A stretch of 64,000 nt of DNA from a virus. A model generated the notes under the pieces. The model saw only the letters and a list, made by a program, of their open reading frames with translations, was not told where the DNA came from and did not search any database. The translations under genes and the position numbers were made by a program. Positions 1 to 64,000 of this stretch are shown here, one piece after another (the stretch's first letter is position 1; every line of letters starts with the position of its first letter). Where the stretch lies: UHGV virus genome UHGV-0279745; one strand, given 5' to 3'.

Positions 1-576
1 AATGATCTGTCTGACGAACAACGTAAGAACTACGCTTTTCGTACTTTGGAAACGTTTAACAAACGCGAATACTGGGCGTATTATTTAAAACGCATCGACA
101 TGCGCGCTGTAAAAACCACCGATTACGATATCAGGCGTGAGAACGGTGTTGAGACCGTCGAAGACTTTGTGTACACAGACACGGAATTAAACCCCGTACC
201 GAAGGTATTGCCGGACTACGATTACGACGACGATGGCACCGTTGCAATCCCAGATGGCCGTTATGTGGAGTCAGGTGCTGACCTGGTTATTCCGTGGACA
301 GACTTTGATGTTCAGGAATATATGAACGTAACGAGCATTATGCGTGGTAGCCCGCGTAGTTCAATTATCTCTGAACTGGCGCTCTGCTCAGGGTTAGACC
401 AGGTCGCGTCCGGGGATTCTGCAACTGGGTCTAAATTCAGTTATAACGAGGCTATCGGTGTTCAGGCGTTGTACTATATTTCGATGTTTACCAACCTGGC
501 ACAGACGAATGACAAATTGTCTTTGACCATTCGTATCGGACAGCCTGCACCGTTCTTCCTGGGGACAGCTAACTGA
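1..576 (+). CDS. hypothetical protein (5' partial; ORF open to window edge)
   Basis: Frame 1 is open from base 1 to the stop at 574-576; the stop overlaps the next start (TGATG). No motif recognised. Confidence 0.5.
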   Translation, partial: NDLSDEQRKNYAFRTLETFNKREYWAYYLKRIDMRAVKTTDYDIRRENGVETVEDFVYTDTELNPVPKVLPDYDYDDDGTVAIPDGRYVESGADLVIPWTDFDVQEYMNVTSIMRGSPRSSIISELALCSGLDQVASGDSATGSKFSYNEAIGVQALYYISMFTNLAQTNDKLSLTIRIGQPAPFFLGTAN

Positions 577-1220
577 TGTTGATACCCGAGCCGAGACTTC
601 CAGATAAGATGGTAAGAATCGCGGCAATAGACCCCGGTACGAGCCATCTTGGTATGGCAGTATTGGATTGGGAATACGGCAGCGATCAAGCCGAAGTGGT
701 TTGGGCTGATACCATGCATGTATTAGACCCAACGCATCCAAATGCGTTTGCAGAGTGTGTCGGTAAGCGTGACGATCGTTTAGTTAAGCTCGAAGCTTGT
801 TACCGTGAATTTCTTCGGATTGCCTGCCCAACTTTCGTTGCAACAGAGACACCGTTTATGCGGAGAGCAAAACTCTCCGCTTATGAATCTGGTGTCGAAC
901 TACAATTAATGTTGCGACGTACTTTGTGGGACGTTTACCCGGAGAAAATTTTACACGGCTTCAATCCTATCATTGTAAAATCATTCGTTGGGGTGGAAGC
1001 GAAGGGGACGGATAAAACCGATATGTTTCGGGCCGTGACCAAGCTCTATCGCGAACATGCTTTGTTTGATATTACAACGTTAGATGAGCACAGTATTGAT
1101 GCTGTGGCGGTGGGAAATATTTTCGTCAGGGTAAATCTGTTAAACTTAAACAGCCTGCTACCGCCTAAACAAAAGTCGACTAAGACCTCCAGGCGGAGAA
1201 GGCGTCGGAGAAAACGATAA
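576..1220 (+). CDS. RuvC-like Holliday junction resolvase (putative)
   Basis: N-terminal IAAIDPGTSHLGMAV resembles the RuvC-fold catalytic motif; Arg-rich C-terminal tail (RRRRRRRKR); start overlaps upstream stop. Confidence 0.55.
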   Translation: MLIPEPRLPDKMVRIAAIDPGTSHLGMAVLDWEYGSDQAEVVWADTMHVLDPTHPNAFAECVGKRDDRLVKLEACYREFLRIACPTFVATETPFMRRAKLSAYESGVELQLMLRRTLWDVYPEKILHGFNPIIVKSFVGVEAKGTDKTDMFRAVTKLYREHALFDITTLDEHSIDAVAVGNIFVRVNLLNLNSLLPPKQKSTKTSRRRRRRRKR

Positions 1221-1798
1221 TGGAACCGAGCACACAAGCACTACCCACTGAAATACTTGACTTATTGATCCAAGCTGGAAACAGAAAGTTAAGTAAAGAA
1301 CAGTCTGAACAGTTAACGAAACTCTTGAAAGCGGCGTATGGGGATGATGTCGATGTTGACGTCACCCGTTCGGGAACAAAGATTCTTTCCGACTTACGCC
1401 CGACGCTAATCGATAACTTAGGCAAACTGTCAGAACAATTCCATCAGCAGGCAACTGACGCTGTGGAATCTCTAGGGGATGAGATTAGCAAAGAAACCAT
1501 GCTAACCTTATGGCCGAAATTATCCGCTCCCCAGAAGTTCATTATTGCCCTCCTGACGTTAGCGACGGTTGTTGTAACCGGTTTCCTGGGTTACGACACG
1601 CATCAACATTTTCCAGAAGACAGTTTAGATGTTCTGATTGTGACGTTGGTACCGTTCTTTGCGTTGGTTGTTTTTGCGACTTGGCCGATTAAAACGTTGG
1701 CTTATAAGTCTCTTGAGATAGCCACAAAAGTTGTTGAGAAGAAGCTTGAGAAATCAGGCCAGCTTAAGTCGAAGACAGAAAGCCCAACAACGAAATAA
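1220..1798 (+). CDS. predicted membrane protein
   Basis: Two hydrophobic helix-length segments (FIIALLTLATVVVTGFLGY; LIVTLVPFFALVVFATW); TAATG overlap with upstream gene; terminator follows. Confidence 0.55.
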   Translation: MEPSTQALPTEILDLLIQAGNRKLSKEQSEQLTKLLKAAYGDDVDVDVTRSGTKILSDLRPTLIDNLGKLSEQFHQQATDAVESLGDEISKETMLTLWPKLSAPQKFIIALLTLATVVVTGFLGYDTHQHFPEDSLDVLIVTLVPFFALVVFATWPIKTLAYKSLEIATKVVEKKLEKSGQLKSKTESPTTK

Positions 1799-1802
1799 CA
1801 TT

Positions 1803-1842
1803 AACCTCTACCTTCGGGTAGAGGTTACTTCTTTTTATTTTT
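1803..1842 (+). terminator. rho-independent terminator
   Basis: Perfect 10-bp stem (AACCTCTACC/GGTAGAGGTT) with TTCG loop, then T-run. Confidence 0.75.
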
Positions 1843-1887
1843 ACAATTTTTAAACATACTGTGAGACTTAAAAGAAGGAGTGCTATT

Positions 1888-2541
1888 GTGGAACCATTAC
1901 GCTTAATGACCAGAACGTTACTGATACCTATTCAGGACCTGAAGGTTGGACCGTTGGTCACCTCTAATGGGGAAATTGTTGATTTCGTTAAAGAGGAAAA
2001 AATTCTTACGGCGGCTTTTCAAGAGACGCTCCATCGCTATTATCGTGCAGTACCTTTATCCGGCAGTCTAGATTGTCCGGGTGTAGAGGGGAGTACGTCT
2101 GCGTTAATAGCGGAGCATTTAGAAAAGAAAGGGTTTGGAGTCGGGAAAGGACAGGTTTTTGTAGACACTGTCACACTGAACAAATACCAAAACGACCTAA
2201 TGTTACAGATAAGGAGATTACTTGCCCGTTATGGTCTGTTCTCGATTAATTGTAAGTTTGACGACGTTCGGATGTTAGACCACGGTTTTACTACCAGCCT
2301 TAAAATCTGTCGTGGTAAAAGATTCATACAGTTTACCTGGTGGGTGCCGTCCCTACGTGGTGAGAGAAAAACAGTGGAGGGGTTGTACGGTTGGGCTTTA
2401 TGGGCCGAAGTTCCAGTAACGAAACTCGATGCGATTATTCCACAGCATCGAAACGTTCCACTTAGCAGTTTATTTACTTCTGGTGGGAACACCACGTGGG
2501 ATGAATTTGTTAAAAACGTTTTATCGATAGGGGAACAATAA
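1888..2541 (+). CDS. hypothetical protein
   Basis: ORF 1861-2541; start moved to GTG 1888, which sits 8 nt after AAGGAG (1874-1879). Confidence 0.5.
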   Translation: MEPLRLMTRTLLIPIQDLKVGPLVTSNGEIVDFVKEEKILTAAFQETLHRYYRAVPLSGSLDCPGVEGSTSALIAEHLEKKGFGVGKGQVFVDTVTLNKYQNDLMLQIRRLLARYGLFSINCKFDDVRMLDHGFTTSLKICRGKRFIQFTWWVPSLRGERKTVEGLYGWALWAEVPVTKLDAIIPQHRNVPLSSLFTSGGNTTWDEFVKNVLSIGEQ

Positions 2542-3017
2542 TGCAGCAGTTAGATATTACCGAAGACAAAATTTCCGCTAAATTTCCTGAATTACGTGAA
2601 TACGTCAAAGACTTAAATTCGATTCGGGAAACGCCAGTTAGAATCACGTTGGCTGTTGAAGACGATATTACACATGGGGTTGCAATCTGGGAGCCGGGGA
2701 ATCTTATCTACCTGGTAGTGGCCGAAGGTTCTCGACGTAGCGGTGTAGGTTCCTTTTTACTGAAATACGTTCAACTTAATTCAGATCGTCAAATGGTGAT
2801 GTGTCGTGTCCATCCCTCAAACATAGACGGGCTGTGTTTCTTTTCCAAAAAAGGCTTCCAAATAGACCGATGGTTTATTGCCAGTGACTCCCGTCGGTAT
2901 TTTCGTATGACGAACAGTAACGTTGATTCGTCATACGCCCCGCCGGAAGAAGGATATTTGGTGGATTTTATTGAAAACACCCCCATCTTTCTCTCTGTTG
3001 CGGATAAGATTTATTAG
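2541..3017 (+). CDS. GNAT-like acetyltransferase (putative)
   Basis: RRSGVGSFLLKYV resembles the GNAT acetyl-CoA binding motif (R-x-x-G-x-G/A). Confidence 0.4.
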   Translation: MQQLDITEDKISAKFPELREYVKDLNSIRETPVRITLAVEDDITHGVAIWEPGNLIYLVVAEGSRRSGVGSFLLKYVQLNSDRQMVMCRVHPSNIDGLCFFSKKGFQIDRWFIASDSRRYFRMTNSNVDSSYAPPEEGYLVDFIENTPIFLSVADKIY

Positions 3018-3036
3018 AAACAGTTGAGAGCCCAAA

Positions 3037-3516
3037 ATGATTCGTGTCGAATATGAGACGCGGTGCTTGGAAGGCAATAAAGCAAAAGTGTTACGTTGCG
3101 TTGAAGTTATCCCCGCACACGAGGTTGATTTACGTACAGGTCGTGTTCGGGGAGTTCCTGTAACGATACTACAACATAATCCTTGTTCGCAATTTAAAGA
3201 GAAGGCAACTCCAGCAGTACGTTCTCGTCGTCGAGAGGACTTTTCTGATCTCCGCAAATCTTTTACACGGCACTACCGACGCAGTAAATGGAAAGTGTTG
3301 GTATTAATTTTAGTGGACGATTTTATTAAAGACTTGGTTTGGGAGGAGGTGCTAAAAGAGCGCGGTTTTACACCCAAACCTTTCTCGTATCACTGGGAAC
3401 GTTTCAAAAAGAAATATCGTGAAGCGCTATGGTTTTCGCCGAACACACGGAATATGATTCCGCGCTTAGAGTCGATGCCATGGCTACGCGATCATCTTGA
3501 TGAGGTAGACCGATGA
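3037..3516 (+). CDS. hypothetical basic protein
   Basis: Long ORF in a co-directional array; no motif recognised. Confidence 0.5.
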   Translation: MIRVEYETRCLEGNKAKVLRCVEVIPAHEVDLRTGRVRGVPVTILQHNPCSQFKEKATPAVRSRRREDFSDLRKSFTRHYRRSKWKVLVLILVDDFIKDLVWEEVLKERGFTPKPFSYHWERFKKKYREALWFSPNTRNMIPRLESMPWLRDHLDEVDR

Positions 3517-3905
3517 AACGAACTGTCATTACCCTATTTCTAACGTTACTTTCATTTTCCGCGTTCGCGGAATTTAAACCGCACGATATTAGTCGTTTTG
3601 AACCTACAGTGCCGGGCGATAAACCCGTCGTTTTTAAATCTACCGACCAGCCAGTTGTTGCAGTTCAAAACGATGAGTTCGCCACGGTAAATTACGGTAA
3701 AACCGAATTGTGCCCGGCAGGCGGCTACTATTTGGTAAACATCAAACGGCGTACATATCAGTTTGTTGATCCGGGTAGTTGTTCTGCCAGTGTAAAGGTA
3801 ACGTTAGAAACTGTACCCTACGCAAATAAAAGTATTAATGTTCAACGTTTAACTTTCTATGTTGGTGATGAGATCACCGCACGGTACCCATTATACGGGT
3901 ATTAG
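3513..3905 (+). CDS. secreted/periplasmic protein (signal peptide)
   Basis: N-terminus MKRTVITLFLTLLSFSAFA has signal-peptide character (basic n-region, hydrophobic core, AFA site). Confidence 0.55.
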   Translation: MKRTVITLFLTLLSFSAFAEFKPHDISRFEPTVPGDKPVVFKSTDQPVVAVQNDEFATVNYGKTELCPAGGYYLVNIKRRTYQFVDPGSCSASVKVTLETVPYANKSINVQRLTFYVGDEITARYPLYGY

Positions 3906-3928
3906 TGATTAACCCCCGCGGAGTTTGT

Positions 3929-4567
3929 ATGTCTTTTGTAATTGATTTTGAAGTTGGTCATAGACAGAACTTACTCAACCTCGTTAGTTACTGTAATAGC
4001 GGCAGTGTACGTAAAAAGCTTTCGGCTGAGAAAGTGGATGTTTCTTTAATAGGCGCACCCACACCGGAAGGTCGGTATCGAGTAAAGTTAACTAACCGCA
4101 ATGATATTAACGACGCGGTGATGATATCTTACACGAAACTTCAATTGAACGACTTTCTTGATATTCCCGGTAAGTATCTGGATTGGTTCGATTTCGAAAA
4201 CGGCCAACCTAAAAATTACGATAAATGGGCAGAGTCCGCGAAAGTGTCGGTGGAGAAGATGTGTCAAGACCGTGGTATGGTTTTGTCGCGTGCATGGGAC
4301 ACGGGCTCGCAGTGTCACGTTGAGTATGATGAGGATCTCGAGCGCTATGTGGTAATTTACGAATGTGATTCGTTTATTTATAGCGCACGAAATAGATTTA
4401 TTCTACCGCTTCATATTGGGCAAATTATTACGAATAAAACCCTTGACGGACTTAATTACAACAACGAACTGAATAAACGTCCTTTAGGGGGCTTAGATGG
4501 TGAGTTGGACGTCTGGATGGGCAAAGCGTTACTCGAGACCGTCGTTTTAAGTGGTTTAGAAGCGTGA
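3929..4567 (+). CDS. hypothetical protein
   Basis: ORF 3905-4567; ATG 3929 follows GGAG; terminator hairpin follows at 4581-4624. Confidence 0.5.
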   Translation: MSFVIDFEVGHRQNLLNLVSYCNSGSVRKKLSAEKVDVSLIGAPTPEGRYRVKLTNRNDINDAVMISYTKLQLNDFLDIPGKYLDWFDFENGQPKNYDKWAESAKVSVEKMCQDRGMVLSRAWDTGSQCHVEYDEDLERYVVIYECDSFIYSARNRFILPLHIGQIITNKTLDGLNYNNELNKRPLGGLDGELDVWMGKALLETVVLSGLEA

Positions 4568-4580
4568 TAACATCACCGAT

Positions 4581-4624
4581 AGGAGAGAACCCTGAAAAGG
4601 TTCTCTCCTGCTTTCTTTTTTTTT
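4581..4624 (+). terminator. rho-independent terminator
   Basis: 11-bp stem AGGAGAGAACC/GGTTCTCTCCT followed by a T-run. Confidence 0.75.
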
Positions 4625-4654
4625 CACTTCACAACTTCAGTATGGAGGTGACAA

Positions 4655-5203
4655 ATGTATAAAATTGCTATTATTGGTTCTCGAGAAACGCCCGAAGACA
4701 CGATGCATGAAATGTTGGATGTGTTGCAACGTGGGTTCAAAATTCTTCGTAATAAACAGCACAGTATCGAAACGCGGTCAGGCGGTTGTTACAAAGGACC
4801 AGACCAATTACAGTTTATGTTAGCACGTACTGAACCAGGTCCACATATTTGTTATTTGCCTGACGAACGTAAGTTGTGGTTACGTAAGTTACATCCGAAA
4901 GTGGATTTTCGCGTTATTCCACAAGACGTCCGTTATCGTGGGATTGTGGCATCGCTTCACCCTAATCCTGATAAGCTATCGGAAATAGCTTGGGCGTTGC
5001 ATGGACGAAACTTAAATATTGTATCCGGTGATTCTTTGGACGATCATGTAGACGCCGTCTATTATTACGCCGAGCATGATAAAAAGGGAAATCCAAAAGG
5101 GGGTACGGCGATGGGTGTTCGCTACGCACAGTCACTGAACATCCCTTGTTATTATCATGTTACGGATGCATCTAAGTGGTTAGAAGACCTACGCTTATTA
5201 TGA
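4655..5203 (+). CDS. SLOG/DprA-like Rossmann-fold protein (putative)
   Basis: IAIIGSRE...RSGGCYKGPDQ resembles the DprA/Smf/LOG (SLOG) nucleotide-binding core; weak, motif level only. Confidence 0.4.
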   Translation: MYKIAIIGSRETPEDTMHEMLDVLQRGFKILRNKQHSIETRSGGCYKGPDQLQFMLARTEPGPHICYLPDERKLWLRKLHPKVDFRVIPQDVRYRGIVASLHPNPDKLSEIAWALHGRNLNIVSGDSLDDHVDAVYYYAEHDKKGNPKGGTAMGVRYAQSLNIPCYYHVTDASKWLEDLRLL

Positions 5204-5253
5204 AGTTAGTCAGGGCGGGCTTCTCCCCGCTTTAGCTTAAAATGGGGTAAAGG

Positions 5254-6387
5254 ATGTCAACATTAGATTCCGATTTAGAAGTCCTTTGCGATGACTACGA
5301 TCGATTGGTCGCGTTAGAATCGCTTAATGTTAAAGACAATTATCCGGCGGTTGTCGCTATCCGAAAACGGTGGGCTTTAGATGATGTCCACGTTGCGTTG
5401 GAGTCTGCAGCGATGATGGAACGCGCGCAATTTGTTGCGGACACCGAACCTTACGCAGGGGTAGGTAAAGCGGTCGCACGCGCGACCGGCAGAGCGGTTA
5501 AGGGAGTTGGACGCGTTGCTGGAAAAGCAGCAGTGGCAGGAGCCAAAGCGTCTGGAAAATTCGCAGGTAAACATTCTAAGCAATTGGCCTTACGTTTTAT
5601 CGACTTCGCGGAAGCCGCCGGTAAAGAAGTTATTAATGAACTGAAAGAAGCGACGTCCAAAGCATCGTCGTTAGAGCGCAAGCTACAGAAGTTAGAAGCA
5701 CGTTTAAGTTTACTCGGTATCAAGGACACTTTAGAACCGGTTGACTGTGACACGGGAAGTTGGACAACCAAAGTTTGTTTAGAAGACAAGCCTAACGTAA
5801 AAGCATGTATTGAGTTCAGTAAGAACCTGAGTGCAATGGATGCGATGGTCAACGAGTATACCGTTAAAACACGTACGTTAATCGGTAAGAGCAAGAAAGT
5901 TACCGAGAGCGGTTTGGAGAAAGTGGGCCGGTCAACGAACTGGGCGATTAAACGAAGCGCAGGGCTGTTCGGTATTATCGATCCGTTTAAAACGGTGAAG
6001 GCATATCCGTGGCCAGGTAACGTGGTGGTCGTTGAACACAACAACGGTAAGATTGAGTGGGCGATTGCCCGCGATGGTGATTTTGGTCACACAATCAAAT
6101 CTCTAAACTTGCACGAAATCGGTTCAGCTCTCGACGCCGTTAGAAACATTATCCGAGCGTTACGTCAGCGTGGTACGAAACGGCGTAGTGTTGGTTATAC
6201 CGGTATTTACGATGAAATTCAACGTATGCGTAAGGAACTTAAGTCGCTTGAAGGGCGGGAGTTACGCGACGCTACCGTACGTTATAAAAACGCACTGCGT
6301 TTAGAAGATGCGTTTACTACCTCGTTAGTGCGCGTTGCGGAAGGGTTACTGGAGTGGTGCAGGTTGTCACTGATTGAGGTTAAATAA
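5254..6387 (+). CDS. hypothetical protein (Ala/Gly/Lys-rich N-terminal half, coiled-coil segment)
   Basis: 377-aa ORF; no catalytic motif recognised. Confidence 0.55.
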   Translation: MSTLDSDLEVLCDDYDRLVALESLNVKDNYPAVVAIRKRWALDDVHVALESAAMMERAQFVADTEPYAGVGKAVARATGRAVKGVGRVAGKAAVAGAKASGKFAGKHSKQLALRFIDFAEAAGKEVINELKEATSKASSLERKLQKLEARLSLLGIKDTLEPVDCDTGSWTTKVCLEDKPNVKACIEFSKNLSAMDAMVNEYTVKTRTLIGKSKKVTESGLEKVGRSTNWAIKRSAGLFGIIDPFKTVKAYPWPGNVVVVEHNNGKIEWAIARDGDFGHTIKSLNLHEIGSALDAVRNIIRALRQRGTKRRSVGYTGIYDEIQRMRKELKSLEGRELRDATVRYKNALRLEDAFTTSLVRVAEGLLEWCRLSLIEVK

Positions 6388-6854
6388 TGCGTATCACTAT
6401 TATTCTCAAACCCGACAGTAAATACGGAAAGTTATACGGAGATCAGGTACTCAAACTGCACAACATGTTGTTCGCAGAAGAGAAAGTGCGTATTAGTCAG
6501 TTAACCGGACGTGACACGTTCAACCCAATTGAACACTTAGAAGAGATCTGGCCCCAAGATTATCTCTGTGCCTGTGCCGTGGATGACAACGAACAGATTC
6601 TGGGTTTCATGACGTTCTCAATAGGTTCTTGCTCGAAGGACACGTTTGTTTATATTGGGAACTACTACGTGATTCCCGAAGCGCGTTCTCAAGGGGTGGG
6701 TCGTGCGCTTATGGACAAAGTACGTGAATACGGAAAGTCCAAAGGTTGTGGTTGGATGAGTTTGGATGTGTTGGACAACAACGTTAAAGCTATCTCCTTG
6801 TATGAGAAAATGGGATTCCGTACTGAATGCAGGGAAATGATAAAGGAAATCTAA
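6387..6854 (+). CDS. GNAT family N-acetyltransferase
   Basis: RSQGVGRALMDKV...YEKMGF matches GNAT motifs A/B; ATAATG overlap with upstream stop. Confidence 0.7.
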   Translation: MRITIILKPDSKYGKLYGDQVLKLHNMLFAEEKVRISQLTGRDTFNPIEHLEEIWPQDYLCACAVDDNEQILGFMTFSIGSCSKDTFVYIGNYYVIPEARSQGVGRALMDKVREYGKSKGCGWMSLDVLDNNVKAISLYEKMGFRTECREMIKEI

Positions 6855-6855
6855 A

Positions 6856-7488
6856 ATGGCTGCAAGATTCGTACCGTTTCACGACGGGTCTAGATATACT
6901 TTTGGTGTAGAGCGTTACGCTGTGGGTTTTCGTCCTGGTTGGAGAGTGGTACGAATCGATAAGGCGTGCTGGTATTTACCGACGGGCATTTTTGATTACT
7001 TTACACCTGAAGCTTTAACGCGGTTTGTTTCTCTGGGTTCTCCCACGCAACGTGCTGCGTGGGAAAAGAATATCCGTTGTCGATATTTAGGCAAAACAAG
7101 AAACGCCACAGTACGGGCAGTTTATCATGTTGGGAGCCGTTGGTTACACGTCGAACCAACACGTCCACGATGTGCAGTGACGCCCTTTAATGGGGAGTAC
7201 AAAGGTCAGGTATACACAGGGTTGCATTTTGCTTTTCCAGACAACCCCGATCTTAATTACTTCTTAGCCACCCCGAAAGACGTTACGTTAGCTACGTTCT
7301 ATAAATACCTTTTGTTCTATCCTGCGTATGTCGTTGCAGAATTTGAACACAAAGCATTTCCTCTGCCATACGGTAGAGACAGGAGATTAGCAGGATGTTC
7401 TATCGAGAACTTCAGCAATACACCGACGCTCTCCGAAAAGCGACCATCGATGCGGACAACAACCTCAGAGATGTCGTTAGCACTATAG
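6856..7488 (+). CDS. hypothetical protein
   Basis: 210-aa ORF; its 3' 94 nt overlaps the next ORF, so the true end is uncertain. Confidence 0.45.
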   Translation: MAARFVPFHDGSRYTFGVERYAVGFRPGWRVVRIDKACWYLPTGIFDYFTPEALTRFVSLGSPTQRAAWEKNIRCRYLGKTRNATVRAVYHVGSRWLHVEPTRPRCAVTPFNGEYKGQVYTGLHFAFPDNPDLNYFLATPKDVTLATFYKYLLFYPAYVVAEFEHKAFPLPYGRDRRLAGCSIENFSNTPTLSEKRPSMRTTTSEMSLAL

Positions 7489-7766
7489 AACAGTGTTCGG
7501 ATGTATTGTATGCGGAAACGATTGAATCGCCGTCTCATGACGGTGTGAAATCGCTCCAGCTACACGTTTGTAGTAAACACGGGAGTCTGTCGTTAAACTT
7601 CCGTGTAGGTTTAGATTATTACATGGTTCGTAAGAGCTATTTAAGTTGTGACGGCGACCTCTATCCGGTTGTCTGGAACAACGATTATTCTAAGTTTGTT
7701 TATCCGCTTGAAGAACACCGACGCACGGTTTATGAATTTGTGAAAGCTGTTCTTGAGGGGTTCTAA
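7395..7766 (+). CDS. hypothetical protein
   Basis: ATG 7395 is preceded by AGGAGA at 8 nt spacing. Confidence 0.5.
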   Translation: MFYRELQQYTDALRKATIDADNNLRDVVSTIEQCSDVLYAETIESPSHDGVKSLQLHVCSKHGSLSLNFRVGLDYYMVRKSYLSCDGDLYPVVWNNDYSKFVYPLEEHRRTVYEFVKAVLEGF

Positions 7767-7780
7767 GAGAGGGCCTTGTA

Positions 7781-8386
7781 ATGTCAGAGATGATTCTCGA
7801 TTCATTACTATTGATTACAGTATCGTATATCAACAAAACGGGCAAGTTGCCTAAACGTGGCGTTACTATCGAACGTGACGGGTTTAAACACCGCTATCCC
7901 TTAACGAAAATTTTGGATTTAGCTGCACGTTTAGCCAAGATGCGTCGACCGAATAGCGAAGCGGCTCCGAAATACGTATTGCTGGTTTTACAACGCGCGA
8001 TTTCTGAGGTGCGACGTAAACGTCGCCGTGCCGCGTTTCGATTTTATCCCAATTCGACGCAACAAGTGGTGGGGGAATACAACGATATGGTTGTCGATCT
8101 TCGTGCAGGTCGGAGTAATGTAACTGGGCTGGCGTATAACCGCCTTAAACGCATTCTGGACGACAGTGATGCTTTAACCACACCGCAAGAGGGTCAAGCG
8201 GCTCTAACGCTTCTACGTGGCACTGAGCTCGTTATTGTGGACACCGCCGTGGAGGCAGCAAGAATGCAACACTATCTTGCTAAACAAGGGTTAGTCTTGC
8301 TGTGCGTAACGTCTGCACAGGCTGCTAACCTCACCGCACCACAAACGTCTGAAGTGTGGAGTGATCCGATTGTTGATCACCAATAA
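7781..8386 (+). CDS. hypothetical protein
   Basis: 201-aa ORF followed by terminator 8394-8428. Confidence 0.5.
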   Translation: MSEMILDSLLLITVSYINKTGKLPKRGVTIERDGFKHRYPLTKILDLAARLAKMRRPNSEAAPKYVLLVLQRAISEVRRKRRRAAFRFYPNSTQQVVGEYNDMVVDLRAGRSNVTGLAYNRLKRILDDSDALTTPQEGQAALTLLRGTELVIVDTAVEAARMQHYLAKQGLVLLCVTSAQAANLTAPQTSEVWSDPIVDHQ

Positions 8387-8393
8387 AACCTTA

Positions 8394-8428
8394 CCCCTAC
8401 TTAACGGTAGGGGCGGGTTTCTTTTTTT
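8394..8428 (+). terminator. rho-independent terminator
   Basis: CCCCTAC-ttaacg-GTAGGGG followed by a T-run. Confidence 0.7.
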
Positions 8429-8514
8429 ACCCTAAATTTTATTACAGATTGATATTATCAATGTGACAACCGTAGTGAGTCGGTAACTCACCAATTTAAA
8501 AAGAGAGATAAATT

Positions 8515-9129
8515 ATGGAAATTAAGCGCTTTGAACTCCCTAACAACTACACTTTAGTTGAAGTTGCTGAAAATGAAATTGGCGAAAATAGAAAGAATGC
8601 GGGCTTTGTCTCGAAAAATTCGCTTTTGATTTATGAAGGTGAGAAATTAAAGTATACCGTTGGTCATCTCTTCACTGAAAATGGAAAACTCTGGGAATCG
8701 CAGTACGAAAGACTGTTGTCGAAATTCCGTTCCCAATTATTGTTGAGATACCTTCGCGATGAGGAAGACTATAAACTCTTTGTAACAAAAGAACAACTAT
8801 TGGCTGATAAATATCCCGCTTATACGGCATGTTTAGCAGCTCTTAAATTGGTCGGCGGTTATGAGGAGTTCGTGGCGGGCAGTAGCAATTTTGCTATCTC
8901 ACGACACAGAGATCGCGTTATCATCAAAGATTTTGAGGTGACCCATATACGTACCGTCACGCTCAGCCTCAAGCATCCTGAAAAGGTGAGTATCGATGAC
9001 CGGTACGTCGTTGCAAACAAGGCCATTTCTTTTACAGCGAAATACCATACCGTCGGTTACCCTACGAGTAAGGAAGTGTACGAAGAACGTAACCTTGAGA
9101 GCTTAATTTCCACATATTTTGAATTGTAA
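8515..9129 (+). CDS. hypothetical protein
   Basis: 204-aa ORF with AGAGAGA upstream; terminator follows. Confidence 0.55.
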   Translation: MEIKRFELPNNYTLVEVAENEIGENRKNAGFVSKNSLLIYEGEKLKYTVGHLFTENGKLWESQYERLLSKFRSQLLLRYLRDEEDYKLFVTKEQLLADKYPAYTACLAALKLVGGYEEFVAGSSNFAISRHRDRVIIKDFEVTHIRTVTLSLKHPEKVSIDDRYVVANKAISFTAKYHTVGYPTSKEVYEERNLESLISTYFEL

Positions 9130-9137
9130 GTAAAACT

Positions 9138-9164
9138 AAGGGGTGTTTTTACACCCCTTTTATC
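9138..9164 (+). terminator. rho-independent terminator
   Basis: AGGGGTG-ttttta-CACCCCT followed by TTTTAT. Confidence 0.6.
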
Positions 9165-9190
9165 TAAAAGCGCGTAAAGGTAAAACAATA

Positions 9191-9814
9191 ATGCTTAAGA
9201 CCGTGTCTATTGATGGTCCTGATTTTTCTGGGAAATCAACGTTGTGTAAAATGGTAAAAGCGATGTTGGAATCCGCAGGGTTAAAAGTTTGTATTCGGAA
9301 CCATCCGACGTCTGAAACCGAGGCAGGCATTCGTGCACGTAGCTTGGTTGTACAGTCTGCTTCGAAAACAAAAATTGCTGAAGCAATGTGTGATGACTTC
9401 CTTCACACGTTAGACCATGTTGTTGACGAGTATGATGTCGTTATTTTCGATCGCTTCTGTCCTTCAACGATCGTTTATCAGGGGACAGATGGTAAGGACG
9501 TGGTTTTCCAACGTAAGCTAACTCGTCATTTCCATACACCAGACCTTTATATTTGGACAGATGTTGATTACCCAACAGCGTTAGCGCGATTTAAGAAACG
9601 TGTAGAAGAACAAGGTAAGAATTGGGACGATGAGGTACTTACGGTTAAGTACCTAAAGGACAATCAATCTTGGGATGGCTTACGCGACCATTATCGTTTC
9701 GCGCATCACATCTTAACAGAAGGTGGTTGTCTTCACGCATTATTACCAGTAACGCAGAATGACGATTACCGTTTGAAAGCCGCTGAGATTGTTACGCACA
9801 TTTTAGCAAACTAA
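9191..9814 (+). CDS. dNMP/thymidylate-kinase-like P-loop kinase
   Basis: Walker A GPDFSGKST and a DR-containing segment (FDRFCPSTIVYQG) as in thymidylate/dNMP kinases. The ORF-track start 9143 lies inside the upstream terminator hairpin, so ATG 9191 is used. Confidence 0.6.
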   Translation: MLKTVSIDGPDFSGKSTLCKMVKAMLESAGLKVCIRNHPTSETEAGIRARSLVVQSASKTKIAEAMCDDFLHTLDHVVDEYDVVIFDRFCPSTIVYQGTDGKDVVFQRKLTRHFHTPDLYIWTDVDYPTALARFKKRVEEQGKNWDDEVLTVKYLKDNQSWDGLRDHYRFAHHILTEGGCLHALLPVTQNDDYRLKAAEIVTHILAN

Positions 9815-9820
9815 CCGCTT

Positions 9821-9858
9821 AGGTACCACCCAACGGTGGTACCTATATTTTATTTTTT
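9821..9858 (+). terminator. rho-independent terminator
   Basis: AGGTACCACC-caac-GGTGGTACCT followed by a T-rich run. Confidence 0.75.
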
Positions 9859-9899
9859 CTCAGATATATTTTACTTAGGTGAGAGTTATGATTAACTCT
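9854..9899 (+). promoter_or_regulatory. conserved promoter-like motif (copy 1) with downstream stem-loop
   Basis: TTTTTTCTCAGATATATTTTACTTAGGTGAGAG; one of four near-identical copies, each after a terminator and before a gene start. Confidence 0.5.
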
Positions 9900-9934
9900 T
9901 TACACCGACTTGTTAACCTAAAGGAGTATTTACA

Positions 9935-10294
9935 ATGGCTTACAATCACAATTCCATCATTCTGGCAAAGCGTAAATTCGGTCTTCACTTGTCTTACGTA
10001 ATTCGTCATTTGACCACAAAAGACATTACTCAGCGTGAACTTGCCCAGCTTGCGAAAGTTTCACAACCTGTTATCTCGTCTATTAAGAACGATCACTCAG
10101 AACGTTTAAGCTTGCCGATTATGATGAAAGTTGCTGATGCGATTCGTCTGAAATACCAGATTAGTTTTAATTCCGTTAAGGGTCGTTGCTCAGTAACCGT
10201 TCACGTAGAGTCCGCGTTGGACTACGTTGCAAACACGTCCATTAAACGCACCACGAAGAATGTGCGTTTTATCACTAACACCGCAACGCACTAA
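9935..10294 (+). CDS. helix-turn-helix (XRE-like) DNA-binding protein
   Basis: ITQRELAQLAKVSQPVISSIKND fits the HTH_XRE pattern; preceded by promoter-like motif and AAGGAG. Confidence 0.6.
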   Translation: MAYNHNSIILAKRKFGLHLSYVIRHLTTKDITQRELAQLAKVSQPVISSIKNDHSERLSLPIMMKVADAIRLKYQISFNSVKGRCSVTVHVESALDYVANTSIKRTTKNVRFITNTATH

Positions 10295-10315
10295 TCAACC
10301 TGAAGGAGTATTATC

Positions 10316-10987
10316 ATGCCACCGAAAATTGGTAAAACTGTAATTGAAGAAACTGTAAAGAACGAGACTAAAGTTAACGAAGCTCAACCGCCTGTGAAAG
10401 TTGAGCTTTTACCCTGCGTTAATGAAATACTCGGGGTGAAATTCTTAACTTTTAGCCCGTATACTGACCTGGTTTTCGAACTTTATCAAGACCAGCCTTT
10501 CAACTTATTCACACTTGTCTGCACTTATAATGGTGATGTTTTGGCGGTTGCACCTGGTCTCAATAGAGACAAATTACTTACAGGCACGGTTATTACTGAA
10601 ATTCTTCTGCGGTTAATGCATAAGTTTGAAGGGCCTGAACTTGACAAAATCGCTGTTAAGTTAGCGGACTTGCTAATCAATGCCGCCACCTGGTTGTGTT
10701 TTAACCCTTCTATCTATTTCCATTTCAGTACAAATATTCTTCACGCCGTAACAGACGACGGTAAAAAGTATCGCATCTTAATTAAGGGTGGGGTGCAACA
10801 ACCTTTGTTCTCTAGACAAAACTGCCATATTAAGTTTTCGCCTGACTTGGTAGAAGTTTACGGCCAGCGAGTAGCGGCTGGCCACTACGATGCCCATCTC
10901 AGATTTTTCAACTACCTGTATGAAAAATTAGGGAAAGCTGGCTTGACACCCAATCTTGCTTTTACAAACTCTGCCCCTTCTGCATGA
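10316..10987 (+). CDS. hypothetical protein
   Basis: 223-aa ORF with GAAGGAG upstream; terminator follows. Confidence 0.55.
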   Translation: MPPKIGKTVIEETVKNETKVNEAQPPVKVELLPCVNEILGVKFLTFSPYTDLVFELYQDQPFNLFTLVCTYNGDVLAVAPGLNRDKLLTGTVITEILLRLMHKFEGPELDKIAVKLADLLINAATWLCFNPSIYFHFSTNILHAVTDDGKKYRILIKGGVQQPLFSRQNCHIKFSPDLVEVYGQRVAAGHYDAHLRFFNYLYEKLGKAGLTPNLAFTNSAPSA

Positions 10988-10999
10988 TGTTTAATAATT

Positions 11000-11035
11000 G
11001 GGGAACTTCGGTTCCCCTTTCTTTTTTGTTTTTAC
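11000..11035 (+). terminator. rho-independent terminator
   Basis: GGGGAAC-ttcg-GTTCCCC followed by a T-run. Confidence 0.75.
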
Positions 11036-11081
11036 AACTTTAGCGTATTGTTTTGAGACGACCTTTTAAGGAGTAATTAAC

Positions 11082-12080
11082 ATGGCTTTTATGAAGATTA
11101 TAAAACATACCGCCACGGATTTAACAGTAGGTCGGTTAGCACGTAGAGATATTCGCAACCCTCAACTTCAGGCATGTTTATCGGGCCCTAACGGTGCTGT
11201 GATTCGTGAGGCGTTGTGCAATAGTGAACTGAATACGTTCTCTTTACAAAAAGGAAAAACAATCCAAGGGTTTATCATCACAAAACACATTTACGGCGAC
11301 CCAACGTTACACTGCTTGTATATGCATGAAATTGTACCGGGTTGTTTGAACAAACTGAACCTGCTACTGGTACTCGACTATACCGGTTTTACGTATCTTA
11401 ATCGAATCGCCAGTGGTGTAGAAGAAATCGCTGAGCTTAACGACTTAGGATTTAGACACACTCACACTACGTATCGCTTAGGTACACGCTCGTTGTTGGA
11501 TATCGCTCTACCAACAAACGTGAAGAACATCTCCGGCGATTTTTATAAAGAGCTAACCGCTGCACAACGTGAACAGCTTATGTTGCTTTTGGGTACGAGT
11601 GTCGTTGAAAACATCAACGCTGACCCTGTGAGTCGCTCACGTCAAATCATGCCACAAGTCGAAACGTTGGTGGAGTTAGTACGTCATGTCAACCACCACA
11701 CCTACGTTTGGATGGATGGCAATGATATTGTGGGCGCGGTGCAAGTTAAATTGCGTAATCTTAACGAGTGTGAATTAAAAGCCATTGCGGTAAGTGAGAC
11801 ACATCGGGGTCGTGGTATCGGACGGACTTTATTGTATCGTGCTCTACAAATTGCATCGACAACAGCGGCACCATTAGAGATAGGGTGTTTCAATAACAAC
11901 CCTGCATTCAGGCACCTGGCCGTCGAATTATTTAAATTTCGCCCCTACGAATACGAACTTGTTTTAGTGCGTGACGAAAACGTCGTCAGTTGGGAGCGTC
12001 AGAAAAATCATGTCAGATTGGTGTTAGTCGACGAAGCGTCATCGTTACAAGGCGGATATAATGCGGAAACCGATAATTAA
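11082..12080 (+). CDS. hypothetical protein with C-terminal GNAT-like domain
   Basis: C-terminal HRGRGIGRTLLYRALQ resembles GNAT motif A; N-terminal 200 aa unknown. Confidence 0.5.
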   Translation: MAFMKIIKHTATDLTVGRLARRDIRNPQLQACLSGPNGAVIREALCNSELNTFSLQKGKTIQGFIITKHIYGDPTLHCLYMHEIVPGCLNKLNLLLVLDYTGFTYLNRIASGVEEIAELNDLGFRHTHTTYRLGTRSLLDIALPTNVKNISGDFYKELTAAQREQLMLLLGTSVVENINADPVSRSRQIMPQVETLVELVRHVNHHTYVWMDGNDIVGAVQVKLRNLNECELKAIAVSETHRGRGIGRTLLYRALQIASTTAAPLEIGCFNNNPAFRHLAVELFKFRPYEYELVLVRDENVVSWERQKNHVRLVLVDEASSLQGGYNAETDN

Positions 12081-12876
12081 ATGGATGGGTGGGAAAACAC
12101 GCGTTTTGGGTGAATTACAAAAGGTCTTACCTAAACGTACAACCTTTGTAGAACCGTTTGTGGGCGCAGGGTCTGTTTTCCTAAATACGAATTACAGCCG
12201 GTATATTCTATCGGATTCTAACCCCGATTTGATACGCTTACTTTGTGTTGCGCGTGAACAGCCTGAAGAACTGATCGCTGCATCGCAACCGTTGTTCTTA
12301 GACGGTAATACCACTGTAAAGTATATGGAACGTCGTGAACTGTTTAATAGCGGTAAATCGATGTCCGAAGTTGAACGTGCTGCAATGTTTTTATACTTAA
12401 TGCGTCACGGCTATAACGGGATGTGTCGTTATAACAGTAGTGGTGGGTTCAATGTTCCGTTTGGACGTTACCCGAATGGCGTTTATTATCCATTAGAAGA
12501 AATTCGGGATTGGGCTAAACGTTGCGCAGAAGTTGAGTATCTGGAAATTGTTTGTGAAGACTTTCGTTCTGTATTAGCACGGACACCTGAAGATGCCGTG
12601 ATTTATGCTGATCCTCCTTATATTCCGTTATCGGATACCGCGAAACACGCGCAATACCACCGTAAGGAATTCTCACAAACGGATCATCGTGAATTAGCCA
12701 AGTTACTACAGCAGCAGGTGGAACGTGGCAACAGCGTCGTGCTGTCAAATGCAGACACCCTACTCACCCGAGAAATTTATTACGGTTTTGAGTGGCGCAG
12801 TATTGAGGTTGGTCGCTATATGGGTGCGTCTGGTGCCGCTCGGAAAACAGTGACTGAATTACTGGGAGTGCTCTAA
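12061..12876 (+). CDS. dam: DNA adenine methyltransferase (Dam, GATC-type)
   Basis: Near-colinear match to E. coli Dam as recalled: KWMGGK, VEPFVGAGSVFLNT, GYNGMCRYN..GGFNVPFGRY, and catalytic DPPY (ADPPYIPLS). Confidence 0.92.
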   Translation: MRKPIIKWMGGKTRVLGELQKVLPKRTTFVEPFVGAGSVFLNTNYSRYILSDSNPDLIRLLCVAREQPEELIAASQPLFLDGNTTVKYMERRELFNSGKSMSEVERAAMFLYLMRHGYNGMCRYNSSGGFNVPFGRYPNGVYYPLEEIRDWAKRCAEVEYLEIVCEDFRSVLARTPEDAVIYADPPYIPLSDTAKHAQYHRKEFSQTDHRELAKLLQQQVERGNSVVLSNADTLLTREIYYGFEWRSIEVGRYMGASGAARKTVTELLGVL

Positions 12877-13649
12877 TGCGCATAGTGGATATCCACGATT
12901 ATCGTAATGACCATTTAGCAATCGGTGTGGATGGCAAAATGGTTTCGCTAACCCGTGTACGGAAAGGGTTACTGGAAAAGGACGTCATTCGCGAATCTGA
13001 AGATCCGACCTTTATCATTCTTTCGAACACGAATCAGCTGCAAGGAATTTTCTCCGGTCGCACTGACGGTAAGATTTTCTACATGTCAGCAATCGTTGTG
13101 TTTGCGAAGAAGAACATCAATTTCGCACAACTCAAACGGTTGTTAAATGTGGAGGTGTTTGATATAACCTACCCTGCCAACGACCTAAAACGTCGCGATC
13201 AGTTAATGGCGTTTTTGGGTATGCAGCCGACGTCTATCGACTATGAGCTGACGTTTACTGAAAAACCTGAGGTTCGTACCGATTTACCTGATGTCGATGA
13301 TATTGAATCTCTAACGTTAGAAGAAACGTTTACGATTCCTAAGGTGGCTAATGTCAGTTTGGATACGTACTGCCTGGGTTTGTTAGCGATTGGGGCTGCC
13401 GAAGGGCTGTGCTGTCGTAAAGACGGTAAAGTTGAAGGTATCTTAGTCTATTCGAAAATCAACGAAAAGACGTTTGCCACCGAAGGTTTCTTCTATAATG
13501 ACTGTACTTACGGGAATGCACTCTTAACCACATACTGTCGTATTGCGTATTTAAAGGGTGCAGCCGTGCGTCTTACTTTTCCATACTCAGCACCACCGGC
13601 GATGCCTGGTGTTGAAGTAGAAGCTTTAACTGGCCATTTTATCTTTTAA
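12876..13649 (+). CDS. hypothetical protein
   Basis: 257-aa ORF; start overlaps the Dam stop (TAATG). Confidence 0.55.
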   Translation: MRIVDIHDYRNDHLAIGVDGKMVSLTRVRKGLLEKDVIRESEDPTFIILSNTNQLQGIFSGRTDGKIFYMSAIVVFAKKNINFAQLKRLLNVEVFDITYPANDLKRRDQLMAFLGMQPTSIDYELTFTEKPEVRTDLPDVDDIESLTLEETFTIPKVANVSLDTYCLGLLAIGAAEGLCCRKDGKVEGILVYSKINEKTFATEGFFYNDCTYGNALLTTYCRIAYLKGAAVRLTFPYSAPPAMPGVEVEALTGHFIF

Positions 13650-13658
13650 GGACATTGA

Positions 13659-13886
13659 ATGGAAATCAAACGTATTGTAACCAAAGACAAAAAGATTACT
13701 TACGTCGCAGGTGATAACGAATTCTCGGCGGTTATTAATACTGAGAACGTGCTGATTATCGGTTATCCAGGTAAAGTCATTACTCGTAGCCATCAGCGCG
13801 TGATTGACAAGCTCATCGCCAAAGCAAAAGCGCGTGATGGTGTTGGTTCAGTAGAAACCCATACCGGGTTAACGTTGGCACTCTAA
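13659..13886 (+). CDS. hypothetical small protein
   Basis: 75-aa ORF in co-directional array. Confidence 0.45.
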   Translation: MEIKRIVTKDKKITYVAGDNEFSAVINTENVLIIGYPGKVITRSHQRVIDKLIAKAKARDGVGSVETHTGLTLAL

Positions 13887-13924
13887 CCAGCAGGTAATAT
13901 GACCTCTTAACTGGAGACTTAGAG

Positions 13925-14431
13925 ATGAAAGAGACTCTGGATTTTAATCAGCTTGAGCAGCACGATTTTGATCTCGGTGTTCGCGACTTAGAAGCTGACT
14001 ACGAAACGCGTTGTAAAGAATTCTTTAATCGCTACGGGCAATTGATTACCGGGGCATCTGAAGACACCGAATTCTCGTTAGACGATTTCGAAAAGATTCT
14101 ATCTTGCTTTATCACCGACAGCTTAGCGAAACAGGCGTTGCTGGTAGAACAGAACCTGCAAATGGTGGAGCCTACGGATGCTCACGCCGTGCTAAAAGAA
14201 TCCATTATTCCGAACGACGAAATTATGGATGCGGTAGCAGGTATTCGTGGTACGTTCGACAGCGCTGTGGAAGACTATACCGAGCAGCTTCGTGAGTCTG
14301 GGCTAACGTTATGTGCACCTGCGGGCGAACAGTTACCTTCTGAAGAAGAAACGGAAGAAGCACGCAGTCGCTTAGCACGTTATGTGATTACTTCTATTTT
14401 AGTAGACGATCGCGAAGAAAACGTACTGTAA
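13925..14431 (+). CDS. hypothetical acidic protein
   Basis: 168-aa Asp/Glu-rich ORF; terminator follows. Confidence 0.5.
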   Translation: MKETLDFNQLEQHDFDLGVRDLEADYETRCKEFFNRYGQLITGASEDTEFSLDDFEKILSCFITDSLAKQALLVEQNLQMVEPTDAHAVLKESIIPNDEIMDAVAGIRGTFDSAVEDYTEQLRESGLTLCAPAGEQLPSEEETEEARSRLARYVITSILVDDREENVL

Positions 14432-14435
14432 ACTT

Positions 14436-14474
14436 CCCCTCTCTCCGTTTGGAGGGAGGGAGTATTTATTTTTA
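14436..14474 (+). terminator. rho-independent terminator
   Basis: CCCCTCTCTCC-gttt-GGAGGGAGGG followed by a T-run; near-duplicate of the terminator at 15501. Confidence 0.7.
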
Positions 14475-14528
14475 CGCTTTCGTGTCTAATTATGCACACG
14501 TAAACAAAATTAATTGAGGAACAGCTAA

Positions 14529-14864
14529 ATGTGGTTAAGTGCGATTCACCGTGATTTACCAAAACAAGAAATGGTATTTACTGTTGGCGAGCCAGCAACT
14601 GTAGTAGGTGTTGCTAAGTTCGAAAGGGTAGAAGAAGGTCAATTCGTCGTAGTGGACGACAACGAAAACGAATTCATGCTGTTCCACCCTGAGGTCGATA
14701 CCTCTGAAATCTGTGAGGGTTCTCTTTTGTTGTCCTGGCAAGATCCTGAAACCGGTGCATGGAAGTGGCGTGTCGCTAAACCGACGCTTGAAACAGAATC
14801 TGCATACGTGACTGAACACGTATACGTGTTTGGGGAAACTTATGTCGAACCAAAACCACACTAA
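14529..14864 (+). CDS. hypothetical protein
   Basis: 111-aa ORF. Confidence 0.45.
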   Translation: MWLSAIHRDLPKQEMVFTVGEPATVVGVAKFERVEEGQFVVVDDNENEFMLFHPEVDTSEICEGSLLLSWQDPETGAWKWRVAKPTLETESAYVTEHVYVFGETYVEPKPH

Positions 14865-15150
14865 TACCGACGAAACGAATTTACAGCGCTTGCAACGGGC
14901 ACTAACTGCACCGCTAGGTGGCGAGATTCACGAACGCTGGGTAATTGCGAGGGTGGTAGAAATTGACTATTCTCAGGATCAGTTACTGTTAAATAACTGC
15001 TCGACGAACGTGTCCTTCACGCTACCTCGCACTGTATTCCGTCTTACGCCCAACGTTGATGAAATACTGACTATTGACAGGAAACTTCTGTCGATAGAAC
15101 TACAGCATTTCCCGCTACCTGGTAAGTCGGTTAACATCGCGTTATGCTGA
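14842..15150 (+). CDS. hypothetical protein
   Basis: ORF 14830-15150; ATG 14842 preferred over the TTG at 14830. Confidence 0.45.
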   Translation: MSNQNHTNTDETNLQRLQRALTAPLGGEIHERWVIARVVEIDYSQDQLLLNNCSTNVSFTLPRTVFRLTPNVDEILTIDRKLLSIELQHFPLPGKSVNIALC

Positions 15151-15160
15151 TAATTGTCTA

Positions 15161-15206
15161 AAAAATTTAAGATATATTTCATCTATGTGAGAATTCTCAC
15201 TTAACT
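15161..15206 (+). promoter_or_regulatory. conserved promoter-like motif (copy 2, diverged) with palindromic stem-loop
   Basis: AAGATATATTTCATCTATGTGAGAATTCTCACTTAAC; the GTGAGA...TCTCACTTAAC part matches copy 4. Confidence 0.4.
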
Positions 15207-15223
15207 AAATGGAGTAATCTAAA

Positions 15224-15493
15224 ATGGGTAAGATTTATATTGTTGAAAAACGTGCAGGTAATGTTCTTTCCTATTACGAAGAAGGTAAACCTGAAAAGGT
15301 TAAAACACTCAAACTCGACGGATTTGATGTGAAGAGTTTACGCAAGGGTGTGAAGATTACCTTTAAAGGTCTGACTCGCGTAAATAACTTACACATTGTT
15401 AAGGCCGATGGTACGATGGCTGCGTTAGCGCCTGTCAGTGCTGCGAAAACTACAGCCGGTCGTGGTTGCTACGGTAGCAGTCGTAAGATTTAA
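15224..15493 (+). CDS. hypothetical small protein
   Basis: 89-aa ORF downstream of promoter-like motif copy; terminator follows. Confidence 0.5.
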   Translation: MGKIYIVEKRAGNVLSYYEEGKPEKVKTLKLDGFDVKSLRKGVKITFKGLTRVNNLHIVKADGTMAALAPVSAAKTTAGRGCYGSSRKI

Positions 15494-15500
15494 GCAGTGC

Positions 15501-15540
15501 CCCTCTCTCCGTTAGGAGAGAGGGTACTTTTATTTTTCTT
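15501..15540 (+). terminator. rho-independent terminator
   Basis: CCCTCTCTCC-gtta-GGAGAGAGGG followed by a T-run. Confidence 0.75.
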
Positions 15541-15548
15541 CGAGGTGT

Positions 15549-16040
15549 GTGATGACAACAGTTTTAGTAACAAACGATTACATTTTAGCTGATCGGTTGG
15601 TTGATTATGGCGGTACAGTTAAAGCGACACCTAAATTACACAAGTACAAAAACAAATTCGTTGTTTATACTGGGGAACGCGTATTGGACTCGGATTTCTG
15701 GAAAAAGACGATGATGGCCGCAGTAGAAAAATATTTGATTGAAGAAAAGCGAGCCAAGGTTGAAGGATTATTTAAAGATCTTATCGAAAAAGAGCAGTTT
15801 TACGATCAGTTGATCATTTACACAGCTGAGGAAACACACTGGCTCGGTCTGCTAGAGGGTAAATTTGAATCTCGTGTACTGAATAAAAACACGGTTTGGG
15901 CAACGGGCTCTGGTGGAGGATTTGCGCGGGCTGCTTGGGCAACTGGAATATCAGAAAAGAATATTATTCCATTAGTAGGTTCGATTGATACAGCTACATC
16001 ACAAACGTACGACTTATTTTACAGGAAGCACTTACGATGA
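15549..16040 (+). CDS. hypothetical protein
   Basis: 163-aa ORF. Confidence 0.5.
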   Translation: MMTTVLVTNDYILADRLVDYGGTVKATPKLHKYKNKFVVYTGERVLDSDFWKKTMMAAVEKYLIEEKRAKVEGLFKDLIEKEQFYDQLIIYTAEETHWLGLLEGKFESRVLNKNTVWATGSGGGFARAAWATGISEKNIIPLVGSIDTATSQTYDLFYRKHLR

Positions 16041-16558
16041 AGATAAACGCTGTCTTAATTGGCGATGAAATATTCGTTAATACAAAAACGCAATATCTGT
16101 ATTACGAAGGCATTACTGTAATAGAGGATTATTACGGTAAGTACGGTTGGTGGATTCCGTCCCCTAACTCCTTACGATTAGAAGAAGCATTAACTGCTGA
16201 AGAGAACAAACTAGAAGGAGAGTGGACTTATATTAGTTCTATAATTGATGTTAGTGGACGTATTAAGGATGTCTATTGGGCTAAAGAGTCAGGGTGGCGT
16301 GTTACGCTACACCAACTAACACCAGTAAGATTGTTGTACGACCACTCGGACAGTTCAGAGTTAGCGTTTACCATTGAGACGCTCTCGGTACGTAAGGATC
16401 TAGACAACGTAGGGAAAGGGAAGTGGTCTATTGAGCGCATTGAGGAGATTCTCAGCCGCTTTAAAGCTAACAACCAATTTAAACGTTGGTGTACATTGCC
16501 TGAGTTAGTAGAGGAGTTGAAAAAGCGGGATTGCAAGCCGCTACCTTTTAACCCGTAG
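16037..16558 (+). CDS. hypothetical protein
   Basis: 173-aa ORF; ATGA overlap with upstream gene. Confidence 0.5.
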   Translation: MKINAVLIGDEIFVNTKTQYLYYEGITVIEDYYGKYGWWIPSPNSLRLEEALTAEENKLEGEWTYISSIIDVSGRIKDVYWAKESGWRVTLHQLTPVRLLYDHSDSSELAFTIETLSVRKDLDNVGKGKWSIERIEEILSRFKANNQFKRWCTLPELVEELKKRDCKPLPFNP

Positions 16559-16604
16559 TCTTTTTTACAACTGCGGCTATTTTAATGATTAGGAGAATAT
16601 AGAG

Positions 16605-17000
16605 ATGACCGCAATAATAGGTATAATGTCAAGAAAAGCTGATGTCATTAAGACATTTATCGACCAATATAACAACTCACCGTATACGCGTCTTAGATTG
16701 CGTAAACCCCAGAATAGCACAGAATGGGTTCGCTGGTTTAATATTTGGGATAAAACAATAAGTAAAATCAATCCGTTATTCAGAATTAAGGTTGAGCCTG
16801 CTTATTGGATTGTAATGGAAATATCGCTATTACGTATTCTCGAAAAACGTCCTATAGACGTAAAGACGATGTTTGGAATAGATACGTATAAAATGTTGAA
16901 CAATGGTTTTGTGGGTAATGGGGAACACACATTGTATCAAGCGATGCTGGAAATGTGTTTGTTCGATTTAGTTACTTACGAATTGGGGATTTCAAAATGA
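16605..17000 (+). CDS. hypothetical protein
   Basis: 131-aa ORF. Confidence 0.5.
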   Translation: MTAIIGIMSRKADVIKTFIDQYNNSPYTRLRLRKPQNSTEWVRWFNIWDKTISKINPLFRIKVEPAYWIVMEISLLRILEKRPIDVKTMFGIDTYKMLNNGFVGNGEHTLYQAMLEMCLFDLVTYELGISK

Positions 17001-17461
17001 ATTACTTCGAATCTAAAGAAATTGTTGAGTTGTTTAAACAGCGTGAGAAAACTGCATTCCGTGACTTGTACGATTCTGATTATCGCCCACTGTTTGCGGT
17101 ATTAATGCGTCTGGATAAAGAACCCGAAGTCGCGTTAGCAGAGGTACAGCACCACCACGTCAGTTTCGTATTAACCGAAAACATGAGTCGGTGGGTAGAT
17201 GGTATGCTGATCCGTATTGGGCTCTTGGAAACGCCGCATCGTTGGGAAGTGGTTATTCAGAAATCACTGTTCCCACGGGAAGATATTTTCAACAAATATC
17301 GTCCGAAGCAGTATTACAATCACGACGGGTCACCAAAACGTCCTTTCCTGGCACCCCAACATTTTGTAACCTACGTAACGCTACGTTATAAAGACACTGT
17401 GGTGCCGTTTGACACCTACCTGGAAATGCGTGAGATAATTTTAGGGAAGAATCCAACATGA
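16997..17461 (+). CDS. hypothetical protein
   Basis: ORF 16955-17461; ATG 16997 preferred (ATGA coupling with upstream stop). Confidence 0.5.
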   Translation: MNYFESKEIVELFKQREKTAFRDLYDSDYRPLFAVLMRLDKEPEVALAEVQHHHVSFVLTENMSRWVDGMLIRIGLLETPHRWEVVIQKSLFPREDIFNKYRPKQYYNHDGSPKRPFLAPQHFVTYVTLRYKDTVVPFDTYLEMREIILGKNPT

Positions 17462-17940
17462 ATCAATTTTCTGTTGATGCAGAAAGACTAGCGTCATTTA
17501 AAGAACGTGCTCAGTCTGCAGCCAAAAACGGCTATATCGAAAAAGGGGTTCGTGACACCTGCAAGCTAATCAACGACCATCCACACTTGGCGACAATGTG
17601 GAGTTGTGAAGGTCACGGTATGTATTCTAAGTCACCTGGAAATCTGCATATCGTTTTTGCAACAGACGCTATTGGAAGTCAGATTCCAATGCAGGTTATG
17701 ACTGAACTTGCAAAATCGGATTTACCGAATTTCTGGAATCTTAGTTTGTGTCGTCTTTATATACCAGATGCATACACGGATTTGGTATATCTTGAACCTG
17801 ACTATGGATTAAATACCGATGACACTTCTTACTGGTCTTGGAAAATCGGATACATGTGCTTGATTAATCGTCCCGCGTTAATTGAGGCACGTCAAGCTCT
17901 TTATAAAGCATTTCACACAGTATTAGTTGAGAATAAATAA
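17458..17940 (+). CDS. hypothetical protein
   Basis: 160-aa ORF; ATGA overlap. Confidence 0.5.
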   Translation: MNQFSVDAERLASFKERAQSAAKNGYIEKGVRDTCKLINDHPHLATMWSCEGHGMYSKSPGNLHIVFATDAIGSQIPMQVMTELAKSDLPNFWNLSLCRLYIPDAYTDLVYLEPDYGLNTDDTSYWSWKIGYMCLINRPALIEARQALYKAFHTVLVENK

Positions 17941-18632
17941 TGGCTACCAAACAAAAGAAACCGCGTAACAAAAAGTATAACCCGAAAGCCGCTGCTAACC
18001 GTACTGCGCACACCATTGCTGAAAATGCGCTAAACCGCATTACTTTCGTCGGTAGCTCTATTCGTCCTATCGGTCCGTACGCAGGTCGTGGTTTCCAGTT
18101 TACAACGTCACCGCGTATGCGCATGGCGGCTACCGACATGTTAATCGGTGGTTTGTTTGACGAGCCACGTAACTGGAAACTGTGGGTTGCGCATCTGTAC
18201 GAAACAGATAATGGTGTGCAAGCAGAAACCATCGTGGCAACGCTTGACGACTACACGTTAAGTGATTTCTGTCAACACGGTGACAAGATCATCAAGTCGC
18301 TACGTGAGACGGAAGAAAACTACTTCGGTTATGCTTTCGTTGCTGCACCTAACGAACGTTATGATTTTGACCAGGGAGAAGAACGCTTACTGGAAAACTT
18401 CATGCATTCGGGTCTGTTAGACAAATCCTTACACTTACCTGAAGAAGAACTGATGGTTACACGTAAGGACATGGTAACGTTGTTGTTAGCCGATCGTGGT
18501 CGTTTTGATATTACCGAATCACATGTACGTAAAGTACAGAAACTTGTGGATAAGGTAGACGAAACTGACCTGGACACTAACGAAGTCGCATCCCGTATCC
18601 AATCGGTAGTGAATCAGGAAGAGGATTACTAA
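17940..18632 (+). CDS. hypothetical protein (basic N-terminus)
   Basis: 230-aa ORF; TAATG overlap. Confidence 0.55.
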   Translation: MATKQKKPRNKKYNPKAAANRTAHTIAENALNRITFVGSSIRPIGPYAGRGFQFTTSPRMRMAATDMLIGGLFDEPRNWKLWVAHLYETDNGVQAETIVATLDDYTLSDFCQHGDKIIKSLRETEENYFGYAFVAAPNERYDFDQGEERLLENFMHSGLLDKSLHLPEEELMVTRKDMVTLLLADRGRFDITESHVRKVQKLVDKVDETDLDTNEVASRIQSVVNQEEDY

Positions 18633-18634
18633 GC

Positions 18635-19156
18635 GTGATAGCGCGACTTGCGAGTTGGTTTAAGCAACGTCGGGCAAAGGCGGTCGAATGGCCGCCTATT
18701 ACGCACGATGAAAAGGTGGTTGCTTTTCTGAACTATAACAAAGACTTGAAAAGATTAGGCGAGTTAATGCGCTTAACGGAACGTCAGGTTTTTGCTAAGA
18801 TTTCAAGCAGCGCGTTACGTAAAGAAGTGTTCCCACACTTATCCTTTATGGAACAAATCCATGCTGAAAGTGTGGAGAAATTTCTTTCGTTAGTAAATAA
18901 TGAGACTCCACGAATACGGTACTCGGTTACGGATTCATCTGATGCTGTCGGTACGGTCGATTTCGGACGATTGTATCAGAGCATTAAAGACGTGGGCCAT
19001 ATACATGTTAAACGAGTATCAGAAACATCTGTAGTGATTTATCACCATACTGAGCATGATTTGTTAGGGTGCGTTATAACACTAACAAATTTACATAGTT
19101 TTTACGTTGATTTACTTACAGGGTTTTATCCAGAACCATGGTGTTTTATACGATGA
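18635..19156 (+). CDS. hypothetical protein
   Basis: 173-aa ORF with GTG start. Confidence 0.5.
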   Translation: MIARLASWFKQRRAKAVEWPPITHDEKVVAFLNYNKDLKRLGELMRLTERQVFAKISSSALRKEVFPHLSFMEQIHAESVEKFLSLVNNETPRIRYSVTDSSDAVGTVDFGRLYQSIKDVGHIHVKRVSETSVVIYHHTEHDLLGCVITLTNLHSFYVDLLTGFYPEPWCFIR

Positions 19157-19362
19157 AAAGAGCTAATGGATACATCATCTCAGCGATTGTTTCAACCGTG
19201 CTGGTTGTGACGATGCTGATGTTTTATGTCCGTGTGTCAGATGACTCGCGCAAAGAAAGCCTTTATCGTGAGTGTATGTCAGGAAAGACCGTAGACGATC
19301 CACGTTACGCCGAATTAGTAATGGCGTGTACGGAATACGCTAAACGAATGGGAGATGGATGA
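19138..19362 (+). CDS. small membrane-anchored protein (paralog 1 of a pair)
   Basis: One hydrophobic helix (YIISAIVSTVLVVTMLMFYV) then LYREC...C domain, paralogous to the next ORF. Confidence 0.45.
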   Translation: MVFYTMKRANGYIISAIVSTVLVVTMLMFYVRVSDDSRKESLYRECMSGKTVDDPRYAELVMACTEYAKRMGDG

Positions 19363-19559
19363 TGAAAATTTGGTTGCCGATTCTAGTTTTTATCCTTATC
19401 GCAGGTGCACTAGCAAGTGCTGAGTACGATAATCGTGTTCTAGAAACAAAACGTGAATTGTATCAGGATTGTATAAAGGATTACACACCCGGTACAGAGC
19501 TTCATGCACAGGCTGTGAAAAGTTGTGCGTTGATGGCTGAATCGCAGACTCGTTCCTAA
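19359..19559 (+). CDS. small signal-peptide/membrane protein (paralog 2 of a pair)
   Basis: N-terminal MMKIWLPILVFILIAGALASA then LYQDC...C, paralogous to the previous ORF. Confidence 0.45.
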   Translation: MMKIWLPILVFILIAGALASAEYDNRVLETKRELYQDCIKDYTPGTELHAQAVKSCALMAESQTRS

Positions 19560-19933
19560 TGCGTATCTGGACGTTACAGCTCGCTAAGTGGCGGTTAGCT
19601 AAGCAGAAAGGGTTTCACGCAGTGGATATCACTGTGAAGTCAGGGCGAAAGGAACTCGCCCCCGACTGGGATTTCTTAATGGCGTATAAAAACTCTGCAA
19701 AGGATGCAGCTGCTGAACGCGAGTACACGATAAAGTATTTGTACAAACTCGAACGACTGTTAGATACCGACGCCGAAACTTTAGTGTCGTTACTTAGGCA
19801 CGATGACTTGGTTTTGATGTGTTATTGTCCCGCAGGTAAGTTTTGCCATCGTCATCTACTGGCGAGCAAGCTTCAAGAGGTGGGATTGATATTCGGTATC
19901 GACATTGTGTTGTGTGGAGAATTAACGGACTGA
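19559..19933 (+). CDS. hypothetical protein with CxC...CHRH motif (DUF4326/DUF488-like?)
   Basis: LVLMCYCPAGKFCHRHLL resembles the conserved Cys/CHR motif of DUF4326/DUF488-type families; recall-level only. Confidence 0.4.
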   Translation: MRIWTLQLAKWRLAKQKGFHAVDITVKSGRKELAPDWDFLMAYKNSAKDAAAEREYTIKYLYKLERLLDTDAETLVSLLRHDDLVLMCYCPAGKFCHRHLLASKLQEVGLIFGIDIVLCGELTD

Positions 19934-19960
19934 TTTGATTTTTTAGCTGTAAAATGACTT

Positions 19961-20005
19961 CCTACCGCCCGATTCTATGGGCGGTAGGTGTTTTTATTTT
20001 TTTTG
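19961..20005 (+). terminator. rho-independent terminator
   Basis: CCTACCGCCC-gattctat-GGGCGGTAGG followed by a T-run. Confidence 0.75.
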
Positions 20006-20020
20006 ATCTGGGAGGTTTTA

Positions 20021-20581
20021 GTGACTACTTACGTACCTGATTTAAGTCTGGCCTCAGCCGAATTAGTGGTCGCTTTAATCAACCACGATAACGGTTCACG
20101 GTTGTCTCTAAACGAAATCCGTATTAGCAACACTATGGCAAACCCGTCCCCGACCACTTCGCGTCGTAACACACTGACAGAGATTACAAAAATCAGGAAA
20201 CCTGATGGTGCTTCTGTGGTTGTTTATTACGACCGTCTGGATGCGGACGAAGTGTTAGCGTCTGAACCTATTTTGATTTCGTTAGACGGTACTGAAGACA
20301 ACCTTCGTGACATTTTAGGTGTTGTAAATGAATTCTGCGGAACGAACTTACAACCCGAAGATTTACGTGCTGCAGATATCACCTTAGGTAACGAACCCAT
20401 TGCTGTTAACGTTGCTGACGATTCTCCTGCGTGGATGAATGCGTTCATGGTAACGTTATTCGATACAACAGAACGAGCATTAGCAAACGAAGATGATGCG
20501 ATCTTCTGTATTGGTGATGATGCCGTTCTTACCTTTGAGGTTCCAGATGACGATTCAGCTGAAGAAAACCCGGCTACATGA
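20021..20581 (+). CDS. family-X paralog (fibre-associated hypothetical protein)
   Basis: Start placed at GTG 20021, 5 nt after GGAGG; the ORF-track start 19988 lies in the terminator. N-terminus VPDLSLASAELVVALINHD and ...VVVYYDRL match five other paralogs. Confidence 0.55.
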   Translation: MTTYVPDLSLASAELVVALINHDNGSRLSLNEIRISNTMANPSPTTSRRNTLTEITKIRKPDGASVVVYYDRLDADEVLASEPILISLDGTEDNLRDILGVVNEFCGTNLQPEDLRAADITLGNEPIAVNVADDSPAWMNAFMVTLFDTTERALANEDDAIFCIGDDAVLTFEVPDDDSAEENPAT

Positions 20582-20783
20582 ACTTGACCGTTTTACCGGT
20601 AATGGAGGCCAAAGCAAACTTTTATCAAAACTTAACAATCCCAAATCATGAAGCGCGGAGTTGGGCATCACTTTCACGTTAGAAGATGATGGATTAAAAC
20701 CAGTATAATAATCCGCTTATAAAAATGTTGAGGGGTAAAACACTTCCTCAGATCTTTTAGCTCCCGATAGAGAATTAAATATC

Positions 20784-23700
20784 ATGGCTAAAGCGGTAAA
20801 GAAAATTCGTTTACACGATTTACGTCCATACACCGGGGATATCGGTGAAGGCGTTTTACTTTTTTCGAAAGACGAAAGGGATTATCAGTTACCTGTCCGC
20901 GAGATTGTTGCGGATATTGACACCGTCAGAAACGCGGTTGCTGACGCACAAACGGCGGCGGCCAAATCGCAACAGTCTGCAACAGAAGCCACACAAGCAA
21001 AAGACTTAGCAGAAACAGCGAAGCAACAAACTGACACGTTAGCTTCCACAGTTAGCGAGCAAGCGGGAACCGTTGCCACTAAAACTGCCGAGGTTAGCAA
21101 AAAACACGCTGAAGTTTTAGCCGCGAAAACTGCCGTAGATACTGTATTACAGTCGGTAAATGAGAAAGCTCAAGCTGTCGCTACAAGCGAACAATCGGTG
21201 ACGGCTGCAGCGGCTGACGTAACTAAGAAAGCAGAAACGGTTACGCAACAGGCCGGACAAGTCCAACAGACGGCTACCGGTGTCGAGAATACTGCGGCTT
21301 CAGTTGAGGCCAGTAAGGGCGCAGTGGAGAAGATTGCTGCACAGGTCGCGAAAGATAAAGAAAGTTCAGAAGGCGCAGCAACACGTTCGGAGTCAGCTGC
21401 CTTACGTGCGGAGAAAATCGCTGCGCAGGGCTTAATCGACGCTAGTACAACCGGTAAAGGTATCGTTAAACTTAACGATACACTGACTAGCGAATCCGTG
21501 ACTGAGGCCGCCACACCGTCCACGGTTAAACAGCTGAATGACGAATTACAGTTAAAAGCCAATAAACATTCGCCGAATTTTACGGGTAAACCGTCATCCC
21601 CAACACCCCCGAAAGATTCAAACGACACGAGTATTTCCACAACGGCCTGGGTGCGTGACGCGATTGCGGAACTGGTTGGTTCTTCACCCGAGACGTTAAA
21701 TACCTTAGCGGAATTAGCTGAGGCGTTAGGTAATGACCCTAACTTCGCAACAACGATTACTGGGGAACTTGCGCAGAAACAACCTCTCAGTCCGTTGCTC
21801 ACCGCCATTGCCGCAGTCACCACAGCGGCAAATAAACTCATGTATTTCACTGGCAGTAATAAAGTCGGATTAACGGATTTTACAGAAACTGCCAGATCCT
21901 TGTTAGCGAAAGGGTCAACTGCGGATATCATCAATTTCTTGGGATTAAAGGCTACTGTAGATAAAGCGAATGGCGCGTTACAGAAAAACTCTAACGGCGC
22001 TGATATCCCAGATAAAGAAACGTTTGCTCGCAATATCGGTCTGTCTCCTGACACCTATCTGCGTTTCCGTGGCGAAATGCCAGTAGATGCTGATATTAAC
22101 ACATTTGCTCCAGATGCCAATTACACAGGAACGTGGGCTAAGTCGACGTCAACCAATGCGTCGATGGCAAAACATTTCCCAGAAGACGGTGCAGTCGGTT
22201 ATCTGGAAGTGTATAAAGCCGGTAATTACAGTGGCGCACAGCGTTTTACCTGCCGTAATGGTAACGTGTACAACCGTATGCTGAGTGGCGCGTGGAATGG
22301 TGCCAATGGACCCTGGTCACCGTGGAGAATGGTAACTACTGGTGTACGTCCATTATCTACCTCTATAGACTTGAACAGTTTGGGTGGCGCTGAGCATATG
22401 GGTAACTGGCGAAACTCAAGCAGTTCGCTGGCTGTTTTTAGCAGACATTACCCTGAAGAAGGTGGCGGTGCGCAAGGCGTACTAGAAGTAATGGAAGGTG
22501 GTCTTTTCGGACGGTTGCAGCGATACACCACACGTCGTGGTACGATGTATGTTCGTGGTTTGACCGCAACGTGGGATTCATCAAACCCGCAATGGGAAGA
22601 TTGGATTCAGGTTGGTTATCAGACTGACGGTGCTTTCTTTAAAGCCAATTTTAACGATCTCGTTAAACCGGGACGTTTCAGTGTCACTGGTGAAGCAACT
22701 AACGGTCCACTTACCGGTTCTTCTGGTGAAACCATATTAGGCGTTTGTGAAGTTACCTTACGCTTAGACGGTACAGGGGTCGAACAGAATTATACTACAT
22801 ACGGTACGGGTACAGAAACTAAAGGTCGTAAATTCCAACGTATCCGTACGGGTAACGCTTGGAGTGACTGGCGTGAGGTTTTCACATCGTATTCGCTTCC
22901 GTTGGTATTAGGTATCGGCGGTGAACGTGCGAATGTTGATCCTTTAGACTGGCAAACCTATGACTTTAAACCAGGTGAGTTAATCTGTACGCCGCTTAAC
23001 ACCATGAAAAATATTCCTACGGGAATGGATTGGGGTGTTATTGACGGTAACTTAGTTAGCATTCTGGTTGGTCCATCAGATGGCGCTACATCAGGCCGGA
23101 GTATGTTGGTTTGGCGTAGTACGGTGTCTACTGCCAACTATCGATTCTTTGCAGTACGTATCGCTGGTGATAAAGGTAGTCGTACGATTACACCACGCCA
23201 GATGCCTGTATTGAATGCAGCACACACCTGGGCAGAAAAACAGACCTTTGCAAAAGGGTTAGCAGGTGAGTTAACAGGCAATGCTTCAACCGCAACGAAA
23301 TTAAAGACCGCACGTAGAATTGGTGGGGTCGCCTTCGACGGTAGTGGTGATATTAACCTCCCAGGTGTTAACCAACAGGGTAATCAAAACACCACGGGTA
23401 ATGCCGGGACAGCCACTAAACTTCAAACTGCCAGAAATATTAACGGTGTGAGATTCGATGGTTCTGCTGACATCAATATCAACACCCTGGTAGGTCGTGG
23501 TCGGGTTACTGCACTAACCGGTTCAAACAAAGGTACGCCTGGTATTCAGATGTACGAAGTTTACAATAACGGTTATCCGACCGCTTATGGTAACTTACTG
23601 CATTTGGGTGGTTCTGCCGCATTAGGTGAAGGTGAACTGTTAATCGGTTGGTCGGGCACGAGTGGTGCGCACGCGCCCGTTTATATTCGTAGTCGACGTG

Positions 23701-25385
23701 ATACAGCGGATGCGCCGTGGTCAGATTGGGCACAAGTTTATACTGCCCGTGATAGTATTCCTGGTGTAAATACCACAGGTAATCAAGATACTACTGGTAA
23801 CGCTGCTACCGCGACGAAACTGAAAACTGCTCGCAGAATCGGGGGCGTTACCTTTGACGGTACTGGGGATATCAATTTACCGGGGGTTAACCAGCAAGGT
23901 AACCAGAATACGACAGGTAATGCAGCAACCGCTACTAAGTTACAAACAGCACGTAAGATCGGCGGTGTTAACTTTGACGGTTCGCAAGACATTAGTCTGC
24001 CCGGTGTGAACCAAACCGGTAACCAATCGACTACGGGGAATGCTGCGACAGCGACTAAGCTCCAGACTGCGCGAAATATAGGTGGCGTAGCTTTTGATGG
24101 TACTAAAGACATCAACTTACCTGGCGTAAACCAAACGGGCAATCAGTCGACCACCGGAAACGCGGCCACTGCAACAAAATTGCAGACAGCGCGTACCATT
24201 AACGGTATCGCATTTGACGGCACCAAAAACATCGAAATAACGGCTGAAAGTTTAAATCTTGGCCAAACTGTAGAATTGGCCGGTGGGTCATTGCAGAAGA
24301 AACAGAATGGTGCCGATATTCCAGATAAGAGAAAATTCTTACGAAATGTTGGTGCCGCGAACACAACAACTGTGTCTTTTAATGGTGGTGCCGGATGGTT
24401 CAAACTGGCAACTGTAACGATGCCGCAAGCCAGTTCCGTGGTTTACATAAGCCTGATTGGTGGTGCAGGGTTTAACGTTGGTTCCCCACATCAAGCAGGT
24501 ATCTCTGAGCTGGTTCTGCGCGCAGGAAATGGGAATCCAAAAGGTATTACTGGTGCGTTATGGCGACTGACCTCAGTCGGCTTCACTAATTTTGCATGGG
24601 TGAATACATCTGGTGACACTTACGATATTTATGTTGAAATAGGTAATTACGCCACCGGTGTTAATATTCAGTGGGATTACACTAGTAATGCCAACGTAAC
24701 GATTCATACATCGCCAAGTTATACGGCTAATAAACCCGCAGGACTAACAGACGGTACCGTCTATCTGATTTACAGCACACACAACAAGCCTAACGCTGGT
24801 GACATCGGTGCGTTACCGTCAGGGGGCGGTACTATAGGTGGCGATTTAACCGTTAACGGTAAATTGGTCACTAAGTACCCTGATTTTCGAATCGCTTACG
24901 GCAACTACGGCTTTATGTTACGTAACGATGGTGCCAATACCTATTTCTTAGTAACCGACGCCGGTCAAGCTGCAACGGGTTCCTGGAACGGTCTACGTCC
25001 GTTGTATTTTAATAATGCTAACGGTCAAGTAACCTTTGGTCATAACGTTACTGGCAGCGGTAACGGTTCGTTTAACGACGTACAGATTCGTTCTGACCGT
25101 CGTAACAAACGTAATCTGGTGAAACTAGATAAAGCTTTGGATCGGTTAGAGTTACTAACCGGTTATTTGTACGAAATTCAGCATCCTGACGACGGCTGGC
25201 AGACCTCTGTAGGTCTAATTGCTCAAGACGCATTAGAAGCGTTACCTGAACTTGTGTCTGAGGATGATGATGTCATTTCAGGCGAAAAACGTTTACGTCT
25301 AAACTACAATGGTGTTATTGCGCTGTTAGTAGAGGGTATGAAAGCGTTGCGTCAAGAGATTAACGAAATCAAAGGGAGATCCTAG
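20784..25385 (+). CDS. long tail fibre protein with C-terminal intramolecular chaperone (S74-like) domain
   Basis: 1533 aa: Ala/Thr/Gln-rich N-terminal region, six 40-aa repeats (GNQxTTGNAATATKLQTAR..GV.FDG..DINLPGVNQ), and C-terminal SDRRNKRN...GLIAQDALEALPELV resembling the autoproteolytic chaperone domain of endosialidase-type fibres. Confidence 0.88.
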   Translation: MAKAVKKIRLHDLRPYTGDIGEGVLLFSKDERDYQLPVREIVADIDTVRNAVADAQTAAAKSQQSATEATQAKDLAETAKQQTDTLASTVSEQAGTVATKTAEVSKKHAEVLAAKTAVDTVLQSVNEKAQAVATSEQSVTAAAADVTKKAETVTQQAGQVQQTATGVENTAASVEASKGAVEKIAAQVAKDKESSEGAATRSESAALRAEKIAAQGLIDASTTGKGIVKLNDTLTSESVTEAATPSTVKQLNDELQLKANKHSPNFTGKPSSPTPPKDSNDTSISTTAWVRDAIAELVGSSPETLNTLAELAEALGNDPNFATTITGELAQKQPLSPLLTAIAAVTTAANKLMYFTGSNKVGLTDFTETARSLLAKGSTADIINFLGLKATVDKANGALQKNSNGADIPDKETFARNIGLSPDTYLRFRGEMPVDADINTFAPDANYTGTWAKSTSTNASMAKHFPEDGAVGYLEVYKAGNYSGAQRFTCRNGNVYNRMLSGAWNGANGPWSPWRMVTTGVRPLSTSIDLNSLGGAEHMGNWRNSSSSLAVFSRHYPEEGGGAQGVLEVMEGGLFGRLQRYTTRRGTMYVRGLTATWDSSNPQWEDWIQVGYQTDGAFFKANFNDLVKPGRFSVTGEATNGPLTGSSGETILGVCEVTLRLDGTGVEQNYTTYGTGTETKGRKFQRIRTGNAWSDWREVFTSYSLPLVLGIGGERANVDPLDWQTYDFKPGELICTPLNTMKNIPTGMDWGVIDGNLVSILVGPSDGATSGRSMLVWRSTVSTANYRFFAVRIAGDKGSRTITPRQMPVLNAAHTWAEKQTFAKGLAGELTGNASTATKLKTARRIGGVAFDGSGDINLPGVNQQGNQNTTGNAGTATKLQTARNINGVRFDGSADININTLVGRGRVTALTGSNKGTPGIQMYEVYNNGYPTAYGNLLHLGGSAALGEGELLIGWSGTSGAHAPVYIRSRRDTADAPWSDWAQVYTARDSIPGVNTTGNQDTTGNAATATKLKTARRIGGVTFDGTGDINLPGVNQQGNQNTTGNAATATKLQTARKIGGVNFDGSQDISLPGVNQTGNQSTTGNAATATKLQTARNIGGVAFDGTKDINLPGVNQTGNQSTTGNAATATKLQTARTINGIAFDGTKNIEITAESLNLGQTVELAGGSLQKKQNGADIPDKRKFLRNVGAANTTTVSFNGGAGWFKLATVTMPQASSVVYISLIGGAGFNVGSPHQAGISELVLRAGNGNPKGITGALWRLTSVGFTNFAWVNTSGDTYDIYVEIGNYATGVNIQWDYTSNANVTIHTSPSYTANKPAGLTDGTVYLIYSTHNKPNAGDIGALPSGGGTIGGDLTVNGKLVTKYPDFRIAYGNYGFMLRNDGANTYFLVTDAGQAATGSWNGLRPLYFNNANGQVTFGHNVTGSGNGSFNDVQIRSDRRNKRNLVKLDKALDRLELLTGYLYEIQHPDDGWQTSVGLIAQDALEALPELVSEDDDVISGEKRLRLNYNGVIALLVEGMKALRQEINEIKGRS
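23265..23483 (+). repeat. tandem 120-bp (40-aa) repeat block 1 within the tail fibre gene
   Basis: Two units encoding G(E/N).(T/N)TGNA.TATKL.TAR.I.GV.FDGS.DIN.... Confidence 0.8.
23778..24240 (+). repeat. tandem 120-bp (40-aa) repeat block 2 within the tail fibre gene
   Basis: About four consecutive units GNQ(D/N/S)TTGNAATATKLQTAR.IGGV.FDG..DI.LPGVNQ. with high DNA-level identity. Confidence 0.85.
25091..25382 (+). other. C-terminal intramolecular chaperone / autoproteolysis domain of the tail fibre
   Basis: SDRRNKRN...LTGYLYEI...GLIAQDALEALPELV matches the conserved pattern of endosialidase-type C-terminal chaperone domains as recalled. Confidence 0.7.
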
Positions 25386-26167
25386 TGGCAGTTGTCGGCG
25401 TAGGTGGTTGGATTGGTTCTTCAGCAAAAGCTGAAACTGGTAACGATTGGATGTCTGGCGCGATGCGCACACTTGGTGTGCCGGTTCCAGGCTGGATGTC
25501 GCAATTGGCGGGAAAATCAAAAGAGGTCCATTATTCTATTGGTGCTAACCATAGCTATAATAAGGATACTCTTATTAACTATTTACGTTCTTTAGGCTCT
25601 ACTGCTGTCGTTGTGACTATTACGGGGGATTTAGTGTCTTATAGTAGCGGAGTTCCTTGTTTAGAGTTCCCTGGCGACCTACCGAACTCCTCCATTACAC
25701 TCGTTATCAATCCTGGGGTTACAGTATACGGCAGAGGAGGCAACGGTGGTTCTAACTCGCCAGGCGGTGCAGGTGGAACCGCAGTACAGAACGGAATAGG
25801 AAACAGGTTACGTATAACTAACCGTGGCGCTATTGCCGGAGGCGGTGGCGGCGGTGGCGGCGGTAACAGGGGTAGACTAATATTTGGTGGTGGCGGTGGT
25901 CGCCCATTCGGTGCTGGTGGGTCTTCCTCTCATATGAGTTCCGGTGCAACTGCTGGTACTATTTCCGCTCCTGGTAAAGGATCTGTTGGTGAGGGGTCTC
26001 TTAGTGCATATACAGGCGGTTCGGGTGGTAATGTCGGTGCTGCTGGAGGAAGATGTAATACTCAAGGTAACGGTACAGAATATAACGGCGGAGCAGCTGG
26101 TAAAGCTGTTACTGGTAATGCGCCAAGATGGGACGCAGTAGGTGCAATATACGGTTCACGTGTTTAA
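25385..26167 (+). CDS. glycine-rich protein (poly-Gly tract), fibre-associated
   Basis: GTG start overlaps the fibre stop by 1 nt (TAGTG); contains GGGGGGGGGN and many GG/GGS tracts. Confidence 0.6.
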   Translation: MAVVGVGGWIGSSAKAETGNDWMSGAMRTLGVPVPGWMSQLAGKSKEVHYSIGANHSYNKDTLINYLRSLGSTAVVVTITGDLVSYSSGVPCLEFPGDLPNSSITLVINPGVTVYGRGGNGGSNSPGGAGGTAVQNGIGNRLRITNRGAIAGGGGGGGGGNRGRLIFGGGGGRPFGAGGSSSHMSSGATAGTISAPGKGSVGEGSLSAYTGGSGGNVGAAGGRCNTQGNGTEYNGGAAGKAVTGNAPRWDAVGAIYGSRV

Positions 26168-26242
26168 TTAAAAAGGAGGGTAGATGGGGTAGCGTCAGGA
26201 TGGGTCGGATCTTCAGCTAGGAATGAAACGGGCGAACAATGG

Positions 26243-26686
26243 ATGAGCGCTGCTGGTAGTAAATTAGGATTGGGTAGACCTTTTATGATGAGTCAAATGG
26301 TGGGAAGATCTATGGGCTGTAAAATTGCAACTGCTGCATATAGCGATTCTTTAGGTAAGAAATGGGGCGCGGTAGGGCCAAGCTGGCCGTTAAACCAGAA
26401 AAATCAGGGAACCATTCAAAACGCGGGTAACTGCGGGGTGGGAACTTTAGTAGGTATCGAGTTACAGTTAACGACGATAGTTGCTAACGCAAAACCCACT
26501 TTAGCGGTTTACTTACAAGGTGGGAGAGCCTCTAACATTACCGTAAATTTAGGTGGCAACACTTGTACGCTGACCTATCAGCAGGTTATTAACGGACAGC
26601 ATTATTACTGGACTAATAACATCAGCGCTGCGTTCCAAAACGTAATGAAATCAACAGGCGCGCTACGTGATTTGCGAATTAGTTAA
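26243..26686 (+). CDS. paralog of the glycine-rich protein N-terminus (5' end uncertain)
   Basis: Homology to the N-terminus of the 25385 ORF (GW[IV]GSSA+xETGxxWMS[AG]A) begins in frame upstream of ATG 26243, directly after the TAA of the preceding gene. Confidence 0.5.
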   Translation: MSAAGSKLGLGRPFMMSQMVGRSMGCKIATAAYSDSLGKKWGAVGPSWPLNQKNQGTIQNAGNCGVGTLVGIELQLTTIVANAKPTLAVYLQGGRASNITVNLGGNTCTLTYQQVINGQHYYWTNNISAAFQNVMKSTGALRDLRIS

Positions 26687-26773
26687 TTATTTTCAACTGA
26701 AATCGTAATTGAGGGGAGGGGGGTGAAATGATTCTAGTAACATTTTATCCCCCTACTGTAGGGGGTAAACTTT

Positions 26774-27289
26774 ATGGGACAATTCGTGCCGGATTTGTCA
26801 CTGACCTCACCTAACATGGTTATTTCGTTGATCAATCACGACCTTCAGCTTGATCTGCAAGAAACCGATGTTGAGTTTAGCGAACTAAAATCTAGCGACG
26901 CGATGGATCGTGATACCACTGCTGTTGTAAAGATCAAACGTCCGGGCAGCAGAACGTTACAGATCTATTACAATCGTTTAACCGCAGAGCGGTGGTTAAA
27001 CCAGCAACCTATTCTGGTAAAGGTCACCGGTAATGGCTTTACTACGCACGATCTGATCGACGGAATTAATGCGGTCTGTGGTAGTAATTTACAAGCCGAC
27101 GATCTTACCGACGAATCATTTACCGTAGGGAGGGACGCTGTAACATTACAAGTTTCACCCAACTCGCTAGGTTATAAAGGCCAATTCTCCGTTCTGGTTT
27201 TCGGTAACGATGAAGAAGCCGCAGTAACAAAAGACAACGATTTGATCGTTACTGCAGATAATCGTGTCTTAACATTCGGAGGTCACTAA
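26774..27289 (+). CDS. family-X paralog (fibre-associated hypothetical protein)
   Basis: MGQFVPDLSLTSPNMVISLINHD and ...LQIYYNRL are paralogous to 20021-20581; precedes the second fibre-like gene. Confidence 0.55.
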   Translation: MGQFVPDLSLTSPNMVISLINHDLQLDLQETDVEFSELKSSDAMDRDTTAVVKIKRPGSRTLQIYYNRLTAERWLNQQPILVKVTGNGFTTHDLIDGINAVCGSNLQADDLTDESFTVGRDAVTLQVSPNSLGYKGQFSVLVFGNDEEAAVTKDNDLIVTADNRVLTFGGH

Positions 27290-27909
27290 TGGCTGAACTG
27301 GTAGGAAAGGTACGCGTTCACGAACTACCGACACTTTCAGAAGACGTCACAGGTGTAGTCGTCTTAGCGTCTAAAGAACAAACTGAATACCAACTCCCGA
27401 TTGAAAAATTAGGGGGTGGTGAGGTTACAGTGAGTCCGTCGGCGAATAACATCCTTAAGTCTAACAGTGATGGGTTGTTTGTTAATGGTGCGCATCCGAT
27501 TGTACCAAAAATAGATGCAAAAACCGTATCGGGAAATATGGTAGTAGAAAAAACGTTGACGGGTGGTGCGGTAATCTGCAAAACAACGGTTGACGTTAAT
27601 AACAGGCTGGGTGTTACGCAATTATCAGGGGTATCAATTTATAGCCAGTGTCTGTTGGAAAATAAACTGGTTTACCTGGCAGCAGATGGTGGTATTATTG
27701 ATGCGTACTTCTACGTTAGTGGTACAAAAACCACAGCGAGTACAATAACCCACACCATTCGGGTTGTCTTAGCGAAAGTACCTTCTAAAGTTGTCGATAT
27801 CACCGATTTGTCTGAAACCGAAGTACAATACGAGAATAGTAATTTACCTGTTAAGATCGTTATTAAACATCTTGCAGGGACAACACTTTCTCAGAACGGA
27901 ATGAAATAA
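27289..27909 (+). CDS. short tail-fibre-like protein (fibre N-terminal domain paralog)
   Basis: N-terminus MAELVGKVRVHELPTLSEDVTGVVVLASKEQTEYQLPIEKL is paralogous to the N-terminus of the 1533-aa fibre; ATGA coupling with upstream gene. Confidence 0.6.
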   Translation: MAELVGKVRVHELPTLSEDVTGVVVLASKEQTEYQLPIEKLGGGEVTVSPSANNILKSNSDGLFVNGAHPIVPKIDAKTVSGNMVVEKTLTGGAVICKTTVDVNNRLGVTQLSGVSIYSQCLLENKLVYLAADGGIIDAYFYVSGTKTTASTITHTIRVVLAKVPSKVVDITDLSETEVQYENSNLPVKIVIKHLAGTTLSQNGMK

Positions 27910-27916
27910 TTTTTAG

Positions 27917-27956
27917 GTAGTAGGGGCTTAGCCCCTACTACCTTTTTTATTTTTTC
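27917..27956 (+). terminator. rho-independent terminator
   Basis: GGTAGTAGGGGC-tta-GCCCCTACTACC followed by a T-run. Confidence 0.8.
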
Positions 27957-28002
27957 TCAGATATATATTACCTAGAGGAGAGTGAAATTTACGTTCACTC
28001 CA
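27951..28002 (+). promoter_or_regulatory. conserved promoter-like motif (copy 3) with downstream stem-loop
   Basis: TTTTTTCTCAGATATATATTACCTAGAGGAGAG, then stem-loop GGAGAGTGAA...TTCACTCC. Confidence 0.5.
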
Positions 28003-28029
28003 TTAGTTATAGCCGAAAAGGAGGATTAG

Positions 28030-28881
28030 ATGCATCACCCGTATTATCTCCCGCACATTCTAGCAAATAGGGACCCCGCTTATTATTACGGACAAACAGA
28101 AGGATCTTTTAATCGACTATACATTCGTGAATTTGATACCGATGAAATGACGGATGACCAGTACCTAGAGTATCTAAAAGACCTTTACAGTTTTTCAAAA
28201 TCGAATAAAGATGGCTTTGGACGCCTCTCAGTCATTAGCGATGGTGAATATCGTCATTTAGCTAAGCCTGTTACGTACCCTATTATTACGCGAGCTTATA
28301 CATCGGATAGGCAATATCTTGCTGAACTAAAAATTCCTCTACGGATAGACGGGCCCCAAATTAGCTGTATGGAAGTAGAAATTCAACCAATTGCTGAAGA
28401 CTATATTGAGGACTACTTCAAGAAAGCTAAAGACGTACTCGACGAGGGTTTAAGTTTCTCTGAAGAAGGCACGATTTGTCTTCTCTCGCTACTCTCGAAG
28501 ACTTATGTCACAGCAAATTTCCGTGTCTCTGATTCCAGTAACTACAATACACTTACTCCCTCTAAGACAAAACCGGTTTATTGGGACGATCGGTTAGTCG
28601 ACAGACACCGTTGGCTTACTATCTTAGATAAAGTAAAATTCGAACCCCCTAAACACACCGAAGACAATTTTACTTTATTACACAACTTCGAACCGATCTA
28701 TATCCCGACGCATTTTGAACAAGCCTTACGTCATCGGTTGAAATATGTGTTGGAATTACGGTACGGAAAGATAAATGGGCTAACCTGTTCTGGTGAATTG
28801 AATGAAGATGAACGCGAGAAAATAAAAATCGTGTTTGATAAGTTGGTTGAAGATTACATTAAGAAGGAAGGGCAATTATGA
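28030..28881 (+). CDS. hypothetical protein
   Basis: 283-aa ORF; AAGGAGG upstream; first gene after promoter-like motif copy at 27957. Confidence 0.55.
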   Translation: MHHPYYLPHILANRDPAYYYGQTEGSFNRLYIREFDTDEMTDDQYLEYLKDLYSFSKSNKDGFGRLSVISDGEYRHLAKPVTYPIITRAYTSDRQYLAELKIPLRIDGPQISCMEVEIQPIAEDYIEDYFKKAKDVLDEGLSFSEEGTICLLSLLSKTYVTANFRVSDSSNYNTLTPSKTKPVYWDDRLVDRHRWLTILDKVKFEPPKHTEDNFTLLHNFEPIYIPTHFEQALRHRLKYVLELRYGKINGLTCSGELNEDEREKIKIVFDKLVEDYIKKEGQL

Positions 28882-29321
28882 AACCAAATACTACTAACGG
28901 CATTATGTTACTTTGTGATTCTGAAACGTTAGCAAACCGTATTCGTGGTTTGATGCAAGTACGTTGGCAGCAAAAAGTTCTCGTCGACTATGCTGCCCCA
29001 TTTGTTCACATTACCTGGTTGCCAGAAGCCAGCGATTTCAAAGAACGTATAACCACAAGAAGAATTAAAGAATGGTTATCAGCAATCATTAATAAGCAGA
29101 TTACCGTTATCAATTTCCAACTTTTCGGTACCGCTGAAGAACATGAAATCTTGAAACAGTGTTTAAGAGCGTTGGCTGTTTCCTTTTCTGTTCGTGGTAG
29201 CTGCTACACGGCTTATTTTATCGGTTCGCTTGAACTGTTTAAGAATACGCTAATGCTTCAGCTAAAAGATGACTACAAACTTTTAGATAAAATCGATTTC
29301 GAATTCCCAGGCATGATTTAA
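28878..29321 (+). CDS. hypothetical protein
   Basis: 147-aa ORF; ATGA overlap. Confidence 0.5.
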   Translation: MKPNTTNGIMLLCDSETLANRIRGLMQVRWQQKVLVDYAAPFVHITWLPEASDFKERITTRRIKEWLSAIINKQITVINFQLFGTAEEHEILKQCLRALAVSFSVRGSCYTAYFIGSLELFKNTLMLQLKDDYKLLDKIDFEFPGMI

Positions 29322-29332
29322 GGAACTATAAC

Positions 29333-30178
29333 ATGTTACAGTTCGAACTCACCAAAGAAGAAAAAGTCATTAACAGATTTAAGATCTCCCCTATCCCTAC
29401 TGAAGAACAAATTAAGGAAATCGCTGAGCTACAAAAAACGTACACTTTTTACTATAAAGTTAAATCGGAAACATTTAACATTTTCTGGGTAGAAGGTGAT
29501 GTCGATTTTCCTAACAAACTCATTAGTGCGATTACGGATATTTTAGTACGGTCTGTTGAGGTGTCTAAAGATCCAGAATTACCAGAACAATCGACTTGTG
29601 GGCTAATGGACAAGCCAACTATGAAAGACACCGCTCGTTACACAAGCGAGTTTCCACTTACCCCTAAACAAGCAGATAAAATTGAACCAATACTACACCA
29701 TTTTTTCAGCGATAAATTCACGTATGTGATTGAAGACAACGTGCTTAAAGCGAGCTATAAATATACTGGTTATCGTGCTCTTATAGATCAACTATTGAAA
29801 GATATAGAGGACGAGAATATTCTGCTATTTACCGTTGAAAATATCACAGAAGCCGATGCTGATGAGCTTATTATCCGCGCCGTGGATGTTGAAAAAGAAC
29901 TCGGTGGATTTATAATTTGTCAAAGCAAGTATCTTAAAGATAACTTACATCTCCTGATCAGAAACAAACCACGGTTTCTTAAAGCTTTGAAAACTCATGT
30001 GCGGGAAATTAAGAGATGTAATGAATCTTTTAAACACGTTCTCGAGAAATACGAAAAGGAAGTCAGCGAACGTCTTTCACGCCACTTTTTTGGGGAGTTC
30101 GAAAAACACGTTGACAAATACGCCCAGTTGTTTGATAAGTTTTGTAACGAGATGAGAGAAATTCGAAATCTTAAATAA
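29333..30178 (+). CDS. hypothetical protein
   Basis: 281-aa ORF. Confidence 0.5.
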   Translation: MLQFELTKEEKVINRFKISPIPTEEQIKEIAELQKTYTFYYKVKSETFNIFWVEGDVDFPNKLISAITDILVRSVEVSKDPELPEQSTCGLMDKPTMKDTARYTSEFPLTPKQADKIEPILHHFFSDKFTYVIEDNVLKASYKYTGYRALIDQLLKDIEDENILLFTVENITEADADELIIRAVDVEKELGGFIICQSKYLKDNLHLLIRNKPRFLKALKTHVREIKRCNESFKHVLEKYEKEVSERLSRHFFGEFEKHVDKYAQLFDKFCNEMREIRNLK

Positions 30179-30220
30179 CGAAGGCTTAAACACCACACTA
30201 TCTACCTAAAGGAGCATTAA

Positions 30221-30736
30221 ATGTCAGTAAATATTAACATGAATCTTTATACTAAACGTGAACGTCAGATTCTGGCGAATCAACCTGGCGTTACGACCAT
30301 CGACGGTAAACCTATTGACCGTTTAAAAGTTATCGTTGCGCGAAATTGTCATGAACGCGATTGGGATATCACCTACTTCCGTTGCTGTTCGGTCGCAAAC
30401 GCGCTTACTCAACTCTCTAACTATCACCCAGGACCGCTATTAAAAGACTGGGTTTGGTTAGTCCCTAAAACTCCCTCAGCAATTGAGTATCCCGCTGGGT
30501 TAGTCTATATTCGACCTGTCGCTTACCCAGAACGTCTGAAAGAGTATCTTGAAGTTATCTGGAACCGCCCTCGTAAAGAGCTGGCGTCGATTATTAATTT
30601 ACTGCAGCAGATCGATATCCCCGGTGTTTCGAATTTGAAACTCACGTCTCGCGATATTAACCAAGCTTACTGGGAACTGGAGTGGACTGAACCGAAATTC
30701 GAAAACACTAACCGTATTTTCTTGCACCGGGGGTAA
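30221..30736 (+). CDS. hypothetical protein
   Basis: 171-aa ORF preceded by ACCTAAAGGAGCATT. Confidence 0.5.
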   Translation: MSVNINMNLYTKRERQILANQPGVTTIDGKPIDRLKVIVARNCHERDWDITYFRCCSVANALTQLSNYHPGPLLKDWVWLVPKTPSAIEYPAGLVYIRPVAYPERLKEYLEVIWNRPRKELASIINLLQQIDIPGVSNLKLTSRDINQAYWELEWTEPKFENTNRIFLHRG

Positions 30737-30738
30737 AA

Positions 30739-31020
30739 ATGTTAGATTGGTTGTTGGGATTAATTAACTCACGTCAACAGGAGCTTTATAAAGAAAACGC
30801 ACGGTTACGGCAGGAACTTAGTAACAATCGTCAAACCAAACGACAATTAATTCGGATGGTAAAACAACAGGCGCGTTGTATACGGGATATCGATTATCAG
30901 TATCACCGTCTGAATACCTTAGACCCAACAACAAAAGCTTTAGGCAGTACGATTGGACATGCACGTAAAGTCAGTCACGATGCGTTAGTTCGATTAGATA
31001 CAATAGAAGAGAAACTGTGA
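30739..31020 (+). CDS. hypothetical small protein
   Basis: 93-aa ORF; basic/coiled-coil character. Confidence 0.45.
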   Translation: MLDWLLGLINSRQQELYKENARLRQELSNNRQTKRQLIRMVKQQARCIRDIDYQYHRLNTLDPTTKALGSTIGHARKVSHDALVRLDTIEEKL

Positions 31021-31054
31021 TTAGCTCTCCCTCGGGAACGCCGAGGGAGATAAG

Positions 31055-31453
31055 GTGATTTACATGATGCGTTTAGTTTACTTAAAAAGGCGTTTGTTAT
31101 TAAAAGCCCAACTGTTTGTTAACGGGAAAGTTAAAAACTGGCTGTGTGGTAAAAGAGTACAATATGTCGTTAAAGAAGGCGACTGGTATACGGAGGTTGT
31201 GACTTCCCCTAACGGTGAACTTATAAACGTTACTATTCGTGACGTTATGGTTAAGGTTGGCAGGGGAGGCGGTCGGTTGTTTGAATCGGAAACTATAAGA
31301 GTCGCTGCTAAACAATTGAAAGAAGGTCGAGTTATATTCAACTCTACTGCCCAGAAATACTACGACAATTTATTCGAGTGTCAACGAGCAATGGAGAGAA
31401 TGACCCGTGAGATGCGAAAAATGCACATCACGGAGATCACTATAGGAGTTTAA
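31055..31453 (+). CDS. hypothetical protein
   Basis: 132-aa ORF; start ambiguous between GTG 31055 and ATG 31064. Confidence 0.45.
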   Translation: MIYMMRLVYLKRRLLLKAQLFVNGKVKNWLCGKRVQYVVKEGDWYTEVVTSPNGELINVTIRDVMVKVGRGGGRLFESETIRVAAKQLKEGRVIFNSTAQKYYDNLFECQRAMERMTREMRKMHITEITIGV

Positions 31454-31455
31454 CG

Positions 31456-31764
31456 ATGGAAAGTAAAATCACAAACACATCGGTACCTGAGAACATTGTC
31501 AACTATATTCTCCGCGGTGGGTTGTTAGAAGACAATAAAGAAACGTGCGATAAACTCGTTTCTCAACTACTGCCTATTCGTTCAGAATACTGCGAAATCG
31601 TTATCTTAGGTTCCGAGTATTGCGTACGCTCTTACTGCCGTCGTTTCGAAGCCTTACGCGTTCCACGTACGTTAGGTGGCGTGATCTTACTGATTTCGTC
31701 TTTTCAAGACGCTCATGTGCGTGTGGCGACCTGGATTGCCAAAGGAGGCGATAGTGGTTTTTAA
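31456..31764 (+). CDS. hypothetical protein
   Basis: 102-aa ORF. Confidence 0.45.
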   Translation: MESKITNTSVPENIVNYILRGGLLEDNKETCDKLVSQLLPIRSEYCEIVILGSEYCVRSYCRRFEALRVPRTLGGVILLISSFQDAHVRVATWIAKGGDSGF

Positions 31765-32062
31765 ATTGCTAGGTTTCGGAAAATGCAAAGCGTGCGCAGA
31801 GCACGAAGAATTTATCAAGCTATTAGAAGAAACAGTTGAAACACAACAAGAACTTATCTCTGAATACCGTGCGAAAACAGGTTCAGTAGAATATTTGACT
31901 GTTCTCGTTTGTGCTATTGCTGAATTGGGTTGTGAGGGTAAATTGCCTAAAGAGGAGATATTAAAACTATTAAAAGAAAAAACGTCGTTTTACCGTAAAG
32001 ATATTGAAGACTGTAAACGTGAGATTATAAGAGCGAATTGGGAGATTATCAATGAAGCGTGA
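31754..32062 (+). CDS. hypothetical protein
   Basis: ORF 31715-32062; start placed at GTG 31754 after AAAGGAGG (31741-31748). Confidence 0.45.
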   Translation: MVFKLLGFGKCKACAEHEEFIKLLEETVETQQELISEYRAKTGSVEYLTVLVCAIAELGCEGKLPKEEILKLLKEKTSFYRKDIEDCKREIIRANWEIINEA

Positions 32063-32333
32063 AACAATTGTATTTTGTCAAAACGGTGATGTAAAACAGT
32101 ACCGGGGTAAGAAGTTAATTCGTACGTTAGATTATCGCGAAGCAAAACGTTTCGTTGAAGAGTGTGCGTGGTTAATGCATTACGAAGGGAACTATCGTGC
32201 CATCTTAGAAGCGCCGCGTTTAGAACGTGCAGTTGCGCAGATGGCAATAGGTAATCCTAAGAACTGTTACCTAGCACGCAAACCAAAATACCTACAGCGT
32301 GTCTCGCTAGGCAGTTTTATTGCGGGATTTTAA
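32052..32333 (+). CDS. hypothetical protein
   Basis: 93-aa ORF. Confidence 0.45.
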   Translation: MKRETIVFCQNGDVKQYRGKKLIRTLDYREAKRFVEECAWLMHYEGNYRAILEAPRLERAVAQMAIGNPKNCYLARKPKYLQRVSLGSFIAGF

Positions 32334-32337
32334 TAAA

Positions 32338-32390
32338 AATAATTTCAGATATATATTACTTAGGTGAGAGTACAAAAGCTCTCACTTAAC
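32338..32390 (+). promoter_or_regulatory. conserved promoter-like motif (copy 4) with downstream stem-loop
   Basis: ATTTCAGATATATATTACTTAGGTGAGAG, then stem-loop GTGAGAG-tacaaaag-CTCTCAC. Confidence 0.5.
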
Positions 32391-32415
32391 GAAAACCATT
32401 TTAGGAGAATATACC

Positions 32416-32910
32416 ATGAACTTCACTAGACTTGATTACACTAACGAATTAGTCGACAAAGAAAAATACAAATTCACAGTTGACTTGGGTTATGGGCTGT
32501 GGGACGTAGAAAAAGACGTCCTATACAAAGAATTCCGTGAGCAGTTCGGTGCTTTGTTCTGCGCAGGTTTCCGTAGAAACTCTATCGATGTCGGTTATAG
32601 CGCAACACCGTATACCGACGAAGAAATGTTTAAGCTGATAACAGAGATTGTCGGAACACGTGTGGCTAAACGTTTTAATTATTCTAACGAACTTGTTTCG
32701 AAAGACCATTACAAATTCACCGTTAGATTACACGTACCCCTCACCGAAGAAGATAAGAATACACTCTATAAAGCCCTACAAACCGAATTCGGTAAAACAC
32801 TCAAAGTCGGGTTCCGTAGTCGTAGTATCGACATCGGTATTAGCGTAGACTTGTGCAGTGACGATGACCTTTACGAATTAGTTTCGGAAGTTATCAGAAA
32901 ACATCTCTAA
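32416..32910 (+). CDS. hypothetical protein with internal tandem duplication (2 x ~80 aa)
   Basis: Two repeats: YTNELVDKEKYKFTVDL...GFRRNSIDVGYS and YSNELVSKDHYKFTVRL...GFRSRSIDIGIS. Confidence 0.55.
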   Translation: MNFTRLDYTNELVDKEKYKFTVDLGYGLWDVEKDVLYKEFREQFGALFCAGFRRNSIDVGYSATPYTDEEMFKLITEIVGTRVAKRFNYSNELVSKDHYKFTVRLHVPLTEEDKNTLYKALQTEFGKTLKVGFRSRSIDIGISVDLCSDDDLYELVSEVIRKHL

Positions 32911-32965
32911 GCATAAATCAACTCATTATCACTTCGACATGTAAAAACTAAAAAGGAAGATAAAA

Positions 32966-33742
32966 ATGAAAACTGTTGAGTTTAAAAATAGCAGTCTTTG
33001 GGCATACTCGCACATCATTACGAGTTTCCTGAAAAACGTTACTTCGCACCTCGCTTATCAGTTTTGTGGAAATGAGCTCACTATCGGTGGTTTTAACGAG
33101 GAAGAATTAAAACGTGCAAAAGAGTTCATTGACGATGTTCTTCATGGTGATGCGACGTGTTTAGTTGCGAGTTACGTTGCTAAAGACAAAGGAAGATTAA
33201 ACATCATGGCAATTTTCAGGGCGCTCTCCGAAAAAGTATACGAAGTTGAGAAGGTTAGTCATGGCGTTTATATTGTTTACTTTAAACGTTCGGCGGAGAA
33301 AAACGCTGATAAACTTCTGGAGTATTTCGACTGTAACCCAGGGGAAGGTATGGATGTTTATACGCTCGGTTATGATGGGGTACCTCACCGGAATAACCTT
33401 ATTCGTATTGACGAACCTTTTTCAGTCAATGATAGCTCCACGCCTATAGAGTTGGTTCTGGTACACAAAGATCGATTCGCGCATTACGATTCTGATACTA
33501 TTCAACGTGTCCTGAACAACGTTAATATACAGTTTTCACAAACCGAACACCTGGTACGTGCTTGTGTTAGGTCTAACGGCACAACATCATTTTTCCTCGA
33601 ACGTCAAATCGTTTGGCAGACTTATCTGGCTTTGATGGAAGAACTCGATAGGATCGAACCAGTTCAGGTTGGTACAAATTGCTTATATTGGATAAAAACA
33701 AAGGGGTTCATGAATGAAAACACTCAATTCAGATTTGCGTGA
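32966..33742 (+). CDS. hypothetical protein
   Basis: 258-aa ORF. Confidence 0.5.
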   Translation: MKTVEFKNSSLWAYSHIITSFLKNVTSHLAYQFCGNELTIGGFNEEELKRAKEFIDDVLHGDATCLVASYVAKDKGRLNIMAIFRALSEKVYEVEKVSHGVYIVYFKRSAEKNADKLLEYFDCNPGEGMDVYTLGYDGVPHRNNLIRIDEPFSVNDSSTPIELVLVHKDRFAHYDSDTIQRVLNNVNIQFSQTEHLVRACVRSNGTTSFFLERQIVWQTYLALMEELDRIEPVQVGTNCLYWIKTKGFMNENTQFRFA

Positions 33743-34142
33743 TTATATCCGTAAGTATCCAGCCAGTATTCCTGTACTGGCTTCACTTACGCTTTCAGGT
33801 ACTGACGTTAACGTCTTAACTGTGGAACAATTTCACGAGATAATAAAAACCGCATATAACTCCATTACCGCAACGTCAGTACGTAAACGTTGCGATTACC
33901 CAGACGGTGATTTCGGTACAGAGATGTTTACCGATTACGCGGTTGCGTTTCTGTTAGGCCGACACTGTCTCGATAAACTTAACACTGCTGTAGAAGGGGA
34001 AACAGTGACGGAAATAGTCAATGCTTGGCAGCAACGTATTCTGAATGACCCTTACTGTCGCCAAGCGTTAAAACGTATGTCCACAACGGCGATTACAAAC
34101 GACCAGCGTGCTTTAGAGTTCTTTAAGCACAACTACAGCTAA
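33714..34142 (+). CDS. hypothetical protein (paralog of 35008-35439)
   Basis: Shares L+DxIRNYIR..P and W..R..NDP...MS.T with the 35008 ORF. Confidence 0.5.
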   Translation: MKTLNSDLRDYIRKYPASIPVLASLTLSGTDVNVLTVEQFHEIIKTAYNSITATSVRKRCDYPDGDFGTEMFTDYAVAFLLGRHCLDKLNTAVEGETVTEIVNAWQQRILNDPYCRQALKRMSTTAITNDQRALEFFKHNYS

Positions 34143-34163
34143 TTTACCAAAAGGAAAAATGAC

Positions 34164-34931
34164 ATGTTTAATATCGAAATTACCCCGCTCGTTAAAACTG
34201 AAATCCGTCCGGTTCCCGAAGCACAATTACTCGATCAACTTTATCGCATATTCCTGGATAAAGGTGTACATTTCCGTGTAGAACAAGTCAATGATGAAAG
34301 CATCGTGTTCTACTGGACTCACAGCAACGATTATCTTTGTGACACTATTGCGAAAGAAATCGGTGAGTTACTCAACCCAGCAGAAGGTACCACGAACGCC
34401 TGGGTAGAAACGACCGAGACTGAACAACCGAAAGCCGAGGCCGAAAAACAGCAGAAAGACGAACCGCACGTCCTCTGGTACGAAGGTAAGAAGATTAAGG
34501 AAATTAAAGAAGCGTTAGAGACCCTCTATCACGACGATTTAGGCATTTACTGGGATAACAGCAAGCTCGTCGTTCGATTGAAGAAAGACGATCGTAACCT
34601 CATGGAAGATATTCGTTCTATCGTTAAGCTGATCGATAACGACGCTGTTCGACTTATTTCGATTCATGGTATCGGAAAAGATACCGCTGATGAACTCATG
34701 CGTGTGGCTGTTCACGAACATAAGGAGAAAATTCATCAATCCGTTTACAAAGGTGAAACGCTCACCGTTTTGATCGACAACGATGTTGAGGTTTTCAAAT
34801 CATTAACGAACTTTATGCGAATAGTTTCAACGGATTCTTATATCGAAAAAGCACGTGCCATGGTTCTCGAAAAGATTTTTGATATTTACAACAAAGATTG
34901 CGATTGTCCTAATTGTCAAAAACGTCGATAA
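34164..34931 (+). CDS. hypothetical protein (C-terminal CDCPNC motif)
   Basis: 255-aa ORF ending in DCDCPNCQKRR. Confidence 0.5.
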   Translation: MFNIEITPLVKTEIRPVPEAQLLDQLYRIFLDKGVHFRVEQVNDESIVFYWTHSNDYLCDTIAKEIGELLNPAEGTTNAWVETTETEQPKAEAEKQQKDEPHVLWYEGKKIKEIKEALETLYHDDLGIYWDNSKLVVRLKKDDRNLMEDIRSIVKLIDNDAVRLISIHGIGKDTADELMRVAVHEHKEKIHQSVYKGETLTVLIDNDVEVFKSLTNFMRIVSTDSYIEKARAMVLEKIFDIYNKDCDCPNCQKRR

Positions 34932-35007
34932 TTAACGACGTTCTAAATTCATCTAAGGGGTGGTAATCCGCCCCTCTATTATTGTATTTACCTAAAGGAG
35001 TATTAAA

Positions 35008-35439
35008 ATGTTTTTCGTACTAAAAGATGAAATCCGTAACTACATTCGTAACAACCCGATTGCTCTGGGCGTTTTAGCAGGTTTCTGTCGTCCAAATACT
35101 GATTTCGATTTAGTTAAGTTAGAAGAATATCAGGAAATTGTGAATACTAACTACTTGCACATCTGTAGCTGGGGTAAACGCCCTCGCGAAGAGTACCCTG
35201 TAGGTGAGTTAGGTGACACTATGCACCGTGACCAGAATCTGATGCACGAATTCGTTGAATACACACTGGAAAATCTTAACTATCCGCTTCTGGTCGACAC
35301 TGTACCAGAAATGGTTGACGAGTGGTTAAGTCGTGTTTACAATGATCCTACTGCCAGCACCCTGCTGAGCCAGATGTCGCAAACTTCTCGCGATATCGAC
35401 ACCCGCACGCTGATGTACTTAGCACACAACGTTCGTTAA
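35008..35439 (+). CDS. hypothetical protein (paralog of 33714-34142)
   Basis: Paralogous N- and C-terminal motifs; terminator follows. Confidence 0.5.
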   Translation: MFFVLKDEIRNYIRNNPIALGVLAGFCRPNTDFDLVKLEEYQEIVNTNYLHICSWGKRPREEYPVGELGDTMHRDQNLMHEFVEYTLENLNYPLLVDTVPEMVDEWLSRVYNDPTASTLLSQMSQTSRDIDTRTLMYLAHNVR

Positions 35440-35446
35440 TCTCACT

Positions 35447-35500
35447 CCGCTATAGGCTTCGGTCTATAGCGGAATTAATTTTCTTTCCCTTTTCTTTTTT
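35447..35500 (+). terminator. rho-independent terminator
   Basis: CCGCTATAG-gcttcggt-CTATAGCGG followed by a T-rich tract. Confidence 0.65.
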
Positions 35501-35605
35501 GTTATTTTGACACTACTTTACTTACCCTCTACTCGACTATTCCTATGCTGGCTGAGGGATGTAAAACGACCTCTTAAACCTTTTTACTTATTGTGAGTTA
35601 ACGCG

Positions 35606-36454
35606 ATGTCTCTTACGTCAAAACAGAAACTGCTAAAACTCATCAACACTGAAAACAATATTGTTCCGCCATTGACCTTCAGTGATGTTGATATCGGCGA
35701 ACCTACTGGTACTAGGGTTGATACCCAGGTGGTTCTGACTTCTAAACTCAAAGGCGATGAGTCTACTACTTTAACAGTGACTTACCATCGTCGTAATTTG
35801 CCCGAATACCTAACAGGTGAATTGGTATTCGGTAACGACGGTGTTGTAACCGCTACAGATTTGCTTAATGCAATCAACGCAAAATACGATTTAAATATCC
35901 TGCCGTCGGATATCGTTGATGCGAAAGTTGAAGGTGAAACCCATCAGCTTACCGCTAACGAGAAATCCTACGAATGGTGTGGCGAGGTGACACTTACGCT
36001 ACGCGATCCTATTGATCTGGCTAAACTGTTACCTGTTACTCAATTAGAAAACCTGGTAGAGTATCCGTCCACTAAGAAAGGTAACGCAGCGGTTTATTCT
36101 TATCCAATTGACTTCACCGCAGAAAAAGATTACCTCGATCCGATTACCATTAACGACACTGTCGACCTGGCTGAGTTAGCCACTAAACTGGTCAACGTCG
36201 TTGATGAGAAATGGGTAAGCGTACCTAAAAACGCTGCTAATAACCTCTACGGTGCTAAGGTTATCTACGATGGCCCTACCGCAGGTTACGAAGGTGCAAA
36301 TACGAAGTACACGCGTGTGCTGGTACTCGCACTCAGTGGACTGTGTGCTAACCTGACCGGTAATCTGTTAATCCACTTTAACGGTACCGATCGTCCGAAG
36401 TCGAAGATTGAATTAGCTAAAACTAATTCGGTCTTACCGGGATTCTTAGATTAA
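35606..36454 (+). CDS. family-X paralog (putative virion-associated protein)
   Basis: N-terminal KLINTENN...LTFSDVDIGEP...TLTVTYHRRNL matches the family-X signature. Confidence 0.55.
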   Translation: MSLTSKQKLLKLINTENNIVPPLTFSDVDIGEPTGTRVDTQVVLTSKLKGDESTTLTVTYHRRNLPEYLTGELVFGNDGVVTATDLLNAINAKYDLNILPSDIVDAKVEGETHQLTANEKSYEWCGEVTLTLRDPIDLAKLLPVTQLENLVEYPSTKKGNAAVYSYPIDFTAEKDYLDPITINDTVDLAELATKLVNVVDEKWVSVPKNAANNLYGAKVIYDGPTAGYEGANTKYTRVLVLALSGLCANLTGNLLIHFNGTDRPKSKIELAKTNSVLPGFLD

Positions 36455-36467
36455 GAGGATTACAGTA

Positions 36468-36944
36468 ATGACCAGTCAAGAAACTATCTTCGACCTTATT
36501 AAAAAGGCTAACCCAGACGCTGAGCTTGACACCGCCAAAGTTACATTGGGTGAGCCCGTCGTAAGTACCGGTGCGTACAACACCGAAGTTACGGTTGCGT
36601 CAATTAAGAATCTCGGTTATGCTAATAAGCAAACGTTCCAGTATAACCGCATCGATGCAGGTTTGTATTTCCTCAACGTATTGCCGAAACTGTTAGTTGA
36701 ATCAGCCACCACGACTGCGGACCTGTTGCCTGTAATTAACGAACAATATGGCTTAACCCTTACTGAAGACGACGTATGGGTAGAGCAGGTTGGTGAGTTA
36801 CCGCTGGACGGCAGCGCAATCGAGCACGGCATTTTCTTCCGTCCTGAGTGCCTAACCTGGGTCGGTGGTTTTACAGTGCGCGTTGCGCGTAAACCGACTG
36901 TTGAAACACCGCCAGCTAATCCATCGCGCGCTAAGAAGAAATAA
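36468..36944 (+). CDS. family-X paralog (putative virion-associated protein)
   Basis: DLIKKANPDAELDTAKVTLGEP...TFQYNRID matches the family-X signature; terminator follows. Confidence 0.55.
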   Translation: MTSQETIFDLIKKANPDAELDTAKVTLGEPVVSTGAYNTEVTVASIKNLGYANKQTFQYNRIDAGLYFLNVLPKLLVESATTTADLLPVINEQYGLTLTEDDVWVEQVGELPLDGSAIEHGIFFRPECLTWVGGFTVRVARKPTVETPPANPSRAKKK

Positions 36945-36947
36945 CGA

Positions 36948-36984
36948 CAGGGTGGGGTAATCCCACCCTCTTTTCTTTTTTTGT
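36948..36984 (+). terminator. rho-independent terminator
   Basis: AGGGTGGG-gtaat-CCCACCCT followed by a T-run. Confidence 0.75.
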
Positions 36985-37005
36985 GTAAAAGAGGAGTTAA
37001 ACAAA

Positions 37006-37596
37006 ATGGCCGAACGTTGGACTAAAGAAGGTATTATTGCTTCGAAAACAGATTTAGAAGGAGGGTACGTAAACGACCCTGACGATAAAGGTGGGGAAAC
37101 CTGTCACGGTGTAACACTAACAACTGCACGCGAATACGGGTATAAAGGGAGAATGAAGGATCTGACCCGTGCGCAGGCGTTTGATATTTACGATCGCGGT
37201 TGGTGGAAGAAACTTAAACTCGATGAGATTTTAGCTATCTCACCCTTACTCGCAGACCGGATGTTTGATTTTGCTATTAACTCTGGCCGCGTTAACTGTG
37301 TGAAATCGTTACAACGTATTCTGAACGTTTTAAATAACGAAGGGAAACTTTACGCAGATATTGACACTGATGGCGGTATGGGACCTAAAACGCTAGGTGC
37401 CCTGAATGCTTATCTGAATTACCGTAAAGACGAGGGGTTAGGCATCTTAATCTTTGCCTTAATCTCACACCAGGTAACTTACTACACAGAAATCTCCGAA
37501 AAGCGTAAGAAGAATGAAAAATTCGCTTACGGTTGGTATGCGCGTGTGTTCAGGGAAATGCCGGATTATGTGGCGAAGGCGGGGTTAGTAAAATGA
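37006..37596 (+). CDS. GH108-family lysozyme-like peptidoglycan hydrolase (putative endolysin)
   Basis: N-terminal KTDLEGGYVNDPDDKGGETCHGVT matches the GH108 signature (EGG..D..D.GG.T..G[IV]T) as recalled. Confidence 0.7.
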   Translation: MAERWTKEGIIASKTDLEGGYVNDPDDKGGETCHGVTLTTAREYGYKGRMKDLTRAQAFDIYDRGWWKKLKLDEILAISPLLADRMFDFAINSGRVNCVKSLQRILNVLNNEGKLYADIDTDGGMGPKTLGALNAYLNYRKDEGLGILIFALISHQVTYYTEISEKRKKNEKFAYGWYARVFREMPDYVAKAGLVK

Positions 37597-37697
37597 ACTG
37601 GTTTGCTAAACTCTTAGCACTATTGTGGAAAGCGTTAACGTCTGGACGGAAACGTAAAGACGAAAAGCGTGGGTACGAATTTTTCTGGTTTCTATAA
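37593..37697 (+). CDS. 34-aa amphipathic/basic peptide, translationally coupled to the lysozyme gene
   Basis: ATG 37593 overlaps the lysozyme TGA (ATGA); translates to MNWFAKLLALLWKALTSGRKRKDEKRGYEFFWFL; below the ORF-track size cutoff. Confidence 0.3.
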   Translation: MNWFAKLLALLWKALTSGRKRKDEKRGYEFFWFL

Positions 37698-37712
37698 GGG
37701 AAGGTGTGGGTA

Positions 37713-38378
37713 ATGGAGAAGCTTCAATATAAACGTTTAGACAATAAGTGGTTTGTATTAACGGAGGATTACCATTATCCGTTTACGTTACGTGAAATTT
37801 ATCACGACCACGTACACTTAGACCGTGCGGTTTATTTAACGGGTGTATTGCCTGACACACAACTGTGGTTAACGGCACCGAAAGGGTTCGTTACCGATTT
37901 AGCGTCGATTCCTGAACACCTCCAGGGAATTTTCCATCCTGACGGGCCGTGGGCACCTGCGGCCTGCATTCACGACCTACTCTATCAAAAATGCAGTACG
38001 GAACGTAGCTATCCCATGACACCGGGTGGTAACGTTTCGCGTATTATCGACAAAGAGTTTTCTGACTTAACGTTCCTGCGTATTATGCAGTCGTTAGAAA
38101 TCTCGCCTTATATCTGCCAAACATTTTATAAGGCCGTCGTTGAATTCGGCTGGGATTCCTACGTAGATCCTAATGCAAAGCCATCCTACAACACTAACGC
38201 GTTTCGTACGTTAGATTATAATCGAAACTATTTATTCGTTCGCGAGTTTAAGGAACCTGCAATCCCTGACCACGAACGTATTGATATCACCACAGATCAG
38301 CCCGTTAATGTCAAATACCTGAACATCAAACGTGCTTTTCTGTCTGGGAGGGAAGATGTTTCATCCAAATCCGAGTAA
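37713..38378 (+). CDS. DUF1353-like protein
   Basis: GFVTDLASIPEHL...ACIHDLLY resembles the DUF1353 signature (F.TDGASIP...HD.LY); ATG 37713 preferred over GTG 37704. Confidence 0.45.
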   Translation: MEKLQYKRLDNKWFVLTEDYHYPFTLREIYHDHVHLDRAVYLTGVLPDTQLWLTAPKGFVTDLASIPEHLQGIFHPDGPWAPAACIHDLLYQKCSTERSYPMTPGGNVSRIIDKEFSDLTFLRIMQSLEISPYICQTFYKAVVEFGWDSYVDPNAKPSYNTNAFRTLDYNRNYLFVREFKEPAIPDHERIDITTDQPVNVKYLNIKRAFLSGREDVSSKSE

Positions 38379-38871
38379 CTTTAAACTCAAAGAGTTAGTA
38401 CCACAGTCTTATATTGCCAAATACGGCGATTCTGCAATTCGGTTTATGAATCCGTTGTTAATGATTTCGCTACAACAGATTCGTAACCGTTTCGGTAGAA
38501 TGGTGATTAACTCGCCTGCTGCGCAACAGCGTGGCCTAAGAACCTTAGACTTTTTCATCAACCAAGAAAAGCCTAAAGGCGGTAACTATAAACAACGTGC
38601 TTTACAACTCTACTCTGATTCGGGGAGTCAGCACAAGTTCGGTAATGCGATTGATGCAACGTTGTTGGACAGTACCGTAAAGCAGGTTCACGACTACATC
38701 GCCGCTAACCCTGATGAGTTTCCGTTCATTCACTTTATTGAATGCGACATCAGTTGGTTACACATCGACGTTCGTAACCAACCTAACATTACTTTCTGGT
38801 CACCAAATCGAGGTACTGTGAAAGTGGTTAAGCAAAAACCAATCGACTGGAGCTCCTTAGTCGAGATTTAA
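38356..38871 (+). CDS. peptidase M15-like (zinc D,D-/L,D-peptidase fold) cell-wall hydrolase (putative)
   Basis: SGSQHKFGNAIDAT and SWLHIDVRN resemble the M15 zinc-ligand motifs (SxHxxGxAxD ... H.D); ATG 38356 follows GGGAGGGAAG. Confidence 0.5.
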   Translation: MFHPNPSNFKLKELVPQSYIAKYGDSAIRFMNPLLMISLQQIRNRFGRMVINSPAAQQRGLRTLDFFINQEKPKGGNYKQRALQLYSDSGSQHKFGNAIDATLLDSTVKQVHDYIAANPDEFPFIHFIECDISWLHIDVRNQPNITFWSPNRGTVKVVKQKPIDWSSLVEI

Positions 38872-38954
38872 CTATTTCTAAGGTGTTTATACCTTATTTT
38901 GTATAAAGACGCTTAGAATGCGTTCTACGCACGATTTGACGGTTAAAATGAATA

Positions 38955-38990
38955 TACCCTACTCCTTATCGGGAGTAGGGTAGTTTTTAT
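38955..38990. terminator. terminator between convergent genes
   Basis: ACCCTACTCC-ttatcg-GGAGTAGGGT followed by TTTTTAT on the plus strand. Confidence 0.65.
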
Positions 38991-39469
38991 TATTCCGCAG
39001 GATGGAGCATTGTTCCGGTGTCAGGAGCTACACCTTCTTTACAGTGGAAGAAAGTAATGCCTTTACCATCACCCGTTTTATATTCTAAAGTAGAATACGC
39101 AAACGTTGGTGTTTTTGAAAGTAACCCATTTACACGGTAGTAACGTTGCCCCGTGATAGGATCGATATTTCCATTAACTTTACCTAATAAATCTTTATAA
39201 AGTTGGGGTGACTCAATCTTACCATTTGGCCAAGTGGCTACCCAGTTAGCGCCAGTATCGATCACAGTTACTGAACCTAACATTAGGTTAGTCGAACTAA
39301 CGACAGGTTTGTAATTTACAAAATCCTGCTCTACACCCATACAGGTGTAAATAACCATGTCGTGTGGCTCTACGGGTACAGTTGAGAATTGGCCGTTAGC
39401 GGTGGGTTGTAAAGCACATCCTGCTAATGAAAAAACACCAACCATAGCGATAAGAAAACGTTTTAGCAT
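38990..39469 (-). CDS. lipoprotein (signal peptide with lipobox LAGC)
   Basis: MLKRFLIAMVGVFSLAGCALQP has a type II signal peptide/lipobox; start trimmed from the ORF-track 39529 to ATG 39469. Confidence 0.6.
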   Translation of the reverse strand: MLKRFLIAMVGVFSLAGCALQPTANGQFSTVPVEPHDMVIYTCMGVEQDFVNYKPVVSSTNLMLGSVTVIDTGANWVATWPNGKIESPQLYKDLLGKVNGNIDPITGQRYYRVNGLLSKTPTFAYSTLEYKTGDGKGITFFHCKEGVAPDTGTMLHPAE

Positions 39470-39531
39470 GTTTTCACCTTTTATAAAAAAGTTAAAAATA
39501 ATAATTTTACAGACGACCCTTACTGCCATCT

Positions 39532-39560
39532 GTCATAACTATTAAAACCACTTCTATAAT
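39532..39560 (+). promoter_or_regulatory. putative sigma70-like -10 element upstream of high-expression family-X gene
   Basis: TATAAT at 39555-39560, 48 nt upstream of ATG 39608, in a divergent intergenic region; -35 match is weak (GTCATA). Confidence 0.3.
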
Positions 39561-39607
39561 CCGAACAATACTATGCAATCCACCCTGCCACACACGAGGT
39601 AAAAACG

Positions 39608-40144
39608 ATGGCTAAAGCTTTCAATCTGCAGCTCATTGAAGCTGTTAAAGCTAAAAACCCAGACACTGCGTCTAAACTGACCGTAGAAGACGTTGATTTT
39701 GGCGCTGTTGCTGCGTTCAGCGGCAAATCTGGACGTAATACTAAAATTACGCTGACTGCAAAAGAAAAAAGTGCTAACTTTACCGGCAGCAAAGAATTCC
39801 ATTATATCCGTCTGGCATCCCAAGACCTGATCGGTGCTAAAGCTTACCAGCAGGAAGGTAGCCTCGAACTGGAAAACGCTGCCATTGTAGCCAAACTGAA
39901 CGAAGAGATGGTTACTAAAGGTTATGTAGATGACGCGTTTGCAGAAGGCGAACTCACCATCGAAAAATCTGATGGCGAAAGCGGTGCTAAAGTTTACACC
40001 GTTAAAGTAAACGATGCGCACATCAAATTCTTAGCCGGTACCATTGCCACCTTCACCTATACCAACCCGGTTCCTCCGAAGGTAGCTCTGAGCGGCCTGG
40101 AAGGTGAACTGGATAGCTTCACCGCTCCGGGTATCGGGGGCTAA
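39608..40144 (+). CDS. family-X paralog with high-expression codon usage (putative abundant virion protein)
   Basis: Family signature (TKITLTA...FHYIRL); strongly biased codon choice (CTG, CCG, GGT/GGC, CGT, AAA, GAA) unlike neighbours. Confidence 0.65.
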   Translation: MAKAFNLQLIEAVKAKNPDTASKLTVEDVDFGAVAAFSGKSGRNTKITLTAKEKSANFTGSKEFHYIRLASQDLIGAKAYQQEGSLELENAAIVAKLNEEMVTKGYVDDAFAEGELTIEKSDGESGAKVYTVKVNDAHIKFLAGTIATFTYTNPVPPKVALSGLEGELDSFTAPGIGG

Positions 40145-40214
40145 GTAAGTTAAATCGGGGAGGGGGTAACCTCCCCGATATTTCTTTAACTCGTACTATT
40201 AAGGATTTAAGATA

Positions 40215-40745
40215 ATGGCAGCTACTAACCAGATGATGTTGGTCGCGCTTTATAATGCTGCTAACACTGAGCTACCACATCAGATTACTGATAAAGAAGT
40301 GTCCTTTGGTCTCCCTACTGCGCTGGAAGGCGAAGGTAAGAATACCAAAGTTACCATGACTGCACTGCCGGGTTCTGAGAATTTCAAAGGCGCAATCGAA
40401 CTGAAATACGATCGTCTGGAGCCGGGTGTTGTAGGTCGTATTGAGCTAACTGACGATCTGTCTCGCTGGGTTCAAGAAAATGAACTGCGCGCTTGGTTAC
40501 AATATTACATCAACAAAGTAAAACCTGACGACGCTATCGCACCAGCTGACGTTGTGTACAACACCGAAGACCAGAAAGACGAACATGAAAACGTCACTCT
40601 GCGTACCGTGACGTGCACCGTTACTGAAAGAAACCTCCGTTATAAACCAGGTGTAATGGCAACTTTCGTAATTACGCCGAAAGTTGTTGATAATCGTATT
40701 GACCTGGCCACCACCAACGGCGAGCTGGACGGTTTTACGTCCTAA
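40215..40745 (+). CDS. family-X paralog with high-expression codon usage (putative abundant virion protein)
   Basis: Family signature (TKVTMTAL...LKYDRL); similar codon bias; bidirectional terminator follows. Confidence 0.65.
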   Translation: MAATNQMMLVALYNAANTELPHQITDKEVSFGLPTALEGEGKNTKVTMTALPGSENFKGAIELKYDRLEPGVVGRIELTDDLSRWVQENELRAWLQYYINKVKPDDAIAPADVVYNTEDQKDEHENVTLRTVTCTVTERNLRYKPGVMATFVITPKVVDNRIDLATTNGELDGFTS

Positions 40746-40801
40746 GAAAAAATAAAAATACCTACCTCCTATTACGGGAGGTAGGTATACTATTTTTTTT
40801 C
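40746..40801. terminator. bidirectional rho-independent terminator
   Basis: TACCTACCTCC-tattacg-GGAGGTAGGTA flanked by an A-run (left) and T-run (right), between convergent genes. Confidence 0.8.
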
Positions 40802-40809
40802 GCTGTCGA

Positions 40810-41481
40810 TTACAGCCCTTGCTCTAACGCAAACGCTTTTATCGAATCGTAATCACGTGCTTCAGCCCAAGCCCTGACTTCTCTTTTCTGCTCAGACATT
40901 GCGTGGTGTAGTTTTTGATCGCGCTCAACGATTGCTGCCAGCAACGTCTTGCACTGTTCTAACGTAAACGGTTCGATACGGGTGTTGTTAGCCGTTAACC
41001 AATACGCTGGCGCAGTTTCTGACTGGATATAACGACTCAGTGCTACCTGTGACTTCTCATCTGCCTGGAAAGTGAAATCACCTACCTGAATCTCAGCATA
41101 GCGTGCATCCTGATAACGGAATTCCAAAGCGCTTAGAATTTTCTGAACATCGGTAAAGATGTACCGCACCGTGGAACGTAAACCTGTACGAATTTCTTCC
41201 AGGTCAATCCCCAACGTGTCGTTAACAAAGTCTTTCGCTTTCTGTAGCGTAAACCGTGCTTCGATTTCAGACATGTCGTAGTTACGCATTTGTTCCAATG
41301 CTTCGCGATCAGACATCCCATCAATCAACTTATAGTGCAGTAACGCACAAAACCCTGTACGGCCGTGATCTTCGCTACCGATTTTCTCCATGTAGTTACC
41401 ATGACGATCAATCGGTAAATCGTGCGCAAAATAACGGCGACGGATTTCTTCTTTCGTTAAGCCTTCACCAGTAGCAGACAT
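40810..41481 (-). CDS. hypothetical protein (last gene of rSAM-containing operon)
   Basis: 223-aa ORF overlapping the upstream gene end by 25 nt. Confidence 0.55.
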   Translation of the reverse strand: MSATGEGLTKEEIRRRYFAHDLPIDRHGNYMEKIGSEDHGRTGFCALLHYKLIDGMSDREALEQMRNYDMSEIEARFTLQKAKDFVNDTLGIDLEEIRTGLRSTVRYIFTDVQKILSALEFRYQDARYAEIQVGDFTFQADEKSQVALSRYIQSETAPAYWLTANNTRIEPFTLEQCKTLLAAIVERDQKLHHAMSEQKREVRAWAEARDYDSIKAFALEQGL

Positions 41482-42029
41482 TCATCGTCTCCTTTAATCA
41501 ACCCTAATTCGATTAACAGTTCAAAATCGATATGACGGAATCTTGTGTCGAAGTCCGATTCCCAATCGATACGGATACCCTGGCATTCTTCTGGCGTTAG
41601 CTCAGGAAAAATCACGCTATTAAATTTCTCCCGCTCATCGTAAAACCCATCAATCGGTGAGTTCGGGTTACGTGTTGCGAAGATAGTAATGCCGGGGAAG
41701 GACAATGCCAACACAGTGATAGATTCTGCGCTGGGTTCGCTTAAAGAGCGGCGTAGAAACGCAATTTTGTGACGTGGGAAATCCAATACCCGTTCTTCAA
41801 ACCCTGGGTTACGTTTTTCAATTTCCGCGACCGACAGGTCAGTAAGTTCGGTGCAGTACATTGGGATGATTACAGTCACACCGTGACGAATCAGCAAGCG
41901 TTTTACGTCATCGGTGAAATCTTCACCGTTAATCACCACATAACAACCAAATAGCTTACTGTTTTCCAGAAACTTATCCAGAAGTCGAATTCTACGCTTC
42001 GTAATATTGTTGATCAGAATTGGTTTCAT
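41457..42029 (-). CDS. hypothetical protein (rSAM-operon accessory)
   Basis: 190-aa ORF; start overlaps the 3' end of the radical SAM gene. Confidence 0.5.
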   Translation of the reverse strand: MKPILINNITKRRIRLLDKFLENSKLFGCYVVINGEDFTDDVKRLLIRHGVTVIIPMYCTELTDLSVAEIEKRNPGFEERVLDFPRHKIAFLRRSLSEPSAESITVLALSFPGITIFATRNPNSPIDGFYDEREKFNSVIFPELTPEECQGIRIDWESDFDTRFRHIDFELLIELGLIKGDDECLLLVKA

Positions 42030-43314
42030 CTTTGGCTTCTCTTAATAATTTTTCCTTTTGGGCACGTTCACGAACACAGCGTGGGCAATAACACATGCTC
42101 GTGTCGTGGAACGCTTTTGCTGACGTCGTACCCATCTTCTGTTTCCAGTATTCCGCCACCATCAGTTTCGCTGTCGTCCAGCCACACTGACGTCGTTCAG
42201 CGTGATACGCTTTACGGTCTTCTAACGTTCCTTCCCCGTTCTCGTAAGAAGCCGCCGCGCAGCTACCACAAGCGTGTTTCATCGGACAACCTAAACAGGT
42301 CTCTGGGTAGTTGGTATATTGCGTTTGAATCTCTTCTAACAATTTACCGTTGTCCAGACTGACGAATTCCCGACCTACCAACTCAAACACCGCAGAACGC
42401 GACGTTACCGTTGACATAAAGCGGTTACAGCCAAAGATCTTACGGTCAAATCCTAAGCACGTCATGTGCGTTAACGTCCCACAGAACGGACGTAAGCGTT
42501 CTGGGTTCAGCCGTACGGTGTCATTATACAGTAACTGGTCACGCCAGTTCGGTTCCCAAATCGTATCGAAATCCAACCCTTCTGGAATGATGTGCGATAA
42601 GATATTACGTGGGTTGGTGTGTAATCCTTTCTCAACCCAGTAATCTATCACATCCATCATCTGTAAAGCGATTGACGTCGCCATGCTACGTGGCATAACG
42701 TCTTCGAAAGTTACGTTTCCAGAAATTGTCCCACCGCCAGTAATGTCAATTAATGACTTCATCCCCGCAGCATAGAACGGCAGCGTTTCTAACGTAAAGG
42801 TTGCTTTTACGCCGAGCTCTGCAATGCCAACCTCTTTTAAGTAGTTATAGCCACGTACTGCGGCTTCGTAAGAACCCTGGCGTGTTGTTGTGAATATACG
42901 ATAACGGTCATGGGATTCAGGTAAGCCGTCAATCGAAACCCCAACCGAAAGTTTGTCTTTCCAACGTTCTACAATCTCACGGTTCAACGGACGATCTAAC
43001 AGCGTTCCGTTCGTGGAGATACTAAACATAAACGGTCGGTTGTGTTCTTTACACAACTGCTCAGCGGTTTCAAACGCAGCCAGCAGCAGTTTAGGTTGCA
43101 TGAACGGTTCACCACCGATAATGTCAATAATAACTTCAACATTCGGTTCGTTTTTATCACGTTCAAAACAGGCGTGTAAGAAATCAACAATATCTGCCGC
43201 TTTGTTGTTACGCGGGTACTTACGTTCGTAACAATACTCGCAGTCCAGGTTACACGAAAGGTTGGTTACGATCTGATACGTTAACTGCTTAGGGAATTCA
43301 TTTACTTGACTCAT
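41992..43314 (-). CDS. radical SAM enzyme with C-terminal SPASM-like Cys cluster
   Basis: CNLDCEYC (CxxxCxxC) near the N-terminus, GGEPFM glycine-rich SAM motif, and C-terminal clusters CGTLTHMTC...C and CLGCPMKHACGSC; GAGGGG SD before ATG. Confidence 0.85.
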   Translation of the reverse strand: MSQVNEFPKQLTYQIVTNLSCNLDCEYCYERKYPRNNKAADIVDFLHACFERDKNEPNVEVIIDIIGGEPFMQPKLLLAAFETAEQLCKEHNRPFMFSISTNGTLLDRPLNREIVERWKDKLSVGVSIDGLPESHDRYRIFTTTRQGSYEAAVRGYNYLKEVGIAELGVKATFTLETLPFYAAGMKSLIDITGGGTISGNVTFEDVMPRSMATSIALQMMDVIDYWVEKGLHTNPRNILSHIIPEGLDFDTIWEPNWRDQLLYNDTVRLNPERLRPFCGTLTHMTCLGFDRKIFGCNRFMSTVTSRSAVFELVGREFVSLDNGKLLEEIQTQYTNYPETCLGCPMKHACGSCAAASYENGEGTLEDRKAYHAERRQCGWTTAKLMVAEYWKQKMGTTSAKAFHDTSMCYCPRCVRERAQKEKLLREAKDETNSDQQYYEA

Positions 43315-44221
43315 TTGCCGCCCCTCTATTACGCCCTGCCATCACCACACGACGAATATATTCGTACGCCTCTACACCGATAGAGAAGGCCAGTTGGTTA
43401 CATCCCGATTCCAGAACGTTAGGTGCATTCTGGAGTTGGTGCTCACCACCGTCTGCATTAATCCAAAGACTTTCGCTGCAAACGTTACACCCTTCTTCAA
43501 ACACTTTACTTACTGTAAAGCCGCATTCACGACTATTTACTACATTCAGTCGTTCAATGTTATCCTGAACCTGATAGTAGCCGTAAATAAAGTTCATGAC
43601 GTGGTCGGGCGATAAAGGTTTTGGCATTTTCGCATCTAAGAGTAACGTCATTGCACGGAAACCGTAATGGTAAATCGCGCTGTGCAGCTGAATAATATCT
43701 TCGTGCCAGCGTTTGTCCCCTAAACGGTCCCGTGTCAGGACACCCCAAGTCTGGACATTATCCAGCTCGTAGATCGTTTCCAGTGCTTCGTAACAGCCTT
43801 CGTCAATAAAGCGCATAAACGGGCGCTCAGACGACTTAAACCCATCGATGCTAACGTAGACATTGTCAAACTGTTTTAGCAACGGGAGATGCGATTTACG
43901 CATCTTTAAGCCATTGGTATACAACTGGTGTTTGAGTTCTGGACGAATCACTTTTAATTCGTCAACAAACGCCTCAATTTTACGGGTTGCCAGTAATGGC
44001 TCACCACCCGTCCACTGAATTTCGGTAATGGTTGGATTAGCTTCCAACGCTTCCAAAATTCGTTCACGTTGAAACTCTCGCGGAGAATCTTCACGATTCA
44101 TGTAATAGGCTCCACCGCAGAAGCTACAATCCAGGTTGCACTTGGACGTAGCGACTACGGACAATACGGTGGGTTTATCGTATAAACGATTCGATAACCT
44201 TGGTTCTGCATTGGTTGTCAT
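43298..44221 (-). CDS. radical SAM enzyme (second, shorter; twitch-like C-terminal Cys)
   Basis: CNLDCSFC (CxxxCxxC), GGEPLL motif, C-terminal C-x14-C-x2-C...C; 3' end overlaps the next rSAM start by 17 nt. Confidence 0.85.
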   Translation of the reverse strand: MTTNAEPRLSNRLYDKPTVLSVVATSKCNLDCSFCGGAYYMNREDSPREFQRERILEALEANPTITEIQWTGGEPLLATRKIEAFVDELKVIRPELKHQLYTNGLKMRKSHLPLLKQFDNVYVSIDGFKSSERPFMRFIDEGCYEALETIYELDNVQTWGVLTRDRLGDKRWHEDIIQLHSAIYHYGFRAMTLLLDAKMPKPLSPDHVMNFIYGYYQVQDNIERLNVVNSRECGFTVSKVFEEGCNVCSESLWINADGGEHQLQNAPNVLESGCNQLAFSIGVEAYEYIRRVVMAGRNRGAANESSK

Positions 44222-44242
44222 TGCAGGTGACTCCGGTCGTTT

Positions 44243-45130
44243 TTAAATATAATCAATGGCGAACAAAGGATCGTCGTCTACGTTAGCACCAGGGGTTAAC
44301 AAGAATGGAGAGTTATACGCTTCCAAAATACGGTTAAGGTCTTTATAACGGACATTTAAACGTTCTAAATCCGCTAACGTTACGTTACGGTCCAACACCG
44401 CCGACACTGCTGCTTTCTCTTCGTCAGTTAACGTGACTTTCGTCATTAAGAAACTAACGAGTTTTGCCAGATCCGCTTCTGTTGACGGATGCTCGCCAAT
44501 ACGCGTTTGAATCAAATGCTGCATCCAAGGCTTACGGATGCGTTTTGTGATTTCGTGTTCATCCGTCAGGGCAACCCACACGGAACGTTCACGATCCCAC
44601 ACGAACTTATAGCTATACGCCATTAAATCCGCTAAGCAATTAATCCCTAACGCTTCGTACCCTTCAATTTCGATATACGATTCCGTATCGAAATAGTTCT
44701 TCGTTTCTGGTGTTACCAGGGTAAAGAAATACGGGAACGAACCTAAGTAATCCGGCGACCACCAACGACGGGCAACCGGTTTTGCGCCCATTTCTTCAAA
44801 TGGGGTAAAGAACAATTCCATATCTACGGAGTTATTCAAAATCCCGTCACTAAAGAAATATTTACCCGCAACCAGTTTACCACGCAACTCGGAGTCACCG
44901 GTAAAGACCACTACACTTTCTGCCGTCAGATCACGAATCTTAAACGTATTTTCTACACGATAGTTTTTACGATCGGTGAAGAAACGTCCGCGCACTTTAG
45001 GCCATTCGCCCGGCAACTGAGTCAACAGACGAACTTCATCTGCTAAGTGTGCACGTACGGAATCAGGGGAAGAAATGTGAAGTGGATGATTGAAAATTGT
45101 TTTGTACGCTAAATGTAAATCATTCTTCAT
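44243..45130 (-). CDS. hypothetical protein (rSAM-operon accessory)
   Basis: ORF 44243-45142; ATG 45130 preferred (TGGAG 7 nt upstream). No motif recognised. Confidence 0.5.
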   Translation of the reverse strand: MKNDLHLAYKTIFNHPLHISSPDSVRAHLADEVRLLTQLPGEWPKVRGRFFTDRKNYRVENTFKIRDLTAESVVVFTGDSELRGKLVAGKYFFSDGILNNSVDMELFFTPFEEMGAKPVARRWWSPDYLGSFPYFFTLVTPETKNYFDTESYIEIEGYEALGINCLADLMAYSYKFVWDRERSVWVALTDEHEITKRIRKPWMQHLIQTRIGEHPSTEADLAKLVSFLMTKVTLTDEEKAAVSAVLDRNVTLADLERLNVRYKDLNRILEAYNSPFLLTPGANVDDDPLFAIDYI

Positions 45131-45279
45131 TGATTGCTCCAATTATTTCACGGTCAAACGGACATTCAGGGTATAGAAACCACCGCACCGTTGCCTACCG
45201 ATAACTTGAAACTCAGTAGTAAACCCGTACAATTAACTCAGTTATTGCGTAATAGACATACTACCACTGGAGGGCTTAG

Positions 45280-45486
45280 TTACCTTCCCCCCGCACCTTT
45301 ACTACAGCTACCACTGCACGACCAGCTACATCCGCCGTTACAGTTATAATGGCTTAAAGGTAAACCGGCAAGGTTATTGGTTGAAGACACAGTGCCCTGG
45401 TTTGCAATATAGTTGTTTGCGTTAGCGGTCGTAATATACCCTTCCGCTGTTACTAACCGATCACGAAGGTTCTTAAGGCTAATCAC
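45280..45486 (-). CDS. Cys-rich repeat protein C (short paralog)
   Basis: GTG start 2 nt after the stop of paralog B with GGGAGG SD; N-terminal ISLKNLRDRL then NCNGGCSWSCSGSC. Confidence 0.55.
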   Translation of the reverse strand: MISLKNLRDRLVTAEGYITTANANNYIANQGTVSSTNNLAGLPLSHYNCNGGCSWSCSGSCSKGAGGR

Positions 45487-45488
45487 AA

Positions 45489-45887
45489 TTACCTCCCAGA
45501 ACACCCACCAGAACAACTACCTGAGCAGCCTGCAGAACAGTTTCCTACACACGAGTTAGAACAACTCCCCGTACAGCTTCCTGAACAGCCACCAGAACAG
45601 GTATTCGAACATCCACTACAGCCTGCACTACAACCTGATACACAGTTTGCAGAACAGGAAGAACCACAGCCGCCTGATGCGTTCCCTGTACAACCACCAG
45701 AACAGCTCGAACAGGTCCAGCTACAGCTCCCACCACAGTCATAGTGGTTGCGAGCTTGCCCACCGAATAAGTCTGCGTTGTTCGTCGCTTTCCCACGAAT
45801 ATAGTTTTGTACTGCACCCGTATTCTTCAATGCAGTGTTGTCAATGTTATTTAGCCGCGCTTGTAGCGCAGGTAATCCAATTGCCAT
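45489..45887 (-). CDS. Cys/Gly/Ser-rich CxxxC-repeat protein B
   Basis: Strong SD (AAGAGGTGA); ~45-aa N-terminal region then DCGGSCSWTCS and ~20 CxxxC-spaced Cys. Confidence 0.65.
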   Translation of the reverse strand: MAIGLPALQARLNNIDNTALKNTGAVQNYIRGKATNNADLFGGQARNHYDCGGSCSWTCSSCSGGCTGNASGGCGSSCSANCVSGCSAGCSGCSNTCSGGCSGSCTGSCSNSCVGNCSAGCSGSCSGGCSGR

Positions 45888-45897
45888 TTTTCACCTC

Positions 45898-46293
45898 TTA
45901 GGTTGGGCCAGAACAGCCACCAGAGCAAGCACCAGAACAACCCGTAGAACAACGGCCCGAGCAAGCACCCCCACAGGTCCCACTGCAACCTGAGCAGCCA
46001 CCGGAACACGTTGAACTACATCCAGTACACTGGTTACCGCACGCAGAGGAGCAGCTACCTACACACACTGACGTACAGGTGCCCGAACAACTCGTACAGC
46101 CATGCGTACAACCGTTTGAGCACGTCCAGCTGCAACTCCCCCCGCAGTCTAACCGACTTGGCGTCCAACCCGAAAAAGTGTCGGCGGCATTATGTGCTTT
46201 CGACGCAACTTGCGGATCAACACGTGGGCCAGTTGCCATTTGGTTCTCTACGTTGGTGATTCGGTCACGTACATTTTTAACACTGATCGCCAT
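45898..46293 (-). CDS. Cys/Gly/Ser-rich CxxxC-repeat protein A
   Basis: N-terminal MAISVKNVRDRITNVENQ... then DCGGSCSWTCS and a CxxxC-repeat core; first gene after the minus-strand terminator. Confidence 0.65.
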   Translation of the reverse strand: MAISVKNVRDRITNVENQMATGPRVDPQVASKAHNAADTFSGWTPSRLDCGGSCSWTCSNGCTHGCTSCSGTCTSVCVGSCSSACGNQCTGCSSTCSGGCSGCSGTCGGACSGRCSTGCSGACSGGCSGPT

Positions 46294-46304
46294 CACGTAT
46301 CCTT

Positions 46305-46350
46305 AAAATAAAAAAGAATGGAGGACTACGCCCATAAGCATAGTTCCTCC
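46305..46350 (-). terminator. rho-independent terminator (minus strand) between fibritin-like gene and Cys-rich gene A
   Basis: Minus-strand RNA forms GGAGGAACUAUGC-uuaugg-GCGUAGUCCUCC followed by a U-run (A-run 46307-46315 on plus). Confidence 0.65.
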
Positions 46351-46360
46351 TGTAATAAAG

Positions 46361-47560
46361 TTATTTCGTACCCGCTTCTGCCTGAACGTCATCACGGGAC
46401 GTCAAGTTAGCGTTAACGTGTACTGAAGCCTGAACCACACCACCGTATTTCTTGTGGAGATAGCCTGTGTGTGGGTTATCTGCCGCAATATGGTTTTGCA
46501 GGTTCTGATTCGCCTGACTGATCGCGTTCGTGTTATTCGCGACCTGTTGTTTAAGCGCATCCAAGTTTTGTTGCAGATTATCAATTTTCTGATCGGACTC
46601 ATTACCCCGCTGTTCTAACGCAGCAATGCGCTGAATCGCTTGATTGAGTTTGGTGCTCAGATCGTTGATATTTTTCTGTAACTGTAACACTAGCGAATTT
46701 AGGTTCGCCAATGCCAATGCCATTTTCTGGTAGTTTTGTGCAACGATGTTAAGTTGGTCGTTCCACGCTTCCAAAGATTTGACAACAGCATCAATACGTT
46801 TTCCTAACGCTTCATCCGCTTTCTTCAACGCATTAATATCAGTAATGGTTGCATCGATGGCAGACTGTACGTCACGGATAAGTGCACGGATCTCCGTTTC
46901 TGTTAACCCGTTAACCTGGTGAATATCCAGATGGTGGACGTTACCCGTGGCGTTAATGTGCGCGTTCAGCGCGTCCAGGAAATCGTTTTTCAGGCTTTCG
47001 AGAATCGCTTTGATGTTCTCAAGCTGTACAGCATCGCCCGCCGTTATCGCATCTTTAATGCCAGCGAGCACTGTAATGATATATTCGAAGCCGTAAATAT
47101 CGCCGACGTCTTTATACGTCGGTGCCGACGGAAATGTATCAGGAACATTTCGCAAGTCTTTAAAGCCAACAGTTCGATTATCGAGATTCAACTCAGCAAT
47201 CGCCTGTTCTATCGCAGTCACGTTTGCCGACTGCGGACCCCCGACTACTTGCGCCGATACCGTGATATCGGTCGGAATCGCGGTGTTCGTTACAACAACC
47301 GCCATTACCACTTCCCGGTTCTTCGTCAATTTCTCGTAAGCCGGGTGTGCAAAAATCAACTCATAGTCCGTTCCGCGCTCATACGTCGCATCGGGGCGGT
47401 TAGCAACCCGCAAGCGGAACGTATCAGCATAAAACGGACCGTCAGGAAAAGCAAACGCACGGTTAACTTTACCTGTGCCTAACGTAACCTGACGCTCCAC
47501 GGCGTTAGAGGTTAGGGTTCCCGTTAAATCTAAAGGGTATTGGTATACAATGGAGGCCAT
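46361..47560 (-). CDS. fibritin-like coiled-coil fibre protein
   Basis: N-terminal domain shared with the three giant fibre proteins (PDGPFY...GTDYELIF); long Asn/Gln/Leu/Ala-rich heptad region; start trimmed to ATG 47560 after AAGGAGAG. Confidence 0.7.
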   Translation of the reverse strand: MASIVYQYPLDLTGTLTSNAVERQVTLGTGKVNRAFAFPDGPFYADTFRLRVANRPDATYERGTDYELIFAHPAYEKLTKNREVVMAVVVTNTAIPTDITVSAQVVGGPQSANVTAIEQAIAELNLDNRTVGFKDLRNVPDTFPSAPTYKDVGDIYGFEYIITVLAGIKDAITAGDAVQLENIKAILESLKNDFLDALNAHINATGNVHHLDIHQVNGLTETEIRALIRDVQSAIDATITDINALKKADEALGKRIDAVVKSLEAWNDQLNIVAQNYQKMALALANLNSLVLQLQKNINDLSTKLNQAIQRIAALEQRGNESDQKIDNLQQNLDALKQQVANNTNAISQANQNLQNHIAADNPHTGYLHKKYGGVVQASVHVNANLTSRDDVQAEAGTK

Positions 47561-47600
47561 GGCCACTCTCCTTAATCCGAGACGTCCTTGTCTCGTGGCG

Positions 47601-50600
47601 TTAAGATGTAAACATAAGATTGAACTGGAGCTTATCGATATCGCGGGTTTGTGCTGGGTTAACCGCATCGTACGTGGTTGCCACGTAGACCGTTAATGTC
47701 CCGTCAGCAAACGAAGTTTTCACCGGTGGCGTAGTCCCTGTCTGTCCATCAGTTACAATGACGACAGGTTGAGCCGGGAGTTGATGGAACTGACCCTTAA
47801 CCGCTTTATACACCAAACCAGATTGCGCTGATAACTCCGTGTCGGTATAGACGATAAACGGCGTGTCGATATCTGTCTGTTTAATGACAGTGTTCGTCTC
47901 AACGTCAATCAGCTGAACAGCACCGAACTTCGTACGGTAGCTATCGTATTCATTTTTTGGAATGACAAACGTAGCATGTACACGGACTTCTTCGGCGGGC
48001 TTAAATCCGGCGTGTTCTTTTTCCAGATAGCTGTTAGCAGTTAACGTTACTGTCTGTTCAGTCATCGTACCACCAGACTGGTTTAACCCGTAACGAACTT
48101 GGGTTATACCTGTCGGAGCCGCAAGCCTGATTTTTAGTCTACGGTTAGCGGTGCCGGGATTACCAGGCACTCTAACACGCAGGCTCAAAGCCAGATATGC
48201 ATTCGTACCGGTAGTCGGTTTCGTATACGCACCCAACCACTTCATATTCGCGGTTGCCGCTTGACTGTTCTCAGAAGCAGTAGCCGCTACAACGTTTGCA
48301 GCGACCGCTTTCTGCCAGAACTGGTCAGCGCAGTTCTCATACGCTACTCTACCGATACTTTTATAACCTGCATAGGTTTCCTGTATCGGCAGATTGGGGC
48401 GTGTTGTGATCCCGCTCAACGCATTCCATCTCTGACCATCGACATACCCCGCACCATTGCTCGCGGATGCCGTGGGGGCTTTCAGCGGTTGGTTAACCAA
48501 GGTTTGGAGTGGACCCGTTTTTCGATCGTACGCCGCTGCAACGTCGTGCTGATCTCTAACAGCAGCGTGTTCTTCTAATTCACGAACCCTGCCTAACCGT
48601 TTCACTTTATCGATGTTAATAGCAACTATGCGCTTTTTATCGGTTGTAACTGTACCAACAAATAATCGCGAAGTCGTATCCGGCAGCTTTTCCAGCCCGA
48701 TCCGATATTGAGCTTTCGAACCTACAAGAGCAGCATGAACATAGAACGTCTGGTTAGCATGGTTTTCTGGGAATTCGTTGCTTAAATCCACCGACCACGT
48801 CGGTAATGTATAGCTATTACTACCGAAATCTAACCTGACCTCTTCCGTCAAGTATAGAATCCAACCTTCCGCAGTCTCCACGCCTGCAATAATAACCGCC
48901 TGCCCCGCTGTTGAGAATGTGGTATCATTAACGAACTCTTCGACTGTATATGCGTTACCTGAACAGAAAACGCGGTCAGCTTTAGAGAAAATTCGTGCCA
49001 TCTTGTCCCAATTACCCGCACCCATGTAACAACCAGATTCTGGGTTGTGGGCAGGAGCCATCTGACGCAACTGTGACTTACCGGGAACGCGAGTCCAACC
49101 CGACCCAGGGTTAAAGGTATACTTCGCAGCGTAACCCAAAGCATTTAGGTCCCCGATATTCCGTATTGTCAGCGTATAAGGCAACCATAGACCGAAGTTT
49201 ACACCGTCGGCAGAAGCAAAAATTGGCTGGCCTACACGTCGCGTTTTATTGCCCGCTTCTTCCCTCAGAGACTGATAACTTAAGCCGTAATCAAGGTCTA
49301 AGAACCAATCAACGAGTTTGAAAGTAGCCGAGTTAAAACGTAGATAACCGTTTTCTTTGGTCGGACTTACCATGAAGTAATAGATGTCGAGAACTCGACG
49401 TCCGTTACTCAGGGTTTTCATACATGAGACTTGTAATAAGTCGAACTCACAAACAGTGTTAATGCCTAGCAACCAGAGCGCAAACAACGCGTTGCCGCTT
49501 TGGTGTGCTGCACTGATGCGTTCGTTCGCGTAACCGTTTGCTTGACCAGATGGTGCACCGTCGACAATCATCCTAATCATCTTCTGGCGATCCGCTTCCT
49601 CTAACGTCAGCCGTTCTGATGACAGGGCAAAGTTACCGTAGATGTTTCGATATGGGAAGGTTTCCGCTTTCGTCAAATACCAACCGTTTAATTGCCCGTG
49701 ACGCTCCTCAGGAGTCATGCAAGCAGCCATACAGCTTAACTGTTCGTAAAGGGTTGCATCAACTTCTCGACGGTTGTTGTTCGGACCATAACCACTATAT
49801 CCGGGAACGTCATAAGGTTTACTTGGGTCAACTTCTACTTCGATCGTATAGCGGTTGCGCGGATTGGATAGCCAAACCTTATTCGAACCACCAATACCGA
49901 CAGGATGAGAAAGACCGATTGTATAGATAGAACCGCGACCTTTATCCCATGTAAATGTTGCTTCGCCTGAGGTATTGTTTGGGTTATCATAACGCAGATA
50001 ATCAAAAAACTCTTTGCCTTGCGTACTTTTAATAGTAACGTTCGGCATCTGGTCCGCATCGTTAATCTGCCAGCAGGAAAGCATCATTCCCGAGACATTA
50101 GGTTTAGCATACGTCGCAAAACAACGATTGTTTGCTTGGCCGCCACCCCACTTACGACTGGTTTCTACAGTTGAGCCATCCGCGAACGTCAGTGTGGTAG
50201 TATCAACCTTAATGGGGAAACGTTCGGCACCCTCTAACGTAACTCTGCCCGTTAACGTATCGATTGTGAAACTTGTTGACCATTGACGGAAATTAATCGT
50301 CGAACCGTCGGCAGCCGCAAACCACACGGTGGGTACATGGTTCACACGAATCACGCTGTCGCGCACCGCACAAGCATGGCTACATTCTGGACCGTGAACA
50401 AAACTGTGACCGATTGTCCATTTAGCCCGTGCCTCTGGCGGGTAATACGTAAAGAACTGACCAGTCTGCGACTCTTCGGTCTTCTGACCAATTCGTAAAC
50501 AGAGGTTATCTCCGAATTGCCCCATTTCTCCGGTTAGGGTTACACGTTCAAATTCTAACTCAGTATTGTTAGTCAAATCGGCTTTACGTAAACGCCATGC

Positions 50601-52784
50601 CGCCACGGCATAAGCAGAGTTATTTACCGTGGAACGAAGAAGATAAACGTGGTCGTCAACTAACACAACATCGTCGGCTTCTGGCCAAGGATTCCAGGTT
50701 TGTTCCACAGTACCGCTGGGGTTGCCATTACGGTACTTAGGCATTGTAACACGACACACCACCGTGTGTTTACTGTGGTCCATCGAACCATTGAACAACA
50801 CCAAATAACGGTTATTGTCAGAACCCAGACAAATAATCGCTTCCTGACCACCGATCAATATCGCTTTTAAGGTCACCCCAGGGTATTTACTCATCCCAAC
50901 AGGATGGTATTTCACCGAAGTTTGCTGAGGGTTCACAAACACATTCGACGTATTGATATCAGCATAGCCGTAGTAAATAGCCTCTGTACCAGGTACACCA
51001 TTAGAAGCATTACGTAACGAATAAACTTTACCTTGTTGGAATCCTACAACGCCTTTCTGATAGGACTGGTTCTTTGTAAAACCTGAATAATTACCGAGCG
51101 CCGGAATGGGTAAGAAGTTTTTGTTACCGAACTTCGCCCCACCGACAGTCCACGCAGGTAAGATGGTATTCAGTTTATCAGAAACTTTCTTGATCTCTTT
51201 TGCGAACAACCACCCTTGACGCGAAGTGGCAGCTTTATCGTTCGTGGTATCAATCGCATCCCACAACTGTAAGATACCATCCACAGTCGCACTGCCAATC
51301 GGGACATTATCCAAATCGGCGGTAGTGTGCGTGTGCTCCTTCACACTTTTATTTTTCAGCACATTCGCTAACGCTTTTGTTACCGGTTTAGCGATCGGCA
51401 TGGTGTTATCCATCTTATCGATACCGAAATCGGTTTTCGTTAAGGTTAACACCATTTTATCGCCCGTCTTAACAAACCCTTTACCGTTAACCGTATAGTC
51501 ATCGTCAACGTACAGGTCCAAGCGGTCTTTTAATTCGGTCACCGCCTTTTGGGAAATAGCAGTGCCTAGTGCTACGGATGTTGCGATATTCGTAATCGAA
51601 AACACCCCATAAACCGACTCGGTTGCTGTGGGAATATTCGCGTTCAACGTTAGCGGATTAGACTGCTTCGCCGTACCGTACGGTTTTACGCTGTCTGATG
51701 GTTTGAAATAGGCATTCGCTTCAAGTAACGTTACAGACGTCAGGTACATGTTCACCATTTCTGGTGTAACCAAATACACAGAGTTGTAAACCGGCGCTAA
51801 TACATCCTGCTCTGACCCAGAGTGTACCCAAAGCGTATTCAGTCCCGCACTAAATTCAACCGCTAAACCCGATTCGTTGTTGTCCTGGTCCGCTTTAATC
51901 ACTAACGGTTGCGGTGAGGTAATTAACCACTTATCACCACGGATACTGATAATGTGCCCGCCTGCGGTTTTAAACGTCAGTTCGTTACCGTTCGTGCTCC
52001 CCCATCGACCGTAAACAGTGCCGAGGGCTTCACCCATTAACTGATCAACGTCTGACTGCTCAATACCCGCCGAACCCATCAGCGTAGCCAACTCGTCAAT
52101 CGTCAGTCCAAACGCTTTTGTCGCGTCAACAGCACGTCCCAAAACCGGAAGGGCACCAACGTCAGTGGTCGTATACTGGTGTGCGTTAGGATTAAGGTGG
52201 TGTTGGTATAACTCCTCGTCGAAAACCTTTTTACCGTTCTCGTAAATCAGGTTAGTGACTTCGGTAAACGCTGCATCTAACTCTGTTGAACGTTGAACGA
52301 TTTTCTTACGGATGTCGTTTAACGCTTTAACAACCTCATCCCTCAGAATAGCTTCTTCTAAGTTAGCAGGAGGATCGATGGGTTGAATAACTGGCGCATA
52401 CGCCATTAACTCTGACCAGTCCACGTTACGTGGGTCTTTCAGGTCAGTACGAACTAAGAACTTTCCGATTTCAGATTGCGGTACACGATACTGGCGTGCT
52501 ACCCCTAAAATCTCATATTCGATTTCTGTTGCGGTCAGCAACATGAACCCGCCGTAGATCTGATCTTGCTCAGCTTCTGCGAGTTCTTTAAAGTAATAGC
52601 CTAAATAGTAGTCCAACCCCTCAATCAGAGTACGACGTCCGTTAGGCGCGGTATCGTCGGCTACTGTGAGTTTTAATCCGATACGATAAAAAGGTCCTTC
52701 AGGCGGAATGACCACATTAAATCGGTTAGGGTACGTCGCTGTGCTTAACGTACCGTTAAACTGCGCCGCGTCTTCTCTCGGCAT
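47601..52784 (-). CDS. giant virion fibre/spike-like protein (1727 aa)
   Basis: N-terminal domain (PPEGPFYRIGLKLTV...GLDYYLGYYF) shared with neighbouring fibre proteins; AGGAG SD. Confidence 0.75.
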   Translation of the reverse strand: MPREDAAQFNGTLSTATYPNRFNVVIPPEGPFYRIGLKLTVADDTAPNGRRTLIEGLDYYLGYYFKELAEAEQDQIYGGFMLLTATEIEYEILGVARQYRVPQSEIGKFLVRTDLKDPRNVDWSELMAYAPVIQPIDPPANLEEAILRDEVVKALNDIRKKIVQRSTELDAAFTEVTNLIYENGKKVFDEELYQHHLNPNAHQYTTTDVGALPVLGRAVDATKAFGLTIDELATLMGSAGIEQSDVDQLMGEALGTVYGRWGSTNGNELTFKTAGGHIISIRGDKWLITSPQPLVIKADQDNNESGLAVEFSAGLNTLWVHSGSEQDVLAPVYNSVYLVTPEMVNMYLTSVTLLEANAYFKPSDSVKPYGTAKQSNPLTLNANIPTATESVYGVFSITNIATSVALGTAISQKAVTELKDRLDLYVDDDYTVNGKGFVKTGDKMVLTLTKTDFGIDKMDNTMPIAKPVTKALANVLKNKSVKEHTHTTADLDNVPIGSATVDGILQLWDAIDTTNDKAATSRQGWLFAKEIKKVSDKLNTILPAWTVGGAKFGNKNFLPIPALGNYSGFTKNQSYQKGVVGFQQGKVYSLRNASNGVPGTEAIYYGYADINTSNVFVNPQQTSVKYHPVGMSKYPGVTLKAILIGGQEAIICLGSDNNRYLVLFNGSMDHSKHTVVCRVTMPKYRNGNPSGTVEQTWNPWPEADDVVLVDDHVYLLRSTVNNSAYAVAAWRLRKADLTNNTELEFERVTLTGEMGQFGDNLCLRIGQKTEESQTGQFFTYYPPEARAKWTIGHSFVHGPECSHACAVRDSVIRVNHVPTVWFAAADGSTINFRQWSTSFTIDTLTGRVTLEGAERFPIKVDTTTLTFADGSTVETSRKWGGGQANNRCFATYAKPNVSGMMLSCWQINDADQMPNVTIKSTQGKEFFDYLRYDNPNNTSGEATFTWDKGRGSIYTIGLSHPVGIGGSNKVWLSNPRNRYTIEVEVDPSKPYDVPGYSGYGPNNNRREVDATLYEQLSCMAACMTPEERHGQLNGWYLTKAETFPYRNIYGNFALSSERLTLEEADRQKMIRMIVDGAPSGQANGYANERISAAHQSGNALFALWLLGINTVCEFDLLQVSCMKTLSNGRRVLDIYYFMVSPTKENGYLRFNSATFKLVDWFLDLDYGLSYQSLREEAGNKTRRVGQPIFASADGVNFGLWLPYTLTIRNIGDLNALGYAAKYTFNPGSGWTRVPGKSQLRQMAPAHNPESGCYMGAGNWDKMARIFSKADRVFCSGNAYTVEEFVNDTTFSTAGQAVIIAGVETAEGWILYLTEEVRLDFGSNSYTLPTWSVDLSNEFPENHANQTFYVHAALVGSKAQYRIGLEKLPDTTSRLFVGTVTTDKKRIVAINIDKVKRLGRVRELEEHAAVRDQHDVAAAYDRKTGPLQTLVNQPLKAPTASASNGAGYVDGQRWNALSGITTRPNLPIQETYAGYKSIGRVAYENCADQFWQKAVAANVVAATASENSQAATANMKWLGAYTKPTTGTNAYLALSLRVRVPGNPGTANRRLKIRLAAPTGITQVRYGLNQSGGTMTEQTVTLTANSYLEKEHAGFKPAEEVRVHATFVIPKNEYDSYRTKFGAVQLIDVETNTVIKQTDIDTPFIVYTDTELSAQSGLVYKAVKGQFHQLPAQPVVIVTDGQTGTTPPVKTSFADGTLTVYVATTYDAVNPAQTRDIDKLQFNLMFTS

Positions 52785-52878
52785 CGTAAAGACTCCTACT
52801 TTTAAATAAAATGGATACCCCTCCCCGTTACAGGGAGGGGTTACCTACGGACACACAACTGCCCGCAGGCAGCCTGTC

Positions 52879-55800
52879 CTAAGTACGATCCCCTAACTGC
52901 TTCCCGTTAAGTTCTCGTTTCAGTACAGCCAAAATCCACTTCCACGCTTTACTCGTGATGTGGTACGGATTGCGTTTCTCCATTAAGAACTGACTTTCGC
53001 CGCTACGGAGTTCGAAGCTCTGCGCATTGAGTTGGTCTTGGCGAACACCTTTCTCGTCAGTGACATCTAACGAACAGGTAAAGTTAAGCTCGTAGCCTTC
53101 AGGATTATTACCCGGTGGTTCTAAGACAATATAAATGTCCTGCCCTACACGTAGGTCCTTTGGCGTAAGGGTAACTGCTTTACCTGTGTCCGCGCTGGTC
53201 GAAAGCGCAAACGGCACGCTATCGATAGCTGATACATACGCGTCCTTCCCAGCATCACCGATAATCACCTTACCCGGCCAGTTACACTTCACCGTTCCTG
53301 TCACTTTTGCAACACGGTACTGCTGTTTATCAGCACCTTGTGCAAAGCGTAAAATGAGTTTATGCCGATACCGGTTTGCGGCAGCTTTGGATGTACTCCA
53401 CTCATTGTTCCAGGATGCATGAAGTTCACCTTTCTTGGCCATCAAAGCACCACGAGACAGCTTACGTGGGAAGAATTGTGCCGGAAGTTGCCCTTCGTGG
53501 GAAATCGCTACACTCCCTTGTCCGGTTGGAAGTGCTATTGTTTCCGTAGGGCAATAATTTAACTCGTACACGTGTGTTGTAGGATCGATCAATTTCTGAT
53601 AGTAATCGCCGTCCTTACTGTCCGCTAACCAACCAACGGAAGAGTCCGTATACGATTCAAACAGTGAACGTAAATAGTGATACTTATCGATATCGATGTT
53701 ACCCGTTTTTGGATCGATCAGGGCATGGTTAATAGTGAGGAAACACTTCTCACTCAAACCATTAAACGCCAGCCCCACTCCGTCGCCGGTAAAATAGTCT
53801 ACCAGGTCAAATGGAAGCGTCATTTCTATTTGTCGCAAGTTGATAGTCGTTGAACCAAACTGCGAAAAAGATAGCGCTAAACGAAGTACACGAGTATTAA
53901 CATTATAACGATAACGAATCATCCCACGCGGCGCATGGTTCGCGGAGATCTTATCACCGTTTGGACCCCACCCAATTAAATCGAGTATTTCGGCGTTTGC
54001 TACTTCACCATTAAACAAAACGTCTTTAGTCGTGATTTCAACTGACGTTTCCCTTCCGGCATCCATCAACATCGAACCGTTATTCAACTCGAAGCTCTTG
54101 TGCCAAACTTCAGAAGTCGAACCAGCACCTACACCCACCTTACAAGTTTTACTAGTAAGGTTAATACGCACATAACGGCGTCCCACTGTACCACCCTGCG
54201 AGCTTGCGCACAAAATAAGATCAGGTGCCGCAGACAGTGCCTTGGTCCCTCCAATGTCATCAACATCGAAAACGAATGAGCCTTCGAACGTTGGTGCGTT
54301 ATTTTCCTTCGGGTTAAATGGCGTGAACCAACAATAAGGCGTCGCGCCCTCGGTTGAGAAAATCAACTCTAAGTCAGATTTAACATTTAATCCGTGGGAA
54401 TAAGAAAAGAGACCGCGACTTAAGGTACAAAGCGTTCCACCGCTTCCGCTACCTAAGGTTTTTCGATATATTAAAGCGCGGGGTTCAGCAATAGCACGGT
54501 TTAATAACGGCAACCGTGGGTTATCCGTTAACGTCCAGTCGACAGAACTGAGTCCGTGTGCTTTACGAGCGTCGATGTGCTCACTAACCTCGGTACTTTT
54601 CCCGAAATCAAACGTAGTTTCAAAACTCACGGTTTTATTCGAGTAAGATTCACCGGCAACAATATCAACGTAGCCGATATAACCGCGCTCAGGGTCAACT
54701 GCAATACTCTGAATTGGCTCAGTACGCGAATACAGAGAGCCTGTGAGCATGTTAACGTACAGATAATGACGAATGCCTACGTGTGTTGTAACGAACTCTT
54801 GGAGAAGCTCTACGTGCGTTTCAGGGCCACTGAAATAAACGGGGTAGTCACCGTCGTAAATTTCGAATTGCACCGCTGCGGATTTAGCCGTGTCGCTACA
54901 CTCAGCTTTAACCGCCACGGTGTAGTTTTCAACGTCTGCTGATGTTTCATACACTGCAACGAGCGGAGACTGGCCTGTGGCTGCCTGGATACCGTTAATG
55001 TAAACTGTAACCGGGCCACCCCCTGCGGCATAAACCCAAAGCTTCGGCTGGCGTGCTCTTACCCGCGTTTTGGCCAACACAGTAACAACTGACTGGTCAC
55101 CCATCTGTGAGGCAGTTTTACCTACCGGAACAGATTGGAAACCCATTAGTGGTGGTTCTTCAATACCTGTCCAGTTAATGCCCTTACCAGCACTCACTTT
55201 CCCCGTAGGCCAAGTCGTCTCAATTTGGTTGTTCGGTGAGAACCAGTTAAACATCGGCGTAGTTTGCAGGTCAATCGAACCTGTAACGGCGCTATCAGCT
55301 TTCGCACCGTTCAGCAAATAGAAATACTTCAAATCTTGAACGGAGATTGCCGTACCCTGACTATTAAAACGCCAGTCTGCACCTTTTACCGCAGCAAAAT
55401 CCGTTACCGACCCTTCTTTCGCGTTTGCAATCGCCGCAGCAACCACATCTAAACGCGCCGAAAGTTCTTTTAAGATGTTCGGTACCACTGCACGGTTTTC
55501 AACCAAACCGTTCTGGTTAGTTGCGTAACGACCGATACCGTAAACGGATTGCGAGGCTTTATAAATGCCTAGTTCCGACCAATCGTGATGGTGACCCGCA
55601 TCCGCTAAGCCGCTAAGCGCCGCATTTAACTCGGTAGACAACGGCTTGTCAACGTCTGCGGTGTTATCCGCTTGCCCTAACCCCAGATCAGCTTTCGTGA
55701 TTGTCCTGGAGCCGTCGTTCATCGGCTTACCGTTAATCATGGTCGTTTTAGCCACATACCCCGATAGGTCAGTCGAGTATGGTGCTAACGACGCCGGTGT

Positions 55801-57081
55801 TGCAGCAACCCCAGTCGTTTCTGTACCTTTACCTGTTTTAAGTTTAGCGACGCCTTTTTCGGCGGTTGTCGCTTTTGTTGGGTCGATAGTCCCGACAATG
55901 GGATCGGCGCGAGAACCTTTACCGGTAAAGCTAATCCCATTACGACCTTCAATGTACACCTTCGAATCGTCAGGGTCGCCACCGCCACCAGAACCCGCAT
56001 CTGGATCTTGTTGGTATTCCATCAACGCCGTGGTAGTCAGTAACGGGTTACCGTTCAGGGTGAGTTTGTTCATCCCTAAAGCATCGCCTGTTGACTCGAT
56101 GCGTAATGTGTTTTTACCGGCACGCCAATTAATGTAACGTCCTGCACCTGTGCCTTCCAGATGTCCTACCGCTAATACCACAGAACCGTTGGATTTTAAC
56201 GTAAAACCATCGTTAGCAAAAATGATTTCGGACTCACCGTTTTTCGAACGGAACTGTGCGCGGTTTCCTGACAGCGTACAGTTAAACACGCCCCGTACTT
56301 CCGAAGAAATCCAGTGAGAGATATACGTGTCGATAACTGACTGGGGTAAACGAAACGCTTTCAGCTCATCCGTCAGTGCTTTCAACTTTAACCCGTAGGC
56401 CATAAAGGTGTCGGGCGTTTTCAAGTTAACAGGATGCGCGTTAATCTGCGCGGATGTGGTTTCGTGCGGGTTCTTCGCTGCGATATGTGCTGGGTAGTTA
56501 AATGCTTCGATTTCTTTACCCAACGCAGTCACTAACGCTTTAACTTCAGCTAATTTGTCTTTAATTAGCTGGTTAGCGTCGTCGGTTTTCAATTCAATAT
56601 CGTGAACTGCCGACGCTAAATATTTTTTGTTCAGCAAATCCGCCCAGGACGTTGCTGCTGGCGTCGCTGGATATAACGATGGTCTACCGTCTAATAACAA
56701 CCAGTCAGCACTGACTGGGTTATTCAAATATTTCACCAGTTCATCGAGAATATCAACAAACGGGTCGTAGAACGTACCGCCGAGCATTTGTCCTTCAAAG
56801 GTTACGATACCCTTGATGGATGGGTTGATAAGGTGTACCCCACAATACACGTTGGCTGCTACCGAGTCATCCAGTTCCGTCAGCTGATATTGCAGTTCGT
56901 AGTCCACCCCACGACTCAGTGGGGTGGTTGAACCTGGTTGTCTGACGACCAAATCTTCAAAGAACGGGCGGTGGTCTAAAATCACCACCCGATCGTTGTT
57001 ATTTTCTGACCCGATGATACGCTCCTCTAAGAAGTGATTCTCGGCTTTCGTCCCCCGAGGATCGTAAGGATACGCTTTCAT
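52879..57081 (-). CDS. tail fibre protein (~1400 aa)
   Basis: Shared N-terminal domain; typical tail-fibre motifs (AEKGVAKLKT; TKADLGLGQADNTADVDKPLS); ATG 57081 preferred over TTG 57084. Confidence 0.8.
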   Translation of the reverse strand: MKAYPYDPRGTKAENHFLEERIIGSENNNDRVVILDHRPFFEDLVVRQPGSTTPLSRGVDYELQYQLTELDDSVAANVYCGVHLINPSIKGIVTFEGQMLGGTFYDPFVDILDELVKYLNNPVSADWLLLDGRPSLYPATPAATSWADLLNKKYLASAVHDIELKTDDANQLIKDKLAEVKALVTALGKEIEAFNYPAHIAAKNPHETTSAQINAHPVNLKTPDTFMAYGLKLKALTDELKAFRLPQSVIDTYISHWISSEVRGVFNCTLSGNRAQFRSKNGESEIIFANDGFTLKSNGSVVLAVGHLEGTGAGRYINWRAGKNTLRIESTGDALGMNKLTLNGNPLLTTTALMEYQQDPDAGSGGGGDPDDSKVYIEGRNGISFTGKGSRADPIVGTIDPTKATTAEKGVAKLKTGKGTETTGVAATPASLAPYSTDLSGYVAKTTMINGKPMNDGSRTITKADLGLGQADNTADVDKPLSTELNAALSGLADAGHHHDWSELGIYKASQSVYGIGRYATNQNGLVENRAVVPNILKELSARLDVVAAAIANAKEGSVTDFAAVKGADWRFNSQGTAISVQDLKYFYLLNGAKADSAVTGSIDLQTTPMFNWFSPNNQIETTWPTGKVSAGKGINWTGIEEPPLMGFQSVPVGKTASQMGDQSVVTVLAKTRVRARQPKLWVYAAGGGPVTVYINGIQAATGQSPLVAVYETSADVENYTVAVKAECSDTAKSAAVQFEIYDGDYPVYFSGPETHVELLQEFVTTHVGIRHYLYVNMLTGSLYSRTEPIQSIAVDPERGYIGYVDIVAGESYSNKTVSFETTFDFGKSTEVSEHIDARKAHGLSSVDWTLTDNPRLPLLNRAIAEPRALIYRKTLGSGSGGTLCTLSRGLFSYSHGLNVKSDLELIFSTEGATPYCWFTPFNPKENNAPTFEGSFVFDVDDIGGTKALSAAPDLILCASSQGGTVGRRYVRINLTSKTCKVGVGAGSTSEVWHKSFELNNGSMLMDAGRETSVEITTKDVLFNGEVANAEILDLIGWGPNGDKISANHAPRGMIRYRYNVNTRVLRLALSFSQFGSTTINLRQIEMTLPFDLVDYFTGDGVGLAFNGLSEKCFLTINHALIDPKTGNIDIDKYHYLRSLFESYTDSSVGWLADSKDGDYYQKLIDPTTHVYELNYCPTETIALPTGQGSVAISHEGQLPAQFFPRKLSRGALMAKKGELHASWNNEWSTSKAAANRYRHKLILRFAQGADKQQYRVAKVTGTVKCNWPGKVIIGDAGKDAYVSAIDSVPFALSTSADTGKAVTLTPKDLRVGQDIYIVLEPPGNNPEGYELNFTCSLDVTDEKGVRQDQLNAQSFELRSGESQFLMEKRNPYHITSKAWKWILAVLKRELNGKQLGDRT

Positions 57082-57094
57082 CAAAAAATTCTCC

Positions 57095-60000
57095 TTAATC
57101 GCGAATGATTACCGCCTGCACTTTATTGTTGGTGTCGATAAACGACATTACGCGCTCCTTGTTAAGATAAGGAGGTATCGGTAACGCAGCGTAATCCGCC
57201 AGGTTGTTATTAAATTCAGTTGCCACTAACGCATTAAGCGTTTCGGGGTCTGAACTGACACCGGTCAATTCCATAACGCGCACACGATTTAATGAGGAAT
57301 AGTTGCTAATATAGTCTAACAACGTACCATAGACTTTATTCGCGGTTGCGCTGTCTGCCGTAGAACGGATGTTGGCACGAACCTCATCCTCATAAAGTCC
57401 CCCTAAACCGTAGTAAATAGGGGTATACGGATCGTTAACGATAGGTGCGATATTGAACCCTGTTAGACGGTCAGTTAGAGGGATTTTCTGCGTAGCTCCC
57501 CCTGCTGCCGTGCAACTTACGTATTTATCAGTCGCAGATAAAAACACCACGATGGTATACGTAGTGCCCGCTAAGGTCAATGTTGCGTTAAACGTTATTG
57601 CGTTATTTGCAGCACGGGTGTGGGTAAACGTTACGTCAGGTTGTAACGTATTCCACGGTGCAGGCGTAACACGCTTCGTTGGTGTGAAACCTAACACTAC
57701 CGATTTCCCGCTACCGAAGTTCAAACCGAACCCTGCGTAACAATATTCACCGTTGCTGTCAGTTAAACGATAACCACGAGTGATAAGTAACGACAACCGC
57801 ATAAACTCGCCGTCGGTGTTTTTCCAACAACCTAAAACAGTTTCTAGCACCGTGCCGGTTTTTGCGTTGCTTTCTGTTTCCCAACTGACTCGCATTCCTG
57901 CGTTCTTAAAAGCTGGGAACATGTTGTGGATAAACCCGTGTAGGTTATCGCTTACCCCTTTCGCGTCAAAAATCCACTTGGATGCGAGCTGGTCGTATTT
58001 CACCCCGTCTAAAGCTTTATACTGCCCACCGGCAACATAACGCCAATCTGCTTCACCGCGTACTACTGCCTGGAGTCCAGAAGCCCAGCAAGGCGCGCCT
58101 ACCGTTAAGTTAGCTAACCCAAGCGCTGCACGTGACGCGGAGCGCTGAATGTGTGCGTTGTCATCGGCTTTATGATCTTTCAGTTCACGGAAATCACCCA
58201 ACCGTGTGACATTACGCATTTCCGTAACGAACACCTCAGAAATGTCGTTAACACCAATCAACCCTACACGCGTCATGGTATCCGTTTCAGCCTGACTGTA
58301 GCTGTCGTGGACAATATACTTCGCTTTGTTGTCAACGATGTCAACAAAAATCCCTGCGTAGATTTCTGTATTCAATTTCGGAAAACGTTCACTGACGTTA
58401 ATCGTCATCAACGGAACGTCGTACGTTTCACCACCGATAAAATACGTTGAAGCTGGAAGCGTGACCAGAATTTTGTCTTTGACCGTAAGGTCTATTAAGT
58501 CGTTACCAGACTCACCAAAACGTATAATGTCAAGACGTGCCTCCGAGTCAACGCCGCCGACAGCGCGCTCCAATTTTTCAATCTGGGAAGTCTGCGCCAT
58601 TACCACACTCCCATCGAGTGCTAAAGTCGCATCATCCACATCCAGACCAAATTTAATCAGACCACGTTGCGCTGTGGTTGCGTTCCCAGTACCAAAAGCG
58701 GTAAACGGGTGTTGGTGAACTTTAGGCGAGTATTTATCTAACTCCGCACGTTGTGCTGTAGAAATCGGTAAATCAACATCAGGCGTATTCGCAACATTAC
58801 CTAAACCAAAGGTAATCTTATCGATAGTGACCGAGCTGGTAAGTTGCATGTCGTTAATGTACGATTTAACTGCAACTAACTTACCGGTGAACTCAGCATC
58901 GAGTTTTTTAATCAGTGCTGGCGTTGCTGCAAGGTTTTCAGCGGTACCGAACTCATCGGTCAACTGCCAAGCTGCCAGAGCTGTTGTATCAGTCGCGGTA
59001 GGGAGAATAAAGGTCGCTACGAACGGCGAGGCTTTTATCCCGCTACCGGTGATCGTAACCGTTGTTGTCGAGTTTGCGTAGAATAAACCTGTACCACCTG
59101 CGGTATTGCCTGGTAGATACGGGGCCACGGTGGTGGGGTCTAAAAGTTTTTTACCACGCCACAACAATCCTCGGTCATCAGGGTATAGCACAAGCTGGTT
59201 AGTACCTGCTTGGAACGTTACGGGGTTGTTACCCACGTTAACATCAGTTGAACCTTGGCCAATAAACTTGATGGATTTCGGATCAACGACAAACTGAGCG
59301 CCTAAACGTGTCTCGTCAACAACATCCGGTGCTTTCTTAATGGTAACCGTGTTACCTTTGTTTTGCGAACTAATGGTAACGGCGTCGGCAACATTATTGA
59401 TCAGCGATTTAAAGTGGTGCTGATTCTCTAATGCTTCTAACGCGGCGTCCATGTTATTGAAGTTAATCCGACCGCTATACGTTTTACTGTTTACGGTAAT
59501 AACGACGTCAAACACATTCCCTGTACGCTTCAGTTGAAAACGTAGCGCAAAATCCCCATCCGGTATTGCCGGATTAGGAGCTTGCGAAATATACCGAACT
59601 GCCGGTACCGGACTACCGTAACCGTGCAACGCCAGTTCGATAGTAAGAGTACCGGACCAGACTTCACCGCTAATCTCTACGTACTTACCGGAGTTACTAC
59701 CAGGATTTTCGTAGAAACGTAAACCAACCCTACCGACCGCTTCATTACCAGACGCTGTTTTACGTCCAGTAACAATAAAGTCAATATCTTGCAGGTTGGC
59801 AGGCACCGCATTAAAGTTAGCACTGAAACCGCTTTTCGCTCCTGTATAACGAAGCGCACCGTGATATCTGTGACCACTACTAACATAGCTTTCGCTAAAA
59901 TAAGGACTCACGTATTTCGACATCGAGACCGGATCAACTTCCGTCGTGAACGAAGTAAAACCCGGAAGTGTGGTAATCGTGCCGTTAACGTTCTTGCTCG

Positions 60001-61417
60001 CCGATTCACGAAGCAGTTTTTTCTGTGCGGTTAACGTTGCTTGTGTTGGGTACTTAGCATTAACGTAATCCGTTAACTGCTGTTTCGTTTTCCCGTAAGC
60101 TAACGCGGCATCCGACGCAATACCATTCAGTTCTAACGCACGGATCGGACCCCACGTATCGGTGTGCGGGTTGTCCTTACGTGTAACGTGTTCGTGTGCA
60201 GGCGCGTTACGATACAGCTGCTCAACTAACTGATGGTATTTAACTATTAACTGGTAAACATCGTTATCGACGTCAGGTTCTGGTGCGCCGGGTAAAGAAC
60301 GAATTTGAATATAATCGTTTTCGGCCGCATACCAGTTTAGATTAATGTTCGTTTTAAACTTCAACCATTTAGCAACATCCGTTTTCGAATACCCTGCCGA
60401 GAACTCATCAGGCGGCGTATCGACATTGAATGTGTAATCCATGGTCTGTTTATTTGTTTTTACTACGATGACGTAAACACCGTTTCCGGGTTGACGGGTT
60501 ACACTAAAATCGATATCGTTTTTTAACTCATCGTCAGTTAAACCGTTGATTAACGTATAATCGTAGTTTGTTGAACCGCTACCAATAGCGACCGTTAAGA
60601 CCAGTGAGATTTTGCGCTGTTTTAGCTGCAACCGTAGAATGCTTGCCCCGCCGTTAGCATAACAGAGCATCCAATCGATCTGTTCGTTTGGATTCAATTT
60701 CGTCATGTCTGGCAGAATAGCAGGAATTCTGTGTTTCACTGACAGGGCGTAGTCGTTAAAGGTTGCAGTTTTATAACTCAAGCTATAACGATGACGGGTA
60801 GTGTTGTAGGTGAAGCCACCTTTATTGTCGTATACGGCATACTGCTCGGAAGTGATAACCTTGCTATTAGCACGGTATTCTAAATCCAGGGTATTACGCG
60901 CGATGGGGTTAAGCCGACTCACGACTTCCCCTAACGAATCGCCTAATCCAGCAATAGCCTGCATTAATTCCAGTTCACCTTTCCAATTCTCCCAATCGAA
61001 CTGGATATCGACCGGCGGAAAGTAAACGTCCCCGATGACGGTGTCCCACTGACACGCAGACGGGTATTTATCTTTATTGAGTTCGCGTTCTGCGGTAATC
61101 TGTTGTTGGGTAGCCTGACCACAACCAACGGCGTGGTAATCTACCGTGAAATTCGATTTGTATTTGTCGTTAACAATCCAAATCATCCCGTGAATGAGAT
61201 AGGCTGTGCGCAACATACCGGTCTCGTACGGGTGTGTAATAACGTAATCGTCGCCTAAGGTCAGTGTTTTGCCGCCGCTCTTGACCACCAGGGATGTGGT
61301 GAAAAAAGGGGCGTGGGCAGGTACCAACATTCGGTATTTCGTACCAATGACGGCGACCGCTTCACCGGTTATTTTATTCCCCGGTTTTTTGAAGTGTGGG
61401 TCTAGGACGACAGCCAT
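57095..61417 (-). CDS. tail fibre protein (1440 aa)
   Basis: Shared N-terminal domain; tail-fibre motif ITFGLGNVANTPDVDLPIS; AGGAG SD; first gene of the minus-strand operon. Confidence 0.8.
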   Translation of the reverse strand: MAVVLDPHFKKPGNKITGEAVAVIGTKYRMLVPAHAPFFTTSLVVKSGGKTLTLGDDYVITHPYETGMLRTAYLIHGMIWIVNDKYKSNFTVDYHAVGCGQATQQQITAERELNKDKYPSACQWDTVIGDVYFPPVDIQFDWENWKGELELMQAIAGLGDSLGEVVSRLNPIARNTLDLEYRANSKVITSEQYAVYDNKGGFTYNTTRHRYSLSYKTATFNDYALSVKHRIPAILPDMTKLNPNEQIDWMLCYANGGASILRLQLKQRKISLVLTVAIGSGSTNYDYTLINGLTDDELKNDIDFSVTRQPGNGVYVIVVKTNKQTMDYTFNVDTPPDEFSAGYSKTDVAKWLKFKTNINLNWYAAENDYIQIRSLPGAPEPDVDNDVYQLIVKYHQLVEQLYRNAPAHEHVTRKDNPHTDTWGPIRALELNGIASDAALAYGKTKQQLTDYVNAKYPTQATLTAQKKLLRESASKNVNGTITTLPGFTSFTTEVDPVSMSKYVSPYFSESYVSSGHRYHGALRYTGAKSGFSANFNAVPANLQDIDFIVTGRKTASGNEAVGRVGLRFYENPGSNSGKYVEISGEVWSGTLTIELALHGYGSPVPAVRYISQAPNPAIPDGDFALRFQLKRTGNVFDVVITVNSKTYSGRINFNNMDAALEALENQHHFKSLINNVADAVTISSQNKGNTVTIKKAPDVVDETRLGAQFVVDPKSIKFIGQGSTDVNVGNNPVTFQAGTNQLVLYPDDRGLLWRGKKLLDPTTVAPYLPGNTAGGTGLFYANSTTTVTITGSGIKASPFVATFILPTATDTTALAAWQLTDEFGTAENLAATPALIKKLDAEFTGKLVAVKSYINDMQLTSSVTIDKITFGLGNVANTPDVDLPISTAQRAELDKYSPKVHQHPFTAFGTGNATTAQRGLIKFGLDVDDATLALDGSVVMAQTSQIEKLERAVGGVDSEARLDIIRFGESGNDLIDLTVKDKILVTLPASTYFIGGETYDVPLMTINVSERFPKLNTEIYAGIFVDIVDNKAKYIVHDSYSQAETDTMTRVGLIGVNDISEVFVTEMRNVTRLGDFRELKDHKADDNAHIQRSASRAALGLANLTVGAPCWASGLQAVVRGEADWRYVAGGQYKALDGVKYDQLASKWIFDAKGVSDNLHGFIHNMFPAFKNAGMRVSWETESNAKTGTVLETVLGCWKNTDGEFMRLSLLITRGYRLTDSNGEYCYAGFGLNFGSGKSVVLGFTPTKRVTPAPWNTLQPDVTFTHTRAANNAITFNATLTLAGTTYTIVVFLSATDKYVSCTAAGGATQKIPLTDRLTGFNIAPIVNDPYTPIYYGLGGLYEDEVRANIRSTADSATANKVYGTLLDYISNYSSLNRVRVMELTGVSSDPETLNALVATEFNNNLADYAALPIPPYLNKERVMSFIDTNNKVQAVIIRD

Positions 61418-61485
61418 TCTCTACTCCTATAGTCCGTGGGCGTCGAAGTTCATACTATGACTTGAATCTATAGAGGAAAAGAGCT

Positions 61486-62748
61486 GTGACTACTGCTTAT
61501 CAAGTGCGGCCCGACAGCGCTTTTGGCTTCTCTCGAGAGTCCCGTACCTGGGGAGCCATCGATGTCACGCAACCCTTAAATACGTTGTGTTCAGACTACC
61601 ACACCTTTGAGATCGGTTTAAGTGCACTTGGTAAAGACTATACGTTAGTCAGCCAATACCATCTTGCCGAACTACAAAACCGAACAGACACTTTACAAGA
61701 TTGGTTAAATGAAAAAGCCGGAAACGTCATCCCTACTCTAAAAGCCGGATTGCCGAAACTCGAATTCGGTTGGGCACATTACCAATCGATTAATGCCGAC
61801 GTACCCGTTGAAACATATCTGTGTCCGTCTGGGTACCACCACAGTCAAGATTTCAGCTTAGATGATGCTGATGACGTTGTCATCGTTTGTGAGGACAAGT
61901 GGAAGGACAAATACCGTAATAGTGTACTGTACAACATTAACGGTCAATGGGTACCGCACCAGACAGATACCGTAGGTGTCCGATTACCCGGGGCCGGTAA
62001 AATCGTACGGAGAGCCTGTACGCCAGATATCGGCTGTATGGTTTTTGGTCAGTTAGGGAATGTTAAAACTTACCCCATTGCCAACCTTACCCTAAACAAG
62101 CTCGACACTACACGTGACTATTACTCCACGTTAATGATTTCGCTACCTGAGTCTATTACGGGAAAAACGGTGGGTTTCGTCATCGGTGGACTGTTACGTT
62201 GGTTACCTCCTGGCGGTTATTTCTCCGACCGTGCGATCATGATTTCTTTACCGAATTTTGATCTTGCGCGGACCGTTCTGGAAACCCGTCGCTATTACGA
62301 CTGGGACGCCATCGGTGTAGGGGATTTATCAACGCCTACTAATGTCCAACGCATTCGCAACCCCGAAACATTAAAGGCGCTTTTACTCCACGAGTCTTCG
62401 TTTATCTTTACGGTAGATAATCCGTATTTAGAAGAAGAGGTTGTGGGTGTATCGCATAACGCAGTTTGGGGACGTTGTTATCTCAAGGACCCTAGCGATC
62501 CTGATTCTGAAAAACCATTAGGGTACTTAAATAATCGCTTCGGAAAGACGGTGGGCTATTGGCCTACATGGGAGGAGGGTGAGTGGGTATTTAACACCAC
62601 CGAATTCGACAGTCAAAACTACGTCTTTCGTGAAGCCCGGTGGTATAATCAGAAGAAGATTAACGACGCGCAAGCAATCGTCGGTCCATTCGGTCCCTGG
62701 GAAAAAGTGTATTTAGAAATGCATCGCTTTAGAGCACGAAAAAAATAA
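61486..62748 (+). CDS. hypothetical protein (possibly virion-associated)
   Basis: 420-aa ORF with GTG start after GAGGAAAAGAG; divergent from the fibre operon; bidirectional terminator follows. Confidence 0.55.
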   Translation: MTTAYQVRPDSAFGFSRESRTWGAIDVTQPLNTLCSDYHTFEIGLSALGKDYTLVSQYHLAELQNRTDTLQDWLNEKAGNVIPTLKAGLPKLEFGWAHYQSINADVPVETYLCPSGYHHSQDFSLDDADDVVIVCEDKWKDKYRNSVLYNINGQWVPHQTDTVGVRLPGAGKIVRRACTPDIGCMVFGQLGNVKTYPIANLTLNKLDTTRDYYSTLMISLPESITGKTVGFVIGGLLRWLPPGGYFSDRAIMISLPNFDLARTVLETRRYYDWDAIGVGDLSTPTNVQRIRNPETLKALLLHESSFIFTVDNPYLEEEVVGVSHNAVWGRCYLKDPSDPDSEKPLGYLNNRFGKTVGYWPTWEEGEWVFNTTEFDSQNYVFREARWYNQKKINDAQAIVGPFGPWEKVYLEMHRFRARKK

Positions 62749-62797
62749 AGTAACCTCCTACCCTCTAAGAGGGTAGGAGTAGCACGTTTTTTTTTCG
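62739..62797. terminator. bidirectional rho-independent terminator
   Basis: CTCCTACCCTC-taag-AGGGTAGGAG flanked by an A-run and T-run, between convergent genes. Confidence 0.8.
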
Positions 62798-62798
62798 C

Positions 62799-63026
62799 TT
62801 AGTCTTTTTTGTAGACAATTGCGTTACCGTGCAGTTTGTTGTTGCCGGAAATACCGATAACTTTGAATGCGTCGCCGCCAATTTTTTCAGCTTCAGCAGC
62901 CAGCTTACCCGTTACATGATCAACGGTGTCGCCGAAAGCGCTAACGTTACCGATTTTCTTAAACTCTTCTGGAATATGCTCAGCAGAAGAGAACTCTTTA
63001 ATAGACATAACAGCTCTCCATTTCAA
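62799..63026 (-). CDS. DUF1471-like (YdgH/BhsA/McbA-type) small protein, no signal peptide
   Basis: KKIGNVSAFGDTVDHVTGKLAAEAEKIGGDAFKVIGISG...NAIVYKK matches the DUF1471 pattern as recalled. Confidence 0.5.
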   Translation of the reverse strand: MKWRAVMSIKEFSSAEHIPEEFKKIGNVSAFGDTVDHVTGKLAAEAEKIGGDAFKVIGISGNNKLHGNAIVYKKD

Positions 63027-63214
63027 AAGGAAGGTGGTCTAAGACCGACGTGTGTTACAACCGAAGCATAAGATAGCTCCTCCCCGTAGGGAGGAGTAGA
63101 GTGCGCGAAAAAAGTGGCCTGCTTAACTAAACGATGGGTTTAAGAAAAGTGTTGATAAAAAGCTTTACCAACGTCAGGTCACAATATATAAACACAACGT
63201 AAGAAAAAGGGGAA

Positions 63215-64000
63215 TTATTGCGGAGGTGATGTCGGACCATGTTTACCTTGGTGAATGTGAACGCTAAAGGTAATACCGGAAATAATGGCATCTTTAACCG
63301 TAAAGACACCCACACCTTCACCCGTACCACCGTATTTGAAGTTCTTAGCGATTTCCAAATTACCGGTGAACATCGCTTCCTTCCCTTCTTGTTTAAAGTT
63401 CGGCGTTTTGAACGTTGTCGAACTGCCCGCTTCTGTTAACCAGGTTTGTGTTTTAAACGTAACGGAATTCGCTGCTTCCGTATTGCGGACTTCGCATTTT
63501 TCATTAATCGTTTTCGTTTCCAGGTTAATAGAACGCTTTGAATAAATGAACGCATCTTCTTTGTTGATGTTCACTTTTGAAAGCATCGCATTCTCAAACC
63601 CGAGATCATCTTCAACCGAGTTAATGTAATACTTATTCCCTTTGTGGTCAACACACTGCCACGTGCCATTTGCATTATCAAACTGAAATAACCACGCCGC
63701 TTTCTCACCGTTCACCATACTTGTTCTTAGCGTGATATGTTTGTCAATCGTCGAGATATTCAACACATACGCATTGGACAGGTCATCCGCCATCTGGTTT
63801 TCAGAATCAGCAGACCACGCGTAAACCGCATCCTCTAATCGCTTAACGTTAGCAAAGTTCAGATCAATCCAAAAATAAATATCGGTTTTCCCCAAACGTA
63901 ACAAGATAACGTAATCTTCTCGTTTAACGTCAGGGGAATTAATTCGGTTGGAGTTAAACTTCCACCACTTTGCTGTTATCGTGTTACCCGTCTTAATGGT
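63215..64000 (-). CDS. hypothetical protein (5' partial; frame open to window edge)
   Basis: The minus-strand frame of the 63215-63904 ORF stays open upstream to base 64000; the TTG at 63904 is probably internal. Confidence 0.45.
   Translation of the reverse strand, partial: TIKTGNTITAKWWKFNSNRINSPDVKREDYVILLRLGKTDIYFWIDLNFANVKRLEDAVYAWSADSENQMADDLSNAYVLNISTIDKHITLRTSMVNGEKAAWLFQFDNANGTWQCVDHKGNKYYINSVEDDLGFENAMLSKVNINKEDAFIYSKRSINLETKTINEKCEVRNTEAANSVTFKTQTWLTEAGSSTTFKTPNFKQEGKEAMFTGNLEIAKNFKYGGTGEGVGVFTVKDAIISGITFSVHIHQGKHGPTSPPQ

What the first reader, a model, noticed from the sequence alone, without database searches (positions are those of the whole stretch)
62799..63026. DUF1471-like (YdgH/BhsA/McbA family) small protein encoded by a phage and lacking a signal peptide
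The 75-aa product matches my recollection of the enterobacterial DUF1471 stress/biofilm domain (KIG.VSA.G......LA.KA...GA.......SG.N...G.A..YK). Host versions are periplasmic; this copy has no signal peptide, which is unusual and suggests a host-derived gene repurposed inside the cell.
Basis: partly seen in the sequence, partly recalled or inferred. Interest (0 to 1): 0.45.

Follow-up and report, generated by a model that had tools for sequence, protein, structure and literature searches.

The report
Jumbo-phage DUF1471 protein without signal peptide
A giant phage of enterobacteria carries a small copy of a bacterial cell-envelope stress-protein domain (DUF1471) that has lost its export signal; the gene is real and kept by every relative in its clade, but it is already annotated in related phages and its function is still unknown.

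Summary
Window 62799-63008 (- strand) encodes a 69-aa protein; the true start is the ATG at 63008, not the TTG at 63026. It matches Pfam PF07338 above threshold, folds like solved DUF1471 domains and has no signal peptide. Bacterial relatives almost all have one.

It is the orthologue of Salmonella jumbo phage SPN3US gp172 (PHROG 8068). RefSeq already labels that protein "DUF1471 domain-containing protein".

The gene sits between a baseplate/fibre gene (gp171 homologue) and a baseplate assembly gene (gp173 homologue) in all 62 sequenced phage records of this clade. More distant relatives (Goslar, pVa-21) lack it at the same junction.

It forms its own unit: upstream hairpin, an invariant TATG (the phiKZ late-promoter motif), Shine-Dalgarno site, ORF, bidirectional terminator. 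Within-type dN/dS is 0.05-0.13.

New here: two allele types, about 43% identical, are distributed against the phylogeny of the flanking genes, so the cassette is probably exchanged between genera.

Published mass spectrometry shows gp172 is made and co-purifies with some virion preparations but not with the most purified ones. "Repurposed inside the cell" is therefore unproven.

My best guess (about 40%) is a late, non-exported binding module acting at the particle/cell-envelope interface. This is a new member of a known kind, of modest interest.

The parts
62799..63008 (-). CDS of 69 aa plus stop codon: a single DUF1471 (PF07338) domain with no signal peptide. Orthologue of SPN3US gp172 / PHROG 8068, allele type A.
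   Evidence: dN/dS 0.05-0.13 in unsaturated comparisons. AF2 pLDDT 84.
63014..63019 (-). Shine-Dalgarno sequence GGAGAG, 5 nt before the ATG at 63008.
   Evidence: Read directly from the sequence. The equivalent TGGAGA/GAGGA sits at the same place in orthologues.
63067..63070 (-). Invariant TATG (TATGC in 9 of 10 sequences), 59 nt upstream of the ATG. Candidate late promoter and start site for the phage non-virion RNA polymerase, with G at 63067 as the predicted +1.
   Evidence: One of only a few scattered invariant positions (nine columns) in an alignment of 10 upstream regions from the sampled genera. The phiKZ late promoter is 5'-TATG-3' with G as +1 (PMC4666361). This is inference only: TATG is not enriched in the window's intergenic DNA (24 observed, 18.6 expected).
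63036..63046 (-). Short palindrome GGTCTTAGACC in the 5' UTR. Relatives have AGAC-N5-GTCT at the same place.
   Evidence: It is removed by a 21-nt deletion in the near-identical metagenome contig L004, so it is dispensable. The UTR fold is not better than shuffles (z +1.2).
63077..63096 (-). GC-rich hairpin CTCCTCCC-TACG-GGGAGGAG between the gp173 homologue and the DUF1471 gene. Probably the terminator of the upstream gene; it insulates the cassette.
   Evidence: -17.2 kcal/mol, z -4.8. A hairpin followed by a T-run is at the same place in most relatives.
63105..63118 (-). Conserved 14-nt element GCCACTTTTTTCGC, specific to this locus. Role unknown.
   Evidence: It is the only exact copy in the window. 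The core CCACTTTTTTC occurs exactly once in each 40-kb locus of SPAsTU, Huxley and SPN3US, always at this site.
62755..62779 (.). Bidirectional intrinsic terminator: an 11-bp stem flanked by an A-run and a T-run. It is shared by the convergent gp171-homologue and DUF1471 genes.
   Evidence: -25.1 kcal/mol on the - strand (z -5.5) and -20.3 kcal/mol on the + strand (z -4.2). Conserved in relatives.
61486..62748 (+). Context: homologue of SPN3US gp171 (420 aa, PHROG 3337). gp171 is an essential tail/baseplate-fibre protein and the counterpart of phiKZ ORF130.
   Evidence: PMC5105663.
63215..64000 (-). Context: 3' part of the gp173 homologue (baseplate assembly protein, PHROG 3216). It is cut off by the end of the window.
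   Evidence: The full-length copy on L004 (3654-4619) matches PHROG 3216 at E 9e-114.

Best explanation
The gene encodes a 7-kDa, non-enzymatic, single-domain DUF1471 protein. An ancestor of the SPN3US-like (nucleus-forming, Chimalliviridae-type) jumbo phages captured it from an enterobacterial host, and it lost its Sec signal peptide.

It sits as a self-contained cassette at the convergent junction between two baseplate genes: upstream hairpin, candidate TATG late promoter, Shine-Dalgarno site, ORF, bidirectional terminator. It is made late in the cytoplasm and is not exported.

Proposed mechanism (inferred, not shown): it reaches the cell envelope, where every characterised DUF1471 protein works, by a phage-provided route instead of Sec. 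It would either attach loosely to the tail/baseplate periphery or leave the cell with the particles at lysis. There it would act as a small binding module at the particle/outer-membrane interface.

The two sharply different allele types are swapped between genera independently of the surrounding structural genes. This suggests the partner is a variable factor outside the local tail module, most likely a host factor.

Shown: domain identity, absence of a signal peptide, universal retention, purifying selection, the insertion site, allele discordance, and that the orthologue is expressed.

Inferred: late timing, virion or envelope location, and a binding function.
For: Identity and lack of a signal peptide.

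Orthology and conserved synteny (gp170 / gp171 / DUF1471 / gp173) across Seoulvirus, Erskinevirus, Machinavirus, Wellingtonvirus and Derbicusvirus.

Retention: present in all 62 records that carry a close gp171 homologue.

Insertion: absent from the same junction in Goslar and pVa-21, where the gp171 and gp173 homologues are directly convergent.

Selection and age: dN/dS 0.05-0.13. GC 42.9% against 44.9% for the window, consistent with an old, ameliorated acquisition.

Cassette anatomy: strong flanking hairpins and an invariant TATG in otherwise divergent upstream DNA, matching the phiKZ late promoter (PMC4666361).

Expression and particle association of SPN3US gp172:
- 4 unique peptides, 81% coverage and 6 spectra in CsCl-purified wild-type virions, in which known non-virion proteins were not detected (PMC5694885).
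- 3 spectra in a second virion preparation, and a "Tail" label (PMC7411985).

Family biology: DUF1471 proteins are envelope proteins, and YdgH without its signal sequence fails to complement (PMC11705850).

Allele discordance:
- SPAsTU vs SNUABM_29: gp171 89%, gp173 82%, DUF1471 41%.
- Caitlin vs Huxley: 72%, 80%, 46%.
- Caitlin vs SPN3US: 65%, 61%, 78%.

No other gene or 60-aa window within +-20 kb follows this partition: 24 ortholog sets and 447 windows, best score +3 against +35 for gp172.
Against: Virion association is weak.
- In PMC7411985 Table S2, gp172 has 0 spectra in four gradient-purified preparations containing tails and prohead-like particles, three of which are rich in tail proteins (gp170 gives up to 262 spectra), and 0 in one tailed-virion preparation.
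- It has 2 spectra in tailless heads.
- Its highest count, 13, is in a crude pellet containing cell debris.
- It is absent from every table held from the deeper 2023 dataset, PMC10052503.
- The original authors themselves question its status.

No structure, interaction or phenotype exists for any member.

The TATG promoter is assigned by analogy only, and TATG is not enriched in the window's intergenic DNA.

Monophyly of the phage sequences has only 28% NJ bootstrap support on 55 columns.

Nothing here shows that the protein ever contacts the envelope.
Confidence: 0.4

Rival explanations
1. Cytoplasmic function. The signal-peptide-less domain works inside the infected cell, for example as a small assembly chaperone or adaptor for baseplate or fibre proteins encoded around it, or as a host-takeover factor. 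On this view its traces in virion preparations are carry-over.
For: With no signal peptide the protein must accumulate in the cytoplasm.

The mass-spectrometry signal falls as purification gets more stringent:
- crude pellet: 13 spectra;
- CsCl step only: 6 and 3;
- step plus buoyant-density gradient: 0, 2, 0, 0, 0;
- not listed in 2023.

The gene lies inside the baseplate/fibre cluster, next to the essential gene 171.

Small chaperone genes commonly sit beside fibre genes (general phage knowledge).
Against: No neighbouring structural protein or domain co-varies with the two allele types. That is not what a dedicated chaperone of a variable fibre would show. A chaperone of a conserved partner should evolve congruently with that partner, yet the cassette is discordant with all 24 neighbouring genes.

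The ancestral family has no known cytoplasmic activity, and YdgH is inactive there.

In the wild-type virion sample, known non-virion proteins were not detected but gp172 was.

There is no PADLOC match.
Confidence: 0.3
2. Integral, stoichiometric structural component of the baseplate or tail, as implied by the published "Tail" label.
For: "Tail" designation in PMC7411985 Table S2.

Spectral count per unit mass is 0.86 in wild-type virions, close to the 12-copy portal at 0.93 (1.29 on its processed mass).

Universal retention and a position between baseplate genes.
Against: Zero spectra in three tail-rich purified preparations where gp171, gp173 and gp170 are abundant, and absence from the 2023 wild-type triplicates.

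Core structural genes gp171 and gp173 exist across phiKZ-like phages without this protein.

Allele swapping without any co-varying structural partner.

No phage virion chain appears among the PDB fold matches.
Confidence: 0.12
3. Functionless hitch-hiker, or an over-called ORF: a decaying remnant of a captured host gene.
For: Small size, no assigned function, and a low and erratic mass-spectrometry signal.
Against: dN/dS is 0.05-0.13. The ORF is intact and 67-73 aa long in all 62 records across deep divergence, down to 44% identity in gp171. Regulatory anatomy is conserved. Peptides cover 81% of the SPN3US protein.
Confidence: 0.02

Closest known systems
SPN3US gp172 (SPN3US_0172 / YP_009153466.1, "DUF1471 domain-containing protein"); PHROG 8068
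   Same: Orthologue. Same length (69 aa) and the same position between the gp171 and gp173 homologues on the same strand. No signal peptide. Full-length PHROG match at E 4.5e-32.
   Different: Only 44-45% identical. The window protein belongs to allele type A, along with SPAsTU (80%), phiEaH2 and Huxley. SPN3US carries type B. The mass-spectrometry data exist only for the type-B SPN3US protein.
BhsA/YcfR (NCBIfam NF047859), the enterobacterial multiple-stress-resistance outer-membrane protein
   Same: Best-scoring named bacterial subfamily for four of the five phage variants tested; the type-B SPN3US protein scores marginally higher with McbA (40.9 vs 39.4 bits). Same single-domain DUF1471 architecture over the mature region.
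   Different: Scores are 39-60 bits against an equivalog cut-off of 90, so it is not BhsA. It has no signal peptide. It is acidic (pI 4.6-6.3) whereas bacterial mature domains have a median pI of 8.05. The GenBank labels "bhsA" and "multiple stress resistance protein" on phage orthologues are over-annotations.
Solved DUF1471 domains: YahO (2MA4/2NOC), SrfN (2MA8), STM0082 (2JNA), YdgH domains (2M2J, 4EVU)
   Same: Same compact alpha/beta fold, with TM-score 0.63-0.72 normalised to the query. The sequence match to YahO covers residues 9-68. The phage N-terminus corresponds to the start of the mature bacterial protein.
   Different: 18-24% identity to the structures. Those proteins are periplasmic or secreted.
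Phage morons (autonomous accessory cassettes inserted between conserved genes)
   Same: Inserted at a junction that is uninterrupted in related phages. Bounded by terminators and has its own candidate promoter. Host-derived.
   Different: It is not patchy or dispensable-looking: it is retained in every member of the clade. It belongs to a strictly lytic jumbo phage rather than a temperate one.
Canonical (signal-peptide-less) phage endolysins, as an analogy only
   Same: An envelope-directed protein made without a signal peptide, which could reach the periplasm only through phage-made lesions. This is general phage knowledge and an inference here.
   Different: No sequence or fold relationship and no enzymatic motif. 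Release through holin lesions has not been tested for this protein.

Membership tests
DUF1471 / YdgH_BhsA-like domain (Pfam PF07338) | Sequence match to the family profile above the curated gathering score | tested here: met
   38.2 bits against a cut-off of 27, E 1.4e-09, covering profile positions 2-55 of 55. Four orthologues score 43.5-68.1 bits.
DUF1471 / YdgH_BhsA-like domain (Pfam PF07338) | Compact alpha/beta DUF1471 fold | tested here: met
   AF2 pLDDT 84 with beta-beta-alpha-beta-beta topology. The top PDB matches are DUF1471 structures with probability 1.0 and TM-score 0.63-0.72.
DUF1471 / YdgH_BhsA-like domain (Pfam PF07338) | N-terminal Sec signal peptide and periplasmic or outer-membrane location (typical of the bacterial members) | tested here: not met
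   The N-terminus is hydrophilic and acidic, and no upstream extension could encode a signal peptide. Bacterial members have one (PMC11705850). This is a property of the bacterial proteins, not of the Pfam domain itself.
DUF1471 / YdgH_BhsA-like domain (Pfam PF07338) | Restriction to Enterobacterales | tested here: inconclusive
   The host of the window phage is unknown. All 60 phage records found with the gene come from phages of Salmonella, Erwinia, Escherichia, Cronobacter or Proteus. Relatives that infect Vibrio lack it.
BhsA equivalog (NCBIfam NF047859) | Score at or above the equivalog cut-off of 90 bits | tested here: not met
   46.8 bits for the window protein and 39.4-60.4 bits for orthologues.
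SPN3US gp172 orthologue group (PHROG 8068) | Full-length profile match and a length of about 67-73 aa | tested here: met
   Residues 1-69 against profile positions 1-70 of 70, E 4.5e-32.
SPN3US gp172 orthologue group (PHROG 8068) | Position between the gp171 and gp173 homologues, convergent with gp171 | tested here: met
Virion (tail) structural protein | Reproducible detection in purified particles | not testable with these tools
   The literature on the orthologue is inconsistent. It is present in two CsCl-step preparations and absent from double-gradient preparations and from the 2023 dataset.
Virion (tail) structural protein | Co-evolution with neighbouring structural partners | tested here: not met
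   None of 24 ortholog sets or 447 windows within +-20 kb follows the allele partition.
Moron-type accessory cassette | Insertion between genes that are adjacent in related phages, with its own terminators | tested here: met
   In Goslar and pVa-21 the gp171 and gp173 homologues are directly convergent with no ORF of this kind between them. Flanking hairpins fold at -17 and -25 kcal/mol.
Moron-type accessory cassette | Own promoter | tested here: inconclusive
   TATG is invariant 55-70 nt upstream in 10 phages and matches the phiKZ late-promoter consensus. The motif is not enriched in the window, and no transcript data are available.
Moron-type accessory cassette | Patchy, dispensable distribution | tested here: not met
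   Present in 62 of 62 clade records.

The most novel reading that the evidence does not exclude
A phage has taken a periplasmic/outer-membrane stress-protein domain, removed its Sec signal, and delivers it to the envelope by its own route. That route would be either riding on the baseplate or tail tip during infection, or flooding the periplasm through holin lesions at lysis, as a canonical endolysin does. In the envelope it would mimic or antagonise host DUF1471 proteins, or bind an outer-membrane component. The two alleles exchanged between genera would then track a polymorphic host envelope target. If true, the phage protein would be the first handle on the long-unknown molecular partner of the DUF1471 family.
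Probability: 0.15. Interest if true: 0.65.

Novelty: new member of a known kind. Interest (0 to 1): 0.33.

Why it matters
DUF1471 proteins (BhsA, McbA, YahO, YhcN, YdgH and others) are repeatedly implicated in stress, biofilm and antibiotic susceptibility in Enterobacterales, yet no molecular partner or activity is known (PMC11705850).

Here a whole clade of jumbo phages has kept a stripped-down, signal-less version under strong purifying selection, in two exchangeable allele types. That is an independent pointer that the domain binds something important at the phage-host interface.

SPN3US has an amber-mutant genetic system, which makes the question testable.

For annotation, the finding shows that the "BhsA / multiple stress resistance protein" labels on these phage genes are unjustified. 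It also shows that the "Tail" assignment of gp172 rests on thin, irreproducible spectral counts.

In itself the gene is an already catalogued family of unknown function (PHROG 8068; RefSeq label DUF1471), so the finding is ordinary at the level of "what is it".

Tried and rejected
1. TTG start at 63026 (75 aa). Rejected in favour of the ATG at 63008.
2. TATG or TATGC as a statistically supported promoter within the window. It is not enriched in intergenic DNA: 24 observed against 18.6 expected for TATG, and 6 against 4.7 for TATGC. I kept it only as a cross-genus conserved candidate.
3. GCCACTTTTTTCGC as a general promoter motif. Rejected: it is unique in the window and occurs once per 40-kb locus.
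4. A structured RNA in the intergenic regions. Rfam finds nothing in 62600-63400, and the 5' UTR fold is no better than shuffles.
5. A link to defence or anti-defence systems. There is no PADLOC match.
6. Apparent natural loss in Erwinia phage Caitlin, which is missing from the tblastn list. Rejected: Caitlin carries a type-B copy.
7. A partner domain that co-varies with the allele type in gp167-gp173 or anywhere within +-20 kb. None was found.
8. A robust phylogeny against bacterial DUF1471. The phage sequences form one clade in the NJ tree, but bootstrap support is only 28% on 55 columns, and no specific bacterial donor can be named. The NCBIfam ranking favours BhsA for four of five phage variants, with McbA marginally ahead for SPN3US type B.
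9. The SPN3US infection time-course proteome (Weintraub et al. 2019, J Virol), which could give the timing of gp172 synthesis. The paper is not held.
10. Other virion proteomes of this clade. None was found.
11. A fossil signal peptide upstream of the Kwan/Wellington ORF. The match is 12 weakly similar codons bounded by a stop codon, probably chance.
12. Signal-peptide-bearing DUF1471 genes in other phages. There are none among 50,697 records. A bacterial query hits only this clade, and only over the mature domain.

Full report
**Observation**

The ORF reported at 62799..63026 (- strand) exists. The ATG at 63008 is the more likely start. It has GGAGAG 5 nt upstream. Every orthologue begins MSIK, MSIR, MKEF or MQQF at the aligned position. 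The PHROG profile aligns residues 1-69 to positions 1-70 of 70. The product is 69 aa: MSIKEFSSAEHIPEEFKKIGNVSAFGDTVDHVTGKLAAEAEKIGGDAFKVIGISGNNKLHGNAIVYKKD.

It matches Pfam PF07338 (YdgH/BhsA/McbA-like) at 38.2 bits against a gathering score of 27, E 1.4e-09. NCBIfam ranks BhsA first (46.8 bits), then YbiJ, YahO, McbA and YhcN, all far below their equivalog cut-offs of 90-125 bits. It is a DUF1471 domain but not any named bacterial paralogue.

An AlphaFold2 model built on a 50-sequence alignment has pLDDT 84 and beta-beta-alpha-beta-beta topology. Its best PDB matches are the solved DUF1471 domains 2JNA, 2M2J, 4EVU and 2MA8. By sequence the nearest solved protein is Salmonella YahO, 2MA4/2NOC.

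**Absence of a signal peptide**

The N-terminus is hydrophilic and acidic. The only in-frame extension adds MKWRAV before a stop codon.

I ran an HMM search of 1.84 billion representative proteins with a profile of the phage proteins. It returned 91 hits at E <= 0.001. The four best are 68-78 aa and align from residue 1. Nearly all the rest are 80-90 aa with the domain starting near residue 30.

For the phage-type proteins, the highest 10-residue Kyte-Doolittle mean in the first 30 residues is <= 1.3. For the full-length bacterial ones it is about 1.8-3.1, and they show textbook signal peptides.

The literature states that DUF1471 proteins are confined to Enterobacterales and carry periplasmic signal sequences. 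It also reports that YdgH without its signal sequence does not complement (PMC11705850).

**What the window is, and what the gene is**

The window comes from an SPN3US-like jumbo phage, a relative of Seoulvirus and Erskinevirus. It has no close sequenced relative: the best megablast coverage is 15% at 73% identity. A near-identical contig exists in an ENA metagenome.

The protein is the orthologue of SPN3US gp172 (SPN3US_0172). RefSeq already calls that protein "DUF1471 domain-containing protein".

The gene order is: giant fibre-like protein (gp170) on the - strand, gp171 on +, DUF1471 on -, gp173 on -. This order is identical in Seoulvirus, Erskinevirus, Machinavirus, Wellingtonvirus and Derbicusvirus phages.
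- gp171 is an essential tail/baseplate-fibre gene homologous to phiKZ ORF130 (PMC5105663).
- gp173 matches the PHROG "baseplate assembly protein".

tblastn finds the DUF1471 gene in 60 phage records, one copy each. Close gp171 homologues occur in 62 records. The two extra records are both Erwinia phage Caitlin, which does carry a divergent copy. Every sequenced member of the clade therefore has the gene.

More distant phiKZ-like phages have gp171 and gp173 homologues but no DUF1471 gene. In Goslar the two genes are separated only by a terminator. In Vibrio phage pVa-21 the 318-bp gap has no such ORF.

A typical bacterial DUF1471 protein used as query hits only this clade among 50,697 phage records, and only over the mature domain.

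Together with a GC content matching the phage (42.9% against 44.9%), this indicates one old capture from an enterobacterial host at a convergent gene junction.

An NJ tree groups all signal-peptide-less phage sequences together, but with only 28% bootstrap support on 55 columns. The single-origin argument therefore rests mainly on synteny.

**Anatomy of the cassette**

Downstream, the 50 nt between the two convergent stop codons hold an 11-bp-stem hairpin flanked by A and T runs. It folds at -25.1 kcal/mol on the - strand and -20.3 kcal/mol on the + strand (z -5.5 and -4.2) and acts as a bidirectional intrinsic terminator.

Upstream, a GC hairpin at 63077-63096 (-17.2 kcal/mol, z -4.8) follows the gp173 homologue.

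I aligned the upstream regions of 10 phages from the sampled genera. The TATG at 63067-63070, 59 nt before the ATG, is among only nine scattered invariant columns, and it is followed by C in nine of the ten. In phiKZ the late promoters of the non-virion RNA polymerase have the consensus 5'-TATG-3' with G as the start site. [quoted passage not shown]

I therefore infer a late promoter, but this is analogy only. TATG is not enriched in the window's intergenic DNA, and no transcript data were available.

A 14-nt element, GCCACTTTTTTCGC (63105-63118), is conserved and occurs exactly once per 40-kb locus, always at this site. Its role is unexplained.

**The gene is functional**

Pairwise Nei-Gojobori dN/dS in unsaturated within-type comparisons:

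| Pair | dN/dS |
|---|---|
| window vs metagenome twin | 0.05 |
| window vs SPAsTU | 0.07 |
| SPAsTU vs phiEaH2 | 0.10 |
| CR5 vs Derbicus | 0.10 |
| SPN3US vs SNUABM_29 | 0.12 |

Residues conserved between phage and bacterial members are Gly, Ala, Leu and Asn core positions (G20, L36, A40, G44, G55, N57, G61, A63). This points to a retained fold and a binding role rather than catalysis.

**A new observation: two allele types that ignore the genome phylogeny**

Type A (KKIGNV...GISGNN...AIVYK) occurs in the window, SPAsTU, phiEaH2 and Huxley. Type B (VEAGTVQVSG...GGNNKMFGNA.YYV) occurs in SPN3US, SNUABM_29 and Caitlin. A and B are 41-49% identical. Within a type, identity across genera is 70-88%.

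The flanking genes tell a different story:

| Pair | gp171 | gp173 | DUF1471 |
|---|---|---|---|
| SPAsTU vs SNUABM_29 | 89% | 82% | 41% |
| Caitlin vs Huxley | 72% | 80% | 46% |
| Caitlin vs SPN3US | 65% | 61% | 78% |

At the nucleotide level the drop is confined to the ORF, especially its 5' half.

I compared +-20 kb around the gene in five genomes. All 24 ortholog sets follow the genome phylogeny. None of 447 sliding 60-aa windows, including the three giant fibre-like proteins, follows the A/B partition: the best score is +3 against +35 for the DUF1471 gene.

The cassette is thus exchanged between genera, or maintained as an old polymorphism, independently of the structural genes around it.

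**Experimental evidence from the literature (orthologue only)**

SPN3US gp172 was detected in CsCl-purified virions with 4 unique peptides, 6 spectra and 81% coverage. It was called the smallest virion protein and of unknown function. The authors noted that it was missing from one mutant's particles and that its status needed resolving (PMC5694885).

In PMC7411985 Table S2 it is labelled "Tail". Its spectral counts are:

| Preparation | Spectra |
|---|---|
| Wild type | 6 |
| am59-supD | 3 |
| Tailed am59-supF | 0 |
| Tailless heads (am59-supF) | 2 |
| Crude pellet with debris | 13 |
| Four preparations of tails plus proheads | 0 in each |

In three of the four tail-plus-prohead preparations, gp170, gp171 and gp173 are abundant.

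gp172 is not listed in any table held from the deeper 2023 study (PMC10052503).

The protein is therefore certainly expressed. Its association with particles is weak and falls with purification stringency. Loss of a 7-kDa protein from gels is an alternative explanation, one the authors raise themselves.

**Interpretation**

Securely established: a host-derived DUF1471 domain without a signal peptide; an autonomous cassette in the baseplate cluster; universal retention under purifying selection; allelic dimorphism with exchange between genera; and expression of the orthologue.

Not established: where it acts.

I favour (about 0.4) a late, non-exported binding module that reaches the envelope with or alongside the particle and works at the particle/outer-membrane interface. 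The reasons are:
- the whole family is envelope-located;
- virion or lysis-released proteins need no signal peptide;
- the gene is late-type and embedded among baseplate genes;
- it was seen in virion preparations that lacked known non-virion proteins;
- its allele pattern points to a variable external partner.

A dedicated chaperone role, however, is disfavoured by the lack of any co-varying partner.

An integral structural role (about 0.12) is disfavoured by the zero counts on purified tails and by the gene's absence from related phages that share the same baseplate genes.

A functionless remnant is effectively excluded.

**Comparison with what is known, and novelty**

The domain assignment is already in RefSeq and UniProt for relatives, and the family is PHROG 8068 ("unknown function"). 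No paper discusses it beyond "gp172, unknown function".

The window gene is a new member (a new type-A variant in an unsequenced lineage) of a known kind.

What this analysis adds: the signal-peptide contrast quantified against 1.84 billion proteins; the insertion site; the cassette anatomy; 62/62 retention; the allele discordance; the negative co-variation scan; a critical reading of the "Tail" label; and the point that the "BhsA" labels on phage orthologues are over-annotation.

Interest is modest, 0.33.

Noticed in passing
L007 4287-4847 (Erwinia phage Wellington gp189); also Kwan, L020 723 onward: Wellington and Kwan carry a second signal-peptide-less DUF1471 gene immediately downstream of the 73-aa one. 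It encodes 186 aa: an N-terminal DUF1471 domain (PF07338, 29.7 bits, residues 22-66) followed by a long acidic, low-complexity tail. It does not group reliably with the other phage copies in the NJ tree.
   Followed up: partly
window 63105-63118 (- strand): The 14-nt element GCCACTTTTTTCGC is conserved upstream of the cassette in type A, type B and Wellington phages. It is unique in the window and occurs exactly once per 40-kb locus, always at this site. It could be an operator, a recombination junction or a 3'-UTR element, but its role is unknown.
   Followed up: partly
window 63028-63048 compared with L004 (ENA metagenome contig): The near-identical metagenome relative has a 21-nt deletion in the 5' UTR that removes the small palindrome GGTCTTAGACC. 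That element is therefore dispensable.
   Followed up: no
whole window; 39001-64000 tested: The phage has no close relative among 50,697 phage records (best 15% coverage at 73% identity). It probably represents a new species or genus of SPN3US-like jumbo phages. Its host is unknown.
   Followed up: partly
window 47601-61417 (- strand): Three consecutive giant ORFs of 1727, 1401 and 1440 aa correspond to the SPN3US gp168-170 paralogue family of baseplate/tail-fibre candidates. They are the most divergent large genes in the region, at 37-68% identity among relatives.
   Followed up: partly
window about 41992-44221 (- strand): Two adjacent ORFs (440 and 307 aa) match genes annotated as radical SAM proteins in SPFM, SPN3US and Caitlin phages.
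   Followed up: no
L015 36235-36708 (SPAsTU, 157-aa ORF) and its orthologues: This is a second gene with partly discordant similarity. Caitlin is closer to SPN3US (71%) than to its genus-mate Huxley (52%), which may reflect another exchange between genera.
   Followed up: no
GenBank records MH221129 (SPAsTU), KX397369 (Kwan), KX397373 (Stratton), MH426724 (Wellington): Orthologues are annotated "bhsA" or "multiple stress resistance protein BhsA". They score 39-60 bits against the BhsA equivalog cut-off of 90 and lack the signal peptide, so these names are over-annotations.
   Followed up: yes
model mbffc12865100 against PDB: Besides DUF1471 structures, the model superposes well on the outer-membrane stress sensor RcsF (2Y1B, TM-score 0.84 normalised to the query) and on an entry deposited as the IgaA periplasmic domain (9BIY chain B, 0.82). 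Sequence identity is only 10-11% and E-values are weak. It could be a shared small alpha/beta fold or a distant relationship.
   Followed up: no
phage DUF1471 proteins compared with bacterial mature domains: The phage proteins are acidic (pI 4.6-6.3), whereas 56 bacterial mature domains have a median pI of 8.05.
   Followed up: no
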